In this document: one piece after another, positions 1 to 60,916 of the stretch | Layout: every line of letters begins with the position of its first letter | Numbering within the stretch: the stretch's first letter is position 1 | DNA from: an uncultured Clostridiaceae bacterium | GTDB taxonomy: Bacteria; Bacillota; Clostridia; Lutisporales; Lutisporaceae | Reading direction: 5' to 3' | DNA: 60,916 nucleotides | Assembly (NCBI GenBank): GCA_964619815.1 | Contig: CAZUGK010000001.1 | Coordinates: 22,878 to 83,793, forward strand | Translations under genes and position numbers: made by a program | Notes under the pieces: generated by a model | What the model saw: only the letters and a program-made list of their open reading frames with translations | What the model was told of the DNA's origin: nothing | Databases searched by the model: none

Positions 1-170
1 CATGGGAAGAAGGCATGACAGTGGCAAAGCTCCTGGAGCTGAAAAAATATGCCTACCCCAGAATAACAGTGAAGATAAACGATAAATTCATCAGGGATGA
101 AAACTTCAAAACCACAATAATCCATGATGGCGATGATGTAAAATGTATCCATCTGATGGCAGGAGGATGA
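1..170 (+). CDS. ThiS/MoaD-type sulfur-carrier protein, N-terminus cut by window edge
   Basis: Frame open from the window edge, ending ...IIHDGDDVKCIHLMAGG then TGA 168-170. C-terminal Gly-Gly and small size are typical of ThiS-like carriers. Not in the ORF track because no start codon lies in the window. Confidence 0.55.
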   Translation, partial: WEEGMTVAKLLELKKYAYPRITVKINDKFIRDENFKTTIIHDGDDVKCIHLMAGG

Positions 171-198
171 AGAGAAGCAGCTTTAAGGCTGCTTCTTT
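171..198. terminator. Hairpin between convergent genes (probable bidirectional terminator)
   Basis: GAAGCAGC (174-181) / GCTGCTTC (188-195) form a perfect 8-bp stem with a 6-nt loop, followed by TTT. Lies between the + stop at 170 and the - stop at 201. Confidence 0.6.
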
Positions 199-200
199 CG

Positions 201-2138
201 CTATTTAACTATCTTACTGAAAAGCTTAACTATTCTATCCATGAAATCGGAGACAACCCTGACAGCACTGCCAAGGGTAGTTTGAGCAGGCTCCAATGTT
301 ACAAATTCCTGTATTAGATCATTTTTCAGTATGTATTCAGACTCCTGTATCTCCCTTAGGGCTCTTTCATATCCGTCCCTGCAAAGCTCAAGGTCAACCG
401 GCTCCCGTGAGCTCAGGTCCCATGCCTTGCTGTGCGCATAAACCCCATCCCGTGACATGATAAATATCTTGTAATCATCAATAAATGAGCCTTTTATCAT
501 GTTTGATTGAGATGCTACAAATCCGCTTTCAGCATTCAAAAGATCCTGCCCAAAGAGCTTCAATCTGTTTTCTTTGATTCCAAGCAGATTCATCATAGTA
601 GGGAGGAAATCCATCTGGCCTCCAACCATGATGTTGGTTTCATTCACACCAGCTCCCGGAATATGTATTATAAGAGGGACATTGAGGGATTCATCAAAGG
701 TGTACTCATGGCCCAAAAGCTCCGACATCAGCCTGTCGTTTTCTGCAACGCCGTTAGGTATCCCGCGGTGGTCGCCATATATTGCTATTATCAAGTTATC
801 ATAAAGGCCATACTTTTTCAGCTCCTCGATAAAAAGCCCGATAGCCTCATCTGTATAGTGTATTGCTTGAATGTAGCGCCCAAGAGTTGTATTCTCATGT
901 TCAGGCAGCAGCTTGACTGTCTTGTACTTTTTGGGCAGCGCGTAGGGATGATGGCTTGAAAGAGTGATAAGGAAAGAATAAAAGGGTTGCCTGGCTGTGC
1001 TGAGGTATTGGACTGATTGCCTGAAAAAGTATTTGTCGCTTAAGCCCCAGCCGAAGGTTTCATCCGGGTTGAAATCATGCATATTGATAAATCTGTCATA
1101 GCCAAGCATTGGATATATGTTCTGTCTGTTCCAGAATTCAGGCTTGTAAGCATGAAAAGCCATTGTATTATAATCTTTTTCACGCATAATCATAGGCAAG
1201 CCCATGAACTTGTTGTTCTGATACTTGCTGTATGCAGGTAAATCCATTGAAGGATACAAGGAGTTCTGGGTGACAAATTCTGCATCTGAGGTTCCGCCTT
1301 TCCCCAGCTGCTGATAAAAACGGTTGAAATATATGGAATCCTCTTGAAGCAGTTTATTTAAATTTGGTGTAAGCTCCTGCCCGTTGTATTGGAGATTAAT
1401 AACAAAATCCTGAAGGGCTTCTACCTGAATGACTATAACATTCTTGTTCATTGCTAATCCAAAAAAACGGGATTCTCCAGCAGCTTTTTTTCTGACTGGT
1501 GCTGTCTGAGTTTTATTGATATCCTGACTGTCGCCAGTGTCATTATCCCTGATAAGCTTAGCTCCCGCCAGTTGTGATAAATGATAATGCAGCAGGCCAA
1601 ATTTTTCGTACGCTTGACCGCTGCTTTTTATGCTGCTCATCGAAAAGTCAGCAAAAACAATAGCCAGCATAAGAACTGCCGCAGCAAGTGAAGGTATTAT
1701 CCGTGGGTCAGGAGCTTTTTCCAGCTTATTTGCGGTATAATGATGAATAATCAATAGCAAGGCATCAGCGAACAGCAGAACATATATGCCGGAAAATAAT
1801 GAGGTTACACTGTCCCATATTGCAGGCAGAACTTTTAAAAACTGCAGATCCTTCACTTCCGGCAGTACGTAAAAATACTTGAAATAAAGCAAATCAGCCA
1901 GTACAATGAGAGCAAGAAGCTCATGAAAGGCTATCCTTGCTAAAAAGCTTCGTCTGGCCAAAACTAAATTTACTGTCAAATATAAGGCAAGTAATAGTAA
2001 TGAAGTTCTCAAAGCCGCCGGCAGCATGCTTTGAGGCTTGCCTGCAGAACAGTACAAGGCTGAGAATTTGCATAAAGTGAAAGCAGTCATTAGTATTAGC
2101 TGCTGTAATAAATACGAGTATCTCCTTTTAGTGAACAT
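201..2138 (-). CDS. LTA synthase family protein (membrane-anchored sulfatase-fold transferase)
   Basis: 645 aa. Hydrophobic multi-TM N-terminal third, then a sulfatase/alkaline-phosphatase-like domain (VIVIQVEALQ, GGTSDAEF, AIYGDHRG), as in LtaS-type enzymes. Confidence 0.8.
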   Translation of the reverse strand: MFTKRRYSYLLQQLILMTAFTLCKFSALYCSAGKPQSMLPAALRTSLLLLALYLTVNLVLARRSFLARIAFHELLALIVLADLLYFKYFYVLPEVKDLQFLKVLPAIWDSVTSLFSGIYVLLFADALLLIIHHYTANKLEKAPDPRIIPSLAAAVLMLAIVFADFSMSSIKSSGQAYEKFGLLHYHLSQLAGAKLIRDNDTGDSQDINKTQTAPVRKKAAGESRFFGLAMNKNVIVIQVEALQDFVINLQYNGQELTPNLNKLLQEDSIYFNRFYQQLGKGGTSDAEFVTQNSLYPSMDLPAYSKYQNNKFMGLPMIMREKDYNTMAFHAYKPEFWNRQNIYPMLGYDRFINMHDFNPDETFGWGLSDKYFFRQSVQYLSTARQPFYSFLITLSSHHPYALPKKYKTVKLLPEHENTTLGRYIQAIHYTDEAIGLFIEELKKYGLYDNLIIAIYGDHRGIPNGVAENDRLMSELLGHEYTFDESLNVPLIIHIPGAGVNETNIMVGGQMDFLPTMMNLLGIKENRLKLFGQDLLNAESGFVASQSNMIKGSFIDDYKIFIMSRDGVYAHSKAWDLSSREPVDLELCRDGYERALREIQESEYILKNDLIQEFVTLEPAQTTLGSAVRVVSDFMDRIVKLFSKIVK

Positions 2139-2273
2139 ATGTAAGCGTCCTTCCGATAAATTGTATAGTTCACTAGATTTATATTCAAGGATGATTGTAC
2201 AGTATATCTTGAAATAAAGTTAAGGATATGAGAAAGTTATAGAAGAAAAAAAGAAAAGGTGAGGAGCTATATA

Positions 2274-2495
2274 ATGGGCTCAAGAGAAATAAAAATAGGG
2301 GCAAAATACAGGCACTTCAAGGGAAATGAATATCTGGTACTGCACGTGGCAAGACACTCCGAGACTCTGGAGGAATATGTGGTATATCAAGCTTTATATG
2401 GGGAGAGGGGTATTTGGATAAGGCCCCTTGAAATGTTCTTGAGCATGAAAGAAGTGGAAGGCAAGCCGGTATACAGATTTGAAGAGATAGAGTAA
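2274..2495 (+). CDS. DUF1653 domain protein
   Basis: YRHFKGNEY...VVYQALYGE...RPLEMF pattern of DUF1653. ATG 2274 lies 7 nt after GGTGAGGAG and is preferred over the upstream GTG start in the ORF track. Confidence 0.65.
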   Translation: MGSREIKIGAKYRHFKGNEYLVLHVARHSETLEEYVVYQALYGERGIWIRPLEMFLSMKEVEGKPVYRFEEIE

Positions 2496-2667
2496 GTCCG
2501 GCTATTGCTCTGAAGCTTTCTTCATTATATCCGGCACGGCAAGAGCTTTTTCTTTGCACTCCATCATTCACAAGTATTATTTGAAGAGTTTTTCATTAAG
2601 GTATATAAAAAGCAACTAAGCTAAAAATATAAGAAAATGATTTCAAATATATCCTGGAGGTTTTATA

Positions 2668-2886
2668 ATGAGTAATGGAGCATATGAGAAAGTCGTTACC
2701 GGAAAAAGCCTGAACAATATTTTTGGAAAAATAGAAAAGCTCAATACTGTCGAAAGCTATCTTATACATGTTGAAACAGTGGGTGGTGTTGAGAACAACT
2801 TTATTGAAGGCTCGAAGAATGGGAAAAGAGAAGTACAGAATCTGTACGTGTCCGAAGAAAACCTGACAAGTCTCAAAATGGCTTAA
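2668..2886 (+). CDS. Hypothetical small protein (72 aa)
   Basis: ATG preceded by CTGGAGG with correct spacing. No family recognised. Confidence 0.4.
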   Translation: MSNGAYEKVVTGKSLNNIFGKIEKLNTVESYLIHVETVGGVENNFIEGSKNGKREVQNLYVSEENLTSLKMA

Positions 2887-3060
2887 TAACAAAAGCAGGG
2901 AAATGGCTTGTCCAGGCTTCCTTTCCTGCCTGTATCGAAGTCAATGGGAGACAGCTGCAAGAATCATGCTGAAAAGAAAAAAAGAATAATAGTGTATAAA
3001 TAGGTATAAAAGCCGGTATTTTGGAAATAATACCCTCCAGAACAATATGGAGGGAAAATT

Positions 3061-3720
3061 ATGTTTGAAGATAGAAGTATCAGACGCAAAAAAAGGTACT
3101 TGCTGGCTGCGGTCTTTTTGCTGCTGGCTTCTGCCGCATTTGGGGTAGGTTATTTTTTTAATGCTGAAGCCCCGGGAGCTCCGAATGATCCTGAAAATCC
3201 TGGCAAGGTGAATCTACAGATACCTGACAGCCTTATAAATCCAACTACCGGCAAGGAATCATATGAGCAGGTGAACGCGGACAGTAATGTGGACACGGCG
3301 ATAAATATGCCGGATAAGAATATACTTACTCCAAATACGCAGTTGATTTTTAGAACATACTATAATTCCTGCAAGCACACAAGAGAAAAAGCGGTTCAGG
3401 CTGGCAATGACGAAGTAAACATGAAAGCAGAGCAGCTGAAAGAAAAATATGCAGACTGGGAGATAACGGCTTTTTCGCCTCCGATAGTTGAATTGAGCAA
3501 GACAATTGATACGTACTGCCCGAGCCATTACATAATTGGTGTGGACAACGGTTATATCGCAATCTACGTTTATGATGAGAACGGCAATAAGAATATGCAG
3601 GAAAGAACCGATATTTCAATTGCTACACTTACCCCGGAAGACCAGCAGGCACTTACCGCCGGGATAGTGGTAGATACGGAGGACCAGAAGGAGCAGACCC
3701 TGGAGGGCTTTAGCAACTAG
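3061..3720 (+). CDS. BofC C-terminal-domain-like protein (sporulation-associated), N-terminal signal anchor
   Basis: 219 aa. N-terminal hydrophobic segment, and a C-terminal IIGVDNGYIAIYVYDENG...TPEDQQALTAGI motif that resembles the BofC C-terminal domain. Position upstream of ruv genes mirrors the bofC-ruvAB neighbourhood in Bacillus. Confidence 0.55.
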   Translation: MFEDRSIRRKKRYLLAAVFLLLASAAFGVGYFFNAEAPGAPNDPENPGKVNLQIPDSLINPTTGKESYEQVNADSNVDTAINMPDKNILTPNTQLIFRTYYNSCKHTREKAVQAGNDEVNMKAEQLKEKYADWEITAFSPPIVELSKTIDTYCPSHYIIGVDNGYIAIYVYDENGNKNMQERTDISIATLTPEDQQALTAGIVVDTEDQKEQTLEGFSN

Positions 3721-3818
3721 AAGAAGAGGAAATTAATAAATCAGTGAAAAACGGTTTAGCAAAATACAAACCACCCAAAAGTGTCATAGCTTTAACATTG
3801 GTATGCACTTATGCAAGC

Positions 3819-4022
3819 AGCCATGTAAATGCTAAGGTGTATTTATACAAAGCTTGTCAATGGTACTTATGAGCGGAGCCTTAGAAAAGTCGTATGCGAG
3901 GCAAGGAGGCCGAAGCAAGCCATAAAGGTCATGGACGACCATTTTATGGCGTTAGACTTTTCTTAGGCGGAGTTCGTTAGTACCATCAAGATTTGTATAG
4001 TTATACCGTGCTTTACATGGCT
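3819..4022 (+). repeat. ~205-nt imperfect long hairpin element with 11-bp perfect terminal inverted repeat (copy D of the dispersed family)
   Basis: AGCCATGTAAA (3819-3829) is the reverse complement of TTTACATGGCT (4012-4022). Inner paired blocks: TATACAAA, ATGGTACT, AGAAAAGTC (3882-3890) / GACTTTTCT (3955-3963). The apex carries GAGGCAA GGAGGCC GAAGCAA GCCATAA (3898-3925), which has 7-nt periodicity. Confidence 0.6.
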
Positions 4023-4121
4023 GTGCGATTGTTATAACTTTGCCATTAGCCAGTAAGGCAGTGAAAAACTGCTTTATTTTTTTACCAAAAAAGGTTATAG
4101 TATTAGGTAGCGAATATATGT

Positions 4122-4631
4122 TTGGGTGGTGCGAGAATATTGTTGATACTTGGAATTGACCCGGGTATAGCTATACTTGGATTCGGACTTATAAAATTTG
4201 AAGCAAATAAATTCACTGTGCTGGACTATGGAGCCGTTACAACTGAAGCCGGCACTCCAATGTCTGAAAGGCTTACGATTATTTACAACGAACTTAGCGG
4301 AATTATTGAAAAGTACAGGCCTGATGCCTTTGCTGTCGAAGAACTGTTTTTCAACAAAAATATAAAGACTGCCCTGACAGTTGGACATGCCAGGGGTGTA
4401 GCGGTATTGGCGGGCTGCAAGGCAGGGATTCCGATATATGAATATACTCCGCTTCAGGTAAAACAGGCTGTGGTAGGTTACGGACGTGCCGAGAAGAGCC
4501 AGATACAGCAGATGGTCAAGATTCTCCTTAATCTGAGGGAGATACCAAAGCCTGATGATGTTGCAGATGCATTGGCTGTTGCCATCTGTCACGGAAACTC
4601 GTCCAATTTCTCAGAACAATTCAGATTATAG
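4122..4631 (+). CDS. ruvC: Crossover junction endodeoxyribonuclease RuvC
   Basis: [13 protein letters not shown]...[10 protein letters not shown]...HARGV...[13 protein letters not shown], typical RuvC. Exact start uncertain (TTG 4122 or a downstream TTG). Confidence 0.9.
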
Positions 4632-4643
4632 GGGTGAAGGAAT

Positions 4644-5228
4644 ATGTATGAATATTTAAGCGGAACAGTGGACTACATGGGCGAGGATTATGCCGTAATT
4701 GATATATCAGGCCTGGGCTACAGGGTATTTACCTCGCAGAATACTATGAAAAGCCTTAAGCCGGGGGAAATTGCAAAGATCTATACCCATTTGATTGTTA
4801 AAGAGGATGACCTGGTGCTGTATGGTTTTTTTACAAGAGATGAGCTCAGCATGTTCAAGCTCCTTATATCGGTATCCGGAGTAGGACCGAAAGCAGGAGC
4901 CTCCCTGCTAAATCAGTATAAAGCGTCAGAATTGGCGGCAGCTATAATAGGCAGGGATATAGCAAAGCTTACAAAAGCTCAGGGTATAGGGAAGAAAATT
5001 GCAGAAAGAATAATACTTGAGCTTAAAGACAAGATAGATACAGAAAGTGCAATAGGCGGAATGGACACTTTTGATTCCGGGGATGAAATATCTCAGGTAA
5101 TTGAAGCTTTGGTATCCTTAGGTTATAATTATTCTGTAGCATCAACTGCTGTAATGAAGCTAAAGGATACCAGGAAACCTATCGATATTCTTATTAAGGA
5201 TGCGTTAAAACAGCTGGCGACCATGTAA
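4644..5228 (+). CDS. ruvA: Holliday junction branch migration protein RuvA
   Basis: MYEYLSGTV...GLGYRVF...ISVSGVGPKAG...IGKKIAERIILELKDK, canonical RuvA. Confidence 0.95.
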   Translation: MYEYLSGTVDYMGEDYAVIDISGLGYRVFTSQNTMKSLKPGEIAKIYTHLIVKEDDLVLYGFFTRDELSMFKLLISVSGVGPKAGASLLNQYKASELAAAIIGRDIAKLTKAQGIGKKIAERIILELKDKIDTESAIGGMDTFDSGDEISQVIEALVSLGYNYSVASTAVMKLKDTRKPIDILIKDALKQLATM

Positions 5229-5265
5229 AAGGCTATTTGTGAAATGCCAATAAAAGTGAGGAAAT

Positions 5266-6264
5266 ATGATGGAAGATAGATTGATAACACCAAAGATAAT
5301 GGATGAGGATATAGAGGTTGACACCAGCCTGAGGCCGAAATCCATTGAAGAGTATATCGGACAGTCCAGTGCCAAGGAGAAGATAAGCATTTTCATACAA
5401 GCAGCGAACAAAAGAAAAGAAACACTGGACCATGTACTGCTTTATGGGCCTCCTGGTCTCGGCAAGACAACTCTCGCCAATATAATATCAAATGAATTGG
5501 GTGTGAACATCAGGATAACCTCTGGCCCTGCAATCGAAAAACCGGGGGATCTGGCGGCAATTCTTACAAATCTCAATAATAATGATGTACTGTTTATCGA
5601 TGAAATACACAGGCTTAACAGGAGTGTTGAAGAAATACTTTATCCTGCTATGGAAGATTATGCACTTGATATAATCATCGGCAAGGGTCCAAGTGCACGT
5701 TCCATCAGGCTGGATCTTCCCAAATTTACTATGATAGGTGCTACCACAAGGGCAGGAATGCTTACTGCTCCTCTCAGGGACAGGTTTGGAGTAATTTGCA
5801 GACTGGAGTATTATACTAATGAAGAGCTTTATCAAATAATTGAGAGGTCTGCGAAGATATTGAAGATAGATGCAGATGAGGCCGGTGTTTACGAGATAGC
5901 AAGAAGGTCCAGGGGAACCCCAAGAGTTGCCAACAGGCTTCTGAAAAGAGTAAGAGATTATGCACAGGTGAGAGCTTCAGGCATTATAGACAAGGAGACT
6001 GCTGACAAGGCATTAAGGCTTTTGGAAATAGATGATATGGGACTTGACGATATTGACAAGAAGATGCTTCTTGCCATCATAAATAAATTTGACGGAGGAC
6101 CGGTAGGTTTGGATACACTTGCTGCATCCATTGGGGAAGACAGCGGAACCATAGAAGATGTTTACGAACCATACCTGCTGCAGATCGGCTTCATTAACAG
6201 GACGCCCAGAGGCAGGGTAGCTACTAATTCTGCCTACAGGCATTTCGGAATCAATAAGGATTAA
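5266..6264 (+). CDS. ruvB: Holliday junction DNA helicase RuvB
   Basis: Walker [53 protein letters not shown]. Confidence 0.97.
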
Positions 6265-6279
6265 TCAGGGGTGAAATAA

Positions 6280-6825
6280 TTGAAATTATTGATGCATATG
6301 TGCTGCGGCCCATGTGCTGTCTATCCGTATCAGGTTTTAAGCAAGGAGCATGATATAACGGGATTGTTCTATAATCCCAATATACATCCTTATACCGAAT
6401 ATAAGAAAAGAATGGATACGGCCCGGGAGTTCGCAGACAAATCAGGCTATAAGCTTATTACAATTGATGAATATAACCTGGATGAGTTTCTAAGAAATGC
6501 GGCCTTCCGTGAAGGACAGCGGTGCATGATGTGCTATGCAGACCGCCTTGAACGTGCTGCCTCTGTCGCAAAAAAAGGTAATTTTGATGCTTTTACCACA
6601 ACTCTTCTGGTGAGTCCCTTCCAAAAGCACGATCTTATAAGAAAGATTGGAGAGGAAGCGGGAAGAAAATACGGTGTGGAGTTTCTGTATAAGGATTTCC
6701 GTACAGGCTTCAAGGAAGGCGTGGAAAAGTCAAAGGAGCTGGGGTTGTACAGACAACCCTATTGCGGCTGCATATACAGCGAAAGGGATAGATATGCACC
6801 AAAAAGAAAGGAAGGTAAAAAATGA
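6280..6825 (+). CDS. queH: Epoxyqueuosine reductase QueH (DUF208)
   Basis: LLMHMCCGPC...NPNIHPYTEY...CMMCY...QPYCGC, the Cys pattern of the QueH family. Confidence 0.85.
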   Translation: MKLLMHMCCGPCAVYPYQVLSKEHDITGLFYNPNIHPYTEYKKRMDTAREFADKSGYKLITIDEYNLDEFLRNAAFREGQRCMMCYADRLERAASVAKKGNFDAFTTTLLVSPFQKHDLIRKIGEEAGRKYGVEFLYKDFRTGFKEGVEKSKELGLYRQPYCGCIYSERDRYAPKRKEGKK

Positions 6826-7037
6826 ATATTGAGCAACTTGCCAAGACACTCATTGCCCTTGGAATAGGCATAGCTGTCCTTGGAGTTTTTCTTTATTTTG
6901 GAGGAAGATTGGGTATTGGCAAGCTTCCCGGAGACATCTACATAAGGAAAGGCAATTTCACATTTTACTTTCCAATAGTGACCAGTATTCTGGCAAGTAT
7001 TATACTGACAGTCCTATTCAGTATTTTTCGTAGATAA
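6822..7037 (+). CDS. DUF2905 small membrane protein
   Basis: 71 aa with two hydrophobic segments and the GKLPGDIYIRKGNFTFYFP motif. Start overlaps the queH stop (ATGA). Confidence 0.7.
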   Translation: MNIEQLAKTLIALGIGIAVLGVFLYFGGRLGIGKLPGDIYIRKGNFTFYFPIVTSILASIILTVLFSIFRR

Positions 7038-7183
7038 AGCTTTATGCGAAATAACAAAGGAATTTTCCAAAAAGATTTCGCAAAAAGCTTACCTTGGATG
7101 TCATTGAATTCGCACCATACGCAATAGGAATACTTAGTGCGTTCAATATGACACCTAAGCTAAATTTGAAAGGAGCTGTGCTT

Positions 7184-8848
7184 ATGAAGACGAAAAAGAT
7201 TGTACTAGCCCACTTACTAATCATTGCAATTACTTTAGCATCCATTTCTTTCAATATGGAAACGGTGAATGCCGGTGTCCCTGTCCCGGAGACCATAAAG
7301 ATCGGGTTAAGCTTCGGAAAGTCGGCTGCAAATATTTTTACACTGGGCAGTGATACCGGTATGAGGATACAGAGCTTAGAAAACGGTGCATACAAGGATT
7401 TACTGGAAGTAAAGAGCCCGGCCGGTATCAAGGTCAGAAGGGATGAATACTATAACATAGTAAACGGCAAGGAAAGCGAGATTAACTATGTAAAAGCGGC
7501 CAAATATGAGGGGGAAGTAATTGGACCTTATCATATTCAAATAGGCGATACATATCCAGATGCAGAAACAGCCCAACAAGTGGCAGCACAGTTATCCTCC
7601 ATTGCAACCTCAGTATTTCTGGCATATGAAGACGGATGGAAGGTCTGGTCTCAGATGTATCTGGAGGAAAGTGAATGTCTGAACCAGATACAGATTATGC
7701 AAAATGAAAAAAACGATGTAAACTATACAATAGTATACCCTGATAGAAAAAGGATTCAAATAATCGACGGCACAACAGGACAGCTGCTGATGGTATTGAA
7801 CAGTGAGACAAAAGTCAGGGTCATGCCCGGGGAAGCTCAGGGGAAGGCCAGCGCCATGCAGTATAAAGGGAAAAAATACAGAGGCAGCATAACAATGCAA
7901 AGTCAATCCGAAAGTGATATAACAGTAATCAATGAGCTGCCTTTTGATCAATATCTGTACAGTGTTGTTCCTTCCGAAATGCCTGCTTCCTGGCCTATGG
8001 AGGCATTAAAAGCGCAGGCTGTTGCTGCAAGAAACTATGCAATTGTAACAATGGGCAGGCATGATGCCAATGGCTTTGACCTATGCAATACTGAACACTG
8101 CCAGGCATACAACGGTATGGAACAGGAAAAAAGCAGCTCAACAGAAGCGGTAAACGCCACTAAGGGCAAAATAGTTACATATAACGGAAAGGTTATATCT
8201 ACTTTTTTTCACTCCAGCAGCGGGGGTCATACAGAGGACAGTGAGAATGTATGGGGCTCCAAAACTGATTATATCAGGGGAGTAGACGACGAATACAGTC
8301 TCGGGAGTCCTTATGACAACTGGACCTTTGAACTTGACAAGGCAGGAGCTAAGGAAAAGCTGGCTCAGGCAAGCATAGATTTAGGTGATATAAGAGATAT
8401 AAGAATTCTTGAGGTAAGCCGGTACGGAAGGGTGACCAAGCTGGAAATTGAGGGTACCAAGGAAAGTAAAATATTTGAAAAGGAAAAAATAAGAAGCATT
8501 TTGGGAACGAAATCCCTGAAGAGTATATGGTACAAGTTGAAAACTGATGCAGATATCTTTGTAAGGGGTTCACTTTTGGGCACCTCTGAGCTTGGCAGGA
8601 CTTCAAACATGTATGTAGTTTCTGCCGCAGGGAAAACAAAGGTAAATAGCCCCGGAAACAAGGTAAGTGTTAAAGGCATCAGCAGTACGAAGGCGTATAA
8701 TGCTGTGCCCAATACATACATCTTTGATGGAAAGGGCTTTGGACACGGTCTGGGAATGAGCCAGTACGGAGCAAAAGGTATGGCTGAAGCCGGTAATAAC
8801 TACGTGAAGATATTGGAACACTATTATCAGGGTGCAAAAGTACAATAG
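7184..8848 (+). CDS. SpoIID/LytB domain protein (amidase-enhancer type), secreted
   Basis: ATG 7184 lies after GAAAGGAG and gives the signal-like [21 protein letters not shown]. The C-terminal half carries SpoIID motifs ([50 protein letters not shown]). The ORF-track start at 7094 is rejected. Confidence 0.8.
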
Positions 8849-8862
8849 AAAGAGGACGTAAG

Positions 8863-9888
8863 ATGGAACTAAAGGAATTTCATTTCGATTTGCCGGAAGA
8901 GCTTATCGCACAGGAGCCAATTGCCAAAAGAGATATGTCAAGGCTCTTGGTGCTTGATAAAAATAATGGGGAAATAAGACACAGAAATTTTAGGGATATA
9001 TTGGAATACCTGCGCGAGGGAGATTGCCTGGTGCTTAACAATACAAGAGTAATACCGGCAAGGTTGTTCGGTGTAAAAAAAGACAGTATGGGCAGTATTG
9101 AGTTCTTGCTTTTGAACAGGAAGGACAAAGACATATGGGAGGTTATGCTTAGGCCGGGCAAAAAGGCAAAACCCGGTGCGGTTTTTATCTTCGGAGATGG
9201 AGAGCTTGAGGCAGAAATACTCGATATACTCGAAGGCGGCAACCGCCTGGTAAGATTCAGCTATCAGGGAATTTTCGAGGAAGTACTGGACCGCTTGGGT
9301 AATATACCACTTCCCCCATATATAAAGAAACAGCTTGAGGATAAGGAACGATACCAGACAGTATATTCAAAATATGAAGGTTCTGCCGCAGCACCGACTG
9401 CAGGGCTGCACTTTACGGAAGAGCTGCTGCAGCAGGTAGCGGCATCCGGTATCAAAATAGCTTTTGTTACACTTCACGTGGGGCTTGGTACCTTTAGACC
9501 CGTGAAGGTTGATAAAATTGAGGAGCACAAGATGCATTCCGAATATTATGTGCTAAGTGCTGAGAATGCAGAGATACTAAACGGTGCCAGAAAAAGCGGA
9601 GGAAGAGTTATCTGTGTAGGAACTACTTCTACAAGGACGCTGGAGTCAATAATGCAGAAAAAGGGTACTCTTGAGGAAGACAGCGGCTGGACAGACATAT
9701 TTATATACCCTGGATACAAATTCAGGATAACAGATGGGCTGATAACCAATTTTCACCTGCCTGAGTCCACATTACTTATGCTGGTAAGTGCATTAGCGGG
9801 GAAGGACAATATAATGAGGGCATATGAAGAAGCCGTAAAGGAAAGATATAGATTTTTCAGCTTTGGAGATGCTATGCTAATTATTTAA
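8863..9888 (+). CDS. queA: tRNA preQ1(34) S-adenosylmethionine ribosyltransferase-isomerase QueA
   Basis: [12 protein letters not shown]...[10 protein letters not shown]...[10 protein letters not shown]...[11 protein letters not shown]...[10 protein letters not shown]. Confidence 0.95.
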
Positions 9889-9904
9889 TTTTGGGGGTGT
9901 TTCA

Positions 9905-10324
9905 ATGAAGATAGGCCAACTAAAGACCAGAATAATGAATATGACAGTATATTTGGAGCTTGTGCTGGCGGTATTTATCACAGTTGGGATAATTATCGGA
10001 ATGGTGGATTTGGTTAAGTACATAATATTAATATTCAAAACCAATCCAATTGACACTTACGATTTATGTCAGAAGTTCTTGGGACACGTACTTCTTCTGG
10101 TTGTGGGGGTGGAGCTGGTAGCAATGCTTGTAATGCATACCCCGGGAAGCGTCATTGAGGTGCTTTTGTATGCAATTGCCAGAAACATGCTTATAGGGAG
10201 TAAGGGTGCCCTGGATTCTATATTGGGAGTTGCTTCTATAGCTGCAATTTTTGCTATTAAAAGGTACCTTTTCGTTAGCAGTATTTCAGAAAATAATGAT
10301 ACCAGTGACAGTAGTGATGAATAA
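9905..10324 (+). CDS. PsiE-like (phosphate-starvation-inducible E family) membrane protein, tentative
   Basis: 139 aa, about 4 TM segments. The LLLVVGVELVAML pattern resembles PsiE-family proteins. Assignment from memory only. Confidence 0.45.
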   Translation: MKIGQLKTRIMNMTVYLELVLAVFITVGIIIGMVDLVKYIILIFKTNPIDTYDLCQKFLGHVLLLVVGVELVAMLVMHTPGSVIEVLLYAIARNMLIGSKGALDSILGVASIAAIFAIKRYLFVSSISENNDTSDSSDE

Positions 10325-10328
10325 TTAG

Positions 10329-11462
<1,134 letters not shown>

Positions 11463-11592
11463 TTGAAATGCGAGAAAATAATGTTAGTTGAGGATGAATA
11501 CCGGGAAGGATTTTTTAATTATGTATTGAATAATATAATTCAAGGGGAAAACCTTTGAAGGAACAAAAGATATGAAAGGAGGAGTATAAAGA

Positions 11593-11868
11593 GTGAATCA
11601 GTACGGATGGATTTTACCTTATATAGTTGTTATCGCAGCATTTTACTTTTTCCTGATAAGACCACAGAAGAAAAAAGAAAAAGCAACTCAGGAAATGAGG
11701 AACAGCGTTAAAGAGGGCACATCAATTGTAACAATTGGTGGAATATACGGAAAGGTTGTTAATGCTAAGGAAGATATTCTTACCATTGAGGTTGGAGCAG
11801 ATAAAGTAAAGCTTAGAATTGCCAGATGGGCAGTTGGAAGGGTAATAGAAGATAACGAAGAAAAGTAA
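11593..11868 (+). CDS. yajC: Preprotein translocase subunit YajC
   Basis: 91 aa. Single TM, then FLIRPQKKKEK...GGIYGKV, typical YajC. GTG start after AAAGGAGGAG. Confidence 0.85.
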   Translation: MNQYGWILPYIVVIAAFYFFLIRPQKKKEKATQEMRNSVKEGTSIVTIGGIYGKVVNAKEDILTIEVGADKVKLRIARWAVGRVIEDNEEK

Positions 11869-11890
11869 CTTGTATTCAAGTTACTTTTTT
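11865..11890 (+). terminator. Rho-independent terminator after yajC
   Basis: GTAACTTG (11865-11872) / CAAGTTAC (11877-11884), 4-nt loop, T6 tail. Confidence 0.85.
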
Positions 11891-11969
11891 CATTTGCGAA
11901 TAAATATTCCCTATGGCGAATAGATTTATAGAGAACAAACCTTGCAAAATTACTATAGGGGGTTTTTAT

Positions 11970-12383
11970 ATGAGAAAGCTGAAAAACTTTACAAAAAATG
12001 CAGCTGCAGAAGAAAAAGGATTTAATATATATGGGGTATTCTTGAAAGCACTTGGAATATGCTTTGCCATATCTTTTGTATTAATAATACTATACGCTTT
12101 AATTCTTTCATTCACCAGCATGAGTGATTCAACCATGAACATGACTATACAAATTATTATGATTGTTAGTATAACGATTTCAAGCATTTACGGAGGAAAG
12201 AGGGTTGCAAGAAAAGGCTGGCTGTTTGGGCTGGTATTGGGACTAGCATTTACATTGCTTTTGGTGCCTCTAAGCATAAGCTTCTCACAGAGCTTCAGCC
12301 TTGACAAGTACTTTGCGGCAAAAACATTTATGGGCAGTGCGGTAGGCTTGATTGGAGGAATAATTGGCGTTAACCTTAACTAA
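11970..12383 (+). CDS. Small polytopic membrane protein (TIGR04086/YrzE-like, tentative)
   Basis: ATG 11970 (MRKLKNF...) lies after GGGGG. Four hydrophobic segments. Sits downstream of yajC, as yrzE-type genes do in other Firmicutes. Confidence 0.5.
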   Translation: MRKLKNFTKNAAAEEKGFNIYGVFLKALGICFAISFVLIILYALILSFTSMSDSTMNMTIQIIMIVSITISSIYGGKRVARKGWLFGLVLGLAFTLLLVPLSISFSQSFSLDKYFAAKTFMGSAVGLIGGIIGVNLN

Positions 12384-12458
12384 TTTCAAATTTTACTTTT
12401 CCATAATACACTAATATGTTATAATTTTAGAGTGATAAAACATGGAGGAGGAAACTAA

Positions 12459-12644
12459 ATGATGCATATCAGAACTATCAACAGCAAATCGTTATGTGAA
12501 AGCGCACTAAAAGGCGGTTGCGGGGAATGCCAGAATTCATGCCAGTCAGCATGCAAGACTTCCTGCACAGTAGCAAACCAGAAATGCGAGAATGTTGAAA
12601 ACAGCAGAGTAAAGCCTGAAACATCGCATAAGAATTCTATTTAA
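12459..12644 (+). CDS. scfA: Six-cysteine ranthipeptide precursor SCIFF
   Basis: MHIRTINSKSLCESALKGGCGECQNSCQSACKTSCTVANQKCE matches the highly conserved SCIFF signature (GGCGECQTSCQSACKTSCTVGNQ). Carries an unusual ~17-aa C-terminal extension. Confidence 0.85.
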   Translation: MMHIRTINSKSLCESALKGGCGECQNSCQSACKTSCTVANQKCENVENSRVKPETSHKNSI

Positions 12645-12676
12645 GGTAACAATACAAATATTATTTTGTACAATAG

Positions 12677-12722
12677 GCAGTAATATGTAGGAAATGCTTT
12701 ATGCAATACTACATGTTACTGC
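12677..12722 (+). terminator. Hairpin downstream of SCIFF gene
   Basis: GCAGTAATATGTAG (12677-12690) pairs with CTACATGTTACTGC (12709-12722), 13 of 14 positions, followed by TTT. Confidence 0.55.
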
Positions 12723-12748
12723 TTTAAAGCGCTTTTACAGGAGGAAAC

Positions 12749-13258
12749 ATGTTAATATCGTACAAGCAGTATAGCCCTAAAATTGAGAAGAATGCATTTA
12801 TTGCAGAAAACAGCACTATTATTGGCAGATGCTTCATAGGTGAGGATTGCAGTATTTGGTACAATGCAGTGCTTAGAGCCGATGTCAATGAAATAATAGT
12901 AGGACGAGGAGCAAATATCCAGGACGCATGTATTGTACACTGCGATAATGATTATAAGGCCATCATAGGAGAAAATGTCACAGTGGGGCATAATGCAATT
13001 ATTCACGGATGCACCATAGGCAGTAACTGCCTTGTAGGAATGGGATCCACAATACTGGATGGCGCAGTTATAGGAGACAATGTGATAGTCGGGGCCAATT
13101 CATTGATTACTTCAGGCAAGATAATTCCATCAGGAGTACTTGTTATGGGAAGTCCGGCAAAGGTCGTGAGAGAGCTTACTCCTGAGGAAATAGAAGGAAT
13201 CAGCCATTCCGTTGAAGGCTACATAAAGCTTTCGGGGGAATATTTGAATGGGATATAA
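12749..13258 (+). CDS. Gamma carbonic anhydrase family / hexapeptide-repeat (LbH) protein
   Basis: 169 aa of left-handed beta-helix hexapeptide repeats (IGENVTVGHNAIIHGCTIGSNCLVGMGSTILDGAVIGDNVIVGANS), YrdA/PaaY-like. Confidence 0.8.
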   Translation: MLISYKQYSPKIEKNAFIAENSTIIGRCFIGEDCSIWYNAVLRADVNEIIVGRGANIQDACIVHCDNDYKAIIGENVTVGHNAIIHGCTIGSNCLVGMGSTILDGAVIGDNVIVGANSLITSGKIIPSGVLVMGSPAKVVRELTPEEIEGISHSVEGYIKLSGEYLNGI

Positions 13259-13413
13259 AATAGAAAAAAGCAAATAATACATATGCAAGTGCATTTGTGA
13301 AAATGTAGAAGCATTGGAAAAAGTAAATCAGAGCAATATTTCTTTCAGATTGACTAGGAATTATAAAAGTAATATAATAACCATTGTGAAACTAAATAAG
13401 GGGGAGTAAACAA

Positions 13414-14679
13414 ATGAAGTCAAAAAGCCTAATAGTGTTTCTTGCAATAGTTTTATTAATTTCATTGTTTGCGTATATTGCGTTCTTCGGGCTTAATATA
13501 GGGAAATATGAAATTTTACCTGTTCAGAAGCTAATAAAATTGGGTCTTGATTTGAGAGGCGGAGCAACGGTGCTTCTGGAAGCTAAGGATAATCCAAATG
13601 ATCCGGTAAACGATGAGAAAATGGCGAGAGCGGTTGCTACCTTGAGAGAACGTGTAGATGCGCTGGGAGTCGCAGAACCGGTTATAACAAGAGTCGGAAA
13701 GAATAGAATAGAAGTGCAGCTTCCTGAAATTCAGGATCCGCAGAGAGCCTTGGACCTTATTGGACAGACAGCACAGCTTGAATTTATTGAACAAGAAACA
13801 AAGCAGGTTATATTGACCGGTGAAGATATAAAGAAAGCAGAGGCAGTATATCAGCAAAGCAGCAGTGGAGTTGGACAGGAACCGGTTGTTTCCTTCGAAC
13901 TGTCACCTGCAGGTGCAAAGAAATTTGCTGCAGCTACTGAAAGAAACATCGGTAAAGTAATAGGAATTTATCTTGATAAGAATGCAATTTCACTTCCTAC
14001 AGTACAAAGTGTAATTCCTGATGGCAAGGGTATAATAACAGGCTCTGCCACTATGCAGGAAGCCGGCGATTTGGCTACATTGATAAGGGCAGGTGCACTT
14101 CCGGTACAGCTGGAAACTCTTTCAGTTACAGCAGTTGGACCGCAGCTTGGTGCTAATTCCTTTGAACAGAGTATTCTTGCAGGACAAATAGGCATATTGC
14201 TAGTATTTATTTTCATGATATTCTACTATAGAATGCCTGGTTTGATTGCAGATATAACCTTGATACTATATCTCTTACTTACATTATTTGTACTTGCAGC
14301 ACTGAAGGCAACTCTTACATTGCCGGGTATTGCAGGCTTGGTTCTTTCGGTTGGTATGGCAGTTGACGCCAATGTCGTAATCTATGAGAGAATAAAGGAT
14401 GAGCTGAAGCTAGGAAAGACTTTGAGAGCTGCCATAGAGAGCGTCTTTAGAAGAGCCTTCCTGACCATATTTGACTCTAACCTTACTACAGTAATTGCAT
14501 GTATCATACTGTTCTACTTTGGAGCAGGGCCAATCAAAGGCTTTGCAGTAACTCTAATAATCGGTGTAATTATAAGTATGTTCACTGCAATAACTGTTAC
14601 GAAATATATGATGAGGTTGCTCACAAACGGTGGAATATTAAAGAGCATGAGATACTTTGGCGAAAGGGGAGTGAAATAA
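13414..14679 (+). CDS. secD: Protein translocase subunit SecD
   Basis: LGLDLRGG..., periplasmic domain, then C-terminal 6-TM region with GIAGLVLSVGMAVDANVVIYERIKDEL. Confidence 0.92.
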   Translation: MKSKSLIVFLAIVLLISLFAYIAFFGLNIGKYEILPVQKLIKLGLDLRGGATVLLEAKDNPNDPVNDEKMARAVATLRERVDALGVAEPVITRVGKNRIEVQLPEIQDPQRALDLIGQTAQLEFIEQETKQVILTGEDIKKAEAVYQQSSSGVGQEPVVSFELSPAGAKKFAAATERNIGKVIGIYLDKNAISLPTVQSVIPDGKGIITGSATMQEAGDLATLIRAGALPVQLETLSVTAVGPQLGANSFEQSILAGQIGILLVFIFMIFYYRMPGLIADITLILYLLLTLFVLAALKATLTLPGIAGLVLSVGMAVDANVVIYERIKDELKLGKTLRAAIESVFRRAFLTIFDSNLTTVIACIILFYFGAGPIKGFAVTLIIGVIISMFTAITVTKYMMRLLTNGGILKSMRYFGERGVK

Positions 14680-14680
14680 T

Positions 14681-15562
14681 ATGAGAACCATTGACTTTAT
14701 GGGACGCAAGAAATTATGGTTTGGAATATCGCTTACCCTGTTGGCAATAGGCCTGATATTTATGATAATAAACGGCGGATTGAACCTGGGTATAGACTTC
14801 GTTGGAGGAAGTACCATCCATGCTACAATAGGAAAAACTTTTGATGTATCCGAAATCAGAGAGATAATGGACAAATATGATCCTGAAGCAACTATAACTC
14901 ATGCAGGTCAAAATAAGGATCAGGTTATAGTAAGAACCAAGGTAACCTTTGATAACGCAAAAAGAAATGAGATAGTAAAGGCTTTTTCCGATAAATATGC
15001 AATTAAATCAGAAAATATTTCCTTTGAAACAATAGGACCTACTGTAGGAAAAGAATTGTCTACGCAGGCACTTATTGCAGTACTTCTTGCATTTTTAGGG
15101 ATAATGATATATGTATCCTTCAGGTTTGAATGGAGGTTCGGACTGGCTTCCATAACAGCATTAGTACATGATACAGCTATGATGGTTGCTGCATATGCAG
15201 TTTTCCAGATACCTGTAAACAGTACATTCATTGCTGCAGTCCTGACAATTATAGGTTACTCAATCAATGATACAATCGTTATATTTGACAGGATCAGAGA
15301 AAACCTTAAGCATGAGCATGGAAGAAAGATCGACTATGATAAACTGGTTAACGAGTCTGTAACTCAGACACTTGTCCGTTCAATCAATACATCAGTGACT
15401 ACATTGATCACAGTATTCGCTTTATACTTCCTGGGTGTACCTGCTATAAAGGAATTTGCATTCCCAATGATTATTGGTATTATAAGCGGTTGTTACTCAA
15501 CAATATTTATAGCAAGTCCGTTATGGGTAATATTCAGACAGAAGTTCAAAGCAGCTCAATAA
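14681..15562 (+). CDS. secF: Protein translocase subunit SecF
   Basis: GIDFVGGS...LVHDT...GYSINDTIVIFDRIREN. Starts 2 nt after the secD stop. Confidence 0.92.
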   Translation: MRTIDFMGRKKLWFGISLTLLAIGLIFMIINGGLNLGIDFVGGSTIHATIGKTFDVSEIREIMDKYDPEATITHAGQNKDQVIVRTKVTFDNAKRNEIVKAFSDKYAIKSENISFETIGPTVGKELSTQALIAVLLAFLGIMIYVSFRFEWRFGLASITALVHDTAMMVAAYAVFQIPVNSTFIAAVLTIIGYSINDTIVIFDRIRENLKHEHGRKIDYDKLVNESVTQTLVRSINTSVTTLITVFALYFLGVPAIKEFAFPMIIGIISGCYSTIFIASPLWVIFRQKFKAAQ

Positions 15563-15573
15563 TAATAGTCTTT

Positions 15574-15610
15574 AAGGTAACAGTTAAAAGCTGTTACCTT
15601 CTTAGTTTTT
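15574..15610 (+). terminator. Rho-independent terminator after secF
   Basis: AAGGTAACAG (15574-15583) / CTGTTACCTT (15591-15600), perfect 10-bp stem, T-rich tail. Confidence 0.75.
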
Positions 15611-15701
15611 GGCACAATAAAATTGTTGAAGTATAGACTAAAAAGCTTTATATTAGTATTGTTAGGGTTGACTGTTAAATAAAAGTGCGGGAGGGTTTAA
15701 T

Positions 15702-16052
15702 GTGCAGGTTATTTTAGTTGTCTCAATGGTTTTTTCCATCATTGTAGCTTTATTTGCAGTCCAAAACGCAGGAATAGTTGTAGTCAACTTGCTATGGTAT
15801 AAGGTGAGCTTGTCACAGGCAGTGATAATTCTTGGTTCTGCTTTGATAGGGGTACTTATCATGGTGCCGTTTGACATAGCAAGGACAATAAAGAACAAGC
15901 TTAAGATAATGGAACTTTCAGGTGAGAATAAGAGGCTAAAAGAAGAACTGAAGAAAATAAATGCAGAGAAAGCAGCAGCTGCAGAGAAAACAGCTGGTGC
16001 TCCGGCGAAGCCCCAGGTGGTGGAACCGGATGATAATACAGGAAATCAGTAA
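15702..16052 (+). CDS. LapA-domain (DUF1049) membrane protein with coiled-coil tail
   Basis: Two TM segments (FAVQNAGIVVVNLLWYKVSLSQAVIILGS), then a charged KRLKEELKKINAEKAAAAEK tail. GTG start. Confidence 0.5.
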   Translation: MQVILVVSMVFSIIVALFAVQNAGIVVVNLLWYKVSLSQAVIILGSALIGVLIMVPFDIARTIKNKLKIMELSGENKRLKEELKKINAEKAAAAEKTAGAPAKPQVVEPDDNTGNQ

Positions 16053-16078
16053 TTTATAGATAGGCATGTGATGGAATA

Positions 16079-17821
16079 TTGAACAAAAGATGGACAGCTT
16101 ATGACAAAAGTATGGAAAATCTTGAATCAATCATAAATGAATTTCAAATATCCGAGATAGTAGCCAGGGCGATGGTTAACAGAGGCATAAATACAGTACC
16201 GAAAGTAAGGGTATTCCTTAATACGGATTTGGATTCACTCTATGACCCATATCTCTTGGCAGGGATGGAGAAGTCTGTAGATAGAATACTGGAGGCCGTA
16301 AAATGCAAAGAAATAATATGCGTCTATGGAGATTATGATGTAGATGGGATTACCTCTACTGCAGTAATGGTAAGAACGCTGAAGAAGCTTGGTGCTAATG
16401 CGGTGTATTATATACCCAACAGGATTGAAGAGGGCTATGGCCTGAGTATAAGCTCCATGGACAGGATAAAGGAGCTTGGAGCGAAGCTTATTGTTACGGT
16501 GGATTGCGGGATCAGGTCCAATGAGGTAGTTGATTATGCAAAGAGCTTGGGAATGGAAATAATAATAACGGACCATCATGAGTGCGAAGGTGAACTGCCT
16601 AAGGCATACAGCATCGTAAATCCGCATCAATACAGCTGCAGCTATTCCCACAAAAACCTGGCGGGTGTCGGAGTTGCATATAAACTGGCATGTGCTTTAC
16701 TTGGAAAAGAAGGTATAGATGATTTTGCAGAGGAACTTATAGATATTGTTTCGATAGGGACAATAGCTGATGTTGTGCCTCTCCTGGATGAAAACCGCAT
16801 AATAGTGAAAAATGGCCTTAAGAAAATACAAAACACAGAGAACGAGGGCATAAAAGCTCTGCTTTCGGTATCCGGGCTAAGCGGTAAGGAGCTTAGTGCA
16901 TACAACGTAGCTTTTGTGCTCGCTCCAAGGATAAATGCAGCAGGCAGGATTGCAGATGCGGCCGAATGCGTTGAGCTTTTGCTGACCGATAATCCAGGTA
17001 AGGCTATGGATATAGCAAGGAAGCTGGATTCAGACAACCGGGAGCGCCAGGCAATAGAAAATGATATACTGAACAAAGCAATTACGATAATTGAAAAGAC
17101 AGTAGATGTTGAAAATGCCAGGGTGCTGGTGCTGAGCAGCGAGAGTTGGCATATAGGTGTTATAGGCATTGTGGCTTCGCGGCTGGTAGATAAATACTAT
17201 CTTCCAACCTTCATAATGTCAAGGGATGGGGAGCTTTGTAAAGGCTCTGCAAGAAGCATCCCGGGCTTTAATATATTCGAAGCAATGTCCAAGTACAGCA
17301 ATCTGTTTGAAAAGTATGGCGGACATGAAATGGCTGCAGGTTTTACAATAAAGGCCGATAGAGTAGACGAGCTTAGTAAATGTCTGAGCTTTGAAGCTGA
17401 GAGCGTATTGGGCAGGGATAAGCTCCTGCCTGAGATAATGGTAGACTATAAGCTTGAACCGGAGGATGTCACCCTGGAGACTGTAAGGCAGCTAAAGCTA
17501 TTGGAACCTTTTGGAACAGGCAATCCAAGCCCGATTTTTGTATACAGGGGACTTAAGGTAGTGTCCTCAAAAGCAGTGGGCAACGAGTCCAAACATCTTT
17601 CTCTGACAGCTTATGACGGCATTAATGAGATTAAATGTATTGCTTATAATTTAGGAAGTATGCAAAAAATGTTATCATCCGGTCAAAAAATTGATATAAT
17701 ATGTAATGTTGAGAACAATATCTGGAACAATGTTGAAACTGTGCAGTTGAACATAAAGGATATCAAAATAATAAATGGGGGTAGTACTTATGGATCTGGA
17801 AAAGTATATAAGAGCAATTGA
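16079..17821 (+). CDS. recJ: Single-stranded-DNA-specific exonuclease RecJ
   Basis: DHH motifs ([24 protein letters not shown]), DHHA1 GGHEMAAG and a C-terminal OB-like region. Start codon uncertain (TTG 16079). Confidence 0.9.
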
Positions 17822-18302
17822 AGGTTTCCCGAAGGAAGGCGTAAACTTTAAGGATGTGACGACGCTTTTGAAAGAGGGAGATGCTTTCAAATATGCTGTG
17901 AAATCCATTGCGGATAAGCTAAGGGACCTTAATGTAGATTTGGTTGTGGGACCGGAAGCGAGAGGCTTCATATTCGGAGCACCTGTAGCTTATGAGCTTG
18001 GTGTGGGCTTTGTTCCGGTAAGGAAACCAGGCAAGCTCCCGGCAGAAACAGTACGGTACGAGTATGAACTGGAATATGGGAAGGACGCACTTGAGATCCA
18101 CAGGGATGCAATAAAAAAAGGTGCAAGAGTAGCCTTGGTAGACGATTTGCTTGCAACCGGGGGTACTATCCTTTCAGCAGCTAAGCTGGTAGAGCAGCTT
18201 GGAGGAGAAGTGGTGCATATTGGCTTCCTTATTGAACTGGAATTCTTAAATGGAAGGAATAATCTTAAGGACTATGATGTAAGCTCAATTATCAAATATT
18301 AA
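17790..18302 (+). CDS. apt: Adenine phosphoribosyltransferase
   Basis: [24 protein letters not shown]...[12 protein letters not shown]...[16 protein letters not shown] 17790 overlaps the recJ 3' end. Confidence 0.93.
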
Positions 18303-18384
18303 GGTCAGAGCATAATATATGCAGTATATAAAATATTATATTTGATAAATAAGTACAAATATACTAAAATAGATTTAATAGTTT

Positions 18385-18408
18385 AAAGCTGGTGCTACCA
18401 GCTTTTTT
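18385..18408 (+). terminator. Rho-independent terminator after apt
   Basis: AAAGCTGGT (18385-18393) / ACCAGCTTT (18397-18405), 3-nt loop, T-run. Confidence 0.85.
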
Positions 18409-18547
18409 AGTAGTATAATCCGTTAAGCGGAATCTCTTTTTACTTTTTTAATCAAGATTCCGAAAAACGTTTTCCTGATCGTTATTGAATTCGCAGTATA
18501 CCCCGATATTTGCAGTCAAATACACATTCTAAAAGTTGGTGTTGTTT

Positions 18548-20716
18548 ATGTTACAGGATTTAATGAACATAATTAAAAAGTATAACCCTAACAACGATGC
18601 TGAGATCGTTGAAAGGGCTTATAACTATGCAGTAAAAGCCCATGACGGACAAAAGAGGGTTTCGGGAGAGGACTATATTATCCATCCGGTTGAAGTGGCG
18701 AAAATACTTGCAGAGCTGAACATGGACAATGTCACAATTGCTGCGGGAATACTGCATGACGTTGTGGAAGATACAAAATGCACTTTGGAAGACTGTAAGA
18801 ATCTTTTTGGCGAAGAGATAGCCATGCTCGTAGACGGTGTGACCAAGTTGGGAAAGCTGGAATACAAGACTAAAGAAGAGCAGCAGGCAGAAAGTCTTAG
18901 AAAAATGTTCATTGCTATGGCGAAGGATATAAGAGTAATACTTATTAAGCTTGCTGACAGGCTGCACAACATGCGTACTCTCAAATACATGCCGCCTGAG
19001 AAACAGAAGGAAAAGGCCAAAGAGACCATAGAAATTTATGCTCCGATTGCCCACAGGCTGGGAATATCAAAGATAAAGTGGGAAATGGAGGACCTTGCAT
19101 TAAGATACCTTGAGCCTAAAGAATATTATGAACTTGTGGACAAGGTAGCTAAAAAGAGAAAAGAACGTGAGGATGAAATTAATCATGTTATCGAAATCCT
19201 GAAGGTAAAGTTCAAGGAGGTAGGAATAGAAGCCCATATTGAAGGAAGGCCGAAGAGCTTCTACAGCATTTACAGGAAAATGTACTACCAGAACAAGAGC
19301 TTTGAACAGATATTTGACCTTACAGCAGTAAGGATAATTGTGGATACAGTAAAGGATTGCTATGGAGTACTTGGCATAGTTCACACTCTGTGGAAGCCCA
19401 TACCGGGAAGATTCAAGGATTATATAGCAATGCCGAAGCCGAATATGTACCAGTCGCTGCATACGACTCTGCTCGGCTCCGACGGGCAGCCCTTTGAAGT
19501 GCAGATAAGAACCTGGGATATGCATAAAACCTCTGAAATAGGTATAGCTGCTCATTGGAAGTACAAGGAAGGCAAGACATCCCAGACGGAATTCGATGAA
19601 AAACTGAAGTGGCTGAGGCAAATGCTCGAATGGCAGAATGAGATAAAAGATACCAGGGAATTCATGGAAACCTTGAAGGTTGATTTATTTACCGATGAAG
19701 TATATGTATTCACTCCAAAGGGTGATGTGGTTGACTTGCCGGTAGAGTCAACCCCAGTAGATTTTGCATATAAGATACACAGCCAGATAGGAAACAGGTG
19801 CATAGGGGCGAAAATAAACGGAAGAATAGTAACCCTGGATTATAAGCTCCAGAACGGGGATATCGTAGAAGTAATCACTTCAGCTGTAGCTAATGGCCCA
19901 AGCCGTGACTGGCTGAAAATAGTAAAGAGCTCACAGGCTAAGAATAAGATAAGACAGTGGTTTAAGAAAGAAAAAAGAGAAGAGAATATTCAAAAGGGAA
20001 AAGAACTGCTTGAAAAAGAAATACGGCGACATGGATATACTGCGGCACAGCTTTTGAAGCCTGAATGGCTGGAAACCATCTATAGGAGGTTAAGCCTGCA
20101 CACTGTGGATGATTTGTATTCATCTCTTGGATATGGAGGCTTGACGCCCAATCAGATAATAACAAAGCTGAAGGAAGAGTTCAGAAAAACTCAGAAGCTT
20201 GAAGAGCGGGAAGAGGAAAGCATTGAGCGCCAGGTGGAAAAATCTCAGGAAAGAAGGGAAAGGCATAACAGCACCGGTGTCAAGGTCAAAGGCGTGGATA
20301 ATATTATGATAAGATTTTCCAAATGCTGCAATCCTGTACCCGGTGATGAAATAATAGGATATATTACTAAAGGCAGAGGAGTGTCTGTACATCAAAAGGA
20401 TTGCCCGAATGTAGTAGATCTTATGAATGAAGAAGAAAGGCTCATAGAGGTTGAATGGAATACCCAGACCAAGGTGTCCTATAACGCGGATGTAGAAGTA
20501 AGGGCAACTGACAGAAAGGGACTTCTTGCAGAAATAACCACCATAATAGATGAAAGCAAAGTTAATATTAATTCCTTCCATTCAAGAACAACAAAAGACA
20601 AGGTAGCAATTATAAATTTTATATTAGAAATAACAGATATTGAACAGCTAAACAAGCTGATAAGAAAATTCAGGAAAATAGAAGGCGTAATGGACGTATT
20701 CAGGGCGAAGCAATAA
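18548..20716 (+). CDS. relA: Bifunctional (p)ppGpp synthetase/hydrolase RelA/SpoT homologue
   Basis: HD hydrolase motif (HPVEVA...GILHDVVEDT), synthetase domain (RPKSFYSIYRKM...DLTAVRIIV...YQSLHTT...EVQIRT), plus TGS and ACT domains. Confidence 0.93.
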   Translation: MLQDLMNIIKKYNPNNDAEIVERAYNYAVKAHDGQKRVSGEDYIIHPVEVAKILAELNMDNVTIAAGILHDVVEDTKCTLEDCKNLFGEEIAMLVDGVTKLGKLEYKTKEEQQAESLRKMFIAMAKDIRVILIKLADRLHNMRTLKYMPPEKQKEKAKETIEIYAPIAHRLGISKIKWEMEDLALRYLEPKEYYELVDKVAKKRKEREDEINHVIEILKVKFKEVGIEAHIEGRPKSFYSIYRKMYYQNKSFEQIFDLTAVRIIVDTVKDCYGVLGIVHTLWKPIPGRFKDYIAMPKPNMYQSLHTTLLGSDGQPFEVQIRTWDMHKTSEIGIAAHWKYKEGKTSQTEFDEKLKWLRQMLEWQNEIKDTREFMETLKVDLFTDEVYVFTPKGDVVDLPVESTPVDFAYKIHSQIGNRCIGAKINGRIVTLDYKLQNGDIVEVITSAVANGPSRDWLKIVKSSQAKNKIRQWFKKEKREENIQKGKELLEKEIRRHGYTAAQLLKPEWLETIYRRLSLHTVDDLYSSLGYGGLTPNQIITKLKEEFRKTQKLEEREEESIERQVEKSQERRERHNSTGVKVKGVDNIMIRFSKCCNPVPGDEIIGYITKGRGVSVHQKDCPNVVDLMNEEERLIEVEWNTQTKVSYNADVEVRATDRKGLLAEITTIIDESKVNINSFHSRTTKDKVAIINFILEITDIEQLNKLIRKFRKIEGVMDVFRAKQ

Positions 20717-20722
20717 GCTTGG

Positions 20723-20919
20723 GTATTCCTAAAGAGTATGGTTGCGCGTTACGAGTTACGAGTTGCGCGTGTTAAGAATGGCTTTGGAGAGGGCTGTTAA
20801 AGGGAATTACAAAAGTTGGTTGCTAGAATACAAAATTCTGGCTAGAGAAAGACTTCGAAGGTATGCTTTAATCTCGAAACGCGAAACTCGAAACGCGTAA
20901 CGAAACTTAAGAGGAATAC
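20723..20919 (+). repeat. Long imperfect hairpin element with tandem-heptamer arms and CTTCGAAGG core (copy A)
   Basis: Outer stem GTATTCCT/AGGAATAC. 5' arm GTTGCGC GTTACGA GTTACGA GTTGCGC (20741-20768). Core GACTTCGAAGGTATGCTTTAATC (20851-20873). 3' arm TCGAAAC GCGAAAC TCGAAAC GCGTAAC (20874-20901). By hand, 20 of 25 arm positions pair. Confidence 0.7.
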
Positions 20920-20931
20920 AGGAGGAATGTC

Positions 20932-21381
20932 ATGCGCGCAGTTGTACAGAGGGTAAGCAGTGGAAGTGTCACTGTTGATGAGAAAATTGTTGGGAGTATA
21001 GGCAAGGGGTTTGTTGTATTGCTCGGCGTAAGCGAGAAGGATACAGAAGAGGATATGCTGTACATGACAGATAAAATTATCAATTTGAGAATATTTGAGG
21101 ATGAAGACGGGAAAATGAACCTCTCCTTGTTGGATATCAAGGGAGAGCTGCTGGTGGTTTCACAGTTCACCTTATATGGAGACTGCAGGAAGGGAAGAAG
21201 ACCTAATTTCATGAGCGCAGCCAGACCTGAAAAGGCTGAAGAACTGTATAATGCATTTGTCAAAAAGTGCGGGGAAATGGGTGTAAAGACTGAAACAGGC
21301 ACTTTTCAGGCGGATATGAAGGTTCGCATTGAAAATGACGGGCCTGTTACAGTTATTGTTGACAGTGAGAAAATCATATAG
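20932..21381 (+). CDS. dtd: D-aminoacyl-tRNA deacylase
   Basis: MRAVVQRV...VLLGV...[16 protein letters not shown]...GTFQADM.V...NDGPVT. Confidence 0.93.
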
Positions 21382-21395
21382 AAAGGTTGAAAATT

Positions 21396-22016
21396 ATGGA
21401 ATTTAAAAGGCTTCCTTTAGGAATATACCAGGCAAACTGCTACATTCTGAATGATGAAAATACCAAGGAAACAGCAGTAATTGATCCGGGCGGGGATTTT
21501 CCGGAGATAAGAAGCTATATTGAAGCCAAAGGGTTAAAAATCAAATATATCATTATTACCCATGGGCATGGAGATCATATTGGCGCTCTCAGTGAGTTGA
21601 AGGATTATTCCAATGCACCTGTGTGCATACACAGGGAGGACAGCGAAATGCTTAAGAACAGCAGTAAAAACTACAGTGCAGAGATGGGCGGCCCGCAGGT
21701 AAATATTTCGCCTGACAGGCTGCTGGAAGATGGAGATGTCTTGGAGCTTGGAGATACAAAGCTCAATATTATATATACACCCGGACACTCCAGGGGAGGA
21801 ATATGCATATACTGTGACGGAAATTTGTTTTCGGGAGATACGCTTTTTGCATGCTCTATAGGACGTACAGACTTGTACGGAGGATCTTTTGATGAGATCA
21901 TTGCCTCAATAAAGGAAAAGCTATTGGTCTTACCGGATGAAACTGCAGTTTACCCTGGACACGGGCCATCATCAACGATATTGACAGAAAAAAAGAGAAA
22001 TCCTTTCTTGAATTAA
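21396..22016 (+). CDS. MBL-fold metallo-hydrolase (glyoxalase II-like)
   Basis: ITHGHGDHIG metal motif, TPGHSRGG, GDTLF...GRTDL. ATG 21396 is correctly spaced from GAAAGG. Confidence 0.8.
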   Translation: MEFKRLPLGIYQANCYILNDENTKETAVIDPGGDFPEIRSYIEAKGLKIKYIIITHGHGDHIGALSELKDYSNAPVCIHREDSEMLKNSSKNYSAEMGGPQVNISPDRLLEDGDVLELGDTKLNIIYTPGHSRGGICIYCDGNLFSGDTLFACSIGRTDLYGGSFDEIIASIKEKLLVLPDETAVYPGHGPSSTILTEKKRNPFLN

Positions 22017-22106
22017 CCTTAAAAGACTTATTTAAAGTATTGGTAAATGAATATGCTTAAGACAAAAGGAGAAACTAATACTATAACTTCACCAAGGAGA
22101 GGTTTT

Positions 22107-22292
22107 ATGAATAAGTCTAATAAGAAAGCTCTGACCGGAAAGAATGGTAAAAGCAAGCTGCACCAGGAATACGGCGAGATGATAGACATGATAGAATCAG
22201 GAATGGAAGATTATGAAATAGCTTCTGAACTTGGAGTAGCATCGAGCTATGTTTCTGATGTAAAGAATCAAATATATAATGATATGGTTTAG
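22107..22292 (+). CDS. Hypothetical small protein with HTH-like segment
   Basis: ATG 22107 lies after AAGGAGAGG. DYEIASELGVASSYVSDVKNQI looks like a helix-turn-helix. No family recognised. Confidence 0.35.
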   Translation: MNKSNKKALTGKNGKSKLHQEYGEMIDMIESGMEDYEIASELGVASSYVSDVKNQIYNDMV

Positions 22293-22300
22293 GTGAAGCA

Positions 22301-23794
22301 ATGATAGGAATCAGACTTGAAAACCACGGTTATTACAATGAAACAGCGGATATTGTAAGAATGTATTTCGGAAAGTGCGAAATTGAAAGATCAGAAAAAG
22401 CTTTGGCAGATGACCAAAGCTTTTTGCAGGAATATGATGTTTTCATATTAAGCAGTCTCGAAATTAATGAGGAAAGCTGTACATGCACTTCTATGTACAT
22501 AGATAAGCAAAGACAGGAAAAAAGGACAGTAAAAAATAAAATAGAACTGACTAATGAAAAAGCATTGAAGCGTCTGGTAAAGAAGTCCATGTACAAGCTA
22601 TTGTCCGTAGTATTTGGAAGAGAATACCCATGGGGAATCCTTACAGGTATAAGACCTGTCAAAATAGTTCACGAGCTCATGGACAAAGGATTGTCAGAAG
22701 CTGTTATACCTGAGAGGCTGGTTGAAGAGTATCTCATGAGTGAGGATAGAGCTCGGCTGGCAGTTGAAATTGGCGGTATTGAAAGACCGTTTATATACCC
22801 GGTCAATGATGCTGCGGTAAGCATATACATAGGCATACCCTTTTGTCCAAGCCGGTGCCATTACTGTTCTTTCACTTCCAATTCAATAAGTACATACCGT
22901 ACTTATGTTGAGCCTTATCTGGAAAGCCTTATAAAGGAAGTGAGAAGTGTTTCTGAGTACCTGAGCAGCAAGAATTACAGGGTGCAAAGCATATATATCG
23001 GAGGAGGTACACCTACGTCCTTAAATGCAGAACAGCTTGAAAGGCTTATGCTGTGCATCAACCAATGTTTTGGAGATCAGGCTGATGAATTTACCTGCGA
23101 GGCTGGCAGGCCTGATTCCATTACCGAGGAAAAGCTGCAGGTACTGTTCGAGAATAATGTCGGTAGAATAAGCATAAATCCACAGACTATGAATGACGCT
23201 ACCCTGAAGTGTATCGGGAGGGCACACGATACCGGGCAGATTCTGGAAAGCTTCAGCTTAGCCCGGAATATCGGCTTTAATAATATCAATATGGACATTA
23301 TATTGGGACTTCCCGGAGAAACTATGGAGGAACTGGTTCATACACTGGAGGAGATAAAGAAGCTGGGTCCCGAGAACGTTACGGTACATACCATGGCAAT
23401 AAAGAGGGCTTCTTTGTATAATGAAGATTTTACAGGTAAGGCTATACCCAATGATGAGATCGTATCAAATATGATGGACTATACAAAAACCTTCCTTCGG
23501 GACATGGGCATGCACCCGTATTATTTGTACAGGCAGAAGCATATGCTTCAGAATATGGAGAATATCGGCTTTTCAAAGAAGGGTTTTGAATGCTTATACA
23601 ATATGCAGATAATTGAGGAGAAACAGACCAACGTTGCTTTTGGTGCAGATGCTGTAACCAAGATTGTAATAAGCAGCGAGAACAGGATAGAAAGGCAGCA
23701 CAATATAAAGGATGTAAAGCTTTATATAGAAAATATCGAAGCGATGATAAACAATAAACTGGATATTTTGGGACAGTTGGATAAAAAATATTGA
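22301..23794 (+). CDS. hemZ: Radical SAM coproporphyrinogen-dehydrogenase-like protein HemZ
   Basis: 497 aa. CPSRCHYCSF radical SAM triad, HemN-like core (IYIGGGTPTSL) and the long N-terminal extension typical of HemZ. The relA-dtd-MBL-hemZ order is common in Clostridia. Confidence 0.75.
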   Translation: MIGIRLENHGYYNETADIVRMYFGKCEIERSEKALADDQSFLQEYDVFILSSLEINEESCTCTSMYIDKQRQEKRTVKNKIELTNEKALKRLVKKSMYKLLSVVFGREYPWGILTGIRPVKIVHELMDKGLSEAVIPERLVEEYLMSEDRARLAVEIGGIERPFIYPVNDAAVSIYIGIPFCPSRCHYCSFTSNSISTYRTYVEPYLESLIKEVRSVSEYLSSKNYRVQSIYIGGGTPTSLNAEQLERLMLCINQCFGDQADEFTCEAGRPDSITEEKLQVLFENNVGRISINPQTMNDATLKCIGRAHDTGQILESFSLARNIGFNNINMDIILGLPGETMEELVHTLEEIKKLGPENVTVHTMAIKRASLYNEDFTGKAIPNDEIVSNMMDYTKTFLRDMGMHPYYLYRQKHMLQNMENIGFSKKGFECLYNMQIIEEKQTNVAFGADAVTKIVISSENRIERQHNIKDVKLYIENIEAMINNKLDILGQLDKKY

Positions 23795-23840
23795 CATATG
23801 TGCAACTCAATATTATAATATGTAATTATTATACAATAAC

Positions 23841-24097
23841 TGGCTTTGAACGGGAAAGTAGGCATTTGACGCTATACAGGGAGAGGATATCGTGCACTTT
23901 AGTGCTCTGACTGGAAGTATCCTTATGGCATAGACTGCTGAAGGACACCCGGGAGTCCGGCTGCTGAACGAAATTCGCTAGGCTGCCGCGTACATTCTGC
24001 GTTAAAGAAAAGAGATGGTTTATCCAAACAGGGTGGCACCACGGGATTAGAGCTCCCGTCCCTGACAGTATGTCAGGGACGGGAGATTTTTGTTTTT
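23841..24097 (+). promoter_or_regulatory. T-box leader (Asp specifier) controlling aspS
   Basis: Stem I elements (AGTA, AGAGA). GAC codon at 23944-23946 preceded by GAA and followed by A. T-box motif AACAGGGTGGCACCACGGG (24028-24046). Terminator CTCCCGTCCCTGACA/TGTCAGGGACGGGAG (24053-24085) plus a T-run. Confidence 0.88.
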
Positions 24098-24161
24098 AAA
24101 GTTACAATACTGGGATTAATTAATGTAGGTTTTAATAAATCAAAACTAGGAGGCGTTATAT

Positions 24162-25931
24162 ATGGCAAGAATAAAAAGGACACACATGTGCGGTGAGCTA
24201 GGCCTGGATAATCTGGGAGGAAAGGTTACTGTTACAGGCTGGGTTCAGAAGAGAAGGGACCTTGGAGGACTGATCTTCATAGATCTAAGGGACAGAAGCG
24301 GTATTATCCAATGTACAGTAAATAAGGATGTAACACCGGATGTATTCAGTGAAGCTTTTAAGGTAAGAAGCGAATTTGTCCTGGTTGTATCAGGAGAAGT
24401 TGTAAAAAGAGCTGAAAATGCCATAAACAAAAAGATGGCTACAGGTTATATAGAAATAGCCGTAAGCAGCCTTGAAATATTAAGCAAGGCTGAGACTACA
24501 CCAATATATATTGAGGATGAACTGAACGCGTCGGAACAGCTGAGACTGAAATACAGGTATCTGGACTTGAGACGTCCGTCCATGCAGAAGATACTGTTCA
24601 CAAGACACAGGATTGCCAAGGTTGTAAGAGATTATATGGATCAGAATGGTTTTGTAGAAGTAGAAACACCGATACTTATTAAGACTTCCCCTGAAGGAGC
24701 GAGGGACTATCTGGTACCAAGCAGGGTTCAGCCGGGCAATTTCTTCGCATTACCCCAATCTCCGCAGCTGTTTAAGCAGATTCTCATGGTAGCAGGCTTT
24801 GATAGATACTTCCAGATTGCAAAGTGCTTCAGGGACGAAGACTTGAGGGCAGACAGGCAGCCGGAATTTACACAGATAGATATGGAGCTTTCCTTTGTTG
24901 AAAAGGAAGATGTAATGGAGCTGAATGAAGGACTTTTGAAGAGAGTTTTCAAGGAAGTTCTTGACGTAGATATTCCAACACCTTTCAAGATACTGACATA
25001 CAAGGAAGCCATGGAACGCTACGGTTCAGACAAGCCGGATACAAGATTCGGCCTGGAGCTTAAGGAAATTGGAGATTTGGTTGCAAATTCAGAATTCAAG
25101 GTGTTTGCAGATACTCTTGCAAACGGCGGAATTATAAAGGCTATAAACGCTGAAGGGCTTGGAGAAAAGCTCAGCCGTAAAGAGATAGACAGCCTTGGAG
25201 AGTTTGTAAAGACATACAGAGCAAAAGGACTTGCATGGATAAATATAACCGCAGAAGGCGTTAAATCACCTATAGCCAAGTTCTTGAAGGAAGAGGAACT
25301 AAACGGTATAATTGAAAGAGTCGGTGGAAAAATAGGAGATATAATTTTTATTGTTTCCGACAAACCAAAGGTAGTATATGATGCACTGGGACAGCTTAGG
25401 CTGGAGCTTGGAAAACGCTTCGGACTCGTTGACAACAGCAGGTTTGACCTATTGTGGGTAACTGAGTTCCCTCTGCTTGATTTTGATGAGGAAGAGAACA
25501 GGTATGTGGCAATGCATCATCCTTTTACAAGTCCAATGGATGAGGACCTGGAGCTGCTTGATACCGATCCTCTCAAAGCAAGGGCAAAAGCTTATGACTG
25601 TGTATTGAACGGCTATGAGCTTGGCGGCGGCAGCATCAGAATCCATAGGCAGGAACTGCAGGAGAAGATGTTTGGACTTTTAGGATTTAGTAAGGAACAA
25701 GCATGGAGCAAGTTCGGATACCTGCTGGAAGCATTTAAATACGGCACACCCCCTCATGGAGGTTTAGCTTTCGGTCTTGACAGAATAGTAATGCTTTTGA
25801 CCGGCACAGATAATATCAGAGACGTAATTGCATTTCCGAAGACACAGACAGCAAGCTGCCTGATGACAAATGCTCCTTCACCGGCAGATGCAAAGCAACT
25901 GGAAGAGCTGCACATTGAAGTAAAGGAATAA
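24162..25931 (+). CDS. aspS: Aspartate--tRNA ligase
   Basis: 589 aa. Class II motifs ([54 protein letters not shown]). Confidence 0.97.
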
Positions 25932-25942
25932 TAGTTTAAACG

Positions 25943-25992
25943 GCCCTGCGCTGCTCGTTTCTATTAAGAATACTGCATTGCAGGGCTTTTTT
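25943..25992 (+). terminator. Probable terminator after aspS
   Basis: GCCCTGC (25943-25949) / GCAGGGC (25980-25986), followed by T6. The loop is large. Confidence 0.55.
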
Positions 25993-26005
25993 GGAGGTAT
26001 AGCGC

Positions 26006-26758
26006 ATGAATCAATTTTCAAGAACAGAATTATTAATCGGTGAGGATGGAATAGAAAAACTACACAAAAGCACAGTTGCAATTTTCGGCATCGGAGGAGT
26101 TGGTTCATATACTGCCGAGGCGCTTTGCCGAAGCGGGGTAGGAAGACTGGTGCTCATAGATTATGATGATATCTGCCTTACAAATATAAACAGGCAGCTT
26201 CATGCAACCAGAAAAACAGTGGGTAAGCCTAAGGTGGAAGCAATGAGGGATAGGCTTCTGGATATCAATCCTAATGCTGATATTGTCGTGCATAATGAAT
26301 TATATAATGAAGAAACCTCGGATTCACTCCTTCTTCCGGAATATGATTACGTAGTAGATGCCATAGACATGGTCACTTCGAAAATTAACCTTATAGTGAA
26401 GTGTATTGAAATGAACATACCTGTAATAAGCTGCATGGGAGCAGGCAACAAGCTTGACCCAACAAAGCTGGAGATTACTGATATTTACAAGACCTCAGTG
26501 TGCCCCCTTGCCAAGGTGATGAGGTATGAGCTGCGCAAAAGAGGGGTTAAGAAGCTGAAGGTGGTGTATTCCAAGGAGGAGCCATTGACTCCTATGAAGG
26601 ATGTTGCCGATTGCAAGACCAACTGTATTTGCAGCAACAAAGAAAAAGCGAACTGTACAAAAAGAAGGCAGATACCAGGCAGTACATCCTTTGTTCCGCC
26701 TGCCGCAGGACTTGCAATTGCATCAGCTGTAGTAAGGGATATGTTGGGTGTGGAGTAG
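26006..26758 (+). CDS. tcdA: tRNA threonylcarbamoyladenosine dehydratase (ThiF/E1-like, TcdA/CsdL type)
   Basis: FSRTELLIGEDG...VAIFGIGGVGS...LIDYDDICLTNINRQ...VVDAID, ThiF-family Rossmann fold. Confidence 0.8.
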   Translation: MNQFSRTELLIGEDGIEKLHKSTVAIFGIGGVGSYTAEALCRSGVGRLVLIDYDDICLTNINRQLHATRKTVGKPKVEAMRDRLLDINPNADIVVHNELYNEETSDSLLLPEYDYVVDAIDMVTSKINLIVKCIEMNIPVISCMGAGNKLDPTKLEITDIYKTSVCPLAKVMRYELRKRGVKKLKVVYSKEEPLTPMKDVADCKTNCICSNKEKANCTKRRQIPGSTSFVPPAAGLAIASAVVRDMLGVE

Positions 26759-26766
26759 GCCTTTGG

Positions 26767-26858
26767 GGTCTTGTCACGAGCTACGAGCACCAAGCCGCGC
26801 TTCGAAGTCTTTGCATAAGCACGAGGCACGGGGCACGAAGCCCGAAGCCGGAAAGACT
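26767..26858 (+). repeat. Heptamer-repeat element with CTTCGAAG core (copy B, shorter/degenerate)
   Basis: Core CGCTTCGAAGTCTTTGCATAAGC (26798-26820) matches the copy C core at 18 of 23 positions by my count. It is followed by ACGAGGC ACGGGGC ACGAAGC CCGAAGC CGGAAAG (26821-26855). AAGTCTTT (26805-26812) pairs with AAAGACTT (26852-26859). Confidence 0.6.
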
Positions 26859-26901
26859 TTAAAGAAAGATGTTATTTATAAATGCAAAAGACAAAAAACA
26901 G

Positions 26902-26955
26902 TTGACAAAATGCATAAGTGTTATATAATAGTATTAGAATACCGGTACGGGGTAT
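26902..26955 (+). promoter_or_regulatory. Sigma-A-type promoter plus CsoR-type operator
   Basis: TTGACA (26902-26907), 16 nt, TATAAT (26924-26929). Immediately downstream is ATACCGGTACGGGGTAT (26939-26955), a GC-tract pseudo-palindrome of the ATACC-N-GGTAT kind bound by CsoR-family repressors. Confidence 0.6.
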
Positions 26956-26968
26956 AGGAGGCGATGAG

Positions 26969-27241
26969 TTGGATAATAAGGAAATAAGTAAAGAGGATAT
27001 TATCAATAGAATGAAAAAGATTGAAGGGCAGGCAAAAGGAATTCAGAAAATGATTGAAGAAGACAAGTGCTGCGGCGACATTATGGTTCAAATATCTGCC
27101 ATAAGATCTGCAATAAACCGTGTCGGGGGACTCATCATGGACAGGTATATAAAAGAGTGCCTGAAGGAATCACTGAAGGAGAACAAGAGTGAGGAAAGCA
27201 TCGAGGAAGTTATAGAGACTATTGTAAAATACGTTAAGTAA
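26969..27241 (+). CDS. CsoR/RcnR-family (DUF156) metal- or thiol-sensing repressor
   Basis: INRMKKIEGQAKGIQKMIEEDKCCGDIMVQISAIRSAINRVG is the family signature. TTG 26969 is correctly spaced from AGGAGG, so the ORF-track start at 26918 is rejected. Confidence 0.8.
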   Translation: MDNKEISKEDIINRMKKIEGQAKGIQKMIEEDKCCGDIMVQISAIRSAINRVGGLIMDRYIKECLKESLKENKSEESIEEVIETIVKYVK

Positions 27242-27259
27242 AAGGGCAGGTACTAATCT

Positions 27260-27700
27260 ATGAAAGAAGTTGGAAAGGTAATAAAAATAGAAGACAACCA
27301 GGCAACGATACTGATTAAGAGAGGCACAGCCTGAGGTGAGTGCGGGAACTGCCAGGTAGGCAGGGAAAAACTCGAAATGGTTATGATTGCAGACAACAAT
27401 GTGCGGGCAGAAGTAGGGGATGAAGTAGAAATAGACTTGGAAAACATGAATTTCATGACTGCGATACTTATTGCTTATGGTTTTCCGCTTCTTGCACTGA
27501 TGGCCGGCATATTTGGCGGTTATTACGGTTTATTGGCATTTGGTATGAGCGACAATACGGCTCAAGCCCTGGGTGCAATAATTGGAATTGTTGCATTGGC
27601 AGCTTCCTATGCAGTGATAAAGTTCAATGATGAAGCAATCAAAAAAATGAAAAAATTCAAGCCTGTCATAGTAGGAATAAAAACAAAAGACAACATATAA
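27260..27700 (+). CDS. RseC/MucC-family (SoxR-reducing-system type) membrane protein with in-frame TGA at 27332-27334 (candidate Sec codon, otherwise a pseudogene)
   Basis: ATG 27260 gives MKEVGKVIKIEDNQATILIKRGTA, then TGA, then in the same frame GECGNCQVGREKLEMVMIADNNVRAEVGDEVEIDLE followed by 2 TM segments. The ORF track reports only the part from Met 27377. Hairpin CTGCC-AGGTA-GGCAG at 27349-27363. Confidence 0.6.
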
Positions 27701-27814
27701 TGGTAATGCTGCATTTGTTTAATAATTTATAAATTTTTAAAATGGATAGAATAAAAGTATGCAGCAAATCTGTATATGTAAGCATTTAACAGATTTTGAA
27801 AGGAGTATTTGTAA

Positions 27815-28141
27815 GTGAGTAAAAACGTTCAAATAGTAAATCAACAGAATTTTGACAGTGAGGTATTGAAGTCCGATAAACCGGTATTGGTCGATTTTTG
27901 GGCGGCATGGTGCGGCCCCTGCAGGATGGTATCTCCTGTAATAGACCAACTGGCGGATGAATATGAGGGAAAGCTGAAAATTGCAAAGGTTAATGTGGAT
28001 GAAAATCCTGAGCTGGCTGGTAAGTATGATATAATGAGTATCCCGTCAGTATTCCTGTTCAATAATGGAAGCAAAGTGGACGGAATAATTGGAGCAAGAC
28101 CGAAGCAAGCATTTGATGAGATGTTGAGAAAGCATGTATAA
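27815..28141 (+). CDS. trxA: Thioredoxin
   Basis: 108 aa. [15 protein letters not shown] active site. GTG start after GAAAGGAG. Confidence 0.92.
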
Positions 28142-28145
28142 TTAA

Positions 28146-28180
28146 TAGAAGCACTTATAAGCGACTTATAAGTGCTTCTA
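28146..28180 (+). terminator. Terminator hairpin after trxA
   Basis: TAGAAGCACTTATAAG (28146-28161) / CTTATAAGTGCTTCTA (28165-28180), perfect 16-bp stem with a 3-nt loop. Confidence 0.8.
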
Positions 28181-28326
28181 ATACTTTTATAAGAAAATGT
28201 TATAATTTAAAGCGACTATTTAGCTTTAATGTTATTTACTTCTATGTTATTATTAAGTTTAAATCGTTGTTTAACTATTATCCAATAAGAAATAATATAA
28301 GTAAATCTATGCAGGAGGAATTTGAT

Positions 28327-29568
28327 ATGAGACTTAACAATATAAAAGCTTATGATGCAGAAATTGCAGATGCGATTCTAAAGGAGCTTGGCAGAGAAAG
28401 AGACAAAATAGAGCTGATAGCATCAGAAAATTTTACGTCACCTACAGTAATGGATACGCTCGGAACGGTTCTTACAAACAAATATGCAGAGGGATATCCG
28501 GGCAAAAGATACTATGGAGGCTGTGAATACGTAGATATTGTTGAGAATCTTGCAAGAGAAAGGTTAAAGGCTTTATTTGGTGCAGACCATGCAAATGTTC
28601 AGCCTCATTCAGGGTCTAGTGCGAACGAGGCGGTTTACTTTACAGTACTGGAGCCGGGAGATGTTGTAATGGGTATGGATCTGTCCCATGGAGGGCACCT
28701 TACCCATGGAAGCCCTGTCAACATGTCGGGAAAGTATTTTAAATTTGTTCATTATGGTGTGTCAAAAGATACAGGGAGAATTGACTATGACAATGTAAGG
28801 GCTATTGCCAAGGAAAATAAGCCAAAGCTTATTGTGGCAGGAGCAAGTGCATACCCCAGGAGTATAGATTTTAAAGCCTTCAAAGAGATAGCCGATGAAG
28901 TCGGAGCATTGTTTATGGTGGATATGGCACATATTGCAGGGATTGTAGCGGTGGGGCTGCACCAGAGTCCTGTACCCTATGCTGATTTTGTAACAACTAC
29001 AACACACAAAACCTTAAGGGGACCCAGGGGTGGAGCAATTCTCTGCAAGCAGGAATATGCCAAAGCAATAGACAAGTCGATTTTCCCGGGAATGCAGGGC
29101 GGTCCTCTGATGAACACCATTGCAGCCAAAGCAGTATGCTTCAAGGAAGCGATGAGTGCAGAGTACAAGGAGTATATAAAGCAGGTACTGAAGAATGCTT
29201 CAGCTTTAGCAGAGGCATTGACCGCCAAAGGCTTCAACCTGGTTTCGGGAGGTACCGACAATCATTTGATGCTGCTTGACCTTAGAAATAAGAATATAAC
29301 AGGCAAAGATGCAGAGAAACTGCTGGATGACATTGGAATTACAACAAACAAGAATACAATTCCTTTTGACCCGCAGAGCCCATTCATTACAAGCGGATTG
29401 AGAATAGGCACACCTGCTATAACAACAAGAGGCTTCAAGGAAGCTGATATGGAGGAAATAGCCGATATAATCGCTCTGGCTATTACAGAACCGGAATCAA
29501 AAAATGAATGCAGCAGCAGAGTAAAAGCATTGTGCGACAAGCATCCGCTTTATCCGGAATTTAAATAA
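28327..29568 (+). CDS. glyA: Serine hydroxymethyltransferase
   Basis: ATG 28327 lies after [19 protein letters not shown]...[14 protein letters not shown]...[14 protein letters not shown]. Confidence 0.96.
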
Positions 29569-29673
29569 GTAATCAGGTTCCGGGGCAGGGGAGGACGGTG
29601 TTTGCTCGCAAAGGCATACATAAAACCCATTGCCTATAGCCTATTGCTCATAGGTTTATATAATTGATATAAT

Positions 29674-29718
29674 AAAGGTATGTTCAATTTAAATTCTTAC
29701 TTGAACATACCTTTGTTT
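29674..29718 (+). terminator. Rho-independent terminator after glyA
   Basis: AAAGGTATGTTCAA (29674-29687) / TTGAACATACCTTT (29701-29714), 14-bp stem, T-rich tail. It overlaps the spurious N-terminal extension of the next ORF in the track. Confidence 0.7.
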
Positions 29719-29736
29719 ATTGGGGTGTATGAAGCT

Positions 29737-31143
29737 ATGACGATGAATTATACCTATAAGTCAATAATTGATACTATACTGAAAAACATAGATATTGGGA
29801 TAAATGTTGTTGACGACACGGGAAAAACATTTATTTACAATCAGCCCATGGCGGATTTGGAAGGCCTTGATGTCAACGAAGTCATGGGGAAAAGCATTCT
29901 TGACATTTTCCCCAGCCTGACGCCGGAAACAAGTACGATGCTGACGGTGCTCAAAACCGGCAAGCCTATTTATGACAGGCATCAGACATATCTGAACAAT
30001 AAAGGAAAGCAGATAAATACAGTAAACAGCACAATTCCGATCATGATTGCGCCGGGAAAGTATGGAGCTCTTGAAATAGCAAAGAATATCACTAAAGAAA
30101 AGGAACTGAAGGAAAAACTTGTATATCTCCAGCAGGAGCTTGCCAGCAAAGATATTGACGATAAAAATCTCAAAGGTTATACTTTCAGGAATCTCATAGG
30201 TGAGGATGAGAAGTTTCTTAATACTGTGGAAATTGCAAAAAAGGCTGCGATGTCCTCTTCAACAGTGCTTATATTCGGTGAGACGGGTACAGGGAAAGAG
30301 TTGTTTGCGCAAAGCATACATAACGAAAGCAGCAGAAAGCACAAGCCATTCGTGGCGCAGAACTGTGCTGCACTGCCTGAGTCTCTTCTGGAAGGCATAC
30401 TTTTCGGAACTACAAAAGGAAGCTTTACTGGTGCTATAAACAGACCGGGACTTTTTGAACAGGCAAGTGGCGGAACGCTTCTGCTGGACGAGGTAAACTC
30501 AATGGGTCAACAGCTTCAGGCGAAGCTTTTGAGAGTGCTTCAGGAGGGATATGTGAGAAGGGTAGGGGGACTATCGGATATATCTGTTGATGTAAGAATT
30601 TTAGCAACAACTAATGAAGATCATTCAACCTTGCTTCAGAAGGGTATCCTGAGGAAAGACTTATATTACAGATTGAACGTAATATCGGTCAATATACCCT
30701 CCCTTAGAGAAAGAAAAGCCGATATTTCACTCCTGACTGACCATTTTATAAAGAAATATAACGGCATATTGCAGAAGGATGTGTGGTATGTATCCAATGA
30801 AGTGAAAGAGGCTTTCCAGCATTATGATTGGCCGGGAAATGTAAGGGAATTGGAAAATGTGATAGAAAGCGCCATAAACATGATAAACAGCGGTCACATC
30901 ATAAAGCCGGAACATATTTCTCCGGACATGCGTGAAATACTGTTCAAGTCTTACAAGAAAGAAAACAGCCTGAATTTCGACAAAAATCAATCTCTTGACA
31001 GTATACTTGAAGAGGTCGAAAAATCGCTGATAATGGAGGCTCTGCAGGAAAGCGGAAATAATATATCCAAAAGCTCGGAGCTGCTTGGTATAAAGCGGCA
31101 GACTCTGCAGCACAAACTGAAGAAATACGATATAAAGATATAG
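29737..31143 (+). CDS. Sigma-54-dependent transcriptional activator with N-terminal PAS domain and C-terminal Fis-type HTH
   Basis: PAS-like N-terminus. AAA+ sigma-54 interaction module (GETGTGKE, GSFTGA loop, LLLDEV, RVLQEG, WPGNVRELENV). C-terminal SKSSELLGIKRQTLQHKLKKY. Confidence 0.88.
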   Translation: MTMNYTYKSIIDTILKNIDIGINVVDDTGKTFIYNQPMADLEGLDVNEVMGKSILDIFPSLTPETSTMLTVLKTGKPIYDRHQTYLNNKGKQINTVNSTIPIMIAPGKYGALEIAKNITKEKELKEKLVYLQQELASKDIDDKNLKGYTFRNLIGEDEKFLNTVEIAKKAAMSSSTVLIFGETGTGKELFAQSIHNESSRKHKPFVAQNCAALPESLLEGILFGTTKGSFTGAINRPGLFEQASGGTLLLDEVNSMGQQLQAKLLRVLQEGYVRRVGGLSDISVDVRILATTNEDHSTLLQKGILRKDLYYRLNVISVNIPSLRERKADISLLTDHFIKKYNGILQKDVWYVSNEVKEAFQHYDWPGNVRELENVIESAINMINSGHIIKPEHISPDMREILFKSYKKENSLNFDKNQSLDSILEEVEKSLIMEALQESGNNISKSSELLGIKRQTLQHKLKKYDIKI

Positions 31144-31169
31144 GAGACTAGTAATAGTCTCCTAATTTT
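31142..31169 (+). terminator. Terminator after the activator gene
   Basis: AGGAGACTA (31142-31150) / TAGTCTCCT (31155-31163), followed by AATTTT. Confidence 0.7.
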
Positions 31170-31224
31170 AATTAACAAAAAATATATTATGCTTTGCAAT
31201 GCATGCTAAAAAAGCCCGGAAGGG

Positions 31225-32022
31225 TTATAGCTTTATGAATACAGGCTTTCTGTCCTTGAATATTGTATAATATTCGAAGCCTATATCTGTAAGAAGAGAA
31301 TGTGCACTTTTGAACCCATATCCTAATGTCCTGGGGTTGTGTGAATCAGAGCCTAGTGTTATTATTTCGCCACCGAGAGACCGGTACAGTCTGAGTATAT
31401 CAGGAAGCGGATGAAAAGAGGAAAGACCGTAACGGAGGCCGGAAGTATTAATTTCTATACCTTTATTCGAATTTATCAGTTTAGACAGCACATTCCGGAT
31501 TTGTTCCTCATAAATTTCATATGAAAAGCTTTCCTCCTTGCCATCAAGATAACGCCTGACACCATCCAAATGTCCCAGCACGTCAAAGTCGCTGAAGTTA
31601 TCAAGGCACTGAAGCAGATCTCTGAAATAATACATAATGCCTTCCTTGTGTGTTATGCCGACCAGGTATGAGCCGTCATACATATCTTCCCTATTTACAA
31701 TATGAATTGAGCCAATAATAAAATCAAAGCTCCTGTCCTTCAGCAGGGCACTGTTTTCCGCATTGAGATGGGGCTGCATGCCGACTTCTACGCCTCTGAA
31801 TATTTCGAAATCCCCTGAAAATGAAGTTTTGACCGTATTCAACTCGTTAATGTAGTCGTTGTAGGAGAAGTCATAGTTTATATGGGAGCTGCCGTAATCC
31901 AGGTCAACATGATCAGTGAAGCATATGCCTTTCAAGTTTGAGCTTTTTCCTGCCATAGCCATTGAAAGCATGGGTGATTCTGAATCATTAGAGAAGCTTG
32001 AATGAACATGGAAATCGTACAT
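31225..32022 (-). CDS. PHP-family histidinol-phosphatase-like hydrolase
   Basis: MYDFHVHSSFSNDS...FTDHVD...GSIH...LGHLD...GSDSH, PHP-domain metal motifs. ATG at 32022 lies after AAAGGAGAC. The longer ORF-track start is rejected. Confidence 0.8.
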   Translation of the reverse strand: MYDFHVHSSFSNDSESPMLSMAMAGKSSNLKGICFTDHVDLDYGSSHINYDFSYNDYINELNTVKTSFSGDFEIFRGVEVGMQPHLNAENSALLKDRSFDFIIGSIHIVNREDMYDGSYLVGITHKEGIMYYFRDLLQCLDNFSDFDVLGHLDGVRRYLDGKEESFSYEIYEEQIRNVLSKLINSNKGIEINTSGLRYGLSSFHPLPDILRLYRSLGGEIITLGSDSHNPRTLGYGFKSAHSLLTDIGFEYYTIFKDRKPVFIKL

Positions 32023-32116
32023 AATAGTCTCCTTTTTACGCATATTAAGTATATACAGTATAATATTAAATTTTAAGCAAGACAAAGTCAATGTAAAAGT
32101 TAGCCGTAATTAGGCA

Positions 32117-32238
32117 TGCAAATTTTTTTGCAGTGATTTGGTTATGTGAACTAATAAAAGGTTAAAAATACAGGCATATGCAAGAAATAGTAAAAACAAT
32201 ATGCAAATTTATTTGCACTTAGTGCAAATAAATTTGCT
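32117..32238. promoter_or_regulatory. Three TGCAAA-N4-TTTGCA palindromes (probable enhancer/UAS sites for the sigma-54 activator)
   Basis: TGCAAATTTTTTTGCA (32117-32132), TGCAAATTTATTTGCA (32202-32217), TGCAAATAAATTTGCT (32223-32238). The last two together form a perfect 16+16 inverted repeat (32203-32237), about 135 bp upstream of the -24 element. Confidence 0.55.
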
Positions 32239-32353
32239 ATATTTTGGTCTGTTTAATTATTCTGAAATATCTAATAGTTGCTTGTGATTAGAAGAAAAAC
32301 TGTAAAATCAATGTTTTTTTAAATTATCATAAAACAATTTTAAAATTTTATTT

Positions 32354-32369
32354 TGGCATGAAGTTTGCT
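32354..32369 (+). promoter_or_regulatory. Sigma-54 (-24/-12) promoter of the ornithine degradation operon
   Basis: TGGCAT-GAAGT-TTGCT matches TGGCAC-N5-TTGCW with exact spacing, about 45 nt upstream of ATG 32416 and its AAAGGAGG RBS. Confidence 0.75.
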
Positions 32370-32415
32370 AAATATATAAACAGGTAGCCCTAATTATAAA
32401 AGGAGGTTTTACTTA

Positions 32416-33465
32416 ATGAGAAAAGAGAATGTTAAGGTAATTATCTGGGGTTTAGGCGCAATGGGCGGCGGAATCGCTGATTTGCTCCTCAAAAAGAAGG
32501 GCGTGGAGATTGTAGGTGCTGTAGGCAGAGGAGCCAAGATAGGCAAGAGCATGTATGACTACATAAAGACAGAAAGAGGCGACAGACCGGATGTTATAAT
32601 CGGTTCTTATGAGGATGTTATTAAAGAAAAAGCAGCCGATGTTGTTGTACTGTGCACAGACTCCTTTACAAGAAATGCTTTTGACAAGATAAAGTACTGC
32701 TTGGAGAAAAAGATCAATGTTGTATCCAGTGCAGAGGAAATGGCTTATCCTAAAGCTAAGGAACCGGAGCTTACAAAAGAATTGGATAAGATTGCAAAGG
32801 CTAATGGCGTAACAGTTCTCGGAACAGGTATAAATCCTGGACTCATGATGGATCTTCTTGTTGTAGCTTTCACCGGTGCATGTGAAGAAGTTGAGCATGT
32901 TGTTGCAAGGCGTGTAAACAGCTTGTCACCTTTCGGACCTGCAGTTATGGAAGAGCAAGGCATAGGCATTACAGTTGATGAATTCAAGAAGGGTGTTGAA
33001 ACAGGCAAGCTTGCAGGCCATGTAGGTTTTGCAGAATCGATAGGTATGATATCCGATGCTATAGGCTGGAAGCTAAGCGATTTCAATCAGACCATGGAGC
33101 CGATAGTTACTGAAGTTGACAGAAAGTCACCTTACGGCTTTGCAAAAGCAGGCGATGTTGCTGGCTGTGCAATGAAGGGTTACGGATACGTTGGCGGAGA
33201 GCTTAAGATAGAAATGGATCATCCGCAGCAGATAGAACCGCAGCTTGCCGGAGTTGAAACCGGTGATTATATAATAATAAAGGGAACACCTAACGTAAAC
33301 ATGGCCAACAAACCGGAAATACCCGGCGGAATTGGCACAATAGCAATGTGTGTAAATATGATACCTCACGTAATAAATGCAAGGCCCGGACTCAAGACTA
33401 TGATAGACCTTCCGGTACCAAGGGCAATTATGGGCGATATGAGGGAAATGATAGAAGAAGAATAG
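32416..33465 (+). CDS. ord: 2,4-diaminopentanoate dehydrogenase (copy 1)
   Basis: 349 aa. N-terminal Rossmann IIWGLGAMGGGIA, DapB-like fold. Close paralogue of the next gene. Heads the ort/ora cluster, as ord does in known ornithine fermenters. Confidence 0.82.
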   Translation: MRKENVKVIIWGLGAMGGGIADLLLKKKGVEIVGAVGRGAKIGKSMYDYIKTERGDRPDVIIGSYEDVIKEKAADVVVLCTDSFTRNAFDKIKYCLEKKINVVSSAEEMAYPKAKEPELTKELDKIAKANGVTVLGTGINPGLMMDLLVVAFTGACEEVEHVVARRVNSLSPFGPAVMEEQGIGITVDEFKKGVETGKLAGHVGFAESIGMISDAIGWKLSDFNQTMEPIVTEVDRKSPYGFAKAGDVAGCAMKGYGYVGGELKIEMDHPQQIEPQLAGVETGDYIIIKGTPNVNMANKPEIPGGIGTIAMCVNMIPHVINARPGLKTMIDLPVPRAIMGDMREMIEEE

Positions 33466-33488
33466 AATAGAATAGAAGAAAAATGTAG

Positions 33489-33532
33489 GCGAGGGACATA
33501 AAGTTTATGCTGAACATAAATATGTCCCTCGC
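33489..33532 (+). other. Strong intercistronic hairpin between the two ord copies (no T-tract)
   Basis: GCGAGGGACATA (33489-33500) / TATGTCCCTCGC (33521-33532), with further inner pairing (TTTATG/CATAAA). Followed by AAAATG, so not a canonical intrinsic terminator. Confidence 0.6.
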
Positions 33533-33619
33533 AAAATGTTGTGGCTGTATTGGTAATTTCTCTATATACTTGACCAATATTAGTAGTTAATTTGCACTAA
33601 GAAAAGGAGCAGTGAAAAG

Positions 33620-34669
33620 GTGGAAAATGTAAAGGTGGCAATTTGGGGATTTGGAGCAATGGGAAGCGGTATGGCAAGAATGATTCTTAATAAACAGGGA
33701 GTGGACATAGTCGGTGTATGCGATATGCATCCTGGCAGAGTAGGCAAGAGCATTTTTGAGGTTTTGAAAGAGGAAAAAGGCAGCAGACAAGATGTAATTA
33801 TTAAAGCAAATATTGATGAGGTAATATCAGAAGGAAGCTGTGACGTTTGCCTCTGTGCAACTGATTCCTATACTGAAAAAGCATTTCCGAAGCTTGCACA
33901 AGTTCTGAATAAGAAAATCAACGTAATATCAACAGCAGAAGAGATGTCATATCCTCAGGCTCAGAATCCTGAGCTTGCTGCCCAGTTGGATAAAATTGCA
34001 AAGAAAAATGGCGTGACAGTGCTTGGAACAGGTATTAATCCGGGACTTATAATGGATCTTCTGGTCGTATGCCTGACAGGCTGCATGACAAACGTTGAGC
34101 ATATTGAGGCTAAGAGGGTGAACAGTTTGTCACCTTTTGGCCATGCAGTTATGGAAGAGCAGGGAGTAGGTATTACTGTTGATGAATTCGAAAAGGGCGT
34201 AAAAAACGGAACGCTTGCCGGACATGTTGGCTTTGAAGAATCTGTAAGGATGATCGGCGATGCAATCGGCTGGGAGGTAGAAAAATTCGAACAGCAGATG
34301 AAACCAATTGTAACAAAGGTAGACAGAAAATCAACCTATGGGTTTGCAGCAGCCGGCAATGTTGCAGGTGTTAACATGACAGGCCAGGGCTATGTTGACG
34401 GAGAGGTAAAAATAGATATGATACATCCGCAGCAGATTGAGCCTGAAATGGAAGGGACTCAAACCGGAGATTATATTACAATAAAGGGTACTCCGGAGGT
34501 CAATATGTCAATAAAGCCTGAGGTGCAAGGCGGATTAGGCACTATTGCAATGTGCGTCAATATGATTCCTCAGGTTATAAATTCTGAGCCTGGACTTAAG
34601 ACTATGATTGATTTGCCTGTACCAAGAGCAATAATGGGTGATATGAGAAAGTTTATAAAGAAGAAATAA
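33620..34669 (+). CDS. ord: 2,4-diaminopentanoate dehydrogenase (copy 2)
   Basis: 349 aa. Colinear with copy 1 and roughly two-thirds identical by eye. GTG start after AAAAGGAG. Confidence 0.82.
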   Translation: MENVKVAIWGFGAMGSGMARMILNKQGVDIVGVCDMHPGRVGKSIFEVLKEEKGSRQDVIIKANIDEVISEGSCDVCLCATDSYTEKAFPKLAQVLNKKINVISTAEEMSYPQAQNPELAAQLDKIAKKNGVTVLGTGINPGLIMDLLVVCLTGCMTNVEHIEAKRVNSLSPFGHAVMEEQGVGITVDEFEKGVKNGTLAGHVGFEESVRMIGDAIGWEVEKFEQQMKPIVTKVDRKSTYGFAAAGNVAGVNMTGQGYVDGEVKIDMIHPQQIEPEMEGTQTGDYITIKGTPEVNMSIKPEVQGGLGTIAMCVNMIPQVINSEPGLKTMIDLPVPRAIMGDMRKFIKKK

Positions 34670-34683
34670 AGGAGTGTTGTAAA

Positions 34684-34995
34684 ATGAACTCAGCAAAAAA
34701 AGGAGACTGGGTGCAGATACATCAGATTGTTCTTAAACCGGAGGAGAGAGCACCGCAAGTTCCTGATGATACCAAGAAGGTACCTCTTGAGCTTTGGGTA
34801 AAGGGTATAGCTCTTAGCGATGCAAAAATCGGATCTCAAATCGAGATTGAAACTGCTACCGGCAGAAGGGTTAAAGGTGAACTGACTGCAATAAACCCAA
34901 GATATGAACATGATTTTGGGGAATTTGCCCCTGAGCTGCTAAAGGTAGACATGCAGCTTAAGGAAATCCTCTTTGGAGGTGGTTCAAATGAGTAA
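34684..34995 (+). CDS. ortA: 2-amino-4-ketopentanoate thiolase alpha subunit
   Basis: 103-aa protein directly upstream of, and overlapping, the PLP-dependent beta subunit. Sequence and position as for OrtA. Confidence 0.78.
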   Translation: MNSAKKGDWVQIHQIVLKPEERAPQVPDDTKKVPLELWVKGIALSDAKIGSQIEIETATGRRVKGELTAINPRYEHDFGEFAPELLKVDMQLKEILFGGGSNE

Positions 34996-36409
34996 AGATA
35001 TGTCATACGCAGCAGTAATGGGAAGAAAAAATGAAATAATGAAGCAGGCAATAGGTATAGATTACAATGCATTTGAATCCGGAAGCATATCCTTCGATTA
35101 TGAAAGAATGATGAGGGAAGCCGGATATACACTGGAAGAAATGCAGAAGATACAAGCCGAAACAAGCGTAGGCAATACCCCGATAGTAGAACTCAGAAAC
35201 CTTACAGAATTGGCCAGGAAGCTTGCCCCTAAAGGAAAAGGAGCAAGAATTTTTATAAAGGATGAAGCTGCAAATCCTTCCGGAAGCTTTAAAGCCAGAA
35301 GAGCGGCCACTTCTGTATACCATGCAAAGAAGCTTGGCTACAAGGGAGTAATTACTGCTACAAGCGGCAACTATGGTGCAGCGGTTGCTTCACAGGCTGC
35401 AAAGAGAGGACTTAAGTGTATTGTTGTACAGGAATGCTATGACAGCAGAAAGATTGGACAGCCTGAAATACTTGAAAAGCAGCGTGCCTGTGAGGCATAT
35501 GGTGCAGAGGTAATCCAGCTTACAGTCGGACCGGAGCTTTTTTACACCTTCCTGACATTGCTGGAGGAAACAGGTTACTTTAATGCATCATTATATACTC
35601 CTTTCGGAATTGCCGGAGTAGAAACCTTAGGCTATGAGCTTGCAATGCAGTTCAGGGAAAAACTGGGCAAAGATCCTGACAAGGTTATTATAACCAATGC
35701 AGGTGGCGGAAATGTGACGGGTACAGCAAGAGGCCTTATAAAAGCAGGGGCTAAGGATGTTGAGATTGTTGGAGCAAGCGTGGATCTTTCAGGTCTTCAT
35801 ATGGCTTCTGACAAGGATTTCAACAGAAAGTCCTTCACTACAGGACATACAGGCTTCGGCATACCGTTTGCAACCTGGCCTGACAGGTCAGACGTTCCGA
35901 GAAACGCAGCAAGACCTTTAAGATACCTTGACAGGTATGTGCTGGTAAAGCAGGGTGAGGTATTCTATGTCACAGAAGCATTATCGGTACTTGAAGGATT
36001 AGAGAGAGGACCTGCAGGGAACACATCCCTGACAGCAGCCTTTGCTCTTGCACAAGAGATGGATCAGGACCAGATCATAGTAGTTCAGGAAACTGAATAC
36101 ACAGGAGCAGGAAAGAGCCCGATGCCGCAGCTCAGCTTTGCTAAAAAGAACGGCATAGAGATATTGTTCGGTAATCCTGACCGCGATGAACCGGGGAAAA
36201 ACATAATACTTCCGGCTCACCCATCTGATATAAAAGTAAGAGACTATGATATCAAACATGCCAGAGCATCATATATAAAGAACTGTATTAACAATTACAA
36301 GGTAACAGAAATCACTAAAGAAGATTTTGACTTCCTTGTAAAGGATGCAAAGGCAGACAATAAGTTTGTAGAAGACGTACTTGCGGAATTAAATGTGAAA
36401 ATAAGATAA
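34988..36409 (+). CDS. ortB: 2-amino-4-ketopentanoate thiolase beta subunit (PLP-dependent)
   Basis: Fold-type II PLP enzyme (NPSGSFKARRA with the lysine, TATSGNYGAAVA). ATG 34988 lies after GGAGGTGG and overlaps the ortA stop. Confidence 0.85.
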   Translation: MSKDMSYAAVMGRKNEIMKQAIGIDYNAFESGSISFDYERMMREAGYTLEEMQKIQAETSVGNTPIVELRNLTELARKLAPKGKGARIFIKDEAANPSGSFKARRAATSVYHAKKLGYKGVITATSGNYGAAVASQAAKRGLKCIVVQECYDSRKIGQPEILEKQRACEAYGAEVIQLTVGPELFYTFLTLLEETGYFNASLYTPFGIAGVETLGYELAMQFREKLGKDPDKVIITNAGGGNVTGTARGLIKAGAKDVEIVGASVDLSGLHMASDKDFNRKSFTTGHTGFGIPFATWPDRSDVPRNAARPLRYLDRYVLVKQGEVFYVTEALSVLEGLERGPAGNTSLTAAFALAQEMDQDQIIVVQETEYTGAGKSPMPQLSFAKKNGIEILFGNPDRDEPGKNIILPAHPSDIKVRDYDIKHARASYIKNCINNYKVTEITKEDFDFLVKDAKADNKFVEDVLAELNVKIR

Positions 36410-36423
36410 ATGGAGGGATAGAA

Positions 36424-36780
36424 ATGGCAGTGAAACGTGCAGATGATTATGAGGTAAGAAGACAGCACCTCGCAAATCTTTCCGATGAAGAACTGAAACA
36501 GAAATTCTGGGGGCTGGCCGAAAAAATCGTCGAGCCAATGCTGGAGCTTGGCTACAAGAACACAACTCCCGCTATTGAAAGAAGCATACTTCTTAGAATG
36601 GGTTTCTCAAGCCTTGAAGTAAAGCCTATAGTTGAAGGCGTAATAAAAAAAGGACTTATGGGCAAGGGTGCCGGCAATGTAGTATGGAGACTCTCGAAAA
36701 AGCTCGGAGTTTCTGTAAGAGAAGCCGGAGTTGGACTTGCAGAAGGCAAATACTGGGATGAAGTCGACACATTGTTTTAA
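36424..36780 (+). CDS. oraS: D-ornithine 4,5-aminomutase small subunit
   Basis: 118 aa, immediately upstream of the large B12/PLP subunit. Size and sequence as for OraS. Confidence 0.82.
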   Translation: MAVKRADDYEVRRQHLANLSDEELKQKFWGLAEKIVEPMLELGYKNTTPAIERSILLRMGFSSLEVKPIVEGVIKKGLMGKGAGNVVWRLSKKLGVSVREAGVGLAEGKYWDEVDTLF

Positions 36781-36794
36781 AGGAGGGGAAACGT

Positions 36795-38999
36795 ATGAAA
36801 TTAGATCCTAACAAAAAGCTGGATATAAAGGAACTGCTTCAAGACCTTGAAAGCTACAGGCCAAGAAGAAGAGGCTGGCATTGGAGAGAGGGAAGAAATG
36901 AGAAGAGGATTATCGGAGACTTTGAATATCATGAAACCTCAGAAAGCCTGAAGAATTCTATTCCCCTGCCGGGAAGCCGCGGCTTCAATTATATAGATCC
37001 ACAGCCGGATTGTGTCATTACTACTGAAATAGCTTCAGGAAGGTTTGAAGACGATATAAGAAGAATGAGAATGGCAGCCTGGCATGGTGCAGACCATATA
37101 ATGGTTATAAGGACAGCAGGCCAGTCTCATATTGACTCTCTTATTGAAGGTACCACTCAGGGTATAGGCGGTATTGCTGTTACAAGAAAACAGTGCAGGG
37201 CTACTAGAAAAGCTCTCGATATGATAGAGGATGAAGTAGGAAGACCAATTAATTTCCATTCATATATTTCCGGCGTTGCAGGTCCTGATATAGCTGTAAT
37301 GTTTGCTGAAGAAGGAGTCAATGGAGCTCACCAGGATCCACAGTACAATGTATTATATAGAAATGTAAACATGGTCAGAAGCTTTGCTGATGCGTGTGAA
37401 GCAAAAAAAATCATGGCATGGGCAGATATATTGCAGATAGATGGAGCCCACAATGCCAATGCTACTGCAATGAAAGCCTGGAAGGTAAGACCGGAGCTTA
37501 TGGTTCAGCATGCCATAAACAGCATATTCTCAAGAAAGGTTGGCATCAAACCGGAGAATATAGCACTTTCTACAGTACCTCCGACAGCACCGCCGGCACC
37601 GCGTATGAGAATCGACCTTCCTTACGCCGTTGCACTGCGTGACTTCTTCAGCGAATACAAGATGAGGGCTCAGCAGAACACAAAATATATGGAATCAGAC
37701 ATGAGGGAAGCAACAGTTACACATACATTGGACCTCATGATTTCCAGACTTACAAGTGCTGATATACAGTCTACAATTACTCCTGATGAAGGAAGAAATG
37801 TTCCGTGGCATTACAACAACATAGCTGCGATCAACACAGCTAAGCAGGCTCTCGATGGGATGGACGGCTTAAGAGAAATGGTTAAGCTGGACAGGGAAGG
37901 GCCTTTAGGCAAGGAAGTAAGAGAGCTTAAAGAGAGAGCAGTACTCTTCATGGAAGAAATACTCGAAGTAGGCGGATACTTCAAAGCTGTTGAAAACGGC
38001 TTCTTCATAGACAGCGGTAACTATCCTGAAAGAAACGGCGATGGAATTCCAAGACAGATTGACGGCGGCATAGGCGTAGGCATGATATTTGAAAGAGATA
38101 AGGATTATTTTGCTCCTGTATCAGTTCACTACGGCTATAACAACATACCTGCAGAATTCAAGAAGGCTTCCGATGCTATAGGCGGGGATACCTTTGAAGA
38201 TCCTTCAAAGATTGTATATATTGACGAGCTTGACGAGTACGATAACGTAAACGTAAGACTCAAGGATCTTGAAAAATATTATGAGACAAACACTGTAAAA
38301 CCAGAGGTTGAGTGGAGAGCAGACGGAGTGGTTGCCACTACTATATTCCTCCCATTAGATGAAAGAACTGCAGAATTCGCAGCTATAAAATGCGGTGAAA
38401 AGCTTGGGCTTGAAGATGTGACGGTAGTCCATAAGCAGGCATTGCATCCTTCAGAGGGCACACTAGTTGAAATTAAGGGCAAAGTAAAATTTGACATTAA
38501 TGTTAACGAGCTGGTGATTCCGGAAAAGATTCCGGTAATGTCCGACGAAGAAATCAGAGATGACATCTCCGCAAAACCAATGTTTGTTGTAGCCGCTACT
38601 GTAGGAAACGATGAACACTCGGTCGGAATGAAGGAAACATTGGATATTAAACATGGTGGAATAGAAAAGTACGGTATAAAATACCTGTATCTCGGAACCT
38701 CCTGCCCGGTTGAAAAGCTTGTTGATGCAGCTATTGAGACTAATGCAGACGCAATATTGGCAAGTACAATCATTACTCATGATGACGTTCATGTGAAGAA
38801 CATGAGGAAGATACATGAGCTTTGCATAGAAAAGGGCATAAGAGACAAGGTAATGCTTGTTGTCGGAGGAACACAGGTTACCAACGAAATTGCTGTGGAA
38901 GCAGGTATGGATGCAGGCTTCGGCAGAGGCACCCACGGCAATGACGTAGCAAGCTTCCTTGTCAAGAGAAGAAGGGAAAAGCAGAACAATGAAAATTAG
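36795..38999 (+). CDS. oraE: D-ornithine 4,5-aminomutase large subunit (B12- and PLP-dependent)
   Basis: 734 aa. TIM-barrel N-terminal part and a C-terminal B12-binding Rossmann domain with the base-off DxHxxG-type motif (GNDEHSVG). Confidence 0.9.
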   Translation: MKLDPNKKLDIKELLQDLESYRPRRRGWHWREGRNEKRIIGDFEYHETSESLKNSIPLPGSRGFNYIDPQPDCVITTEIASGRFEDDIRRMRMAAWHGADHIMVIRTAGQSHIDSLIEGTTQGIGGIAVTRKQCRATRKALDMIEDEVGRPINFHSYISGVAGPDIAVMFAEEGVNGAHQDPQYNVLYRNVNMVRSFADACEAKKIMAWADILQIDGAHNANATAMKAWKVRPELMVQHAINSIFSRKVGIKPENIALSTVPPTAPPAPRMRIDLPYAVALRDFFSEYKMRAQQNTKYMESDMREATVTHTLDLMISRLTSADIQSTITPDEGRNVPWHYNNIAAINTAKQALDGMDGLREMVKLDREGPLGKEVRELKERAVLFMEEILEVGGYFKAVENGFFIDSGNYPERNGDGIPRQIDGGIGVGMIFERDKDYFAPVSVHYGYNNIPAEFKKASDAIGGDTFEDPSKIVYIDELDEYDNVNVRLKDLEKYYETNTVKPEVEWRADGVVATTIFLPLDERTAEFAAIKCGEKLGLEDVTVVHKQALHPSEGTLVEIKGKVKFDINVNELVIPEKIPVMSDEEIRDDISAKPMFVVAATVGNDEHSVGMKETLDIKHGGIEKYGIKYLYLGTSCPVEKLVDAAIETNADAILASTIITHDDVHVKNMRKIHELCIEKGIRDKVMLVVGGTQVTNEIAVEAGMDAGFGRGTHGNDVASFLVKRRREKQNNEN

Positions 39000-40341
39000 T
39001 GTACTGGTAGCTGAGATTGGCAGCACCACTACAGTAGTTAATGCATTTGACAGGATTATGAGCCCTTGTCCGAAATTCATCGGGCAAGGGCAAGCTCCTA
39101 CTACGGTGCTTAATGGTGATGTAACCGTAGGACTTAGAGGTGCTGTAGATGACCTAAAGAGGAACCTGGGAGAGACAGAGCTTACGTGGGATGAATTCCT
39201 TGCAACCAGCAGCGCGGCAGGGGGCCTTAGGATGACAGTCCACGGCCTTGTATATGATATGACGGTAAGGGCTGCAAAGGAGGCTGCACTGGGTGCAGGA
39301 GCGATAATCAAGCATGTTACGGCAGGAAAACTAAGAAGAACAGACCTGAAGAAGATTGAGGAAATAAGGCCCAATATTATATTGGTTGCAGGGGGAGTAG
39401 ACTACGGTGAAAGGGACACCGCCCTGCACAATTTTGAAATGATAGCATCCATGGGTCTCAATATTCCTGTAATATATGCAGGTAATATTGAGAATCAGGA
39501 GGAAGTTAGGCTGATTGCAGAAGAAACCGGTACAAGGCTTTATTTAGTGGAGAATGTTTACCCAAAGGTTGACATGCTTAATGTAGAACCTACCAGAAAA
39601 GTCATTCAGGAGGTTTTTGAAGAGCATATTATACATGCACCCGGGATGAGCACAGTAAGAGATATGGTGAAGGGACCGATTATACCAACACCTGGAGCGG
39701 TAATGGAAGCCGCGAAGCTTCTTAAGGAGTATTTGGGTGACCTTGTTGTATTCGATGTAGGAGGTGCAACAACGGATGTCCACTCAGTTACAGAAGGCTC
39801 GGAAGAAGTAAATTTGATGCTTATAAGCCCCGAACCTGTAGCGAAGAGAACTGTTGAAGGAGATCTGGGAGTATATGTGAACCTTGAACATATAGTGGAG
39901 AAGATAGGCTTGGAAAACCTGAAAAAGGAATTCCCGGATGCAGAAGAGCTTATAAAAAATAAAAAGCCAATTCCTGAGACAGACAGGGAAAAACAGTTTA
40001 TCGAAAGTCTGACCAAAGAGGCCGTACTTACATCTTTGGAACGTCATGCGGGCAGACTCAGATACTTGTATGGTCCTAGCGGAAAAAAGACGGTCGCAGA
40101 GGGAAAGGACCTTACTAATATTAAGTATGTTATTGGAACCGGAGGAGCCTTAACAAGACTTCCTAACCGGATTGAAATACTGAAGGCAGTCGGACTGTAC
40201 TCAAAAGGAACGGAGCTGTATCCTGGAAAGGAAGCTAAGATACTGGTTGACAACCATTATATAATGGCTTCCCTGGGAGTGCTCTCCAAAAGATTCCCGG
40301 AAGCGGCACTGGAGCTTATGAAGCAAAGTATGCAAATCTAG
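38989..40341 (+). CDS. GlmL/MutL-like (glutamate mutase reactivase-type) ATPase, probable aminomutase reactivase
   Basis: MKISVLVAEIGSTTTVVNAF... and DVGGATTDVHS, ASKHA/actin-like ATPase motifs of the MutL (glutamate mutase) family. ATG 38989 overlaps the oraE end. Confidence 0.72.
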   Translation: MKISVLVAEIGSTTTVVNAFDRIMSPCPKFIGQGQAPTTVLNGDVTVGLRGAVDDLKRNLGETELTWDEFLATSSAAGGLRMTVHGLVYDMTVRAAKEAALGAGAIIKHVTAGKLRRTDLKKIEEIRPNIILVAGGVDYGERDTALHNFEMIASMGLNIPVIYAGNIENQEEVRLIAEETGTRLYLVENVYPKVDMLNVEPTRKVIQEVFEEHIIHAPGMSTVRDMVKGPIIPTPGAVMEAAKLLKEYLGDLVVFDVGGATTDVHSVTEGSEEVNLMLISPEPVAKRTVEGDLGVYVNLEHIVEKIGLENLKKEFPDAEELIKNKKPIPETDREKQFIESLTKEAVLTSLERHAGRLRYLYGPSGKKTVAEGKDLTNIKYVIGTGGALTRLPNRIEILKAVGLYSKGTELYPGKEAKILVDNHYIMASLGVLSKRFPEAALELMKQSMQI

Positions 40342-40354
40342 CTTTGCTGGATAT

Positions 40355-40461
40355 GAGTCACTAGTCACTAGTAGCCAGACACTAGAATTTAGGCAGAGCT
40401 TCGAAGGCATTGCTTAATCTAGAGACTAGAGACTAGGAACTAGAGACTGGAGACTAGTTAG
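40355..40461 (+). repeat. Heptamer-arm hairpin element with CTTCGAAGG core (copy C), inside the ornithine operon
   Basis: 5' arm GAGTCAC TAGTCAC TAGTAGC CAGACAC TAGAA (40355-40387). Core AGCTTCGAAGGCATTGCTTAATC (40397-40419). 3' arm TAGAGAC TAGAGAC TAGGAAC TAGAGAC TGGAGAC TAG (40420-40457). By hand, 23 of 32 arm positions pair. Confidence 0.7.
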
Positions 40462-40476
40462 GAGGTGAGGTGAATT

Positions 40477-41538
40477 ATGAGTTATCCTGCTATAAGAGTT
40501 GATTTGAAAAAGCTTACGCACAACACTAAAGTGTTGGTGGAGAAGTGCGGCAGGCTTGGAATTGATATAGTACCCGTAACAAAGGTATACTGCGGAATGC
40601 CGGAAATAGCCAGGGCATCTGTAGCTGCCGGAGTAAAAATGCTTGCTGACTCAAGAATTGAGAATATCATCAAGCTGAAGGGTCTGGATGTGACTAAGGT
40701 GCTGCTTAGGATTCCGATGCTGTCGCAGGTTGATGAAATAGTTGAGCATGTAGATATCAGTCTTAACTCAGAGTATAAAGTGATAAAAGCCCTCTCCGAT
40801 AGGGCACAGGAAAAGGGGAAGGTTCATAAGATAGTACTTATGGTAGACCTTGGCGACCTTAGAGAAGGGGTTTGGTACGAGACAGCAGTTGAATTTGCAG
40901 GAAGAATAATGGAGCTGCAGGGCGTAAGGCTTGTAGGAGTAGGAACGAATCTTACCTGCTACGGAGCGGTTATTCCAAGCAGGAAGAACCTTGGCCAGCT
41001 GGTTGCTGTAGCAGAGGAGATTGAAAAAAAATATAATGTCAAGCTGGATATAATCTCCGGAGGAAACTCAAGCAGCATACACCTTATAGAAAAGAATGAG
41101 GTTCCGCAAAGAGTCAACCAGCTAAGACTTGGTGAAGCGATAGTACTGGGGAATGAAACTGCATACGGGGAAAGAATAGAAGGTACTCATGCCGACGTAT
41201 TCACATATATGGCTGAAATAATAGAGCTTAAGGAAAAGCCCTCCGTTCCCACAGGAGAGACAGGAGTTGACGCTTTCGGCGAGAAACCGGTATTTACTGA
41301 CAGAGGCATCAGGAAAAGAGCCATTCTGGCTTCCGGAAGGCAGGACCTGAAGGTAGACGGCATAACGCCCAGAGACAAGGCTGCAATCGTAATAGGAGCC
41401 AGCAGCGATCATTTGATTGTTGACGTAAGCGACTGCGGGAAGGAGTACCAGGTAGGAGACATAATGGAGTTTGACATGAGCTATGGTGCATTGCTTGCAG
41501 CCTTCACATCAGAGTATGTGGATAAGGTAATAGAATAA
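40477..41538 (+). CDS. orr: Ornithine racemase (alanine racemase-fold PLP enzyme)
   Basis: 353 aa. N-terminal PLP-barrel with VPVTKV (Lys), YhfX/alanine racemase N-terminal-domain type. Position at the end of the ord-ort-ora cluster. Confidence 0.78.
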   Translation: MSYPAIRVDLKKLTHNTKVLVEKCGRLGIDIVPVTKVYCGMPEIARASVAAGVKMLADSRIENIIKLKGLDVTKVLLRIPMLSQVDEIVEHVDISLNSEYKVIKALSDRAQEKGKVHKIVLMVDLGDLREGVWYETAVEFAGRIMELQGVRLVGVGTNLTCYGAVIPSRKNLGQLVAVAEEIEKKYNVKLDIISGGNSSSIHLIEKNEVPQRVNQLRLGEAIVLGNETAYGERIEGTHADVFTYMAEIIELKEKPSVPTGETGVDAFGEKPVFTDRGIRKRAILASGRQDLKVDGITPRDKAAIVIGASSDHLIVDVSDCGKEYQVGDIMEFDMSYGALLAAFTSEYVDKVIE

Positions 41539-41551
41539 GCTATTTGAGTAA

Positions 41552-41578
41552 GCGGAGGGAAAAACCTCTGCTTTTTTT
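41552..41578 (+). terminator. Rho-independent terminator after orr
   Basis: GCGGAGG (41552-41558) / CCTCTGC (41565-41571), followed by T7. Confidence 0.8.
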
Positions 41579-41622
41579 ATCTTTAACTTTACCACTATTT
41601 GTTATACAATGTAACTTAGGAG

Positions 41623-43482
41623 GTGAGGGCACATTTGAGAAAAAGGATTGCAGTTCCGGCGATATTTCTGATTATATGTGCGTTGCTGGTCACCGTAAGT
41701 GCATATTGCGACGAGGATAGAAGCTACTACATGAGCAGCTTCAGGGTAAATGTACAGTTGGACAGCTTGGGGAATATGGATATCATGGAGAAAATAACCT
41801 ATGAGTTCGACGGCAGCTTCAGAGGTGTGTACAGGACGATCAAGACAGCAGGAAGTGACGGCTTAGACGCTATTGAGGTTTATAGGCTTCAGAACGGAGA
41901 GACGGTGCAGCTTACAAATGACAACTCCGAAAGGGAAGACACTTTTCAGTTGATAGATGAAGACAATGGCATAATGTTGAAAATATTCTCTGCAGCAAAA
42001 GATGCCAGCAGGACCTTTATCATAAAATACAGGGTTATAAACGCAGCGGTAAAGTACAATGATATTGGAGAGCTTTACTGGCAGTTTATGGGCAAAGACA
42101 CGGATGTGCTAATCGAGAACTTTGACTTGAAAATTACACTTCCGGAAGGAGCAGGCAAAGAGCAGATAAAAATCTTCGGACACGGTCCTCTATCCGGGGT
42201 ATCGGAAATAATCGATTCTCAAAATGTGAGCTTCAAGGTTGAAAAGCTTCCGCCTCACAACTTTGTTGAAGCAAGAGTGCTTTTTCCCAAAAGCCTTATT
42301 GAAGCTTCGACGAATACAGTGAAAGAGGCTGCCTTTGACAGGATAATGTCTGAGGAAAAGGGTTTTGCCGGCGAGGCTAATGCAAGAAGGGCGAGAGCAA
42401 GGGCAGCTGTTGGATTTTCACTGGTTTACGCATTATTTGAACTGTTGATGATTGCATATTTGTATTTCAAATACGATAAAGAATACAAGACAAAATTCAT
42501 GGGGCAGTATTTCAGGGAGCTTCCGGGAAATTACTCACCTGCAGTCCTCTCGGTGCTTTGGAATTTCGGATATGTGGAACCTAGGGACATTACTGCTACA
42601 TTAATGGATCTGGTAAGACGGAAATACTTAAAGCTCATAGTCGAACAGCAGGAAAACGGTGGGCTTTTTAAGAAAAGTATTGAAAATGAATATATCTTTG
42701 AGTTGAACAAGGAAGCTGACATGGAAGCTCTTTCTTCTCATGAGAAGCATCTTGTCAAATGGCTGGTATCAAAAAACGGACAGGTTGAAAGGGTATCACT
42801 TAATGATATCGAAAAGGCCGCCAAAACCCAAAAAGGAGCGGAAAGATTCAAAGAAGATTATGATACATGGGTTGATTATGTGAAAGCTGAAGCAGATGGA
42901 TTATCCTTCTTTGACAAAAATTCTCTGAAGGGCAAGATCTTCGGTATTGTTTTCGCTTTGGCAGGGCTTGCATATGGATTCTATACAGCCATACTTCATG
43001 GAAATACAGTCGGATTTGTTTTGCTGCTGGTTGTTTCATTCATACTTATAATATACTGTTTGATTATACGAAGAAGGTCAAGATATGGTGCTGAACAGTT
43101 CAAGATGTGGAAGGCTTTCAGGAGATTCCTCAAACATTTCAGCAGGCTTGATAAGGCAGATTTGCCTGCAGTGACCCTTTGGGAGCATTACCTTGTATAT
43201 GCAATTACCTTGGGAGTGGCAAAGGAGGTCATAAAGCAGTTGAGACTTGTTTTCAGCGAAGAAGATTTCAAAAATTCGGCTCTGACATATATGTACTATG
43301 GGCATTATGGTCATAATTACAACCATTTTGATACCATAGACAATGTTACAAATGCAATGGTGAAGACAACGGAATCCGTATATACGGAAGCAATGTCAAA
43401 AATGTCCTCAAGCAGCGGAGGGGGAGGAGGCTTCTCCGGCGGCGGAGGCGGAGGCGGTGGAGGCGGAGCCGGTGCATTTTAG
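41623..43482 (+). CDS. DUF2207 domain membrane protein with Gly-rich C-terminal tail
   Basis: 619 aa. Signal/TM, extracellular beta-rich domain, 3 TM segments, and the terminal SSSGGGGGFSGGGGGGGGGGAGAF typical of DUF2207. Paired with LemA, as is usual. Confidence 0.75.
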   Translation: MRAHLRKRIAVPAIFLIICALLVTVSAYCDEDRSYYMSSFRVNVQLDSLGNMDIMEKITYEFDGSFRGVYRTIKTAGSDGLDAIEVYRLQNGETVQLTNDNSEREDTFQLIDEDNGIMLKIFSAAKDASRTFIIKYRVINAAVKYNDIGELYWQFMGKDTDVLIENFDLKITLPEGAGKEQIKIFGHGPLSGVSEIIDSQNVSFKVEKLPPHNFVEARVLFPKSLIEASTNTVKEAAFDRIMSEEKGFAGEANARRARARAAVGFSLVYALFELLMIAYLYFKYDKEYKTKFMGQYFRELPGNYSPAVLSVLWNFGYVEPRDITATLMDLVRRKYLKLIVEQQENGGLFKKSIENEYIFELNKEADMEALSSHEKHLVKWLVSKNGQVERVSLNDIEKAAKTQKGAERFKEDYDTWVDYVKAEADGLSFFDKNSLKGKIFGIVFALAGLAYGFYTAILHGNTVGFVLLLVVSFILIIYCLIIRRRSRYGAEQFKMWKAFRRFLKHFSRLDKADLPAVTLWEHYLVYAITLGVAKEVIKQLRLVFSEEDFKNSALTYMYYGHYGHNYNHFDTIDNVTNAMVKTTESVYTEAMSKMSSSSGGGGGFSGGGGGGGGGGAGAF

Positions 43483-43525
43483 CCGCTGATTTATAATACC
43501 AGGGAGTTATGAAGGAGGTAGTAAA

Positions 43526-44092
43526 TTGACTACAATTATTATCATTGTTGTACTGTTGCTGCTTGTATTGTTTGTAATCAGCATTTACAACAATCTTGTC
43601 GCAAAGAGAAACAGGGTCAGAAATGCATGGGCGCAAATAGATGTGCAGCTAAAGAAAAGATTTGACCTGATACCGAACCTTGTTGAAACGGTGAAGGGCT
43701 ATGCTAAGCATGAAGCAGGTACTATGGAAGCGATTGTCAAGGCCAGGAACCAGTATATAAGCGCAGGTACTCCCCAGGAAATGATGAAAGCAAATACCGA
43801 AATGACAGGGGCACTGAGCAGATTGTTCGCACTGGCTGAAAGCTATCCGGATTTGAAAGCGAATAGCAACTTCATGGAGCTTCAGAGGGAATTGACGGAT
43901 GTGGAGGAGAAGATAGCCTACGCAAGACAGTTCTACAATGATACGGTAATGATGTACAACAATGCAATACAGATGGTTCCTTCAAACATAGTCGCGAATA
44001 TGACCGGCTTCAAGGCAGAGCCGTTCTTCAAGGCAGAGCCGTTCTTCAAGGCAGATGAAACTGAAAAGCAGAATGTGAAGGTGCAGTTTTAA
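43526..44092 (+). CDS. lemA: LemA family protein
   Basis: N-terminal TM, then [43 protein letters not shown], the LemA signature. Contains an in-frame 18-bp tandem duplication near the 3' end. Confidence 0.88.
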
Positions 44093-44121
44093 CCATACAT
44101 ACTAAGGAGTAGTTAGTTACT

Positions 44122-45471
44122 ATGAAAAATGACATGTACAGCTTATTTGATTTGAACAGGGAGCAGGAGATGAAGAAGGAGAGTCCTCTTGCCATGAGAA
44201 TGAGGCCGGAGACCCTTGAGGATTTTGTCGGACAGGAGGATATTGTCGCTCCGGGGAAGCTGCTTTATCGTGCAATAAAAGCCGATAAACTGACCTCCCT
44301 GATTTTTTTCGGCCCGCCCGGTACAGGCAAGACTACCTTGGCAAAAATAATAGCAAACACTACCAAGTCATACTTTGAACAGCTTAATGCGGTAACCTCG
44401 GGAGTAGCAGATATACGAAGAGTAGTGGAGGATGCAAAAAACCGTAAAGGCATGTACAGCCAGAAAACCATTTTATTCATAGACGAAATACACCGTTTCA
44501 ATAAGTCGCAGCAGGATGCAATGCTGCCATATGTAGAGGATGGTACGGTCATATTGATCGGAGCAACAACAGAAAATCCATATTTTGAGGTGAACGACGC
44601 CCTTATTTCCAGGTCTACTATTTTCAGGCTCAAGCCTCTTACAGAAGAGAATATAAAAGAATTGGTAAGAAAATGTATTGCTGATGAAAAGAAAGGGCTT
44701 GGCTCATATAATATAATCATAACAGAAGAAGCCATGACGCATATAGCCAATATTGCAAACGGGGATGCCAGGGCAGCGCTTAATGCTGTTGAACTGGCTG
44801 CACTGACGACAGAAAGAGGCAGTGACGGCAAGATACATATAGATCTGAAGACTGCAGAGGAATGTATACAGAAAAGAGCCGTGAACTATGAAAAGAAGGG
44901 TGAAAACCACTATGATACCATATCAGCCTTCATAAAAAGCATGAGAGGATCAGACCCTGATGCTGTGCTTCATTACCTTGCAAAGATGCTTTATGCAGGT
45001 GAAGATCCCAAGTTTATTGCAAGAAGGATAATGATATGTTCATCCGAAGATGTGGGAAATGCAGATCCAAATGCACTGGTTGTGGCAGCCGCAGCAGCAA
45101 ATGCCGTCCAGATGATAGGCATGCCGGAGGCGAGGATTATTCTTTCCCAGGCAGCCTTATATGTAGCATGCGCGCCGAAGAGCAATTCGTCAGAGGCAGG
45201 AATTAACAAAGCTATGAAGGACGTAGAAAACAAGAGAACGGGTGCCGTACCGCTGCACCTGAGAAATGATGCCTTCAAAGGAGCAAAGGAATGGGGGTAC
45301 GGCATAGAATATAAATACCCTCACAGCTATGAGGGCAACTATGTAGAACAGCAGTACCTGCCTGACGAGATAAAGGATGCACAGTACTATTTTCCATCGG
45401 ACAACGGTTATGAAAGAAAGGTAAAAGAATATCTGAATTCAAGAGTAAATGCAAGCAACAAAAGAAAATAG
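44122..45471 (+). CDS. rarA: Replication-associated recombination protein A (AAA ATPase RarA/MgsA)
   Basis: LAMRMRPETLEDFVGQ..., [39 protein letters not shown], and a MgsA C-terminal domain (HYD.ISAFIKSMRGSDPDA). Confidence 0.93.
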   Translation: MKNDMYSLFDLNREQEMKKESPLAMRMRPETLEDFVGQEDIVAPGKLLYRAIKADKLTSLIFFGPPGTGKTTLAKIIANTTKSYFEQLNAVTSGVADIRRVVEDAKNRKGMYSQKTILFIDEIHRFNKSQQDAMLPYVEDGTVILIGATTENPYFEVNDALISRSTIFRLKPLTEENIKELVRKCIADEKKGLGSYNIIITEEAMTHIANIANGDARAALNAVELAALTTERGSDGKIHIDLKTAEECIQKRAVNYEKKGENHYDTISAFIKSMRGSDPDAVLHYLAKMLYAGEDPKFIARRIMICSSEDVGNADPNALVVAAAAANAVQMIGMPEARIILSQAALYVACAPKSNSSEAGINKAMKDVENKRTGAVPLHLRNDAFKGAKEWGYGIEYKYPHSYEGNYVEQQYLPDEIKDAQYYFPSDNGYERKVKEYLNSRVNASNKRK

Positions 45472-45478
45472 TAAGGTT

Positions 45479-45511
45479 TCAGTTGGCAGACAAGGTTTGT
45501 CTGCCAACTGA
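45479..45511. terminator. Bidirectional terminator hairpin between convergent genes
   Basis: TCAGTTGGCAGACA (45479-45492) / TGTCTGCCAACTGA (45498-45511), perfect 14-bp stem. Confidence 0.75.
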
Positions 45512-45525
45512 AAGATAGGAGAATC

Positions 45526-47103
45526 CTACTTAAAGAATTCTCCTATCTTTTTAAACAGGCTGTTATATTTGTATGGTGCATTGCTATCCTCGTCTACTAC
45601 CTCCCCGGCAATCTGTGAGGTCTTTTTTCCCGAACCTGAAAATGCCTGCTTTCCATTTCCTGCTGTCTCAATATTTGCTTCATTTTCCTTGGAGAGCTCA
45701 CCGGATGCTGCATTGACGCCAGGCCTGCCTACGTAGGTAGTTATATGCTCCTGATTTAACAACAGAGTTTCATAATTAGGTAGCTTTTCACTTTTCATGA
45801 ATTTTTCCTTGAAATTGCTTTTTTTAAGCGGTGCCATATCCAAGATGCCATTTAAAGCAGGCTTTGGCTTTGCCGGGAAGAGTTCTTTCATCTCTGCCTC
45901 AGGAGCTTTCTGAACAAAGGTTTTGCTCTCAAGGTTATCAATCCGGCTATTCAATAGTTGGACATTCTCTGACAGACCTTTTATTTCATTAAGAATCTGT
46001 TTCAAATAGTCATTCATTTCAGTTGAAACCTCAGCCTGGGGCTTTTCTTTCTGTTTATCCTCTGCGGCAATTTTTGTTGTATGCTCCAGGGGTCTTAATA
46101 TATTGTAATCCTTGTCAAGTATGAAGTATCCTTTTGATATTGCAATAGAGCCTGTATTTCGTATGCATTTGATCACTCGTATATTGGTTTCTGCTGTTAT
46201 AGGCAGATCAATAGCTTTTTTCCATTTGCCGGAGGAATCCTCAAGGGTGTACTGATGAAAGACATAGTCTTTTATCCATGCAAGCTGCAGGGATTTATCA
46301 TCGGCGTAGAACAAGGGTATTACGCCACCGGTATCAACAAGAGAATTGTTCAGTTCCTTAAAATCTATTTCACTGCTTCCTGAAGACTTGCTCAAGAAAT
46401 GATGAATATTGCTTGCTTCACTTTCATTGGAAAAACTGAGCAGGTTAATTTTCTTATTATGGCTTATAAGTTTAATGGATACCTGGTTTTTGTAAGAAAT
46501 GTTCAGGCTCTTGTGAATCCATGACTTGATTGAGTCATCGAAACAATAATAGTTAATATAGTATAGGGTTCCGTCATACCAAACACTTGCGTAATGTATG
46601 CTGCCGCCTTTTAAGGGAAGTATGGAAAAAGAGCTTTCAATATTCTGCGAGTATATTTCAGATAAGCTGTTCTTTCTCCAGGAATACTCTATATAAGGAA
46701 CTTGCTCGTTAATATTCTTGTGGATGTGATATACGTTGTACATATTGGCGACAGGCAGCTTTTTTGAAAAAAATATATGTATGGAGCCGTTCTGTACTAC
46801 CATATCCATAATATATATATTGGCGCTGTTGTGTTGATTTACAACAGCTTCAAATTTCCAGCCGGAATTGGTATATATAAAAAGCAGAATCCCCTTGTAC
46901 CTGCTGCTGCAAGCAAGATAAACCGCATCATCTGTGTCAATAGCTGCTGCGAAGTCGGCATTGGCCTGGCTTATGAGTATGGTATCCTTTGTATCTCCGG
47001 CGCCGGAAACCTCTCTGTAATATATGGAGGTATCCTTGTAATAGAACAAATACTTGCTGCCTTTAGAATCCTCCAGTATTATTGATGGCTTTATATCTAT
47101 CAT
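45526..47103 (-). CDS. Hypothetical 525-aa protein (beta-rich N-terminal ~340 aa, coiled-coil, low-complexity tail)
   Basis: Good RBS (GGGTGGTG) before ATG. No signal peptide or TM. Central coiled-coil NDYLKQILNEIKGLSENVQLLNSRIDNLESK. No family recognised. Confidence 0.6.
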   Translation of the reverse strand: MIDIKPSIILEDSKGSKYLFYYKDTSIYYREVSGAGDTKDTILISQANADFAAAIDTDDAVYLACSSRYKGILLFIYTNSGWKFEAVVNQHNSANIYIMDMVVQNGSIHIFFSKKLPVANMYNVYHIHKNINEQVPYIEYSWRKNSLSEIYSQNIESSFSILPLKGGSIHYASVWYDGTLYYINYYCFDDSIKSWIHKSLNISYKNQVSIKLISHNKKINLLSFSNESEASNIHHFLSKSSGSSEIDFKELNNSLVDTGGVIPLFYADDKSLQLAWIKDYVFHQYTLEDSSGKWKKAIDLPITAETNIRVIKCIRNTGSIAISKGYFILDKDYNILRPLEHTTKIAAEDKQKEKPQAEVSTEMNDYLKQILNEIKGLSENVQLLNSRIDNLESKTFVQKAPEAEMKELFPAKPKPALNGILDMAPLKKSNFKEKFMKSEKLPNYETLLLNQEHITTYVGRPGVNAASGELSKENEANIETAGNGKQAFSGSGKKTSQIAGEVVDEDSNAPYKYNSLFKKIGEFFK

Positions 47104-47212
47104 GCAATCACCACCCTATAGTTTTTCGCATTATATATAATATATGGGTTTGTTCATGGGTATATGATAGTGATTGATTTTGTAAATTATAAATTTTTAT
47201 ATTAACTTGGTC

Positions 47213-47240
47213 ACAAAAATAACAGCAAATCCATATTATA
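47213..47240 (+). promoter_or_regulatory. Sigma-K-like (late mother-cell) promoter candidate
   Basis: AC (47213-47214), 17 nt, CATATTATA (47232-47240) fits AC-N16/17-CATANNNTA. About 40 nt upstream of ATG 47283. Confidence 0.35.
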
Positions 47241-47282
47241 AAATAGGCAGCAAAGTAATTAATATATTAGGAAGGTGAGATT

Positions 47283-48047
47283 ATGCAAAACAGTAATATT
47301 ACATTACCAACTGTATTATGTGCAGGAACTACCAAGGTAGAAGTTAATGTAGGCGGAAGAACTGAAAGTAAAGATTTGATATTTGAGTGCATAAAGGTAA
47401 AGAAGGTATTTGACGAATTTGTATTAAGAGATTGTGTTGAAGGCATTAAGTTCAAGGTGTGCGGGGATCCACACGGAGGAGAAATAGTACCGTCCTTGAT
47501 ACTTAGAAACTGCAAGCTTAGCAATGTAGAAATCAAGGATGTATCTTCCAACACGGAAAAAAGGCTCAAGTTCTCGGCAAAGTGCTGCTGTGATGTATTT
47601 GGAAAGGATGAAAGAGGACACATTATAAGGCTCGAGGTGCTTGATGTACCTGAGGGTACTAATCTGTCAGAGGGACCCGGCGGAGAACTTTGCTTTACCT
47701 TCAGTGTGAGAAGAACTTATACCAATGTAACAGAGGAAAACTTTGAAAGATTGCTGCATTTCCTTGATCAGGAAAGATTTGAGCTACAGTGCCTCGGGGA
47801 AGCAATGATTGACGAGGATAATAATAGAACTACCGGTGAAATACTGATTACAAACCTGGGCGCATTCATAGCAATTAAATTTGATGCGGAAGTTCAGCTT
47901 TGTGTTCCTGTGTTGGGCTACTGCGCAATAGAGGAAGATGTTGCACCTATAGAAGTAAACTTCTGCGAAGAGTTTGAATTTGAGGATGTTCCCTCCTTTA
48001 ACCCTCCGCAGCTAGGAATGCCTATTCCTCCATATACAACCGGTTAA
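47283..48047 (+). CDS. Hypothetical Cys-rich 254-aa protein (possible spore coat/exosporium component)
   Basis: RBS AGGAAGGTGAG. 13 Cys including a CCC triplet, an acidic C-terminus, and no signal peptide or TM. No family recognised. Confidence 0.6.
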   Translation: MQNSNITLPTVLCAGTTKVEVNVGGRTESKDLIFECIKVKKVFDEFVLRDCVEGIKFKVCGDPHGGEIVPSLILRNCKLSNVEIKDVSSNTEKRLKFSAKCCCDVFGKDERGHIIRLEVLDVPEGTNLSEGPGGELCFTFSVRRTYTNVTEENFERLLHFLDQERFELQCLGEAMIDEDNNRTTGEILITNLGAFIAIKFDAEVQLCVPVLGYCAIEEDVAPIEVNFCEEFEFEDVPSFNPPQLGMPIPPYTTG

Positions 48048-48056
48048 CAGCCTGCT

Positions 48057-48257
48057 ATGATTAATGGGGATATGAAAATAAAGGAAATCATAAGAAGATA
48101 TCCGTGTGCAAAAAGAGTGTTGAAGCACTATGATTTGCTCTCGGCAGGCTGCAGCTGAGCAGGGTGTCCGGATAGGACACTCAGGCAGGCTGCCGAGTCG
48201 AGAGGAGTCGAATTGAATAAGTTAATGAAATTATTGAATAACAAGATCAAGGGCTAG
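48057..48257 (+). CDS. DUF1858-type small redox-disulfide protein with in-frame TGA at 48156-48158 (candidate Sec codon, otherwise a pseudogene)
   Basis: Not in the ORF track. ATG 48057 gives MINGDMKIKEIIRRYPCAKRVLKHYDLLSAGCS, then TGA, then in the same frame AGCPDRTLRQAAESRGVELNKLMKLLNNKIKG and TAG 48255. Hairpin GGGTGTCC-GGATA-GGACACTC at 48162-48182. Confidence 0.55.
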
Positions 48258-48373
48258 TATTCTCACTGGCCTTGGTCTTTTTTTGCACAATTCAAGTAAC
48301 TTGTCACAGCAGAAAAGCATATTGTGAAATTGAGAGTAGGTTGAATAGCTCGGAGAAGGAGGCAGTACACCAT

Positions 48374-49327
48374 ATGACACACTATTACTACACAGTTGCA
48401 AGCAAGGAATATACTTATAAAATATTGCTCCTGTATAATTCTTTGATGAGGTATGATAAGTCCTTCAAGTTTTTTATAGTCTGCCTGCAAAGTGAAAGCA
48501 TTAAAATTTTCAAGGACCTGGGCCTTCAAAATGCAGTGCTGATAGATATTGAGGCTTTGGAGGCTTATGACGGGGAGCTTGCCGCAGTAAAGCATAAAAG
48601 AAGTCTTAAGCAGTATGCATGGGCTGCAAAGCCTGTTGCGGCTTTATATATACTGGAGCATTACAATGAGGTGGATCAAATAATATGGCTTGATGGAGAC
48701 ACATTGTTCCTATCTTCACCGGAGCAAATTTACGAGGAGTGGGCGGACTATTCCGTACTGCTTACCGAAGAGAAATTTACCGGAAAATACGCTAATATAA
48801 GCAGCATATATGGTTACTTCAATACAGGGTTTATGGGATTCAAACGAGATGAAAATTCAAAGGAGTGTCTGAGATACTTCAGAGATAAGCTGCTTCATGA
48901 ATGGAATTATGAAGAAAAGGAGCAGTACAGGTGGAACGACCAGCTTTATGTAAGTGATTGGGATAAGAGATTTACAAATATAGGAATTGTAAAGAATCCG
49001 GGTATTAACCTTACCCCTTTTATTTTTAACAGGCTGATAGAGGAATGGAACGGTGTGCTGAACAGAAAAGACGGACAGCTTTATATCGGTGACAATATAA
49101 TAGTGCTTTATCATTTCTATGGTTTTATAAACTTTAATGACAGAGAATTTGATTTGTGCCGGTACACAAACATTTACCACAGACCCCAAATACAGCATAT
49201 CTACCTGCCATATATAAAAGAAGCAGTAAATATAAATAATAAATTAATAGCATTGGATAAAGACTTCTGCATCACACATCCGGTAGAAGGCATCTATATA
49301 AATAATTACTACAAACTCTCAGATTAG
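48374..49327 (+). CDS. GT-A-fold glycosyltransferase-like protein (one copy of the locus-specific domain)
   Basis: ATG 48374 lies after GGAGAAGGAGG. WLDGDT (DxD), YAWAAKP, NTGFMGFKRD. Paralogous to 49378, 50340 and 54676. Soluble. Confidence 0.68.
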   Translation: MTHYYYTVASKEYTYKILLLYNSLMRYDKSFKFFIVCLQSESIKIFKDLGLQNAVLIDIEALEAYDGELAAVKHKRSLKQYAWAAKPVAALYILEHYNEVDQIIWLDGDTLFLSSPEQIYEEWADYSVLLTEEKFTGKYANISSIYGYFNTGFMGFKRDENSKECLRYFRDKLLHEWNYEEKEQYRWNDQLYVSDWDKRFTNIGIVKNPGINLTPFIFNRLIEEWNGVLNRKDGQLYIGDNIIVLYHFYGFINFNDREFDLCRYTNIYHRPQIQHIYLPYIKEAVNINNKLIALDKDFCITHPVEGIYINNYYKLSD

Positions 49328-49377
49328 GCATCAATAAAGAAATAGCAGTAAATTAACACCACAAGGGGGTATTCCTA

Positions 49378-51285
49378 TTGAGCCATAATTACTATTCTAT
49401 AGCCAGCAAGTATTATGCATATAAAGTGTTGGCATTGTATAAATCAATACAAAAATACGATACGGATTTTCGTTTTTTTTTCATATGTTTAAATGAGGAA
49501 GTGAAAGAACTTTTCAGTGCGATGGGTCTGGAAAAAGCAAGCGTTATAAGCATTGACAATATTGAAGCCAGTGATCGGGAGCTTCTTGAGGTGAAAAGCA
49601 GCAGAAATGAGAAGGAGTATGCCTGGACAATAAAACCATCTGTAATGCTATATCTGCTTGAAACCTATCCGGAATTGGACCATATTATATGGCTGGATGG
49701 AGATACGGCTTTTTTGTCTGATCCTCAGACGATATATGATGAATGGGGTGACTATTCCATATTGCTTACTGAAGAGAAGTACTCCGGCAAATTTGATTAC
49801 ATGAGCCGGTATTTCGGGGTGTATAATACAGGATTTTTAGGCTTCAAGAGGGATGATAATGCTATAGAATGCTTGAACTGGCTGAGGAAAAAGGTTATTG
49901 AGTGGTGCTATGACAGACATGAGAAAGGCTTATGGAGTGACCAAATGCATTACAATAATATTCCGAACTTATTCAGCAATGTGGGAGTTATTAAGAATTC
50001 GGGTATAAATATGACCCCCTTTATACTCAGAAGGCTGCTGGACGAAGAGGGGGATGACGTTAAGGAAAGCTCCGGCAATATATTTGTCAATGCTTCCAAA
50101 GTAGTTTTTTTCCACTATTACGGCTTCAAATTTTATAATGAGTCAGAATTTGACCTGTGTTTTTATAAGAATTGGAAATTCCCGGGGAAAGTTATCAAAA
50201 CTATTTATATGCCTTATATAGAGTTGTGCGGTGAAGCAATTGCTCTTATAAATGAACATAATGACAGCTTTTATTATCCGGAAAAACCTGATTTTAATTA
50301 TATAGCATACTATTACTCTATCGGCAAAAGGAACAATATTAATTCTTATAATTTTTGCACTATTGTTACCGGTGAATACTTGCCGAAGGTTTTGGCACTG
50401 TACCTTTCATTAAAGAGGCATGCGGAAAGCTTTCATCTATGGATTTGCTGCATGGATGGCTTAGTATACGATGTACTAAACAAACTCAAGCTTTCAAATG
50501 TTACCTTGATAAAACTTGAAAACATCGAGGACAACGAATTGCTTTCGGTCAAAGACTGCAGGTACACTCATGAATATTGCTGGACCCTCAAGGCCCCCTT
50601 AATTCTATACCTGTTTAAATGCTATAAAGATATTGATTCGCTATTTTATATAGATTCGGATACTTACCTTTTTTCCAGCCCTGAGAAATTATTTGCCCGG
50701 TTGAAAAGCTATTCGGTTCTGCTGACAATGCACAATTTCAACAATGATTTTAAATCACTGTATACCCAAAAAGGCTGGTATAATGCGGGAATCATAGGGT
50801 TCCGGAGAGATTCAAATGCATTAAACTGCCTTAACTGGTGGCGTGACAGTTGTATAGAATGGTGCTACGACAAAATTGAAGATGGTAAATTCGGTGATCA
50901 AAAATATCTGATGCACTTTCGAAAAAGGTTTGATGGAGTATATAGGGAGAGAATGGTAGGAGCTAATGCTGCAATGTGGAATTTTAAAGAGCACAGTATC
51001 AGGGAATATCAAGGAAAGGTTCAGATTAATGAAAAGGAACTTATATTCTATCATTTCAGTGCCTTTCTTATATGCAGTGAGTGGGAATATGGCATGTGGA
51101 GGTGGTATTATCCGGAGGTGGATGAAAATGCCAAAAGGCTTATTTACCTTCCCTATGCCAAAGATCTGTATAATGCTATCCAAATGATAAAACAAGTATA
51201 TGAATATGTACACACATATTTCTATGATCTATCTGCCGTGGAGAATTCTAAAAACCTGATAAATATTAAGGATTTCAGTGAATGA
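49378..51285 (+). CDS. Two-domain GT-A-fold glycosyltransferase-like protein (tandem fusion of the same domain)
   Basis: 635 aa. The N-terminal half (WLDGDT, EYAWTIKP, NTGFLGFKRDDN) and the C-terminal half (YIDSDT, EYCWTLKAP, NAGIIGFRRDSN) are colinear paralogues. Confidence 0.68.
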   Translation: MSHNYYSIASKYYAYKVLALYKSIQKYDTDFRFFFICLNEEVKELFSAMGLEKASVISIDNIEASDRELLEVKSSRNEKEYAWTIKPSVMLYLLETYPELDHIIWLDGDTAFLSDPQTIYDEWGDYSILLTEEKYSGKFDYMSRYFGVYNTGFLGFKRDDNAIECLNWLRKKVIEWCYDRHEKGLWSDQMHYNNIPNLFSNVGVIKNSGINMTPFILRRLLDEEGDDVKESSGNIFVNASKVVFFHYYGFKFYNESEFDLCFYKNWKFPGKVIKTIYMPYIELCGEAIALINEHNDSFYYPEKPDFNYIAYYYSIGKRNNINSYNFCTIVTGEYLPKVLALYLSLKRHAESFHLWICCMDGLVYDVLNKLKLSNVTLIKLENIEDNELLSVKDCRYTHEYCWTLKAPLILYLFKCYKDIDSLFYIDSDTYLFSSPEKLFARLKSYSVLLTMHNFNNDFKSLYTQKGWYNAGIIGFRRDSNALNCLNWWRDSCIEWCYDKIEDGKFGDQKYLMHFRKRFDGVYRERMVGANAAMWNFKEHSIREYQGKVQINEKELIFYHFSAFLICSEWEYGMWRWYYPEVDENAKRLIYLPYAKDLYNAIQMIKQVYEYVHTYFYDLSAVENSKNLINIKDFSE

Positions 51286-51307
51286 AATATCATTTTTGGA
51301 GGCAGTT

Positions 51308-52276
51308 ATGGAAAGTTTGTCTTTTGGTAAAAAGAAGGTCATTATTACCGGAGCGAATGGTTTTATTGGTTCACATATGACTATGAGAATGTTTAAGGAG
51401 GAAGCACGCATCTATGTTACGGTCCGGGAATTATCGGACCTGTGGAGACTGGATAAGGTGCAGAAGGACATTGAAATATGCAAGCTGGATTTAAGAGACA
51501 ACGGAGAAGTAGAGAAGCATATAAGGAGAATAAAGCCTGATTATATATTTCATATGGCGGCTTATGGAGTTGACTCAAGGCAGAAGGACTATATCACCGC
51601 AGCAGAAACAAATATTATTGGAACAATAAATCTGCTTAACGCGGCCATTGCTGCCGACTGCGGGAAATTTATAAATACAGGCACCAGTATGCAATATGGC
51701 AATAAGACTATGCCAATAAAAGAAACAGAGTATTATTCACCCTCTAATATATATGGAAGCTCCAAGGCGGCAGCAACAATAATTGCACATCAGATAGCTG
51801 CAGAAAACGGTATTGACATAGCCACCATAATACCCTTCGGTGTTTTTGGAGAAAACGAGGGAAGCCATAAGTTCTTCCCCCACGTTATTTTATCTGTGCT
51901 GGGGGAGAAAAGTATTGAGCTGTCACCCTGTGAGCAATATAGGGATTATTGCTATATAGAGAATGTTATCGATGGGTTTTTAATGGCTGCGGCCAATGAA
52001 AAGATAAAAAATGAAATATTTAATATAGGAAGCGGAGATTTATATCAGCTTAAGTATTATGTTAATTTGATTGTTGAAAAAATGGGCTGCAAGAGCAATA
52101 TAAAATATGGGTCAGTTGAATACAGAAAAAACGATTTGTGGAGCCCACAGCCGGATATAAGCAAAATAACCGGGGTGATGGGGTGGAGTCCGAGAATATG
52201 CCTTTCTGAAGGTATTGACAAAACCATTGAATGGTTCAGGGAAAACTACGACAAATACAGCGTAAGGGGGAGATAG
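51308..52276 (+). CDS. NAD-dependent epimerase/dehydratase (extended SDR)
   Basis: ATG 51308 lies after GGAGG. TGANGFIGSH Rossmann motif and YGSSKAAA catalytic YxxxK. Confidence 0.8.
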   Translation: MESLSFGKKKVIITGANGFIGSHMTMRMFKEEARIYVTVRELSDLWRLDKVQKDIEICKLDLRDNGEVEKHIRRIKPDYIFHMAAYGVDSRQKDYITAAETNIIGTINLLNAAIAADCGKFINTGTSMQYGNKTMPIKETEYYSPSNIYGSSKAAATIIAHQIAAENGIDIATIIPFGVFGENEGSHKFFPHVILSVLGEKSIELSPCEQYRDYCYIENVIDGFLMAAANEKIKNEIFNIGSGDLYQLKYYVNLIVEKMGCKSNIKYGSVEYRKNDLWSPQPDISKITGVMGWSPRICLSEGIDKTIEWFRENYDKYSVRGR

Positions 52277-52279
52277 AAG

Positions 52280-53344
52280 TTGAGCTGCAATAAAATAATC
52301 AATGAGGATGTAAAAAATATTTACCTTGACATTGGAGGTGCATTGAAGACTATTGAAGGCAGCAGTTTTCTAATTAGCGGAGGCAGCGGTTTTTTGGGCT
52401 CGTATTTCATGGATGTGATCGATTTTTGCAATTCAAACATATTTATGGAGCCGGTAACCGTAATATGTGTCGACAACTTCATAACAGGTATCCCGGACAG
52501 GATTAAGCATCTTATGGATAACGAAAATTTCATTTTAATGGACGCAGATGTTTCAAAGCCATTGGAAATCAATTGCAGTGTTGATTATATCATACATGCA
52601 GCGAGCATAGCTTCACCAACCTACTATAGGAAGCATCCGATAAAAACAATAGAGACCAATGTGCTTGGTCTGACAAATCTTCTGGATCTGGGTATGAGAA
52701 AAAATATGAAAAGCTTCCTGAATCTCTCCAGCAGTGAGATTTATGGTGACCCGGATGAAGCACACATACCCACAAGTGAGGATTACAACGGAAATGTTTC
52801 CTGTACAGGGCCAAGGGCTTGCTATGATGAATCCAAGCGCCTGGGTGAAACCCTGTGTGTTAATTACTTCAGAGAATATGGAGTGCCGGTAAAGGTAGCG
52901 AGGCCCTTCAATGTTTATGGCCCGGGCTTGAAACTGAATGACCGGAGGGTAATACCTGATTTTTTTAATGATGCGATTAAAAGGCATAAAATTGTAATAT
53001 TCAGTGACGGTTCTCCTACAAGAAGCTTTTGTTATGTGAGCGATGCAATAAAGGGCTTCCTGCTGGCATTACTGTCAGAGTTCAATGGAGAGGCATTTAA
53101 TATAGGAAATGACCAGACAGAGATAAGCATGATGGGTTTAGGGGAAATTATTGCAGAAATAGTGGGGAACGTAGATATTGAGCTGAATAAAAGCGAAGAG
53201 AAGGAATATCTGACGGATAATCCCAAAAGAAGGTGCCCTGATTTGACGAAGGCAAAGACTTTCTTGAACTATTACCCGAAGGTGGAGCTTAAAACAGGCC
53301 TTGAGAGGATTTTTCAATGGTATATCCATAACAATAATTTATAG
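52280..53344 (+). CDS. UDP-glucuronate decarboxylase-like SDR (UXS/ArnA C-terminal type)
   Basis: GGSGFLGSYF, SSSEIYGDP, EDYNGNVSCTGPRACYDESKRLGETLC (compare UXS CYDEGKR), RPFNVYGP. Confidence 0.78.
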   Translation: MSCNKIINEDVKNIYLDIGGALKTIEGSSFLISGGSGFLGSYFMDVIDFCNSNIFMEPVTVICVDNFITGIPDRIKHLMDNENFILMDADVSKPLEINCSVDYIIHAASIASPTYYRKHPIKTIETNVLGLTNLLDLGMRKNMKSFLNLSSSEIYGDPDEAHIPTSEDYNGNVSCTGPRACYDESKRLGETLCVNYFREYGVPVKVARPFNVYGPGLKLNDRRVIPDFFNDAIKRHKIVIFSDGSPTRSFCYVSDAIKGFLLALLSEFNGEAFNIGNDQTEISMMGLGEIIAEIVGNVDIELNKSEEKEYLTDNPKRRCPDLTKAKTFLNYYPKVELKTGLERIFQWYIHNNNL

Positions 53345-53358
53345 CTAGGAAGGTTTTT

Positions 53359-53763
53359 ATGGCAAACAAATATGAAATAATTAAAATGAATCCTTATAGG
53401 GATAGACGGGGTGAGCTTAAGAAGGTATTTGTAAAATCAATGCTGGCCGCGGAAAGGACTATTGAAGAAATATATGTACTGTATACTAATAAAGGCTCTG
53501 TACGAGGCAATCACTATCACAAGCAAAATGTAGAATTTTTTACTGTACTGAAGGGGACTGCTGTAATAGCACTCAAGGATGTTGGGGGGGGAGAAGCTGA
53601 GACGCTTAAAGTGTCGGCAGGAGACAATATTGTAGTTAAAGTCCCGGAGAATGTTGCACACGGGTTCAGAAACGATGAGGATGAAGACCTTGTGATACTT
53701 GCAGCCGCGACAAAGCTATATGACCCTGAGGATACCGATACTTTCAACTATTTGTTGCTCTAA
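53359..53763 (+). CDS. Cupin-fold sugar-nucleotide epimerase/isomerase-like protein (RmlC/WxcM/FdtA-related)
   Basis: 134 aa. RGELKKVF...VRGNHYHK...VAHGFRN, a small-barrel cupin with His residues. Confidence 0.5.
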   Translation: MANKYEIIKMNPYRDRRGELKKVFVKSMLAAERTIEEIYVLYTNKGSVRGNHYHKQNVEFFTVLKGTAVIALKDVGGGEAETLKVSAGDNIVVKVPENVAHGFRNDEDEDLVILAAATKLYDPEDTDTFNYLLL

Positions 53764-53769
53764 CACTGG

Positions 53770-53804
53770 AGATTCAATACTTAATTTGTATTGAATCTTT
53801 TTTG
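53770..53804 (+). terminator. Rho-independent terminator inside the sugar locus
   Basis: AGATTCAATAC (53770-53780) / GTATTGAATCT (53788-53798), followed by T6. Confidence 0.85.
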
Positions 53805-53888
53805 TATTTAAACAGCTGGTAAGGTGACAAAGCTATACAGCTTTGCATAACTTGAAGTAGGACAAATCGCAGAAAGAGGGGCGATACT

Positions 53889-54653
53889 TTGAAGGTAGTG
53901 ATACTTTGCGGCGGATACGGTATGAGGATGAGGGAGATTACTGGAAATACCCCCAAGCCTCTTGCCTTAGTGGGAGGTAAACCGATACTTTGGCATATAA
54001 TGAAGCTTTACAGCAAGTATGGTTTTGATGATTTCATACTTCCCTTAGGCTACATGGGAGATAAAATAAAGGAATACTTTATGAACTATGATTGGAAGCA
54101 GAATGATTTCATACTGGACTTCAGGGATAATGAGAACAAAATATACCTTTTGAAGAAACCGGAAAAATGGAGGATAACCTTTATAGATACCGGTGAGGAT
54201 ACAATGACGGGAGGGCGTATAAAAAGGATACAGTCTTTTATTGAGGATGATACCTTCCTTATGACCTATGGAGACGGCCTTAGTGATGTCAATATCAGCG
54301 AGTTGTTGAAATACCATAGGGAAAAGGGGAAAATTGCCACTCTTACGAGCATACAAAAAAAGAGCCAGTATGGAATATTAAAGGCTCAGGACGGACTTGC
54401 AACATCCTTTGGAGAAAAAACAGAGATAGAGGGCATGATAAACGGAGGTTTCTTCGCATTTAACAGAGCAATTTTTGATTATCTAAATAATGATCAGTGT
54501 GTTCTTGAAAGGGAGCCGCTGATAAAGCTTGCTTCGGGGGGGCAGCTTGCGGTATATGAGCACAAAGGCTTCTGGCAGGCCATAGATACTGTTAAGGATT
54601 TGCAGGATATGAATACAAACTGGGAGGCCATAGAAAGTATCTTGGGAATATAA
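53889..54653 (+). CDS. rfbF: Glucose-1-phosphate cytidylyltransferase
   Basis: MKVVILCGGYGMRMRE...PKPLALVGGKPILWHIMK.Y..YG..DFIL.LGY and TGGRIKR, strongly RfbF-like. TTG start. Confidence 0.88.
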   Translation: MKVVILCGGYGMRMREITGNTPKPLALVGGKPILWHIMKLYSKYGFDDFILPLGYMGDKIKEYFMNYDWKQNDFILDFRDNENKIYLLKKPEKWRITFIDTGEDTMTGGRIKRIQSFIEDDTFLMTYGDGLSDVNISELLKYHREKGKIATLTSIQKKSQYGILKAQDGLATSFGEKTEIEGMINGGFFAFNRAIFDYLNNDQCVLEREPLIKLASGGQLAVYEHKGFWQAIDTVKDLQDMNTNWEAIESILGI

Positions 54654-54675
54654 TTGATAAAGACGGTGATTAACA

Positions 54676-55524
54676 GTGAAAGTATTGTTTTGCACAATAG
54701 CATCGAAATACAGGCTGCACCAATGTGTCGCACTGTACCATTCACTGAAGCGCTTCATGCCGGAGGCAGCTTTGGTTGTCCTTGCGGTCGACGGGGAGTC
54801 CCATAAAGTGCTTGATGCTTTGAAGCTGCCTGAGGTTACGGTTATATCCGCCGAACAACTGGAGGATGCTAAATTAAAAGAGTTGAAGGAGCAAAGAAAT
54901 TCAAGCGAATATTGCTGGACCCTGAAGCCTGTATTACTGCTTCATCTATATGAGAACTACAAGGACTACAGCATTTTTGTCTATCTTGATTCAGACCTTC
55001 TTTTTTTCGACAGCCCTTTAAAGCTTTTCAGTGGCGGAGGAAATTGGTCTGTGCTACTGACAACTCATAAGGTCAACAGAAAGGCTAATGGAGGCTTTGT
55101 AGCTTTTAAGCGATGCACTTATGCTCATGAAGCATTGAAATGGTGGAAGGACAGTTGTTTGGAGTGGTGTTATTCTCATAACGACAACAGAAGGTTTGGC
55201 GACCAGGGTTATCTGGATTTAATGCGAGACAGGTTCAAGGGAGTTACATACCTTGATATGCCCGGAGCAAATGTGGCTACCTGGAATTACTTTAAATACG
55301 ATCTGGAATTAAAAAATGGAAACATATTTGTAGACAGAAACCGGCTGGTTTTCTTCCACTTCAGCGGATTCCGGATGAAGAGGCAAGAGAGCTCTGTAAT
55401 AATATACGGAGCTGAAATCCCATGTGTTGTATGTGGTGCCTATAAAAGCGCAATTACAAATGCTATAAAAGAAATCGAAGCAATAGACAAAGAAATCACG
55501 GAATATTTTTATTCAGGAATATAA
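54676..55524 (+). CDS. GT-A-fold glycosyltransferase-like protein (fourth copy of the locus-specific domain)
   Basis: YLDSDL (DxD), EYCWTLKP, WWKDSCLEWCY and RFGDQGYLD are shared with the C-terminal half of 49378..51285. Confidence 0.68.
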   Translation: MKVLFCTIASKYRLHQCVALYHSLKRFMPEAALVVLAVDGESHKVLDALKLPEVTVISAEQLEDAKLKELKEQRNSSEYCWTLKPVLLLHLYENYKDYSIFVYLDSDLLFFDSPLKLFSGGGNWSVLLTTHKVNRKANGGFVAFKRCTYAHEALKWWKDSCLEWCYSHNDNRRFGDQGYLDLMRDRFKGVTYLDMPGANVATWNYFKYDLELKNGNIFVDRNRLVFFHFSGFRMKRQESSVIIYGAEIPCVVCGAYKSAITNAIKEIEAIDKEITEYFYSGI

Positions 55525-55537
55525 GGAGTTGCAAAAA

Positions 55538-56893
55538 ATGCGGATTTCAATAATCGGAACGGGTTATGTAGGACTGGTAAGCGGGGTCTGCCTTGCCGTA
55601 AAGGGTCATGAAGTAATATGCGTAGATAGCCGGGAAGACATAGTTGAGAGAATAAACCGTTCTGAAGCGACAATATATGAGCCTTATCTATCGGACCAGC
55701 TTAAGGAAGCAGCTGCTGCAGGAAGGCTTTCGGCGACTGCGGATTTGGAATATGCGGTTGAAAACAGTGATATATCCATTATTGCAGTAGGCACTCCATA
55801 TATGGGTGACAGTATTGACCTTAGCTATATAGAAAAGGTTTCGAGGGATATAGGAAGGCTGCTGGGGAAAAAAGAGACTTATCATGTTGTATGTATAAAA
55901 AGTACGGTGATACCTGCTACTACAGATACGTTTGTAAAAAACATAATTGAAGATGAATCAGGAAAAAAGGCCGGAGAGTTCGGACTTGTTATGAATCCTG
56001 AGTTTTTGCGGGAGGGAGAAGCGGTTACTGACTTTATGAATCCCGACAGGATAGTAATAGGAGCATATGATGATAGGAGCTTCAACCTGTTCAGGCAGGT
56101 ATACGAAGGATATTTTGAAGCACCGATTACAAGGGTGAGCCCAAGAACTGCGGAATTTATAAAATATGCTTCCAATTCACTTCTGGCTATGCTTATTTCA
56201 TATTCCAATGAAATAGCAGCAATATCGGAAGCAGTAGGAGGCATGGATGTTGAAGAGGTACTTTATGGAGTATCGCTGGATAAAAGAATTAGTCCGAAAA
56301 TCGACGGGAAATTAATCAGGCCGGACATAATTAAATACCTGAAAGCCGGGCGCGGCTACGGCGGGAGCTGTTTTCCGAAGGATGTGAAGGCACTGGTTGC
56401 ATTTTCAGAGAAGAAAGGGTATGTGCCCATGCTTTTAAAGGCCACTGCAGAAATAAATGAAAGACAGGTTGACAAGATTGCAGGCAGAATAGAAGCAGAA
56501 TTAGGTACTTTAGAGCATCGGAAAATAATGATGCTGGGCCTTGCCTTCAAGCAGAACAGCGATGACATAAGGGAATCACCTTCCATAAAGCTTGCCAGGC
56601 TTCTTGCGGGAGAAAAAGCATTTGTCTATGTTGCTGACCCCATGGCAATAGAAAACGCAAGAAAAGAACTTGGAGCCGCTAAGAATATTTTCTATTTGGA
56701 GGATATTAAAAATGAAGTTTCAAATTATGATGCCATTGTGCTTATGACACCCTGGCAGGAATATTTGGAGCTTCTAAGTGAAGGTGGGTATGAACCCTTA
56801 AAAAAAGCCATATTGTTTGATGGCTGCAGGGCACTGCAAAAGAATAAAATACTTGGGTCAGGCATAAAATATATAGGTATTGGCTTATCTTAA
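55538..56893 (+). CDS. ugd: UDP-glucose/GDP-mannose dehydrogenase family protein (probable UDP-glucose 6-dehydrogenase)
   Basis: MRISIIGTGYVGLVSG, NPEFLREG, GGSCFPKD (catalytic Cys) and a C-terminal UDP-binding domain. ATG 55538 lies after AAGGAG. Confidence 0.85.
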   Translation: MRISIIGTGYVGLVSGVCLAVKGHEVICVDSREDIVERINRSEATIYEPYLSDQLKEAAAAGRLSATADLEYAVENSDISIIAVGTPYMGDSIDLSYIEKVSRDIGRLLGKKETYHVVCIKSTVIPATTDTFVKNIIEDESGKKAGEFGLVMNPEFLREGEAVTDFMNPDRIVIGAYDDRSFNLFRQVYEGYFEAPITRVSPRTAEFIKYASNSLLAMLISYSNEIAAISEAVGGMDVEEVLYGVSLDKRISPKIDGKLIRPDIIKYLKAGRGYGGSCFPKDVKALVAFSEKKGYVPMLLKATAEINERQVDKIAGRIEAELGTLEHRKIMMLGLAFKQNSDDIRESPSIKLARLLAGEKAFVYVADPMAIENARKELGAAKNIFYLEDIKNEVSNYDAIVLMTPWQEYLELLSEGGYEPLKKAILFDGCRALQKNKILGSGIKYIGIGLS

Positions 56894-57050
56894 CACAAAT
56901 GTATTATACTGGAATTAAAAACAAACAGTATTAACACTTTAGTGACCTTTGCATAATATATATTATGAAATTAATTATATTAGCAGGTTAAAAATGAATA
57001 GCTGTTGCTTTCCAATATAGAAATATATGGGGAGGCAATTTATATAAAGA

Positions 57051-57074
57051 GGTGCGGCTTGGGCTGCACCTTTT
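57051..57074 (+). terminator. Probable terminator downstream of ugd
   Basis: GGTGCGGC (57051-57058) / GCTGCACC (57063-57070, one G-T pair), followed by TTTT. Confidence 0.5.
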
Positions 57075-57227
57075 AAATGTTCTTATGAATATAATTTATG
57101 AAAATAAGTACAATATAATCAATTCCGACTAAAAAAGTAGAATTTAATATTGACATTATTTATATGCTATGGTAATCTTAAAATGAAATCCGAGTTAAAA
57201 GGTAGGAATTAATAAGGAGCTGATAGC

Positions 57228-57668
57228 ATGATATTATCTACCAAAGGAAGATATGGGCTTAAGATGATGTATGAGTTTGCCTTGAACTACGGAGCAGGAC
57301 CATTGTCTCTAAAAGAGGTGGCTCATAAGCAGCAGCTTTCGGAGACCTATCTTGAGCAGCTTATTGCGCATCTGAAAAAAGCAGGTTTGGTAATAAGCGT
57401 GAGAGGAGCGCAGGGCGGATATGAGTTGACAAGAAAACCTGAAGAAATTACAGTGGGGGAAATTATAAGGGTGCTTGAAGGTCCCCTTGCTCCTTCCGAA
57501 TGCGTAATAGATGATGAACCTGAGTGTTCAAAGGCTGAATACTGTGTAACAAGGCTGATTTGGGAAAAAATAAAAGATAGCATTAATAATGTAATAGACT
57601 CTATTACATTAAAAGATATGGTAAATGACTATTACAAGCTTAAGCAAAAGAAAGAAGGAGAGAAGTAA
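57228..57668 (+). CDS. iscR: Rrf2-family transcriptional regulator (IscR-like, three-Cys cluster site)
   Basis: [14 protein letters not shown]..., wHTH, and the Cys triad [18 protein letters not shown]. Heads a nifS-iscU-mnmA operon. Promoter TTGACA...TGGTAATCT lies upstream. Confidence 0.78.
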
Positions 57669-57669
57669 G

Positions 57670-58860
57670 ATGAGCAGAAGAGCAATATATATGGACCATG
57701 CAGCTACAACTTATACCAAAAAGGAAGTGCTGGAGGAAATGCTTCCATTTTTTAGCGAACATTTCGGAAATCCTTCCAGTATACATAAGTTTGGAAGAGA
57801 CGTAAGAAAGTATGTTGATACTGCCAGGGAGAAGGTCGCAAAAGCTTTAGGCGCGTTGCCGGAAGAGATTTATTTTACAGCCGGCGGTTCAGAAGCAGAT
57901 AACTGGGCAGTAAAGGGTACGGCATATGCAAACAAAAGCAAGGGGAATCATATAATAACTACTCAGATTGAGCACCACGCTCTTTTGCATACCTGCGAAT
58001 ACCTGGAAAAGGAAGGGTTTGAGGTTACATACCTGCCTGTTGATGAATATGGTCTGGTAAGTGTTGAGGATGTAAAGAATGCAATAACTGATAAGACAAT
58101 ACTTATTTCAATAATGTATGCCAATAATGAAATAGGTACGATTGAGCCTATAGCAGAGATCGGAAAGCTTGCACGGGAAAGGGGCATATACTTCCACACT
58201 GATGCGGTGCAGGCAGTGGGAAGCGTAAAAATTGATGTCAAGGAACAGAATATTGATATGCTTTCCTTGTCAGCACATAAGTTTTATGGGCCTAAGGGAA
58301 TAGGCGTTCTTTACGTTAGAAAGGGAGTAAAGCTTCTTAGCTTTATTCACGGAGGTGCTCAGGAAAGAGGAAGAAGGGCCGGCACAGAAAATACACCGGG
58401 TATTATAGGACTTGCAAAGGCTATTGAGCTGGCGACCGAAAATCTTGAAGAACACAGCAGCAGGATAACTGCTCTCAGGGATAAGCTAATAAAAGGGATA
58501 ATGGAGAAGGTGCCTTATACAAGACTGAATGGGCATCCGGTCAAAAGGCTGCCTGGAAACGTCAGCTTCTGTTTTCAATATATTGAAGGAGAATCATTAC
58601 TTCTGAATCTGGATATGAAGGGTATAGCAGGTTCCAGCGGTTCAGCCTGCACCTCGGGTTCCCTGGACCCATCCCATGTACTTCTTGCAATCGGACTGCC
58701 CCATGAAATAGCTCATGGATCGTTAAGATTGTCCCTTGGAGATGTAAATACAGAAGAAGATGTGGATTATGTTCTTGAAGTATTACCGGAAATAGTTGAT
58801 AGACTGAGACAAATGTCACCGTTGTATGAGAAGGTTAAAGGGGGAAATACTAATGTATAG
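57670..58860 (+). CDS. nifS: Cysteine desulfurase NifS/IscS
   Basis: IYMDHAATT..., [12 protein letters not shown] (PLP Lys), [10 protein letters not shown] (active Cys loop). ATG 57670 lies 2 nt after the iscR stop. Confidence 0.92.
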
Positions 58861-59302
58861 CGAAAAAGTAATGGATCATTTTTCAAATCCAAGGAACGTT
58901 GGAGAAATTTCGAATGCCAGTGGCGTAGGTGAAGTTGGAAATGCAAAGTGCGGAGATATCATGAAGATATATCTGCAGATAGAAGATAATATTATTAAAG
59001 ACGTAAAATTCAAGACCTTTGGTTGTGGTGCCGCAGTAGCAACCAGCAGTATTGCCACTGAAATGATAAAAGGAAAAACAGTAGAAGAAGCTCTTGAGCT
59101 TACTAATAAAGCAGTTATTGAGGCATTGGACGGACTGCCGCCTGCAAAAATTCACTGTTCTGTACTTGCAGAGGAAGCTGTAAAAGCTGCTATAGAAGAT
59201 TATATGAAAAAGCAAGGTAAAGAAATTAAACCCTCTGAATTTGTGGGAGAAGGACCTAATGAGGAAGAGTGTTGCAGTACATGTGGGCATAAGTGCATAT
59301 AG
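58853..59302 (+). CDS. iscU: Fe-S cluster assembly scaffold IscU/NifU (with Cys-rich C-terminal tail)
   Basis: [17 protein letters not shown]...GNAKCGD...FKTFGCGAA...IHCSVLA. Extra C-terminal [12 protein letters not shown]. Confidence 0.9.
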
Positions 59303-59332
59303 TTCTGTTACTGCAGTAGGAGTTGAAAGCTA

Positions 59333-60412
59333 ATGAGAAAACGTGTTGTCATAGGTATGAGCGGCGGAGTTGACAGCTCTGTCGCTGCTTATCTCTTAAA
59401 ACAGCAGGGTTATGATGTAATTGGAGTTACAATGCAGATCTGGCAGGACAAGAGCAAGGAAGCCTTTGAAAGGGAAGGCGGCTGTTGCTCTTTATCTGCT
59501 GTGGAAGATGCCAGAAGGGTATGCGCGAAAATTGACATACCCTTTTATGTTATGAACTTCAAACAGATATTCGAAAAGATGGTTATCGATTATTTTGTTG
59601 ATGAATATCTTGAAGGAAGGACTCCAAATCCGTGCATAGCCTGCAATAAATTTATAAAATTCGATGCACTGCTGGAACGTTCGAAGGCTTTGGAAGCTGA
59701 ATATGTTGCAACAGGCCATTACGCAAGAATCTTATATGACGAAGAATGCAAGAGGTATATAATAAAAAAATCTGCTGCTCCCCTGAAGGATCAGACTTAT
59801 GTGCTGTACAACCTTACACAGGATCAGCTAAGCCACATACTCATGCCTCTCGGAGATTACAATAAGGAGCAGGTCAGAGAAATTGCAAGGGAGCTTGACC
59901 TGAGAACAGCAAACAAGCCTGAGAGCCAGGAAATCTGCTTTGTAGAGGACAACGACTATGGCAGATTCATAAGCGAAAGAAGAGGCGGGGATATCAAGCC
60001 GGGGTATTTTGTTGATACTCACGGAAGAAGGCTTGGTACTCACAAGGGAATAGCCCATTATACTGTAGGACAGCGCAAAGGCCTGGGAATAGCCTTGGGG
60101 AAGCCTATGTATGTGGTGGAAATAATACCCGATAAAAACCTTGTAGTTCTTGGAGATGAGTCAGAAGTATTCAGCAAGGAGCTTACTGCCTCACAGATGA
60201 ATTACATCACTTTTGAAAAGCTGGAGGGACCGATTTCGGTAAAAGCTAAAATAAGGTACAGCGCAAAGGAAGCAGAGGCAACCGTCACACCAATTGACGA
60301 TGACAGAGTCAAAGTGGTATTTGAACAGCCTCAGAGGGCGATAACTCCGGGGCAGGCAGTGGTGTTCTACCAGGATGATATCCTTGTAGGAGGCGGAACC
60401 ATTATAAAGTAG
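59333..60412 (+). CDS. mnmA: tRNA 2-thiouridine(34) synthase MnmA
   Basis: [17 protein letters not shown]-loop, NPCIACN, ATGHYAR, KDQTYVL, QEICF. Confidence 0.96.
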
Positions 60413-60420
60413 TTTGATTT

Positions 60421-60463
60421 TTCGAAGGCATTATTGATTTTAATTAATGCCTTCGAATTTTTT
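60421..60463 (+). terminator. Terminator after mnmA (its stem carries the TTCGAAGGCATT word)
   Basis: TTCGAAGGCATTA (60421-60433) / TAATGCCTTCGAA (60445-60457), 13-bp perfect stem, T6 tail. The stop of the convergent - strand gene lies in the loop. Confidence 0.85.
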
Positions 60464-60916
60464 CACTGCAAGTACGGCTTTTTTTACAAACTCCTTATGT
60501 TTCTTCTGAAGATTTTCATTAATGGGTTTATCATTGTAAATATCATCAAGGCATTCACTTGTCATAACACTGTCATAATCTGTGGGGAAATCATAAAAAT
60601 TCAAAAGTATTAGTATCTGATTGATGTATCTCAGTCTGTTTCCGATATTTATTATTTTATAACGTACCGTATTCTTTGGTTCCAGATATACAAATTTGTT
60701 CTCCAAAACCCTCACACCACTTATCCATGAAGGCCAGGCATTAATATAACTGTCCTCGAGGCATTCAATACTGCTTTCTTCTTCAAGGCTCCATCCGACA
60801 CTTCTATCCTTCCAGCATATAAGGCAATCCAAGGAGTTTTTGTCTCTTTTGAAGCCTATAAGATCAGTCTTGAAGCTACTGGTGCTGTTTTTAAAAGTTT
60901 TAGGAAGCCGGTACAG
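60440..60916 (-). CDS. Hypothetical protein, N-terminus beyond window edge
   Basis: The reading frame stays open from 60832 to the window end (28 further codons with no stop), so the TTG start in the ORF track is probably internal. No family recognised. Confidence 0.5.
   Translation of the reverse strand: MYRLPKTFKNSTSSFKTDLIGFKRDKNSLDCLICWKDRSVGWSLEEESSIECLEDSYINAWPSWISGVRVLENKFVYLEPKNTVRYKIINIGNRLRYINQILILLNFYDFPTDYDSVMTSECLDDIYNDKPINENLQKKHKEFVKKAVLAVKKFEGIN

Follow-up and report, generated by a model that had tools for sequence, protein, structure and literature searches.

Here, we report that the spacer between relA and dtd in an uncultured Clostridia lineage is occupied by one member (copy A) of a repeat family that differs from one sister genome to the next through gain, loss, truncation, and reshuffling of its copies, with close paralogues at non-orthologous loci. 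Four copies are present in the window, i.e., the whole stretch of 60,916 nucleotides that was analyzed (61 kb): A at 20.7 kb, C at 26.8 kb, the degenerate D at 29.6 kb, and B at 40.4 kb. Because orthologous spacers are found either filled or empty and close paralogues lie at different loci, the mobile-element reading fits best, and we consider it on balance the probable one: a lineage-restricted, modular interspersed repeat of MITE/REP-like character, mobile or spreading by recombination, with heptanucleotide arms and a palindromic hairpin core. A non-autonomous mobile element was one of the three options offered by the original prediction, which was made for this spacer from the sequence, and it is the option that these comparisons favor. 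The element codes for no protein, and the family matches no described member of known repeat families.

Copy A takes up the whole spacer (Table 1), and the claim that this spacer is almost entirely one long imperfect hairpin was borne out, with a predicted RNA fold of -69.9 kcal/mol (z = -5.7) that none of 200 shuffles equaled; folding with DNA parameters gives z = -4.3. The flanking genes are indeed RelA/SpoT and D-Tyr-tRNA deacylase, the two halves of the outer stem and both heptamer arms lie exactly where they had been placed, and pairing 20745-20769 against 20897-20873 yields precisely the 20 Watson-Crick pairs out of 25 that had been counted by hand, with no G-T pairs. Some details had to be corrected. 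The 23-nt word that includes the core had been described as recurring almost unchanged, but copy B matches copy A at 17 of its 23 bases and copy C matches copy A at 13, the common parts being only CTTCGAAG and a loose ...TGCTTAAKC; and the AGGAGG of dtd, which had been put at 20921-20926 with a 1-nt gap, directly abuts the outer stem.

Table 1. Positions of copy A, its neighboring signals, and the three other copies in the window
Feature	Position	Strand	Remark
relA stop codon	20714-20716		
Copy A, full-length element	20717-20919	+	occupies the whole relA-dtd spacer; folds as a long bulged hairpin
Copy A, 5' terminal motif GGGTATTCCT	20721-20730	+	pairing partner 20912-20919
Copy A, outer stem 5' half GTATTCCT	20723-20730		
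Copy A, 5' arm, four tandem heptamers GTTGCGC GTTACGA GTTACGA GTTGCGC	20741-20768	+	
Copy A, inner stem 5' half GTGTTAAGAATGGCTTTGGAG	20769-20789	+	predicted fold
Copy A, variable tip insert	20790-20852	+	full-length type only; missing from the short type
Copy A, small hairpin GCTAGAAT-ACAAA-ATTCTGGC	20822-20842	+	within the tip insert
Copy A, invariant palindromic core CTTCGAAG	20853-20860	+	
Copy A, post-core segment GTATGCTTTAATC	20861-20873	+	tip stem 3' half
Copy A, 3' arm, four heptamers TCGAAAC GCGAAAC TCGAAAC GCGTAAC	20874-20901	+	
Copy A, 3' terminus GAAACTTAAGAGGAATAC	20902-20919	+	final four bases ATAC
Copy A, outer stem 3' half AGGAATAC	20912-20919		
dtd ribosome-binding site AGGAGG	20920-20925	+	outside the element, directly abutting copy A
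dtd ATG	20932	+	
Copy C	26759-26864	+	thiF-csoR spacer
Copy C, 5' arm GTCACGA GCTACGA GCACCAA	26773-26799	+	
Copy C, core	26800-26807	+	
Copy C, 3' arm, GCACGAG-type	26819-26853	+	
Copy D, degenerate	29569-29654	+	SHMT/sigma-54 activator spacer; G-rich 5' part
Copy D, decayed core GCTCGCAAAGGCAT	29604-29617		
Copy D, 3' array CATTGCC TATAGCC TATTGCT CATAGG	29628-29654		
Copy B, short type	40342-40459	+	mutL-like/orr spacer, ornithine operon
Copy B, 5' arm, AGTCACT-type	40356-40385	+	
Copy B, core	40399-40406	+	
Copy B, 3' arm, CTAGAGA-type	40419-40457	+	

In the predicted fold of copy A, CTTTGGAG (20782-20789) pairs with the core CTTCGAAG, the helix is broken about once per 7 nt, and 13 G-U pairs are formed in the sense strand versus 2 in the antisense strand. 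The inner-stem segment (20769-20789) is conserved in the thiF-csoR elements of two relatives, L132 and L145, and GGGTATTCCT is seen again at element ends in relatives, with AGGAATACC carried at the opposite end. The ATAC that precedes AGGAGG and forms part of the 3' half of the outer stem is also found in element-free orthologous spacers; thus this end of the outer stem may be ancestral instead of element sequence. Copy A shows no evident direct repeat at its ends that could represent a target-site duplication, filled and empty spacers being too diverged for junctions to be read.

Several identities were set aside, in agreement with what had been proposed for a non-coding element. There is no T run after the copy A hairpin, so it is not an intrinsic terminator, and no promoter-like or terminator-like site was found in the relA-dtd spacer (20500-21100 scanned for terminators). 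The units are 7 nt long and contiguous, not the 24-40-nt repeats with unique spacers of a CRISPR array, so the element is not one. Rfam returned 0 matches at the gathering threshold across the whole window, and permissive E-value scans of copies A and B produced chance matches only (E >= 0.36); likewise, blastn against a plasmid database gave no match.

All members follow one plan: the core hairpin stands between two heptamer arrays, each of which may be bordered on its outer side by a terminal motif, and the whole is a non-coding, modular element of ~90-200 bp. The core, common to 11 copies, is a hairpin of ~30 nt with the palindrome CTTCGAAG at its apex, and each arm holds 3-6 heptamer units in a 7-nt register that is strict in every array. 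Full-length forms carry an extra 60-70 variable nt at the tip, in which case CTTCGAAG pairs with an upstream CTTTGGAG or CTATGGAG. Some copies terminate in GGGTATTCCT ... AGGAATAC(CC). At several loci GGGTATTCCT and its complement AGGAATACC stand at or near the element ends, both together only in copy A; most copies have one terminal motif or none. The L144 element between SHMT and sigma54 terminates in AGGAATACCC. GGGTATTC also occurs 3' of the thiF stop codon in the "empty" spacer of L147. The core and its flanks were found at at least six loci, and heptamer classes are shared across loci as well (GTTWCGM/KCGWAAC, GATNCGA, GCNACGR, AGTCACT/CTAGMGA, GGCAATR/CATTGCC, and GGGGTAC).

In the intergenic DNA of the window, strong period-7 tracts were found in these elements only. 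Autocorrelation (threshold >=16/21) detects five period-7 tracts, of which four fall within elements A, B, and C and the fifth, A/T-rich, lies outside them (51999-52026); other periods from 4 to 12 give 0-2 tracts each, and TRF agrees. CTTCGAAG is present three times in the window, every time inside one of the elements A-C. Avoidance of TTCGAA as a restriction site was considered and rejected, with 17 sites observed versus 14.8 expected.

The relatives used for comparison come from a tighter clade defined by protein search, whose RelA proteins are 88-94% identical and which includes "Clostridia bacterium BRH_c25"; Lutispora RelA is 76% identical. The nearest GTDB species representatives (Dtd 80-87% identical) have relA-dtd spacers of 22-70 nt with no element. 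Syntenic loci of ~22 kb were taken from seven clade genomes around relA and from four of these around orr, and occupancy was compared at six spacers in the columns L132/L149, L133/L151, L134, L144/L146/L150, L145/L152, and L147/L148. Please note that coverage by fetched loci in unrearranged order differs by spacer: orr-DUF2207 and lemA-mgsA were covered in the window, L132/L149, L133/L151, and L144/L146/L150; mutL-orr in the same set plus L145/L152; and SHMT-sigma54 in the window, L134, L144/L146/L150, and L147/L148.

All six spacers are occupied in some genomes and empty in others, so the presence/absence polymorphism that a comparison of sister spacers could reveal is there. At relA-dtd, the window has the 200-nt form (copy A) and L134, L144, and L146 a short 110-nt form, while L145, L001, and L002 are empty (22-32 nt) and L147 holds a remnant; L132 has G-rich heptamers and small hairpins with no core, and L133 has the core with non-complementary arms. 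At thiF-csoR, a C-type element is found in the window and in L144/L146/L150, a full-length A-type element in L132 and L145, a partial one in L134, and none in L133 and L147. Copy B at mutL-orr has an orthologous copy in L150, the spacer being empty in L149, L151, and L152. Conversely, orr-DUF2207 and lemA-mgsA are both empty in the window and filled in L150; L149 shows complex repeats without the CTTCGAAG core at the former and heptamer arms around a CTCCGAAG hairpin at the latter, and L151 has no element at either, only an AGGAATACC motif at orr-DUF2207. SHMT-sigma54 carries the degenerate copy D in the window, only a CATTGCC array in L134, a core element beside a CATTGCC array in L144/L146/L150, and nothing in L147/L148. 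Decayed or partial copies are C and D in the window, the thiF copy of L134, and the relA remnant of L147. The claim of four copies in the window thus stands, the fourth being the degenerate one; along with the copies in relatives, these four answer in substance the proposed refutation by a lack of further copies, within the loci that were covered.

Outside the clade, an nhmmer search of 1.9 Mb of fetched loci with the core profile found no family member. Exact-core matches to CTTCGAAGGNATNNNTTAATC, 4 in viral contigs and 47 in metagenome contigs, are all chance matches in coding or unrelated DNA; one of them, for example, is a gene end that directly precedes a ribosome-binding site with its start codon. 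Eight assemblies of the L134 strain are identical and hence uninformative about within-strain change in repeat number.

Another view would be that there is no family at all, i.e., that heptamer microsatellites arise in each spacer by polymerase slippage around a core palindrome that is coincidental or locally selected. Core-less arrays do exist (L134 SHMT spacer, L132 relA-dtd), heptamer arrays are present in unrelated phyla (L016, L019, L031, and L048), and bacterial simple sequence repeats are enriched in heptamers (PMC4692102). By contrast, the 5' ~70 nt of copy A, non-repetitive parts included, show 85% identity with the elements that L145 and L132 carry at thiF-csoR, with a local alignment score of 87 versus at most 27 for shuffles; the core and flanks recur across loci, and no CTTCGAAG in the window lies outside an element. 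Independent microsatellites are largely refuted by the cross-locus alignments, and we find this view scarcely credible.

The same alignments point to reshuffling. In its 3' half and 3' arm, copy A matches the relA-dtd elements of L134 and L144 at 89-91% identity, but it differs from them in the 5' half; with a 5' part like the thiF-csoR elements and a 3' half like the relA-dtd elements of these relatives, copy A is a mosaic. Within the arrays, changes run through all units. A-type arms in L132 and L145 have differing units with matching partners (GTTACGC/GCGTAAC and GTTTCGA/GCGAAAC), and in the copy A of the window the 5' units became GTTACGA, leaving one A-A mismatch in each unit. Similarly, the 3' arm of copy B is built from TAGAGAC units in the window but from TAGCGAC units in L150; this change is present in every unit and falls at the sole mismatched position. 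Slippage-driven homogenization of the arrays would explain one mismatch per 7 nt with no need for a reader of period 7.

Under the preferred mobile-element reading, the elements would spread as DNA, either by ectopic or inter-lineage homologous recombination through the shared arms and core or by a putative enzyme or transposase that recognizes the core hairpin. The heptamer arrays would then grow, shrink, and homogenize by replication slippage, a single change spreading through one arm would leave the regular one mismatch per 7 nt, and intramolecular template switching could hold the two arms roughly complementary. A copy inside an operon, such as copy A between relA and dtd, would be transcribed into a long bulged hairpin, which may incidentally alter mRNA decay or translational coupling; the host would presumably have no need of the element at any given site. 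Neither a transposase nor any other candidate partner gene turned up in the window and the relatives' loci examined, and no RAYT gene (IS200/IS605-like Y1 transposase) was seen in the window and ~200 kb of related loci.

Elements are far better conserved than neutral sites. Overall, element identity is 74-96% versus 35-78% at four-fold synonymous sites, i.e., 74-91% versus 35-53% between the window and its relatives, 92% versus 52-55% between L134 and L144, and 96% versus 70-78% between L132 and L145; at orthologous sites, elements are 89-92% identical where four-fold sites are 39-55%. The elements are thus either under constraint or of more recent origin than the separation of the species. 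Over the last 20 codons of relA, third-position identity is 0.80 against L134 and 0.90 against L144, both element-bearing (rank 2 and rank 1, respectively, of 35 windows; mean 0.57-0.58), and 0.55 against L145, in which the spacer is empty. This raised identity at the relA end possibly reflects a recombination tract or recent exchange, as a single observation of modest strength.

Strong conservation at orthologous sites would fit a host function too, and the most serious competitor is that the element is a cis-acting RNA, namely an mRNA stabilizer, a site of processing by an enzyme of the RNase III or RNase Y type, or a device by which translation of the downstream gene is coupled to termination at the stop codon before it, with selection acting on the RNA. 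Copies A and B and the lemA copy of L150 each occupy the gap from a stop codon to the ribosome-binding site of the following gene, a gap in which neither promoter nor terminator is found, and their arms are complementary (A and B types, L150 lemA copy), giving hairpin z-scores of -4 to -7. The sense strand, with its many G-U pairs, is the better folder in 12 of 17 copies, although these comparisons are not independent. A tip-stem model over 11 cores has 69.8% of pair cells paired versus 64.1% in shuffles (1 of 500 reaching the observed value) and a covariation score of 0.20 versus 0.136 (4 of 500), slid controls being lower, which is modest support; RNAalifold predicted no consensus structure on the same 11 cores, and the conservation is one of primary sequence with few compensatory changes. 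Arms are non-complementary or folds weak in C, D, L133, and the L144 relA copy: the C type, L133, and copy D lack complementarity, and copy C, the two arms of which are alike when read in the same direction, forms a weak hairpin (z -0.2 to -1.8), so the complementary arms of the original prediction hold for the A and B types and not for the family as a whole.

Position speaks in both directions as well. The expectation that copies are transcribed in the sense direction is sound for those inside operons, but the orr-DUF2207 copy of L150 lies downstream of an intrinsic terminator, and other copies are upstream of promoters. Shine-Dalgarno sequestration or translational coupling was rejected because predicted pairing probabilities of the Shine-Dalgarno show no systematic difference between filled and empty spacers. 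In addition, spacers that are filled in one genome hold no element in sister species with the flanking genes intact, hence the element is dispensable at each site. Taken with both sides, an RNA-level role of the element is possible, and selection on the RNA as the explanation of the family strikes us as rather unlikely.

All copies with an unambiguous core (at least six loci) run in one direction with respect to the genes beside them, i.e., sense, which is in favor of an RNA function and is not obviously expected of a purely neutral DNA parasite. However, the whole region is leading strand (GC skew +0.14 to +0.21 throughout), and with all genes on that strand, orientation relative to transcription is inseparable from orientation relative to replication. 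Two apparent departures were discarded: a reversed lemA copy in L149 is ambiguous (alignment scores 32 versus 26) and was not relied on, and an opposite-strand match between the L132 relA-dtd and L150 lemA elements (score 53) is explained by arm complementarity and not by inversion.

The strict 7-nt register invites the idea, raised in the original prediction, that the element is a platform for a periodic-binding protein, here one with a contact at every 7th nt. A cold-shock-domain protein, with one heptamer for each domain, or a hexamer like HutP (UAG-N4 repeats) would be candidates. Both arms of copy B read (UAG N4)n, and CspB reportedly binds direct repeats of heptamers, its sequence specificity being weak (PMC4679880). 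However, the units differ completely between copies (GTTACGA, AGTCACT, GCACGAG, CATTGCC, and GGGGTAC), so no single sequence-specific protein fits all of them; HutP and TRAP sites need one motif (UAG or GAG) at fixed spacing, and UAG-N4 is found only in copy B. Most arms are predicted to be base-paired and hence not single-stranded, and no candidate gene was seen beside any copy. We consider such a platform very unlikely. A related thought is that the heptamer arms are made or read by dedicated machinery centered on the CTTCGAAG hairpin and are not passive microsatellites, the machinery being either an enzyme that, after stalling or nicking at the core, adds or copies DNA in 7-nt steps or a protein or RNA system that reads helices with one mismatch per 7 bp. 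Together with these options, it appears improbable to us; if true, the family, having both filled and empty sister sites and more than one arm type, would be a tractable model for the dominance of heptamers among bacterial intergenic repeats.

The family combines heptamer-array and REP/MITE-like themes. Among heptamer arrays, the closest known systems include the cyanobacterial STRR of Calothrix/Nostoc (Mazel et al. 1990), and Elhai et al. (2008) reportedly described small dispersed Nostoc repeats associated with heptamer arrays, which, if right, would be the nearest analogue. Bacterial heptanucleotide repeats in intergenic DNA have been on record since 1990, and their over-representation was reported in 2007; they vary between close relatives, and their origin and function are unexplained (PMC4692102, PMC4679880). 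Examples include the GGGNATC repeats of Xanthomonas/Nostoc, which vary strongly between close relatives and occur in convergent pairs able to form stem-loops (PMC4692102), arrays in Beggiatoaceae (TAACTGA), cyanobacteria, and Bacteroidetes (PMC4679880), and the heptanucleotide elements of Geobacter (PMC2700814). The present arrays resemble them in being short, tandem, and only intergenic, in having several unit sequences per genome, in that some are convergent and form stem-loops, and in that length and sequence vary between close relatives. They differ in flanking a conserved CTTCGAAG hairpin core, sometimes with terminal inverted motifs, and in their host, an uncultured Clostridia lineage; the published heptamers CCCCAGT, TAACTGA, and GGGAATC share no sequence with GTTACGA, TCGAAAC, AGTCACT, CTAGAGA, GCACGAG, or CATTGCC.

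REP/BIME/REPIN elements are likewise short imperfect palindromes in intergenic regions, with many copies, presence/absence among relatives, and a consensus conserved across species, and transcribed REP copies can stabilize or modulate mRNAs (PMC3116915). A palindrome of 20-40 nt kept as a family, as in REPs, is what the ~30-nt core hairpin of the 11 copies represents; unlike REPs, the present family has no GTAG-type 5' tetranucleotide, and REPs have no heptamer arrays. With MITEs, ERIC, Correia/NEMIS, BOX, and RUP, it shares a length of 100-200 bp, terminal inverted motifs in its most complete copy (A), a long hairpin if transcribed, and polymorphic insertion sites, i.e., dispersed copies with insertion polymorphism (four copies in 61 kb and six polymorphic spacers), and pneumococcal BOX A-B(n)-C is similarly modular with a variable count of internal repeats. 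In contrast to these elements, no target-site duplication was found and no parental IS identified here, the internal repeats are 7 nt long and unlike between copies, and most copies miss one or both termini.

The family ties heptamer arrays to a conserved palindromic core, and the literature that we reached holds no earlier description of this for the phylum. It also provides natural experiments, in that the same spacer may be empty, short-form, long-form, or different-armed in sister genomes, with the element sequence conserved although synonymous sites are near saturation. The origin of the arrays, selection on the regular mismatch, and the effect on neighboring genes (dtd, orr, and csoR) are now testable. 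In practice, elements of this kind interrupt assemblies, and they may be taken wrongly for regulatory RNAs.

Heptamer arrays were also seen in unrelated loci of Atribacteria (L031), Planctomycetaceae (L016 and L048), and a Clostridiales MAG (L019), which suggests that the architecture may be more general; the L019 array has complementary arms around a TCCGGA-containing center.

The ornithine-fermentation operon of the window comprises two DAP-dehydrogenase-like genes, OrtA/OrtB-like genes, OraS/OraE (D-ornithine aminomutase), a MutL-like reactivase and Orr (ornithine racemase), and copy B, a short-type heptamer element, lies between the final two of these, i.e., the MutL-like reactivase and Orr. 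A different structure, the long hairpin CGAGGGACATA...TATGTCCCTCG, separates the two DAP-dehydrogenase-like genes and is kept in all four genomes compared (the window and the sister loci L149, L150, and L151). Since synonymous sites are close to saturation among these four, its conservation argues that the hairpin probably has a function as a structure in RNA or DNA.

Two further regions are likewise shared with the relatives. In every genome the csoR-like gene is preceded by a TTGACA/TATAAT promoter, and the conserved palindrome ATACCGGTACGGGGTAT between the two is presumably the CsoR operator. The T-box leader upstream of aspS is kept in every relative; its score in the window falls slightly under the Rfam gathering score (85.5 vs 93 bits), which is why the default scan of the window did not report it.

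Features of the window and of fetched loci (L numbers; sister genomes unless a taxon is named)
Feature	Location	Strand	Remarks
Ornithine-fermentation operon	window 33620-41538	+	
Long hairpin (CGAGGGACATA...TATGTCCCTCG)	window ~33485-33530; L149 3097-3145; L150 3045-3090; L151 3097-3142		
Palindrome ATACCGGTACGGGGTAT	window ~26935-26955 and orthologous spacers		
T-box leader, upstream of aspS	window 23837-24066	+	Rfam match, 85.5 bits, E 2e-19
MITE-like insertion, ~270 bp	L150 455-759		inverted repeats of ~20 bp at its ends (GGAGCAAGCATGTCATAGCC ... GGCTATGACACGCTTGCTCC)
Small G+C-rich perfect hairpins (GGGGCGAnnnnTCGCCC-like, GACGCCCnnnGGGCGTC)	L133 12200-12225; L132 12235-12260; L144 20887-20906; L134 12155-12172; L149 9947-9970		
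AGAAGTC-type heptamer arrays, Atribacteria	L031 4690-5260 and 7480-7700		
Heptamer arrays, Planctomycetaceae	L016 1640-1760, 4085-4117, 5780-5825; L048 10647-10725		
Heptamer arrays, Clostridiales MAG	L019 90-270		
Perfect 18-nt tandem repeat, 2.7 copies	window 44008-44055		inside LemA-like coding sequence
15-nt GGCGGTGGAGGCGGA repeat	window 43437-43474		inside DUF2207 coding sequence

The relatives carry further repeats. The MITE-like insertion of L150, located between a sigma-54 activator gene and a PHP gene and missing from the window, L149, and L151, is a repeat family distinct from the heptamer elements. The small G+C-rich hairpins (GGGGCGAnnnnTCGCCC-like and GACGCCCnnnGGGCGTC) are found directly 3' of stop codons, often next to heptamer elements, and may constitute a second small palindromic repeat class. 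With regard to composition, CTAG is strongly depleted in the window (31 observed vs 72 expected under a Markov model), and about one third of its sites are held by copy B; GATC is likewise low (92 vs 138).

One fetched locus, L003 (JAJGRE010000001.1, titled "Calditrichales bacterium MX18-03"), encodes RelA and Dtd 83% and 80% identical, respectively, to those of this Clostridia clade and is syntenic with it in gene order; the taxonomic label "Calditrichales" looks wrong.

Arrays of tandem heptamers are not confined to this clade: unrelated taxa carry them too, namely Atribacteria (several AGAAGTC-type arrays per 12 kb), Planctomycetaceae (units GGTTTTC, TTTCAGA, and CCTTCCT), and a Clostridiales MAG, in which complementary GAGWGGT / ACTTCMC arms surround a TCCGGA-containing center within the leader of a gene encoding a SCIFF peptide.

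What the first reader, a model, noticed from the sequence alone, without database searches (positions are those of the whole stretch)
27260..27700. In-frame TGA at the first Cys of the CxxCxxC motif of an RseC/MucC-family protein: candidate selenoprotein
Translation from ATG 27260 gives MKEVGKVIKIEDNQATILIKRGTA, then TGA (27332-27334). The same frame continues as GECGNCQVGREKLEMVMIADNNVRAEVGDEVEIDLENMNFM plus two TM helices. The ORF track only reports the part from Met 27377. As I remember the RseC/MucC (SoxR-reducing system) family, its N-terminal domain reads ...KR.SACGSCGAC.... The TGA here would therefore replace the first Cys, giving U-G-E-C-G-N-C. A hairpin CTGCC-AGGTA-GGCAG (27349-27363) starts 15 nt after the TGA, and its apical loop contains GGU. 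That is where a bacterial SECIS is expected. The gene lies between a CsoR-family regulator and thioredoxin, a redox context. A second TGA-for-Cys case lies 21 kb away at 48156. The organism also carries a Stickland-type ornithine pathway, and such fermenters commonly use selenoenzymes (glycine and proline reductases). The alternatives are a nonsense mutation (pseudogene) or a sequencing error.
Basis: partly seen in the sequence, partly recalled or inferred. Interest (0 to 1): 0.7.

Follow-up and report, generated by a model that had tools for sequence, protein, structure and literature searches.

The report
Selenocysteine-containing RseC-family membrane protein gene
A small redox-related membrane protein gene that databases annotate as truncated is almost certainly an intact gene whose internal "stop" codon encodes the rare amino acid selenocysteine, which adds an apparently uncatalogued family to the bacterial selenoproteins and marks the key reactive residue of a poorly understood protein.

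Summary
ATG 27260 opens a 146-codon RseC/MucC-family gene (Pfam 1.6e-28) with one in-frame TGA at codon 25 (27332-27334).

The TGA aligns with an invariant Cys, the first of the U/C-x2-C-x2-C motif and the equivalent of E. coli RseC C26. It is not a mutation or sequencing error. The same TGA occurs at the same codon in 20 fetched loci (19 distinct sequences, 59-100% identical). About 30 close orthologues carry Cys there instead.

The 24 upstream codons are under the same purifying selection as the rest of the gene (pN/pS 0.25 vs 0.27). TGA is an ordinary stop elsewhere in the window. A hairpin at 27349-27363 meets all four published bacterial SECIS criteria. Its stem-forming synonymous sites are frozen only in the TGA forms.

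A second TGA-for-Cys gene lies at 48156. It belongs to DUF1858, a catalogued selenoprotein family, and supports Sec decoding in this organism.

RseC/PF04246 is absent from a 2026 catalogue of 119 prokaryotic selenoprotein families. Public records hold the gene as 107-aa fragments.

Not tested: selA/B/C/D are not in the window, and there is no direct evidence of selenium incorporation.

Verdict: a real, apparently uncatalogued selenoprotein family (confidence about 0.88).

The parts
26902..26929 (+). Sigma-70-type promoter (TTGACA, 16 nt, TATAAT) of the csoR-like/rseC/trxA operon
   Evidence: It matches 12 of 12 consensus positions. The same hexamers sit at the same distance upstream in nearly all related loci, while the spacer between them varies.
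26939..26955 (+). CsoR-type operator, inverted repeat ATACC-N7-GGTAT (ATACCGGTACGGGGTAT), just downstream of the -10 hexamer
   Evidence: It can be read directly in the sequence. It is found by the strict pattern at a fixed position in 12 of 15 TGA-form loci, 5 of 12 close Cys-form loci and 3 of 5 outgroups. Its role as the repressor binding site is inferred.
26969..27241 (+). CsoR-family repressor gene (90 aa from TTG 26969, with AGGAGG 7 nt upstream). It has Cys...Tyr...Cys where Cu-sensing CsoR has Cys...His...Cys.
   Evidence: Pfam PF02583 at 6.6e-27. An alignment to CsoR 4m1p puts Tyr at the position of the His ligand. The DRYIKEC motif is conserved in all relatives.
27260..27700 (+). RseC/MucC-family selenoprotein gene: 146 codons plus TAA, with Sec at codon 25
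   Evidence: Translation and Pfam PF04246 at 1.6e-28 over residues 7-138. There is exactly one internal stop and no frameshift in all 16 TGA-form genes examined.
27332..27334 (+). In-frame UGA, the proposed Sec codon. It replaces the first Cys of the U/C-x2-C-x2-C motif and is equivalent to E. coli RseC C26.
   Evidence: The aligned position is Cys in 34 of 34 full-length close orthologues and aligns with E. coli C26. TGA is conserved in 20 loci.
27337..27374 (+). Candidate bacterial SECIS element. Lower stem 27337-41 with 27370-74, upper stem 27349-53 with 27359-63, apical loop AGGUA at 27354-58.
   Evidence: The MFE structure is -13 kcal/mol and meets all four bSECIS criteria quoted. The upper helix is paired in 97.8% of cells across 18 TGA forms, against 27-49% for slid controls. 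Stem third positions are constrained only in the TGA forms.
27815..28141 (+). Thioredoxin gene (WCGPC active site), co-transcribed partner
   Evidence: TIGR01068 at 7.8e-39, above its cut-off, and PF00085. No terminator lies between rseC and trxA. The adjacency is conserved in TGA forms, Cys forms and outgroups.
28146..28180 (+). Intrinsic terminator closing the operon
   Evidence: A 16-bp stem followed by a T-rich tail. It is the only terminator-like site found in 26700-28350; the scan lists this palindrome on both strands.

Best explanation
The gene at 27260-27700 is intact. It encodes a 146-residue member of the RseC/MucC family. The protein has a cytoplasmic OB-like beta-barrel N-terminal domain, two transmembrane helices, and a short C-terminal strand that packs back on the barrel.

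Codon 25 (UGA) is decoded as selenocysteine by the SelB/tRNA-Sec pathway. The decoding signal is a small stem-loop whose apical hairpin (27349-27363, loop AGGUA, 19 nt after the UGA) is built from the codons for the rest of the active-site motif, C31-Q-V-G-R35.

Sec takes the place of the first of the three invariant cysteines of the family. U25-x2-C28-x2-C31 corresponds to E. coli RseC C26/C29/C35. In E. coli these are the residues that matter for function and that can hold an oxygen-sensitive Fe-S cluster.

The gene is transcribed with its CsoR-family repressor gene and a thioredoxin gene. Transcription starts at a strong sigma-70 promoter that overlaps a CsoR-type operator.

What is shown:
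- gene integrity and family membership;
- Sec/Cys pairing at an invariant Cys;
- conservation of the UGA and the hairpin;
- the operon architecture.

What is inferred:
- that Sec is actually inserted;
- the chemistry of the site.

My preferred chemistry is that U25 is a redox-active nucleophile that forms a U-x-x-C selenenylsulfide with C28. The co-transcribed thioredoxin would recycle it. This would make the protein a membrane-anchored selenol/thiol redox relay, induced when the thiol-type (non-copper) CsoR-like repressor is inactivated. I give this chemistry about 0.5 given that the protein is a selenoprotein. The main alternative, a Se-ligated Fe-S cluster, is listed as a rival.
For: 1. Family and motif. 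Pfam PF04246 matches at 1.6e-28 across the TGA. C25, C28 and C31 are invariant in a 72-sequence family alignment. The TGA aligns with E. coli C26.

2. Sec/Cys pairs. Cys is present in 34 of 34 full-length close orthologues. TGA is at the same codon in 20 loci, 19 of them distinct at 59-100% amino-acid identity. That includes every one of the 14 distinct truncated (105-114 aa) database clusters whose DNA was examined.

3. Selection. Each TGA gene has exactly one internal stop and no frameshift. pN/pS upstream of the TGA is 0.25, against 0.27 downstream, at pS of about 0.6.

4. Phylogeny. TGA and Cys forms are interleaved in one clade with at least 8 switches, and all outgroups are Cys.

5. No code reassignment. 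TGA ends 4 of 52 ORFs in the window, including QueH and HemZ, whose family profiles end at that stop.

6. SECIS criteria. The loop is 5 nt, G is at loop position 2, the upper stem is 5 bp, the UGA-to-loop distance is 19 nt, and the MFE is -13 kcal/mol. All four lie within the published model.

7. SECIS constraint.
- The 5-bp stem is intact in 14 of 16 TGA forms and 6 of 13 Cys forms.
- Mean hairpin energy is -8.1 kcal/mol in TGA forms and -5.3 in Cys forms.
- Third-position entropy at stem codons is 0.40 bits in TGA forms and 0.87 in Cys forms.
- At neighbouring four-fold sites it is 1.31 in TGA forms and 0.79 in Cys forms.

8. Independent Sec candidate in the same window. A DUF1858/TIGR03980 gene has TGA at the first Cys of its C-x-G-C-P motif and a strong hairpin. 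DUF1858 is a catalogued selenoprotein family.

9. Operon. Promoter, operator and terminator are and are conserved across relatives. The csoR-rseC-trxA triad is conserved.

10. Chemistry. [quoted passage not shown] UxxC and UxxCxxC are established redox motifs of selenoproteins such as GrdB.
Against: - No selA, selB, selD or tRNA-Sec is in the window, and the rest of the genome could not be reached. Sec-decoding capacity is therefore inferred, not shown.
- The hairpin is short and not better than shuffled sequence on its own (z = -0.85).
- It shows no compensatory covariation (0 double changes; covariation is not above shuffles).
- It is retained in about half of the Cys forms. The contrast between TGA and Cys forms is not phylogenetically independent.
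- Two TGA forms have a weakened stem: L006 has an internal mismatch and L007 has 4 bp.
- There is no direct evidence of selenium in the protein.
- The redox-relay chemistry is inferred from motif and gene neighbourhood only. The AlphaFold model is least confident in the Cys loop (pLDDT about 64).
Confidence: 0.88

Rival explanations
1. Nonsense mutation (pseudogene) or sequencing or assembly error at 27332-27334.
For: Gene callers and public records treat the gene as a 107-aa fragment or as 'partial'.
Against: - The identical TGA is found in 20 independently assembled loci from different samples and species-level genomes.
- None of them has any other stop or frameshift, and the upstream 24 codons show pN/pS of 0.25 at pS of about 0.6.
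- A Logan assembly of run DRR182650, made separately from the NCBI record that holds the same protein, gives the same sequence (L100).
Confidence: 0.01
2. The TGA is a true stop. The unit makes a 24-residue leader peptide plus a separate 107-residue membrane protein starting at Met40 (27377), for example a regulatory upstream ORF.
For: An AGGGA sequence about 10 nt upstream of ATG 27377 could serve as a weak ribosome-binding site. Gene callers choose this start.
Against: - Residues 7-24 match the start of the RseC Pfam profile and form the first two strands of the predicted barrel.
- A Met40 product would lack the whole invariant Cys motif, and the E. coli work shows the cysteine-rich N-terminal domain is required.
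- Codons 26-39, between the TGA and Met40, are the most strongly constrained part of the gene (pN/pS 0.16).
- Half of the clade encodes the same 146 residues continuously, with Cys.
Confidence: 0.03
3. The UGA is read through, but not as Sec. It could be read as Cys by a SelB-dependent tRNA variant charged with Cys, or as Cys or Trp by near-cognate suppression.
For: Sec machinery is not shown for this genome. Cys is evidently acceptable at this position, since many orthologues have it. From my own knowledge and not checked here: natural UGA-to-Cys recoding through Sec-like tRNAs has been reported in some bacteria.
Against: - UGA terminates other genes in the window, so any read-through must be site-specific.
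- The conserved hairpin is of the SECIS type.
- A second TGA-for-Cys gene in the window belongs to a catalogued selenoprotein family.
- Leaky suppression would give mostly truncated product, which is hard to reconcile with long-term conservation of the TGA.
Confidence: 0.06
4. Rival on function, accepting that it is a selenoprotein. Sec25 is not a redox-cycling nucleophile but a ligand of an oxygen-sensitive Fe-S cluster held by U25, C28 and C31, possibly across a dimer. The cluster would serve electron transfer or redox sensing as proposed for E. coli RseC, with Se tuning the cluster's potential or stability.
For: - The three equivalent Cys of E. coli RseC cluster together, and the isolated N-terminal domain reconstitutes a 420-nm, oxygen-labile [4Fe-4S]-type chromophore.
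- CxxCxxC is a classical Fe-S binding spacing.
- The 2026 catalogue already lists predicted selenoproteins with Sec in Fe-S or metal-binding motifs: the Fe-S cluster domain protein with UxxC, the 2Fe-2S-binding proteins, and HgcB.
Against: - The E. coli cluster was obtained only by chemical reconstitution of urea-solubilised inclusion bodies, and single Cys-to-Ser mutants remained functional.
- The invariable thioredoxin partner and a thiol-type regulator fit dithiol/selenol chemistry better.
- No fourth ligand is evident among the invariant residues.
Confidence: 0.35

Closest known systems
E. coli RseC (rpoE-rseABC operon; component of the Rsx/RseC SoxR-reducing system)
   Same: - Same Pfam family (PF04246).
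- Same topology: an N-terminal cytoplasmic Cys-rich domain plus two TM helices.
- The three conserved Cys align: U25 with C26, C28 with C29, C31 with C35.
   Different: - Only 18% identical. It scores 30.7 bits against the RseC equivalog model, whose cut-off is 184, so it is not an orthologue.
- The motif spacing is x2/x2 here and x2/x5 in E. coli.
- The first Cys is encoded by UGA here.
- The gene context is csoR-like plus trxA, not rpoE-rseAB, and no rsx/rnf genes are in the window.
Clostridial rnf-associated RseC (Clostridium ljungdahlii rseC, required for autotrophy; PMC9124969, title and abstract seen)
   Same: It is a Firmicutes RseC-family small membrane protein linked to anaerobic redox and energy metabolism.
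   Different: That gene is tied to the RNF complex. The clade studied here is defined by a conserved csoR-like/rseC/trxA operon. Eubacterium relatives lack that triad. No Sec form of the rnf-associated type is known.
Cys-containing orthologues of the same clade (e.g. P0001, P0003 'SoxR reducing system RseC family protein', Clostridia MAGs)
   Same: They are 66-83% identical over all 146 residues, with the same operon, promoter and operator. Many retain the same hairpin-forming codons.
   Different: They have TGC or TGT in place of TGA at codon 25, and the synonymous sites that form the stem are relaxed.
Catalogued bacterial selenoproteins with UxxC or UxxCxxC motifs (e.g. glycine reductase GrdB, thioredoxin-fold selenoproteins)
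   Same: Sec is the first residue of a UxxC(xxC) redox motif. Each has Sec/Cys homologue pairs, a bSECIS immediately downstream of the UGA, and a link to thioredoxin.
   Different: The fold is unrelated: an OB-like barrel plus two TM helices, with only generic OB-fold structural matches. The family is not among the 119 listed.
DUF1858 selenoprotein (PF08984), present in this same window at 48057-48257
   Same: It is a small protein with TGA at a Cys of a CxxC-type motif and a hairpin just downstream. It presumably uses the same Sec-decoding machinery.
   Different: It is a different family and is already catalogued. Its hairpin is much stronger and closer to the UGA: 8 bp at 11 nt, against 5 bp at 19 nt.

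Membership tests
RseC/MucC family (Pfam PF04246) | Significant match to the family profile over its full length | tested here: met
   99.6 bits against a cut-off of 24.4, E = 1.6e-28, residues 7-138 on profile positions 1-129 of 130.
RseC/MucC family (Pfam PF04246) | Three conserved cysteines in the N-terminal cytoplasmic domain | tested here: met
   C28 and C31 are present. The third position (codon 25) is UGA where all Cys-form relatives have Cys. The three positions are invariant in 72 sequences and align with E. coli C26/C29/C35. The feature is met only if the UGA is read as Sec or Cys.
RseC/MucC family (Pfam PF04246) | Two transmembrane helices after the N-terminal domain | tested here: met
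   The AlphaFold2 model of the 83%-identical orthologue P0001 has helices 65-93 and 98-122 at pLDDT above 90. The same hydrophobic segments are in the window protein.
SoxR-reducing system protein RseC (NCBIfam equivalog NF008115) | Score above the equivalog cut-off, meaning orthology to E. coli RseC | tested here: not met
   30.7 bits against a cut-off of 184. It is a family member but not an E. coli-type orthologue.
Rnf/Rsx-associated RseC | Genomic or functional association with rnf/rsx genes | tested here: not met
   No Rnf/Rsx domains appear among the ORFs of the 60.9-kb window or in the 20-kb syntenic loci. Their presence elsewhere in the genome could not be tested.
Bacterial selenoprotein gene | In-frame UGA aligned with Cys in homologues (Sec/Cys pair) | tested here: met
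   Cys in 34 of 34 close full-length orthologues. TGA at the same codon in 20 loci.
Bacterial selenoprotein gene | Coding conservation on both sides of the UGA | tested here: met
   pN/pS is 0.25 upstream, 0.16 between the UGA and Met40, and 0.27 downstream. There are no extra stops.
Bacterial selenoprotein gene | [quoted passage not shown] | tested here: met
   Criteria are quoted from PMC13188914. The window has loop AGGUA, a 5-bp stem, 19 nt of spacing and -13 kcal/mol. The element is conserved and selectively constrained in the TGA forms, but it has no covariation and a non-significant z-score.
Bacterial selenoprotein gene | Sec-decoding genes (selA, selB, selC, selD) in the same genome | not testable with these tools
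   None is in the window. Indirect support: a second TGA-for-Cys gene of a catalogued selenoprotein family lies in the window.
Bacterial selenoprotein gene | Selenium incorporated in the protein | not testable with these tools
   This needs 75Se labelling or mass spectrometry.
Already catalogued prokaryotic selenoprotein families | Family listed in published catalogues or covered by a Sec-specific NCBIfam model | tested here: not met
   - RseC, MucC, sigma, SoxR and PF04246 are absent from the 119-family Table 1 of PMC13188914.
- They are absent from deep-Sep and its supplements, from the BSepDB text and from five further surveys.
- No paper pairs 'SoxR reducing system' with selenocysteine.
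- NCBIfam returns only the generic RseC model.
Cu(I)-sensing CsoR (the upstream regulator) | Cys-His-Cys copper ligand set | tested here: not met
   An alignment to CsoR 4m1p puts Tyr at the His position. This is conserved as DRYIKEC in relatives. The protein is a CsoR-family member (PF02583) but probably not a copper sensor.

The most novel reading that the evidence does not exclude
This is the first selenocysteine-containing form of the RseC/MucC family. Sec occupies one of the three cysteines that in E. coli RseC hold an oxygen-sensitive Fe-S cluster. The protein would then be either a Se-ligated Fe-S membrane protein or a selenol-based redox relay. It sits in a conserved operon with thioredoxin, under a thiol-type (non-copper) CsoR-family repressor, which suggests a dedicated module responding to reactive sulfur or selenium species or to disulfide stress. 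In addition, the SECIS is built from the codons of the conserved C-Q-V-G-R motif. It largely pre-exists in the Cys forms, which would explain why this clade has switched between Sec and Cys at least eight times.
Probability: 0.3. Interest if true: 0.72.

Novelty: new member of a known kind. Interest (0 to 1): 0.6.

Why it matters
1. **A new family.** It adds a well-supported family to the prokaryotic selenoproteome. The family is absent from a 2026 catalogue of 119 families. It is mis-annotated as 105-114 aa or "partial" fragments in dozens of public records, so annotation pipelines could be corrected.

2. **A clue to RseC function.** Sec/Cys pairs are a recognised marker of catalytically redox-active cysteines. 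This comes from my own knowledge of the selenoprotein literature. RseC's biochemical role has stayed unclear since the 1990s. A natural Sec at the C26-equivalent position points to this residue as the reactive centre. It also suggests concrete experiments on whether the motif does selenol/thiol chemistry with thioredoxin or binds an Fe-S cluster.

3. **How Sec codons arise.** The minimal SECIS made from conserved active-site codons, together with repeated Sec/Cys switching within one clade, is a clean natural example of how Sec codons can be gained and lost.

Tried and rejected
- **Rfam.** Scans at gathering threshold over the window and at E-value threshold over 27200-27500 gave no relevant hit. 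Rfam has no general bacterial SECIS model, so this is uninformative.
- **Covariation.** The test on 18 TGA-form hairpins found no compensatory changes. The stem is too conserved for the test to say anything, so it was replaced by the analysis of synonymous-site constraint.
- **Single-sequence fold significance.** z = -0.85, so this was not used as evidence.
- **Sec machinery.** ARAGORN found no tRNA in the window. Pfam scans of about 40 window ORFs found no SelA, SelB or SelD. Extending the contig through the MnmA protein failed because the protein is not on record.
- **Solved structures.** A PDB sequence search with the family profile gave nothing relevant. Foldseek gave only generic OB-fold barrels with E above 0.001. 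No model coordinates were available to measure Cys-Cys distances.
- **DUF1858 homologues.** The word-index search found none. The question was settled approximately by an alignment to PDB 2k53.
- **Other interrupted genes.** A scan for further TGA-interrupted genes in the window found only 27332 and 48156 in a credible coding context.
- **Genetic-code reassignment.** Rejected, because TGA ends QueH, HemZ and two other ORFs.
- **Literature.** Searches using 'RseC' mostly returned organoselenium chemistry notation, and 'MucC' returned unrelated human papers.
Full report
**Observation**

ATG 27260 opens a frame that reads MKEVGKVIKIEDNQATILIKRGTA and meets TGA at 27332-27334. The same frame continues GECGNCQVGREKLEM... 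to TAA at 27698-27700, which gives 146 codons. The mechanical ORF list reports only the 107-codon part from ATG 27377. With Cys placed at codon 25, the protein matches Pfam RseC_MucC (PF04246) at 1.6e-28 over residues 7-138, so the match spans the TGA. The flanking genes are a CsoR-family regulator and a thioredoxin.

**Is the TGA a lesion or a conserved feature?**

A search of 5.8 billion proteins returned two groups of close homologues. About 30 are full-length (142-147 aa). About 35 are called at 105-114 aa, the same truncation as in this window.

- All 34 full-length proteins have Cys at the position aligned with the TGA, in the motif R-x-T-A-C-G-x-C-G-x-C.
- I fetched DNA for relatives from reference genomes, from metagenomes, and for 14 distinct truncated protein clusters.
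- Every truncated call has an in-frame TGA at exactly this codon, preceded by a conserved 24-codon N-terminus.
- In total 20 loci carry the TGA. Nineteen are distinct sequences, at 59-100% amino-acid identity to the window.
- Each TGA-form gene examined has exactly one internal stop and no frameshift.
- Among the TGA forms, pN/pS is 0.25 for codons 1-24, 0.16 for codons 26-39 and 0.27 for codons 40-140, with synonymous divergence of about 0.6. The part upstream of the TGA is therefore translated in frame with the rest.

This excludes a sequencing error, a recent nonsense mutation and a pseudogene. It also makes a model of a leader peptide plus a separate 107-aa protein very unlikely.

**Genetic code**

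TGA terminates 4 of the 52 main ORFs of the window. Two of these are QueH and HemZ, whose family profiles end at that stop. TGA is therefore not reassigned genome-wide. The read-through must be site-specific.

**Phylogenetic pattern**

On a neighbour-joining tree of 66 sequences, TGA and Cys forms are interleaved within one clade. Parsimony gives at least 8 switches. All outgroups are Cys, and the basal lineages of the clade are TGA forms. The tree rests on a short protein, so the count is approximate. A profile search of the wider family (Fusibacter, Eubacterium and others) found truncated forms only in this clade.

**SECIS**

The published consensus for bacterial SECIS elements requires four things (PMC13188914):

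- a 4-16 bp upper stem;
- 16-37 nt between the UGA and the loop;
- an MFE of -7.5 kcal/mol or lower.

The window's MFE fold has a 5-bp lower stem (27337-41 with 27370-74), a 5-bp upper stem (27349-53 with 27359-63) and the loop AGGUA. The UGA-to-loop distance is 19 nt and the energy is -13 kcal/mol. All four criteria are met.

The limits of this evidence are as follows:

- The fold is not better than shuffled sequence (z = -0.85).
- The stem shows no compensatory covariation.
- The hairpin lies in the codons for the conserved C-Q-V-G-R, so about half of the Cys forms retain it.

Three results do discriminate:

- The 5-bp stem is intact in 14 of 16 TGA forms and in 6 of 13 Cys forms. Mean hairpin energies are -8.1 and -5.3 kcal/mol.
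- The two TGC-to-TGT changes among the TGA forms keep pairing through G-U.
- Third-position entropy at the four stem codons (30, 31, 34, 35) averages 0.40 bits in TGA forms and 0.87 in Cys forms. Neighbouring four-fold sites, including the loop Val codon, average 1.31 in TGA forms and 0.79 in Cys forms.

The stem is therefore frozen only when the UGA is present. This contrast is not phylogenetically independent, and I treat it as supportive.

**Sec-decoding capacity**

The window holds no tRNA, no Rfam family, and no SelA, SelB or SelD domain. I could not reach the rest of the contig. This defining feature is untested.

Indirect support comes from the second TGA. The 66-codon gene at 48057-48257 matches DUF1858 (5.9e-10) and TIGR03980. 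Its TGA aligns with the first Cys of the C-x-G-C-P motif of the solved DUF1858 protein 2k53. A strong 8-bp hairpin follows it (-22.3 kcal/mol, z = -2.45). DUF1858 is a catalogued selenoprotein family.

**What the protein is**

An AlphaFold2 model of the 83%-identical Cys orthologue has a mean pLDDT of 81. It shows an N-terminal beta-barrel, two long helices (65-93 and 98-122) and a C-terminal strand. The Cys loop is the least confident part. Foldseek finds only generic OB-fold barrels, and no relative has a solved structure.

Aligned with E. coli RseC, the TGA corresponds to C26, C28 to C29 and C31 to C35. Lee et al. 2024 (PMC11729352) report three things about these residues. They are the conserved, spatially clustered cysteines. 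The SoxR-reducer function is lost only when two of them are mutated. The isolated N-terminal domain can be chemically reconstituted with an oxygen-labile [4Fe-4S]-type chromophore.

The window protein is a family member but not an E. coli orthologue. It is 18% identical and scores 30.7 bits against the equivalog cut-off of 184.

**Operon**

- A perfect sigma-70 promoter lies at 26902-26929.
- No terminator lies between rseC and trxA. A 16-bp-stem terminator lies at 28146-28180.
- An inverted repeat, ATACC-N7-GGTAT (26939-26955), sits just downstream of the -10 hexamer.
- The promoter hexamers and this repeat are conserved at fixed positions in most relatives and in several outgroups, while the spacers vary.
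- The regulator has Tyr where copper-sensing CsoR has its His ligand, so it is probably a thiol-type sensor rather than a copper sensor. This is an inference.
- The triad of csoR-like gene, rseC and trxA (WCGPC) is conserved in TGA forms, Cys forms and Lutispora-type outgroups, but not in Eubacterium. No rnf or rsx genes are nearby.

**Mechanism**

Shown: the gene is intact, the UGA sits at an invariant functional Cys, and a SECIS-type hairpin and the operon are conserved.

Inferred: SelB and tRNA-Sec insert Sec at codon 25.

For the chemistry I favour a redox-active selenol that forms a U-x-x-C selenenylsulfide with C28 and is recycled by the co-transcribed thioredoxin. Three observations favour it: UxxC and UxxCxxC are established redox motifs, thioredoxin is an invariable partner, and E. 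coli RseC tolerates the loss of any single Cys. The main alternative is a Se-ligated Fe-S cluster. I put these at about 0.5 and 0.35, given that the protein is a selenoprotein.

**Novelty**

RseC, MucC and PF04246 do not appear in the 119-family Table 1 of the 2026 review. They are also absent from deep-Sep and its supplements, from the BSepDB text and from five other surveys. No paper in the library pairs 'SoxR reducing system' with selenocysteine. NCBIfam has no Sec-specific model for the family. The NCBI-sourced copies are fragments, and the one named member of those clusters is labelled 'partial'.

This looks like an uncatalogued selenoprotein family, that is, a new member of a known kind. 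Two caveats apply: the literature library is incomplete, and I could not query RefSeq for Sec-flagged entries.

**Verdict**

Confidence that this is a selenoprotein gene is about 0.88. Interest is 0.6. New selenoprotein families are still being found regularly. This one is unusually well supported, corrects a systematic mis-annotation, and points to the reactive residue of a protein whose function is still unclear.

Noticed in passing
window 48057-48257 (+), TGA at 48156-48158: A 66-codon DUF1858/TIGR03980 gene has an in-frame TGA that aligns with the first Cys of the family's C-x-G-C-P motif. An 8-bp hairpin (loop GGAUA, 48162-48182, -22.3 kcal/mol, z = -2.45) follows it. The family is a catalogued selenoprotein. 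However, the local motif C-S-U-A-G-C differs from the 'CxxU' listed in the 2026 review, and the UGA-to-loop spacing of 11 nt is shorter than the 16-37 nt consensus.
   Followed up: partly
window 26760-26865: A GC-rich stretch of about 100 nt sits in an AT-rich intergenic region between the thiF/tcdA-like gene and the operon promoter. It folds into a long imperfect hairpin (-38.6 kcal/mol, z = -1.5). It has no Rfam match, is single-copy in the window, and is absent from all related loci except the same organism's Logan contig (L100). It may be a strain-specific insertion or a terminator-like element.
   Followed up: partly
window 26902-26955, and the same position in L001-L065: A sigma-70 promoter and an ATACC-N7-GGTAT inverted repeat are conserved at fixed distances upstream of the CsoR-like gene in most relatives, while the spacers vary. 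This is a phylogenetic footprint of an autoregulated operon. The regulator has a conserved Tyr at the position of CsoR's copper-ligand His, and a Cys-Cys pair in most relatives.
   Followed up: partly
window 32416-33465 and 33620-34669: Two tandem paralogues of 2,4-diaminopentanoate dehydrogenase (both 349 aa, both about 1e-98 to PF19328) lie upstream of ortA/ortB/oraS/oraE. One related locus (L109) also has two copies, and another (L101) has one.
   Followed up: no
whole window: TGA is a rare stop codon here. It ends 4 of the 52 main ORFs, against 29 ending in TAA and 19 in TAG. The window is 41% GC.
   Followed up: yes
public records (P0028, P0037, P0047, P0057, P0066, P0152): NCBI-sourced copies of the TGA-form gene are stored as fragments (five of 107 aa and one of 112 aa). 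The one named member, HYE11844.1, is labelled 'SoxR reducing system RseC family protein, partial' and is assigned to a 'Patescibacteria group bacterium' MAG. Another TGA-form contig (L006) sits in a 'Caulobacteraceae' MAG. Both assignments look like mis-binned Clostridia contigs.
   Followed up: no
window 45526-47103 (-) and 47283-48047 (+): Two sizeable ORFs (525 aa and 254 aa) next to the DUF1858 gene have no Pfam or NCBIfam match.
   Followed up: no

What the first reader, a model, noticed from the sequence alone, without database searches (positions are those of the whole stretch)
40355..40461. Copy C sits inside the ornithine operon: arm sequence is completely different from copy A but still self-complementary
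This copy lies between the reactivase-like gene and orr. The same core, AGCTTCGAAGGCATTGCTTAATC (40397-40419), is flanked by a 5' arm GAGTCAC TAGTCAC TAGTAGC CAGACAC TAGAA (40355-40387). The 3' arm is TAGAGAC TAGAGAC TAGGAAC TAGAGAC TGGAGAC TAG (40420-40457). Pairing 40386-40355 with 40418-40449 gives 23 Watson-Crick pairs out of 32 by my count, with mismatches recurring roughly once per heptamer. The heptamers here (CTAG-based) share nothing with those of copy A (CGNNAC-based). The architecture is nevertheless preserved: arm, then core, then complementary arm directly after TAATC. That is the signature of selection on structure rather than on sequence. The element ends at the orr RBS (AGGAGG 40460-40465). 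If transcribed, it could set the relative expression or stability of orr versus the upstream cistrons, or it could occlude the RBS.
Basis: seen in the sequence. Interest (0 to 1): 0.72.

Follow-up and report, generated by a model that had tools for sequence, protein, structure and literature searches.

The report
Dispersed hairpin repeat with heptamer arms
The hairpin in front of the ornithine racemase gene is real, but it is one copy of a repeat scattered through the intergenic DNA of a narrow group of uncultured Clostridia (two inverted runs of 7-base units around a small conserved core), not a control device built for that gene.

Summary

- Copy C is one of three copies in the window. Copy A (20738-20906) lies between relA and dtd. 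Copy B (26768-26857) follows a ThiF-family gene.
- At least a dozen more copies occur in related uncultured Clostridia MAGs.
- All copies share one plan: a 5' array of 7-nt units, a ~30-nt core tipped by the palindrome CTTCGAAG, then a complementary 3' array.
- The arms of A and C are not unrelated. GTTACGA and GTCACTA differ at two positions, and both differences are compensated in the 3' arm.
- There are at least three arm classes. One class occurs at different loci in different genomes, and different classes occupy the same locus.
- Copies lie in both orientations relative to genes. Half-elements and empty sites exist.
- At the MutL-like/orr junction, about 5 of 13 relatives carry the element.
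- Covariation supports selection for foldability.
- Predicted Shine-Dalgarno accessibility is the same with and without the element. It contains no promoter or terminator.

Best reading: a REP/MITE-like foldback repeat whose arms change by slippage. Its RNA hairpin is a generic by-product. The closest analogue is the cyanobacterial STRR heptamer hairpin. There is no Rfam match.

The parts
40355..40387 (+). Copy C, 5' arm: GAGTCAC TAGTCAC TAGTAGC CAGACAC TAGAA (class II units, consensus GTCACTA)
   Evidence: Sequence; pairs with the 3' arm at 23/32 WC; within covariance-model hit 40354-40451, 87.7 bits (this copy was a training sequence)
40388..40419 (+). Copy C, core. An inner helix (TTAGGCAG / TTGCTTAA) carries the apex palindrome CTTCGAAG (40399-40406). 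The core ends in TTAATC.
   Evidence: Fold; CTTCGAAG occurs only 3 times in the window, each at the centre of one copy
40420..40457 (+). Copy C, 3' arm: TAGAGAC x5.6. It stops 2 nt before the orr Shine-Dalgarno AGGAGG (40460-40465).
   Evidence: TRF period 7, 5.6 copies; sequence
20738..20906 (+). Copy A (long form), between relA/spoT and dtd. Layout: 5' arm 20740-20771 (GTTGCGC/GTTACGA); CTTTGGAG 20782-20789; 63-nt insert 20790-20852; CTTCGAAG 20853-20860; 3' arm 20874-20906 (TCGAAAC/GCGAAAC).
   Evidence: Sequence; fold -62.8 kcal/mol, z -4.9; found by the model although not in its training set, 44.4 bits, E 1.8e-8, + strand only
26768..26857 (+). Copy B (class III arms, weakly pairing), after the stop of a ThiF-family gene and upstream of the csoR-like promoter. 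Layout: 5' arm 26768-26799; CTTCGAAG 26800-26807; 3' arm about 26819-26857.
   Evidence: Sequence; fold z -1.2; model hit 66.4 bits; consensus promoter at 26902-26929
38959..40341 (+). Upstream gene: MutL/GlmL-like (reactivase-like) protein
   Evidence: Pfam PF13941, E 2e-171
40477..41538 (+). Downstream gene: orr (ornithine racemase, alanine racemase N-terminal fold)
   Evidence: Pfam PF01168; homologues named 'ornithine racemase Orr' by their sources

Best explanation
Copy C is a member of a lineage-restricted, dispersed, hairpin-forming intergenic repeat. It is of the REP/MITE-like 'foldback' kind, with a conserved ~30-nt core (apex CTTCGAAG) and two arms that are inverted arrays of 7-nt units.

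Shown:
- The family exists at many intergenic sites.
- It has at least three arm classes that differ by compensated substitutions.
- One class occurs at different loci in different genomes, and different classes occupy one locus.
- Copies lie in both orientations relative to the flanking genes.
- Unit number varies between orthologous copies.
- Half-elements, collapsed remnants and empty sites exist.

Inferred:
- The arms grow, shrink and homogenise by replication slippage in 7-nt steps.
- Only foldable copies are propagated or retained, which keeps the two arms complementary.
- Copies are spread or overwritten between sites, either by an unidentified enzyme acting on the folded single strand or by gene conversion.
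- When the ord-orr operon is read through, copy C becomes a stable imperfect RNA hairpin between the MutL-like stop codon and the orr ribosome-binding site. It probably acts only as a generic stem-loop, that is, a barrier to exonucleases or a processing site. It is not an orr-specific switch.
For: Family and layout:
- Three copies in the window share the arm-core-arm plan.
- Further copies occur in L001, L002, L007, L012, L017, L021, L027, L028 and L029.
- The covariance model recovers non-training copies: window A and L027-ThiF at 44 bits each. It finds nothing in about 190 kb of more distant relatives.

Arm classes and dispersal:
- Cross-pairing matrix.
- Window A (relA-dtd), L027 (ThiF-csoR) and L021 (LemA-mgsA, reverse strand) align over arms and core.
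- The ThiF-csoR site holds class III in the window and L028 but a class I long form in L027.

Presence and absence:
- The MutL-like/orr junction is filled in the window, L002, L021 and L012 (a variant), half-filled in L017, and empty in L001, L004, L005, L007, L009, L011, L018 and L022.
- Carriers are not monophyletic on an orr tree.
- The LemA site is empty in the window, L005 and L017, and filled elsewhere.

Other points:
- Structure and covariation.
- Density is about 1 copy per 7-20 kb inside the clade: 3 in 61 kb in the window and 6 in 43 kb on the L028+L002 contig.
- There are none in the Lutispora-like L037, L038 and L039.
- Shine-Dalgarno accessibility is unchanged by the element.
- No promoter or terminator lies in it.
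- No Rfam family matches.
Against: - No transposase or other mobilising gene was found. None is in the window, and whole genomes could not be searched.
- No target-site duplication is visible when filled and empty sites are compared.
- Copy number per genome is extrapolated from about 350 kb of sampled DNA, not counted.
- Orientation is constant within each locus even when the arm class differs. This fits replacement by gene conversion as well as it fits transposition.
- Some flanking sequence and arm class are conserved at the orr junction between genomes whose orr genes are only about 78-80% identical. This hints at some constraint there.
- As DNA the copy C hairpin is weak (-14 kcal/mol, z -2.5), whereas as RNA it is strong. 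An RNA-level role is therefore not excluded.
Confidence: 0.6

Rival explanations
1. Host-selected RNA hairpins. The family is kept because, once transcribed, each copy works as an intercistronic or 3'-end stem-loop. Such a stem-loop could set segmental mRNA stability, uncouple neighbouring cistrons or help termination. This role has been proposed for E. coli REPs and for cyanobacterial STRR hairpins. Copy C would then tune orr relative to the upstream cistrons.
For: - All copies lie just downstream of stop codons, in spacers between co-directional genes.
- RNA folds are strong for several copies, with z down to -6.3.
- Sites that lack the element often carry another small hairpin or terminator instead: L001 and L004 junctions, the L038 relA-dtd spacer, and an L011 remnant with a U-tract.
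- Compensatory changes maintain the fold.
- PMC2670836 proposes transcript stability or translational coupling for 7-bp-repeat hairpins between hupS and hupL.
Against: - Several copies fold no better than shuffled controls on the transcribed strand: L028 and L029 relA-dtd, window B, L012.
- Half-elements lacking a 3' arm persist (L017, L027).
- Close relatives do without the element at the same junctions.
- G-U versus A-C counts do not favour the transcribed strand, about 40 vs 33 (my tally).
- Predicted Shine-Dalgarno exposure is unchanged.
Confidence: 0.22
2. A dedicated cis-regulator of orr. The hairpin would occlude the orr ribosome-binding site or set orr translation or stability specifically.
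For: - The 3' arm ends 2 nt before the Shine-Dalgarno.
- The element is present at the same junction in L002, L021 and L012.
Against: - The same element type occurs next to unrelated genes.
- 8 of 13 related orr loci lack it, including two where the MutL-like gene and orr overlap or abut.
- In silico Shine-Dalgarno pairing is the same with and without it. In the model the Shine-Dalgarno pairs with downstream UAUCCU, not with the element.
Confidence: 0.06
3. A periodic protein-binding platform. The 7-nt units, in DNA or in folded RNA/ssDNA with regularly spaced purine-purine mismatches, would be the repeated recognition sites of an unknown multimeric or repeat protein, with the palindromic apex as a dimer site.
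For: - Invariant C...G positions recur every 7 nt across all arm classes.
- Mismatches cluster in one phase and are mostly A-A, A-G or G-A in the element's own orientation.
- The 8-nt palindrome at the apex is invariant.
Against: - No candidate protein was identified.
- The mismatch phase is a tendency, not a rule. L027-ThiF pairs 22 of 24.
- Unit sequences differ between classes, so one protein would need loose specificity.
Confidence: 0.08
4. Independent local origin. Each hairpin arose in place from a small terminator-like stem by slippage expansion of 7-nt units, with no dispersal between loci.
For: - Heptamers are reported as the commonest long simple-sequence repeats in bacteria and are attributed to polymerase slippage (Mrazek 2007, as summarised in PMC4679880).
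- Collapsed or short versions look like ordinary terminators (L011).
Against: - All copies share a homologous core: apex CTTCGAAG, then WTAAKC before the 3' arm.
- Near-identical arm and core combinations occur at three different loci.
- The model built on short forms finds long forms elsewhere.
Confidence: 0.04

Closest known systems
Cyanobacterial STRR (short tandemly repeated repetitive) heptamer hairpins, e.g. in the hupS-hupL spacer of Nostoc/Anabaena
   Same: Both have 7-bp units repeated in tandem that can fold into a hairpin, sit between genes of one operon or just after a gene, and are dispersed over many intergenic sites. Function is unknown; transcript stability, translational coupling or termination have been proposed (PMC2670836).
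   Different: The phylum differs (Clostridia vs filamentous cyanobacteria), and so do the unit sequences. Here the two arrays always flank a conserved core with the palindromic apex CTTCGAAG. Arm classes with compensated substitutions and a long form with a ~60-nt insert have not been described for STRR as far as I could read.
REP/BIME elements (repetitive extragenic palindromes) and their RAYT transposases
   Same: Both are abundant imperfect palindromes confined to intergenic DNA and found in either orientation. Both come as sequence classes within a genome, lack target duplications, and have been proposed to stabilise mRNA or act at 3' ends.
   Different: REPs are 20-40 bp with a terminal GTAG or CGTC tag (PMC3733652). 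These elements are about 95-170 nt, have tandem-repeat arms, and show no such tag. Association with a RAYT gene could not be examined.
Bacterial MITEs with modular structure (pneumococcal BOX, RUP; Correia; ERIC; Chunjie)
   Same: Both are non-coding, hairpin-forming, inserted within operons without disrupting genes, and variable in the number of internal modules (from my own knowledge of these families).
   Different: MITE copies are alike over their whole length and usually carry terminal inverted repeats of a parent IS plus target duplications. Here only the core is conserved, the arms are 7-nt arrays, and no duplication or parent IS was seen.
Eukaryotic Foldback transposons (Drosophila FB, Galileo)
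   Same: The inverted arms are built from short tandem repeats, and their number varies between copies (PMC3688188 abstract; my own knowledge).
   Different: Foldback transposons are eukaryotic and kilobase-scale, with a known transposase in some. There the centre is variable and the arms are conserved, which is the reverse of this element.
Intergenic TAACTGA heptamer direct repeats of Beggiatoaceae, cyanobacteria and Bacteroidetes
   Same: Both are short arrays of a heptamer a few nucleotides upstream of start codons in many unrelated genes, with function unknown (PMC4679880).
   Different: Those are direct arrays of one fixed heptamer (one indirect repeat among 170 sets), with no partner array and no core.

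Membership tests
Any Rfam 15 RNA family | Score at or above the family's gathering threshold | tested here: not met
   No hit in the whole window at gathering thresholds. At E<=10 on 40300-40500 there are only sub-threshold generic-hairpin matches, for example miRNA precursors at 17 bits against a threshold of 63.
REP (repetitive extragenic palindrome) | 20-40 bp imperfect palindrome | tested here: not met
   Elements span about 95-170 nt.
REP | Conserved terminal GTAG or CGTC tag | tested here: not met
   No conserved tag at either end in the 10-copy alignment. The only invariant columns are the periodic C/G positions and the apex.
REP | High copy number (>100 per genome), intergenic only | tested here: inconclusive
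   All copies are intergenic. Density is about 1 per 7-20 kb in the sampled loci, but no whole genome could be scanned.
REP | Cognate RAYT (Y1 HUH transposase) gene flanked by the repeats | not testable with these tools
   No transposase among the window proteins scanned. The genomes of the carriers are available only as 20-kb loci.
MITE | Terminal inverted repeats | tested here: met
   The arms are inverted complements: 23/32 WC in copy C, and 65% of cells paired family-wide.
MITE | Target-site duplication flanking the insertion | tested here: not met
   Comparing filled and empty LemA-mgsA and MutL-like/orr sites shows no direct repeat at the borders.
MITE | Parent autonomous IS sharing the termini | not testable with these tools
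Cyanobacterial STRR | Tandem 7-bp units in intergenic DNA, able to form hairpins | tested here: met
   TRF period 7; hairpins.
Cyanobacterial STRR | Occurrence in heterocystous or filamentous cyanobacteria with the STRR unit sequences | tested here: not met
   The hosts are Clostridia/Lutisporaceae-like MAGs. The unit consensus here is C-K-R-G-N-N-N. That STRR units differ from this is from my memory of STRR1-3, not tested.
Intrinsic (Rho-independent) terminator | G+C-rich stem followed by a U-tract | tested here: not met
   No terminator-like site in 40200-40600. The 3' arm of copy C is followed by GTTAGGAGG. Some relatives' copies (L001, L011 at the LemA site) do have a T-run.
Gene-specific cis-regulatory RNA of orr | Conserved at the orthologous position across genomes that carry the gene | tested here: not met
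   Present in 4 of 13 related orr loci and half-present in 1. Absent in 8, and absent in all more distant ones.

The most novel reading that the evidence does not exclude
This is a previously undescribed class of bacterial foldback mobile element. Its arms are heptamer arrays that an unknown single-strand-specific enzyme reads in the folded state. The regularly spaced purine-purine mismatches mark the active strand, much as extrahelical bases do in integron attC sites or IS200/IS605 ends. The CTTCGAAG apex, or the ~60-nt insert of the long form, would be the processing or recognition site.
Probability: 0.2. Interest if true: 0.7.

Novelty: new variant of a known kind. Interest (0 to 1): 0.45.

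Why it matters
If the reading is right, hairpins like this one should be annotated as copies of a repeat family, not as operon-specific regulators. The finding also extends a long-unexplained pattern, hairpins made of tandem 7-nt units that until now was described mainly in cyanobacteria, to anaerobic Firmicutes. Here it comes with a conserved core that makes the family searchable.

The family offers a compact natural case of concerted evolution. Whole arms switch unit sequence while staying complementary. Because the hairpins sit inside conserved operons (relA-dtd, ord-orr), they give a direct test of whether such repeats affect mRNA fate. The practical reach is limited, because carriers are uncultured and the family appears confined to a narrow clade.

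Tried and rejected
- Rfam at gathering thresholds on the whole window, and at E<=10 around copy C: nothing meaningful.
- Exact-sequence look-up of the window's Orr, and of the 100%-identical P0001, to find the source contig: not on record.
- Genome and metagenome scans with Orr returned only 9 and 11 loci, so the taxonomic breadth rests on those plus the RelA-centred loci.
- Viral-contig scan for apex plus class I 3' units: 4 hits, all chance matches in coding-like G+C-rich DNA.
- blastn of copy C against plasmids and of copy A against phages: no match.
- Search for target-site duplications at filled versus empty sites: none seen.
- Search for a transposase among window ORFs: none.
- Deciding RNA versus DNA from G-U/A-C asymmetry and from + versus - strand folding energies: inconclusive. 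There are 46 G-U against 27 A-C in the element's own orientation, mostly in the shared core and so not independent. The transcribed strand shows about 40 against 33. Folding energies favour the + strand in four copies and the - strand in four.
- Idea that the heptamers supply stop codons in all frames: true for copy C (TAG every 7 nt) but not for classes I and III, so rejected as a general feature.
- Idea that position 4 of every unit is always mismatched: downgraded to a tendency after L027-ThiF paired 22 of 24.
- Literature searches for a named Clostridial element of this design found none. REP surveys read do not mention Clostridia or heptamers.

Full report
**1. The observation**

- Pairing 40386-40355 with 40418-40449 gives 23 Watson-Crick pairs of 32.
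- TRF scores the 3' arm as 5.6 copies of a 7-nt unit.
- As RNA, 40350-40460 forms one long imperfect hairpin of -36.3 kcal/mol, with z = -4.0 and 0 of 200 dinucleotide shuffles as good.
- The suggested range 40340-40480 gives -43.6 kcal/mol, z = -3.0.
- Pfam confirms the context: ord, ortB, oraE, a MutL/GlmL-like gene (38959-40341), then orr (40477-41538).

Two statements do not hold.
- The 23-nt 'same core' is unique in the window even with three mismatches allowed. Copy A matches it at 17 of 23 positions by my count, and only the palindrome CTTCGAAG is exact in all three copies.
- The arms of A and C are related. GTTACGA and GTCACTA differ at two positions, and the 3' units TCGAAAC and TAGAGAC differ at exactly the two complementary positions.

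**2. What it is**

CTTCGAAG occurs three times in the window, each at the centre of an arm-core-arm element.
- Copy A lies between relA/spoT and dtd (20738-20906).
- Copy B follows a ThiF-family gene and precedes a consensus promoter for a csoR-like gene (26768-26857).
- Copy C is the finding.

To compare other genomes I fetched loci around Orr and RelA homologues. The source is an uncultured Clostridia lineage; neighbours are labelled Clostridia, Clostridiaceae or Lutisporaceae MAGs.

Related elements occur at four recurrent spacers.
- MutL-like/orr: L002, L021, L012 (a variant with apex CTTCGATG), and L017 (5' arm and apex only).
- relA-dtd: L028 and L029/L032. L027 has about ten direct units and no partner arm.
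- ThiF-csoR: L028, L029 (degenerate), and L027 (long form).
- LemA-mgsA: L001, L002, L021 and L007.
- Single sites: L002 after orr, L028 after SHMT, and L012.

A covariance model built from ten short-form copies recovers window A and L027-ThiF, which were not in its training set, at 44 bits each. It finds no further copy in the window. It finds nothing in L004, L005, L009, L011, L014, L015, L018 or L037-L039. Relatives with RelA at 76-89% identity, including a Lutispora thermophila-like contig, have short spacers and no elements. The family is therefore confined to a narrow clade. Inside that clade it is dense, about one copy per 7-20 kb of sampled DNA.

**3. Anatomy**

In the alignment of ten copies the invariant columns are the apex and a C and a G recurring every 7 nt in each arm. 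The 5' unit is C-K-R-G-N-N-N and the 3' unit is its complement.

On a hairpin structure written over that alignment:
- 65.2% of cells pair, against 27.6-36.2% when the 3' partners are slid by 1-3 columns.
- 19 of 32 arm pairs show compensatory double changes.
- 46 cells carry such changes, against 27.4 +/- 4.0 in shuffles (0 of 500 shuffles reach the observed value).
- The covariation score is 0.266, against 0.169 +/- 0.018.

Mismatches tend to recur in one phase of the heptamer (32 of 72). In the element's own orientation they are mostly purine-purine. This is not absolute: L027-ThiF pairs 22 of 24.

A long form also exists (window A and L027-ThiF). In it a ~60-nt insert lies between CTTTGGAG/CTATGGAG and CTTCGAAG, and these two octamers pair with each other. 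A deletion between the two CTT triplets would give the short-form apex; this is my inference.

**4. Evidence that it is a dispersed, exchanging repeat**

Cross-pairing every 5' arm with every 3' arm sorts the copies into at least three classes.
- Class I, GTTNCGM/KCGNAAC: window A, L028 and L029 at relA, L027 at ThiF, L021 at LemA.
- Class II, GTCNCTA/TAGNGAC: window C and the L002 and L021 orr junctions.
- Class III, GCCACGR/ACGARGC: window B, L028 at ThiF, L001 at LemA.

Several observations point to dispersal and turnover.
- Class I copies at three different loci in three genomes align over arms and core.
- One locus carries different classes in different genomes. ThiF-csoR has class III in the window and L028 but class I in L027. 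LemA-mgsA has class I, class III and a GGTNCGR type.
- By core homology and model score, the LemA copies lie on the strand opposite to the flanking genes. The others lie on the gene strand.
- Unit number differs between orthologous copies. At the orr junction the 3' arm has about 5.6 units in the window, about 3 in L002 and 2 in L021.
- In L028 and L029 the whole 5' arm reads GATNCGA where the 3' arm calls for GTTNCGA. This is a concerted, uncompensated change.
- L011 keeps only the outermost units of a class III-like hairpin, followed by a T-run. That makes it an ordinary-looking terminator.
- Fold quality ranges from z = -6.3 to z = -0.7.
- On an orr tree, carriers at the orr junction are not monophyletic.

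Together this is the behaviour of a REP/MITE-like family with turnover and decay. It is not the behaviour of a conserved regulator.

**5. What copy C does to orr**

- The element contains no promoter-like or terminator-like site.
- In a partition-function fold of 40300-40520, the orr Shine-Dalgarno bases have the same low unpaired probability with the element and with 40355-40457 removed. In the model they pair with downstream UAUCCU, not with the element.
- Eight of thirteen related orr loci lack the element. In several of these the MutL-like gene and orr overlap or are about 55 nt apart.

An orr-specific role is therefore unlikely. A generic role is plausible by analogy with REPs and with cyanobacterial STRR hairpins: a stable stem-loop between cistrons acting as an exonuclease barrier or processing site (PMC2670836). 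It is untested.

**6. RNA or DNA?**

This remains undecided.
- Folding energies favour the + strand in four copies and the - strand in four.
- G-U exceeds A-C by 46 to 27 in the element's own orientation, mostly in the shared core and so not independent. On the transcribed strand it is only about 40 to 33.
- As DNA, copy C folds weakly (-14.1 kcal/mol, z -2.5).
- The + strand is the leading strand by skew, with GC skew +0.14 to +0.21.
- No mobilising gene and no target duplication were found.

**7. Comparison with what is known, and verdict**

- There is no Rfam family, no match in phage or plasmid collections, and none in viral contigs.
- It fails the size and tag criteria of REPs (PMC3733652) and the target-duplication criterion of MITEs.
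- The closest described phenomenon is the cyanobacterial STRR hairpin of 7-bp repeats between hupS and hupL and elsewhere. Its function is also unknown.
- Intergenic heptamer arrays are also known as TAACTGA direct repeats.
- What I did not find described is the conserved palindromic-apex core flanked by inverted heptamer arrays, the compensated arm classes, and the occurrence in Clostridia.

I rate it a new variant of a known kind. The hairpin is real and the family is unusual, but the proposed link to orr is not supported.

Noticed in passing
window 44008-44055: A perfect 18-nt tandem repeat (2.7 copies, CTTCAAGGCAGAGCCGTT) lies inside the 3' end of the LemA-family gene (43526-44092). It would add an in-frame 6-residue repeat. 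LemA is 188 aa here against 181 aa in relatives.
   Followed up: no
L001 11110-11300 (spacer after orr): A nested hairpin whose arms are tandem 9-10-nt units (CCACGGAAT... / ...ATTCAGTGG), set inside a pair of heptamer arrays (GCCTCGT x2 ... CCTCGTAACCACGAAAC). This lineage therefore makes repeat-armed hairpins with other periods too.
   Followed up: partly
L027 12155-12260 (relA-dtd spacer): About ten direct GGTACGG/GGTTCGA-type heptamers with no apex and no inverted partner, followed by two small unrelated G+C-rich hairpins. Heptamer arrays can persist alone.
   Followed up: partly
L028 20970-21004, L029 20998-21019, L012 9915-9936, L018 about 13650-13720: A further unit type (GGCAATA/GGGCAAT and its complement ATTGCCC) occurs as arrays or degenerate hairpins at several sites. 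It suggests a fourth arm class that the covariance model does not score.
   Followed up: partly
window 23791-23819 and 26902-26929: Two perfect 12/12 sigma-70-type promoter matches (TTGACA, 16-17 nt spacer, TATAAT). The second lies about 45 nt downstream of copy B, in front of the csoR-like gene.
   Followed up: no
window 45526-47103 (- strand): A 525-aa ORF with no Pfam match. A 525-residue gene with no Pfam hit occupies the same position in L001 and L004, and a 514-residue one in L002.
   Followed up: no
window 32416-33465 and 33620-34669: Two adjacent 349-aa ORFs. The second is a 2,4-diaminopentanoate dehydrogenase by Pfam. Relatives also carry two DAP_DH_C genes in tandem, so ord appears duplicated in this lineage. 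A sigma-54 activator (29680-31143) lies upstream.
   Followed up: partly
window 40477-41538 / protein P0001: The homology search lists a 100%-identical Orr (P0001, NCBI, 83.8-kb contig). The exact-sequence contig look-up finds no record for either it or the window's own translation, so the source contig could not be retrieved.
   Followed up: yes
window 43438-43474: A 15-nt repeat (GGCGGTGGAGGCGGA, 2.5 copies) at the 3' end of the DUF2207 membrane-protein gene, encoding a glycine-rich tail. A similar GGAGGCGGA repeat occurs in L001.
   Followed up: no

Follow-up and report, generated by a model that had tools for sequence, protein, structure and literature searches.

Background

CsxA is the self-assembling protein of the basal layer in the exosporium of Clostridium sporogenes. 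Its gene has been published with a conserved divergent partner and with glycosyltransferase genes in the cluster (PMC7333573). In Bacillus subtilis, the sps, yfn and ytc genes are under sigma-K control, contain no exporter and contribute to the spore polysaccharide, with products that work on the coat or within the cytoplasm of the mother cell (PMC4670728, PMC7439481). We analysed a window of 60,916 nucleotides from an uncultured Lutisporaceae bacterium, for which a sequence-only reading had suggested a glycosylation of the spore coat or exosporium in the mother cell, analogous to the sps genes. The analogy proved apt, and the locus has the published layout of a csxA gene with a divergent partner. 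We consider it probable that this is an exosporium or spore-surface glycan locus of an uncultured member of the Lutisporaceae, in which a variable cassette of glycan genes is added to a fixed core.

A CsxA-like core with a selenoprotein and a divergent partner

The ten co-directional genes expected from the first reading were recovered with their positions on the plus strand, in a block of about 9 kb (47283-56893). Housekeeping genes flank the block: to the left DUF2207, lemA and rarA, to the right iscR-iscS-iscU-mnmA. The bofC-like gene reported elsewhere in the window was verified by a match to PF08955.

The first gene (47283-48047, plus strand) codes for a cysteine-rich protein of 254 amino acids, a candidate subunit of the exosporium basal layer. 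The Pfam and NCBIfam profile libraries gave no match to it. The CsxA family PF27077 is, however, precomputed on an orthologue (P0012) with 84 % identity to the protein and on a Marinisporobacter protein in the same gene layout. An alignment of the 254-aa family with 19 PF27077 proteins (hhalign) yielded a probability of 96.4 % and an E value of 1.2e-9, the match spanning only the C-terminal 62 columns and a short N-terminal motif. When a profile was searched against 1.84 billion representatives, it found a PF27077 protein with an E value of 2.2e-4, and the remaining matches came from spore-forming Clostridia only. Judged from its sequence, the protein belongs to the CsxA family as a distant relative, connected by a remote link. 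It has 13 cysteines, whereas CsxA has 25. The AF2 model is all-beta (pLDDT 83.5) and had no fold match in the PDB, and so gives no confirmation in this protein of the SPOCS fold that CsxA is reported to have.

The second gene (48057-48257, plus strand, 66 codons) belongs to the DUF1858 family (PF08984, 39.5 bits when TGA is translated as U) and shares the predicted transcription unit of the csxA-like gene. An in-frame TGA at 48156-48158, read as selenocysteine, was present in all 20 orthologues in the context GC(G/S)UGG. A SECIS-like hairpin at 48151-48193 (-26.7 kcal/mol, z -4.18) and a tRNA-SeC gene in the genome are in agreement with this decoding. The redox motif had first been read as U-x-x-C; the orthologues conserve C-x-U instead.

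The divergent gene (45526-47103, minus strand) codes for 525 amino acids and adjoins the csxA-like gene in 34 of 34 loci. Pfam and NCBIfam gave no match. The protein has an N-terminal beta-propeller (approximately residues 1-335; AF2 pLDDT about 90), followed by a coiled coil (362-393), a disordered tail rich in lysine, glycine and serine and a conserved C-terminal helix. The propeller was most similar to the Photorhabdus PLL/PHL lectins, the GH145 protein BT3686 and the AAL lectin (Foldseek, E 4e-8, TM about 0.6), and hhalign related the protein to the partner gene of Marinisporobacter (96.2 %).

Glycosyltransferases and nucleotide sugar enzymes

Three genes carry four copies of one GT-A-like domain, as had been proposed: the GT8-like domains align over their full length with 29-46 % identity and an invariant DxD motif. 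GT1 (48374-49327) has a single domain and 317 amino acids counted from the ATG at 48374, which is preceded by the ribosome binding site GGAGAAGGAGG, while the reading frame already opens at a TTG at 48272; its Pfam GT8 score of 24.3 bits equals the cut-off exactly. GT2 (49378-51285, 635 aa) is a tandem fusion of two domains (Pfam GT8, E 5.7e-11, 42.9 bits), and GT3 (54676-55524, 282 aa) has one domain with 21.1 bits to PF03407, below the cut-off of 22. Homologues of GT3 are annotated in their sources as putative nucleotide-diphospho-sugar transferase.

All sugar enzymes are likewise on the plus strand. SDR1 (51278-52276) is an extended SDR of the epimerase or reductase type, according to its domain matches, PDB relatives and motif. 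Its translation reads GTSMQYG at the position of TDE in 4,6-dehydratases, and its best PDB relatives are 4-epimerases for UDP-hexose, UDP-GalNAc and UDP-GlcA together with a 4-keto reductase. SDR2 (52280-53344) is assigned to the UDP-glucuronate decarboxylases (UDP-xylose synthase, UXS): phmmer against human UXS1 (2b69) gave 231 bits (E 2.3e-67), and no other class scored above 122 bits. The cupin (53359-53763; PF14667, 72.6 bits) resembles the C-terminal domain of CapF/WbjC, with an E value of 4e-8 to the C-terminal cupin of Cap5F and a match to NF047837 at model positions 254-365. Its probable function, as the sequence indicates, is that of a 3- or 3,5-epimerase or of an isomerase for nucleotide sugars. 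RfbF (53889-54653), a glucose-1-phosphate cytidylyltransferase, scored 300.6 bits with TIGR02623 (cut-off 300.25). Ugd (55529-56893), a UDP-glucose 6-dehydrogenase, reached 390.8 bits with TIGR03026 and about 355 bits with the TuaD and AglM models, under those models' own cut-offs. The earlier assignment of UDP-GlcA formation to Ugd, of UDP-Xyl formation to a decarboxylase and of CDP-Glc formation to RfbF is backed by these families, with SDR2 as a true UXS.

Neither the block nor its neighbourhood contains an exporter, flippase, polymerase or priming transferase, and about 14 related islands were likewise free of multi-TM and exporter genes, some of them holding APH/CotS-like kinase-like genes. 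In a Kyte-Doolittle scan with 19 residues none of the ten proteins reached 1.6 except for the Rossmann N-terminus of Ugd. Both the missing export parts and the missing TM segments had been noticed before. A different mother-cell cytoplasmic product, for instance a glycolipid, a glycosylated small molecule or a protein-primed storage glucan of the glycogenin type, would also be made by soluble proteins throughout, and among solved structures the GT domain comes closest to glycogenin and to the cytoplasmic Skp1 galactosyltransferase, though at E values of only about 0.06-0.1. We regard such a product as improbable: the chemistry of UXS, Ugd and RfbF is typical of structural heteroglycans and not of storage glucans, genes for aglycone biosynthesis are not present nearby, and the adjacency to a CsxA-like gene or to spoIVA recurs.

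Transcription units and promoters

The block had been treated as one unit, but terminator-like hairpins on the plus strand divide it into three. They are located at the end of the bicistron of csxA-like and DUF1858 genes (unit A, 48250-48273), at the end of unit B (53768-53800, a stem of 13 pairs with a T run behind it) and at the end of unit C before iscR (57047-57074). The sigma-K-like promoter claimed ahead of the first gene was found at 47213-47240 as AC-N17-CATATTATA. Corresponding sigma-K-type elements precede unit B (48299-48325, AC, 17 nt, CATATTGT) and unit C (53827-53853, AC, 17 nt, CATAACTT), all on the plus strand, so that each unit has the pattern AC-N17-CATAnnnT at a distance of 40-75 nt upstream. 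In the window this looser pattern had 18 matches versus 8.0 expected, a number reached by none of 100 shuffles. The strict motif AC-N17-CATATTATA had six matches versus 2.2 expected, and 4 of 100 shuffles reached six. A match to the strict motif alone is weak evidence; the weight comes from position and conservation.

Over about 30 Lutisporaceae genomes, these promoters and that of the divergent gene were conserved and their spacers varied. Among 27 distinct orthologous upstream regions of unit A, the blocks TTcAC.AAAA and CATATTAT were near-invariant and the spacer was variable; the same arrangement occurs upstream of csxA in Marinisporobacter. The element AACTTGTCA...GCATAtnnTGAA of unit B was conserved in the loci L007, L008, L009 and L015, and sites equivalent to the unit C promoter were present in L015, L023, L019 and L017. 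The divergent 525-aa gene has a sigma-E-type promoter (47139-47167, minus strand; TCATATA, 14 nt, CATATATT), and the pattern (t)CATA(t)A-N14/15-CCATATAwwT was kept upstream of 22 orthologues. A -35 element ATA marks sigma-E promoters in C. difficile, and AC versus ATA at -35 separates sigma-K from sigma-E (PMC3789822).

The source genome encodes sigK (359 bits), and the strict motif occurs there upstream of tgl (346.5 bits, cut-off 307), dpaA (283.4 bits, cut-off 261) and a multicopper oxidase gene. In B. subtilis, tgl and dpaA are sigma-K genes. A weak sigma-A promoter (GTCACA-18-TATTAT, 9/12) is an alternative reading of the site at 47213. As far as the promoter sequence tells, the island would be expressed late in sporulation.

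Glycosylation of flagellin, pilin or S-layer proteins can also use soluble cytoplasmic glycosyltransferases. That the island represents such a system is very improbable, as its promoters are of the sporulation type and no flagellin, pilin or S-layer gene occurs in the flanks in the window or in any of 34 related loci.

Distribution of the island

The glycan island occupies this site in 14 of about 28 informative loci and is missing from 13 related genomes. In 6 of 12 island-less genomes, MAGs of unstated completeness, no GT8-like gene was found anywhere in the genome. The interval between the DUF1858 gene and iscR is a variable zone: in L001 it is occupied by RHS genes and the gene of a giant protein of 2761 amino acids, and L016, L017 and L019 have an ABC-F ATPase there. 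Rather than a fixed part of the CsxA module, the glycan island is a variable, accessory insertion. In Lutispora the same module of two SDRs, a cupin, an NTP-transferase, Ugd and three glycosyltransferases adjoins spoIVA, and in Marinisporobacter a related sugar module lies downstream of the CsxA-like pair.

The co-location might be incidental, the island being cargo of a plasticity zone for a cell-envelope polymer, e.g., a secondary cell-wall, teichuronic-like or capsular polysaccharide, with priming transferase, flippase and polymerase encoded elsewhere. The patchy occurrence and the unrelated genes in the same slot of other genomes fit this view, as do the slightly reduced GC content of 0.38 over 46-52 kb of the window, the presence, on contig C163 of the source genome, of a classical locus that includes a Bac_transf-like priming transferase, and distant homologues of GT3 in non-spore-formers, located inside ordinary polysaccharide loci. 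We nevertheless judge it unlikely. Both glycosyltransferase operons have sigma-K-type and not sigma-A-type elements, which are kept in relatives, and the region has about as many sigma-70-like matches as chance predicts (39 versus 38.8 expected). The module lies beside sporulation genes in three independent contexts, and a membrane protein is present in no version of the island.

Proposed role in the spore surface

Decoration of the spore surface from the mother cell is the most likely function because export machinery is absent, a CsxA relative is adjacent and the promoters are of the late-sporulation type; together with the spoIVA context in Lutispora this supports the role suggested initially, on stronger evidence than the first reading had. 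In the proposed model, the sigma-E-type product of the divergent gene would act as an early organiser or anchor in the mother cell. The sigma-K-type bicistron would provide the CsxA-family lattice protein and the 66-residue selenocysteine-containing DUF1858 protein, for which we infer a redox role. The two sigma-K-type operons inserted between this core and iscR would constitute a cassette for glycan building independent of a lipid carrier. Ugd would oxidize UDP-Glc to UDP-GlcA, which UXS would decarboxylate to UDP-Xyl. An epimerisation or reduction of UDP-GlcA, UDP-Xyl or a 4-keto intermediate is the probable task of SDR1 and the CapF-like cupin, and RfbF is expected to supply CDP-Glc. Within the cytoplasm of the mother cell, the four soluble, GT8-like retaining domains would transfer these sugars to a presumed acceptor, either a spore-surface protein or the glycan growing on the exosporium or coat during their assembly. 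Such a cytoplasmic assembly would make flippase, polymerase and exporter unnecessary. A collagen-like acceptor of the BclA type was not found in the draft source genome (93 % complete).

The suggestion that the module is undescribed holds only in part, since clusters of csxA with glycosyltransferase genes have been published (PMC7333573). The novel features of this locus are its GT8/xylose chemistry, the lack of a collagen-like acceptor and the predicted co-transcription of a selenocysteine-containing DUF1858 protein with the lattice protein.

Organization of the gene block

Most likely, the locus is a cassette for a glycan that is assembled in the mother cell without a lipid carrier and decorates an exosporium of the CsxA type or another outer spore layer. 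The ten co-directional plus-strand genes which the sequence-only reading had assigned to a spore-surface glycan module (47213-56893) were all present. They are adjacent, but do not form one operon, since terminator-like hairpins (48250-48273, 53768-53800, 57047-57074) divide the block into three units. Unit A comprises the gene for a Cys-rich protein (47283-48047), named csxA-like in the following, and a DUF1858 gene (48057-48257). Unit B consists of GT1 (48374-49327), the two-domain GT2 (49378-51285), SDR1 (51278-52276), SDR2 (52280-53344) and a cupin gene (53359-53763), unit C of rfbF (53889-54653), GT3 (54676-55524) and ugd (55529-56893). Judged by a strong RBS upstream, GT1 most likely starts at ATG 48374 rather than at TTG 48272. 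The divergent partner of the csxA-like gene encodes a protein of 525 aa (45526-47103, minus strand).

A hydropathy scan of the ten proteins and the 525-aa neighbour revealed no membrane segments, as had been predicted; the sole value of at least 1.6 was the Rossmann N-terminus of Ugd. The initial statement that exporter, flippase, polymerase and priming transferase are missing was confirmed: TM proteins were found neither in the ten genes or the flanks nor in about 14 related islands, where nucleotide-sugar enzymes and soluble glycosyltransferases likewise occur without a lipid-carrier priming enzyme. Linked export genes just outside the island were looked for and are absent: housekeeping genes adjoin it on both sides, with DUF2207, lemA and rarA to the left and iscR-iscS-iscU-mnmA to the right. 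None of the components of a Wzx/Wzy- or ABC-transporter-type polysaccharide locus, i.e., priming transferase, flippase/polymerase or exporter, was present in the locus; a locus with a priming transferase is located elsewhere in the host genome (contig C163).

The CsxA-like protein and its neighbours

The first protein of unit A has 254 aa with 13 Cys, nine of which are invariant or at least 90 % conserved among 60 homologues. As in the CsxA family, it is Cys-rich, about 250-300 aa long and lacks a signal peptide. Pfam and NCBIfam searches, with a Pfam copy that did not contain PF27077, yielded no match. PF27077, the family named CsxA, is precomputed for an orthologue with 84 % identity and also labels a 273-aa Marinisporobacter protein in a similar locus. 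Pairwise BLAST (E 3e-5) revealed a common N-terminal motif, C(I/V)K(V/I)xKV(F/Y)D..LR(D/E)C, as well as a block at the C-terminus. A 60-member profile of the window family aligned by hhalign to 19 PF27077 proteins with 96.4 % probability (E 1.2e-9), in 62 C-terminal columns only. A profile search in 1.84 billion representative proteins returned only 30 matches, among them the PF27077 protein P0237 (E 2.2e-4), and all other nameable matches were from spore-forming Clostridia. The homologues (87 clusters, 50-100 % identity) originate only from uncultured Clostridia and Lutispora. The AF2 monomer is predicted with confidence to be all-beta (pLDDT 83.5). With this model, no fold in the PDB was matched significantly (best E 0.012, TM below 0.3), therefore the fold was left unassigned. 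For CsxA, a SPOCS/DUF3794-type fold and a trimer have been proposed in a 2026 preprint (10.64898/2026.09.03.749163); a Pfam scan of 60 CsxA-like family members at E up to 1 had no match to DUF3794/SPOCS.

In C. sporogenes, csxA and a highly conserved ORF are divergently oriented; a glycosyltransferase and collagen-like proteins are encoded in the same cluster, and distant csxA homologues are "frequently colocated" with glycosyltransferases (PMC7333573). A partner of 470-555 aa was present on the opposite strand in all related loci. The 525-aa protein is homologous to the Marinisporobacter partner (hhalign 96.2 %). In its predicted model, residues 1-335 form a beta-propeller (pLDDT about 90); a coiled coil, a disordered tail and finally a helix come after it. 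The propeller was structurally most similar to propeller lectins that bind sugars and to glycoside hydrolases (E 4e-8, TM about 0.6), namely the fucose-/methyl-sugar-binding lectins PLL/PHL of Photorhabdus, AAL, and GH145. The resemblance to sugar-binding proteins is suggestive for the modelled fold; propellers match one another readily. The 525-aa protein may serve as a lectin-like anchor or in exosporium morphogenesis. Near its C-terminus the motifs LKKSNFKEKFMKS and KKIGEFFK are conserved.

The second gene of unit A, a 66-codon frame, matches DUF1858 when TGA is read as U. The in-frame TGA is kept in 20 of 20 orthologues within the redox motif GC(G/S)UGG and is followed by a stable SECIS-like hairpin (z -4.18), and the Sec machinery of the host genome includes tRNA-SeC. 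The motif had been given as U-x-x-C; among the 20 orthologues the conserved motif is instead C-x-U (GCGUGG), and the Cys after U (UAGC) that led to the former reading occurs in this genome only. DUF1858 selenoproteins with a CxxU motif have already been catalogued (PMC9312934). The gene was found in 20 loci, most of those that extend past the csxA-like gene, and its position is always immediately downstream of the latter. In the literature searched, no earlier account of a constant pairing of a DUF1858 selenoprotein with a putative lattice protein was found.

Promoters

The sigma-K-like promoter proposed before the first gene gained support from conservation: its motif at 47213 is kept in 30 of 31 orthologous upstream regions. 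AC-N17-CATAnnnT was observed 18 times in the window versus 8.0 expected, a count reached by none of 100 shuffles, and each of the three units has one such site 40-75 nt before its start (47213, 48299, 53827). The strict motif occurred in the window six times with N17 (2.2 expected) and twice with N16 (2.3 expected); genome-wide, only 30 sites were correctly placed upstream of genes, roughly chance level. The promoter argument is therefore based on conservation and on the identity of the motif-bearing genes rather than on counts. In 27 distinct upstream regions of csxA-like genes anchored on the -10, information was concentrated in TTcAC.AAAA and CATATTAT, and the spacer contained little of it. 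Such conserved blocks with a variable spacer are the classic footprint of a promoter, here a predicted one. The csxA gene of Marinisporobacter is preceded by the same arrangement. For units B and C, (gt)cAC-N16/17-GCATAnnnTGAAtTAGA is conserved in those relatives that have an intergenic gap there; the element is also present in a Lutispora module linked to spoIVA. The -10 regions of the glycan operons (48315-48335, 53843-53863) have in common an extended word GCATAnnnTGAA(t)TAGA beyond the sigma-K consensus, also seen in the related loci L007, L008, L009, L015, L023 and L039, that might mark where transcription starts or be bound by a further regulator.

As in-genome control, correctly placed strict motifs preceded tgl (NF002869, 346.5 bits) and dpaA (NF006162, 283.4 bits). 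In B. subtilis, tgl and the dpaA gene (spoVFA) are under sigma-K control; the host genome contains sigK (359 bits, above cut-off). Further strict-motif genes encode a multicopper oxidase, a kinase-like protein, a mannose-1-phosphate guanylyltransferase and a family GT2 glycosyltransferase. Motif-preceded genes on contigs of the draft genome are C22:54-1130 (-) for the guanylyltransferase, C123:7085-7831 (-) for a 248-aa protein resembling family GT2 and C142:6152-7681 (+) for the multicopper oxidase, which has a Cys/Asp-rich tail; they are candidates for additional genes of the coat or of spore-surface sugars. In the region, sigma-70-like sites occurred at chance level (39 versus 38.8 expected). 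A sigma-A reading of 47210-47239 (GTCACA-18-TATTAT) was rejected as main reading, because the CA before TATTAT is invariant, the spacing would be 19 nt in the Lutispora subgroup, and the -10 hexamers of units B and C fit sigma-A poorly. Upstream of the 525-aa gene another element is conserved, (t)CATA(t)A-N14/15-CCATATAwwT. In C. difficile an ATA at -35 marks sigma-E promoters, as opposed to the AC of sigma-K (PMC3789822). From these element types the partner gene reads as early (sigma-E), the csxA-like and glycan genes as late (sigma-K), and the cassette would be expressed in late sporulation.

Glycosyltransferases and sugar chemistry

The four glycosyltransferase domains align end to end with 29-46 % identity, and a DxD is invariant in all. 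Only GT2 clearly passed the Pfam model Glyco_transf_8 (GT8) with 42.9 bits (cut-off 24.3), GT1 was at the cut-off with 24.3 bits, and GT3 matched only PF03407 (Nucleotid_trans) at 21.1 bits, below the cut-off of 22. The nearest characterised relatives are retaining GT8/GT34 enzymes with matches only at E about 0.06-0.8: glycogenin (E about 0.06), cytoplasmic Skp1 galactosyltransferase and xyloglucan xylosyltransferases. A second GT8-like cluster of at least three domains, about 40-44 % identical to GT1, is located on the 5.3-kb contig C219 (C219:1-2907) and adjoins a gene for an AI-2E-type permease.

Ugd was well supported (TIGR03026, 390.8 bits), and RfbF passed TIGR02623 marginally (300.6 bits versus cut-off 300.25). 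SDR2 matched human UXS1 with E 2.3e-67 and 231 bits, the next class with at most 122 bits; by this similarity it is a genuine UDP-glucuronate decarboxylase (UXS). A CDP-glucose 4,6-dehydratase, which had not been recognised before, was again not seen: against the TIGR02622 cut-off of 278, SDR1 scored 95.5 bits and SDR2 58.3 bits. In 4,6-dehydratases, TDE is the motif of the catalytic triad region. At this position SDR1 has GTSMQYG; it lacks the Asp-Glu and is therefore not the missing CDP-glucose dehydratase. SDR1 resembles 4-epimerases and 4-keto reductases. The cupin is of the CapF type (PF14667, 72.6 bits) and corresponds to the cupin at the C-terminus of CapF/WbjC. Eight islands have SDR1, SDR2 and the cupin together. 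One possible reading is a CapF-like epimerase/reductase in split form, with a UDP-pentose or the 4-keto intermediate as substrate. CDP-Glc may be used directly, as such.

Conserved core and variable island

One genome per species was scanned and the window proteins were mapped onto the loci obtained, 34 in total, all from Lutisporaceae-like Clostridia. The core order rarA, 525-aa gene (-) and csxA-like gene (+) was invariant. A glycosylation island of related but shuffled content followed in 14 loci, 13 loci continue straight into iscR without an island, and four end too early to judge. The presence of the island differs even among genomes with 83-84 % identical CsxA-like proteins (L007-L009 versus L011 and L012). 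GT8-like genes are present elsewhere in six of the 12 genomes without an island at this site. The GC content of the window is 0.38 at 46001-52000, slightly below the 0.40-0.45 of other parts, which would fit a horizontal exchange of the csxA/GT region. From such a patchy distribution the main rival explanation can be drawn, namely that the island is incidental plasticity-zone cargo serving a vegetative envelope polymer. With the conserved sigma-K-like elements at its units set beside this, as well as the neighbourhood in Lutispora, where the entire module (SDR, UXS-like SDR, cupin, NTP-transferase, Ugd and three GTs) is located directly downstream of spoIVA, we consider the cargo explanation improbable. 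In Marinisporobacter, a member of another family, two CsxA-like/partner pairs are followed by GT4, NTP-transferase, SDR, two GT8-like genes and iscR.

Extra genes in several islands encode small kinase-like and APH/CotS-like proteins, a family GT2 enzyme or a GT-D/GT2 fusion; a multi-pass membrane protein was not among the extra genes of any related island. L005:9609-11801, L010:11941-14268 and L017:18832-20744 contain two genes for kinase-like proteins of ~195 aa and one for an APH-fold protein of ~330 aa, which the window island does not have. The similarity of the kinase-like genes and of the APH-fold gene to the CotS family was weak and below the cut-off, and membership was rejected. In a complete genome (L001:11271-19556, same as L020) the slot after the csxA-like gene is occupied by a 2761-aa protein, then by TriTu and RHS-repeat genes, and GT8-like genes are found ~20 kb from the slot (G011:C1:443857-447451). 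L016:12749-13081 (-) is a 110-aa ORF without family match between the ABC-F ATPase and family GT2 genes of a related island.

Comparison with known spore-surface systems

CsxA of C. sporogenes, with 299 residues and 25 Cys a probable remote homologue of the 254-aa, 13-Cys protein, forms by self-assembly the hexagonal, disulfide-linked basal layer of the exosporium; both clusters have a Cys-rich protein of the CsxA family, here a probable member, a divergent conserved ORF, one or more glycosyltransferase genes and a strain-variable content (PMC4942563, PMC7333573). Here, however, the genomic site is rarA/iscR instead of zapA/U32 peptidase, the collagen-like genes BclA/BclB were not found, the csxA-like gene shares its predicted transcription unit with a selenocysteine DUF1858 gene, and the single glycosyltransferase is replaced by four GT8-like domains together with Ugd, UXS, RfbF, SDR and cupin. 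The former view of an undescribed module thus holds in part: csxA clusters with glycosyltransferases are published (PMC7333573), but the enzyme families, sugars, acceptor and selenoprotein differ.

In logic the block resembles the sps/yfn/ytc genes of B. subtilis, an analogy already drawn for the sps and cge loci. The spsA-L, yfnHGFED, ytdA-ytcABC and cgeAB/CDE genes agree with it by gene type: sigma-K-type control, which is predicted from promoter elements here, nucleotidyltransferase, SDRs and soluble glycosyltransferases, and no exporter. Crust glycosyltransferases of B. subtilis belong to GT2 or GT4 and are not GT8-like. Other sugars are used there, rhamnose and legionaminic acid among them, and CsxA has no relative among the structural partners there, CotX/Y/Z and CgeA. 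YfnH is an RfbF-type enzyme, and the site of action in B. subtilis is the coat or the cytoplasm of the mother cell (PMC4670728, PMC7439481). The exosporium cluster of B. anthracis/cereus (ExsY, BxpB, BclA, rhamnose genes, GTs) and bclA3-sgtA of C. difficile are alike in the co-location of the gene for a Cys-rich lattice protein, here a putative one, with surface-glycosylation genes and in mother-cell promoters, here predicted, e.g., CD3350 (family GT2) of C. difficile is sigma-K-dependent (PMC3789822). Their protein families are unrelated, and their acceptor is a collagen-like glycoprotein. Such an acceptor was not found here in six-frame scans of the 93 %-complete draft of 373 contigs, from which repeat genes may be absent. 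A UDP-Xyl/UDP-GlcA branch is unreported for these systems, and a literature search for exosporium and UDP-xylose gave nothing relevant. Glycogenin and the Skp1 alpha-galactosyltransferase, cytoplasmic enzymes with protein-linked acceptors, have the DxD and a soluble GT-A domain in common with the island enzymes, where the domain is a predicted one, and the weak matches were to exactly these; E was marginal (0.06-0.1).

Biological significance

A wider reading would join a lattice protein with its own Sec redox catalyst to a protein-primed, lipid-carrier-free surface glycan; taken jointly, we regard it as rather unlikely. In the sigma-K bicistron, the DUF1858 selenoprotein would be the partner of an exosporium lattice protein cross-linked by disulfides, and this 66-residue C-x-U protein would form or proof-read lattice disulfides in the reducing mother-cell cytoplasm. 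Glycogenin-type, GT8-like transferases would assemble a glycan of xylose, glucuronate and glucose straight onto the lattice protein or the lectin-like partner, a surface glycan without a collagen-like stalk protein.

Exosporium and coat glycans govern adhesion, hydrophobicity and dispersal of spores, and their genetics is known only for few Bacillus and Clostridium models. The locus extends the CsxA-type layout of lattice protein and divergent partner to another order of Clostridia. Its cassette behaves like an O-antigen locus: exchangeable, repeatedly lost and moving between sporulation-gene neighbourhoods. For the combination of UDP-Xyl/UDP-GlcA/CDP-Glc chemistry with GT8-like enzymes no report on spores was found. 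The strict linkage of the DUF1858 gene and the putative lattice gene is a candidate answer to a question from the work on CsxA, how extensive disulfide cross-links are formed inside the mother cell.
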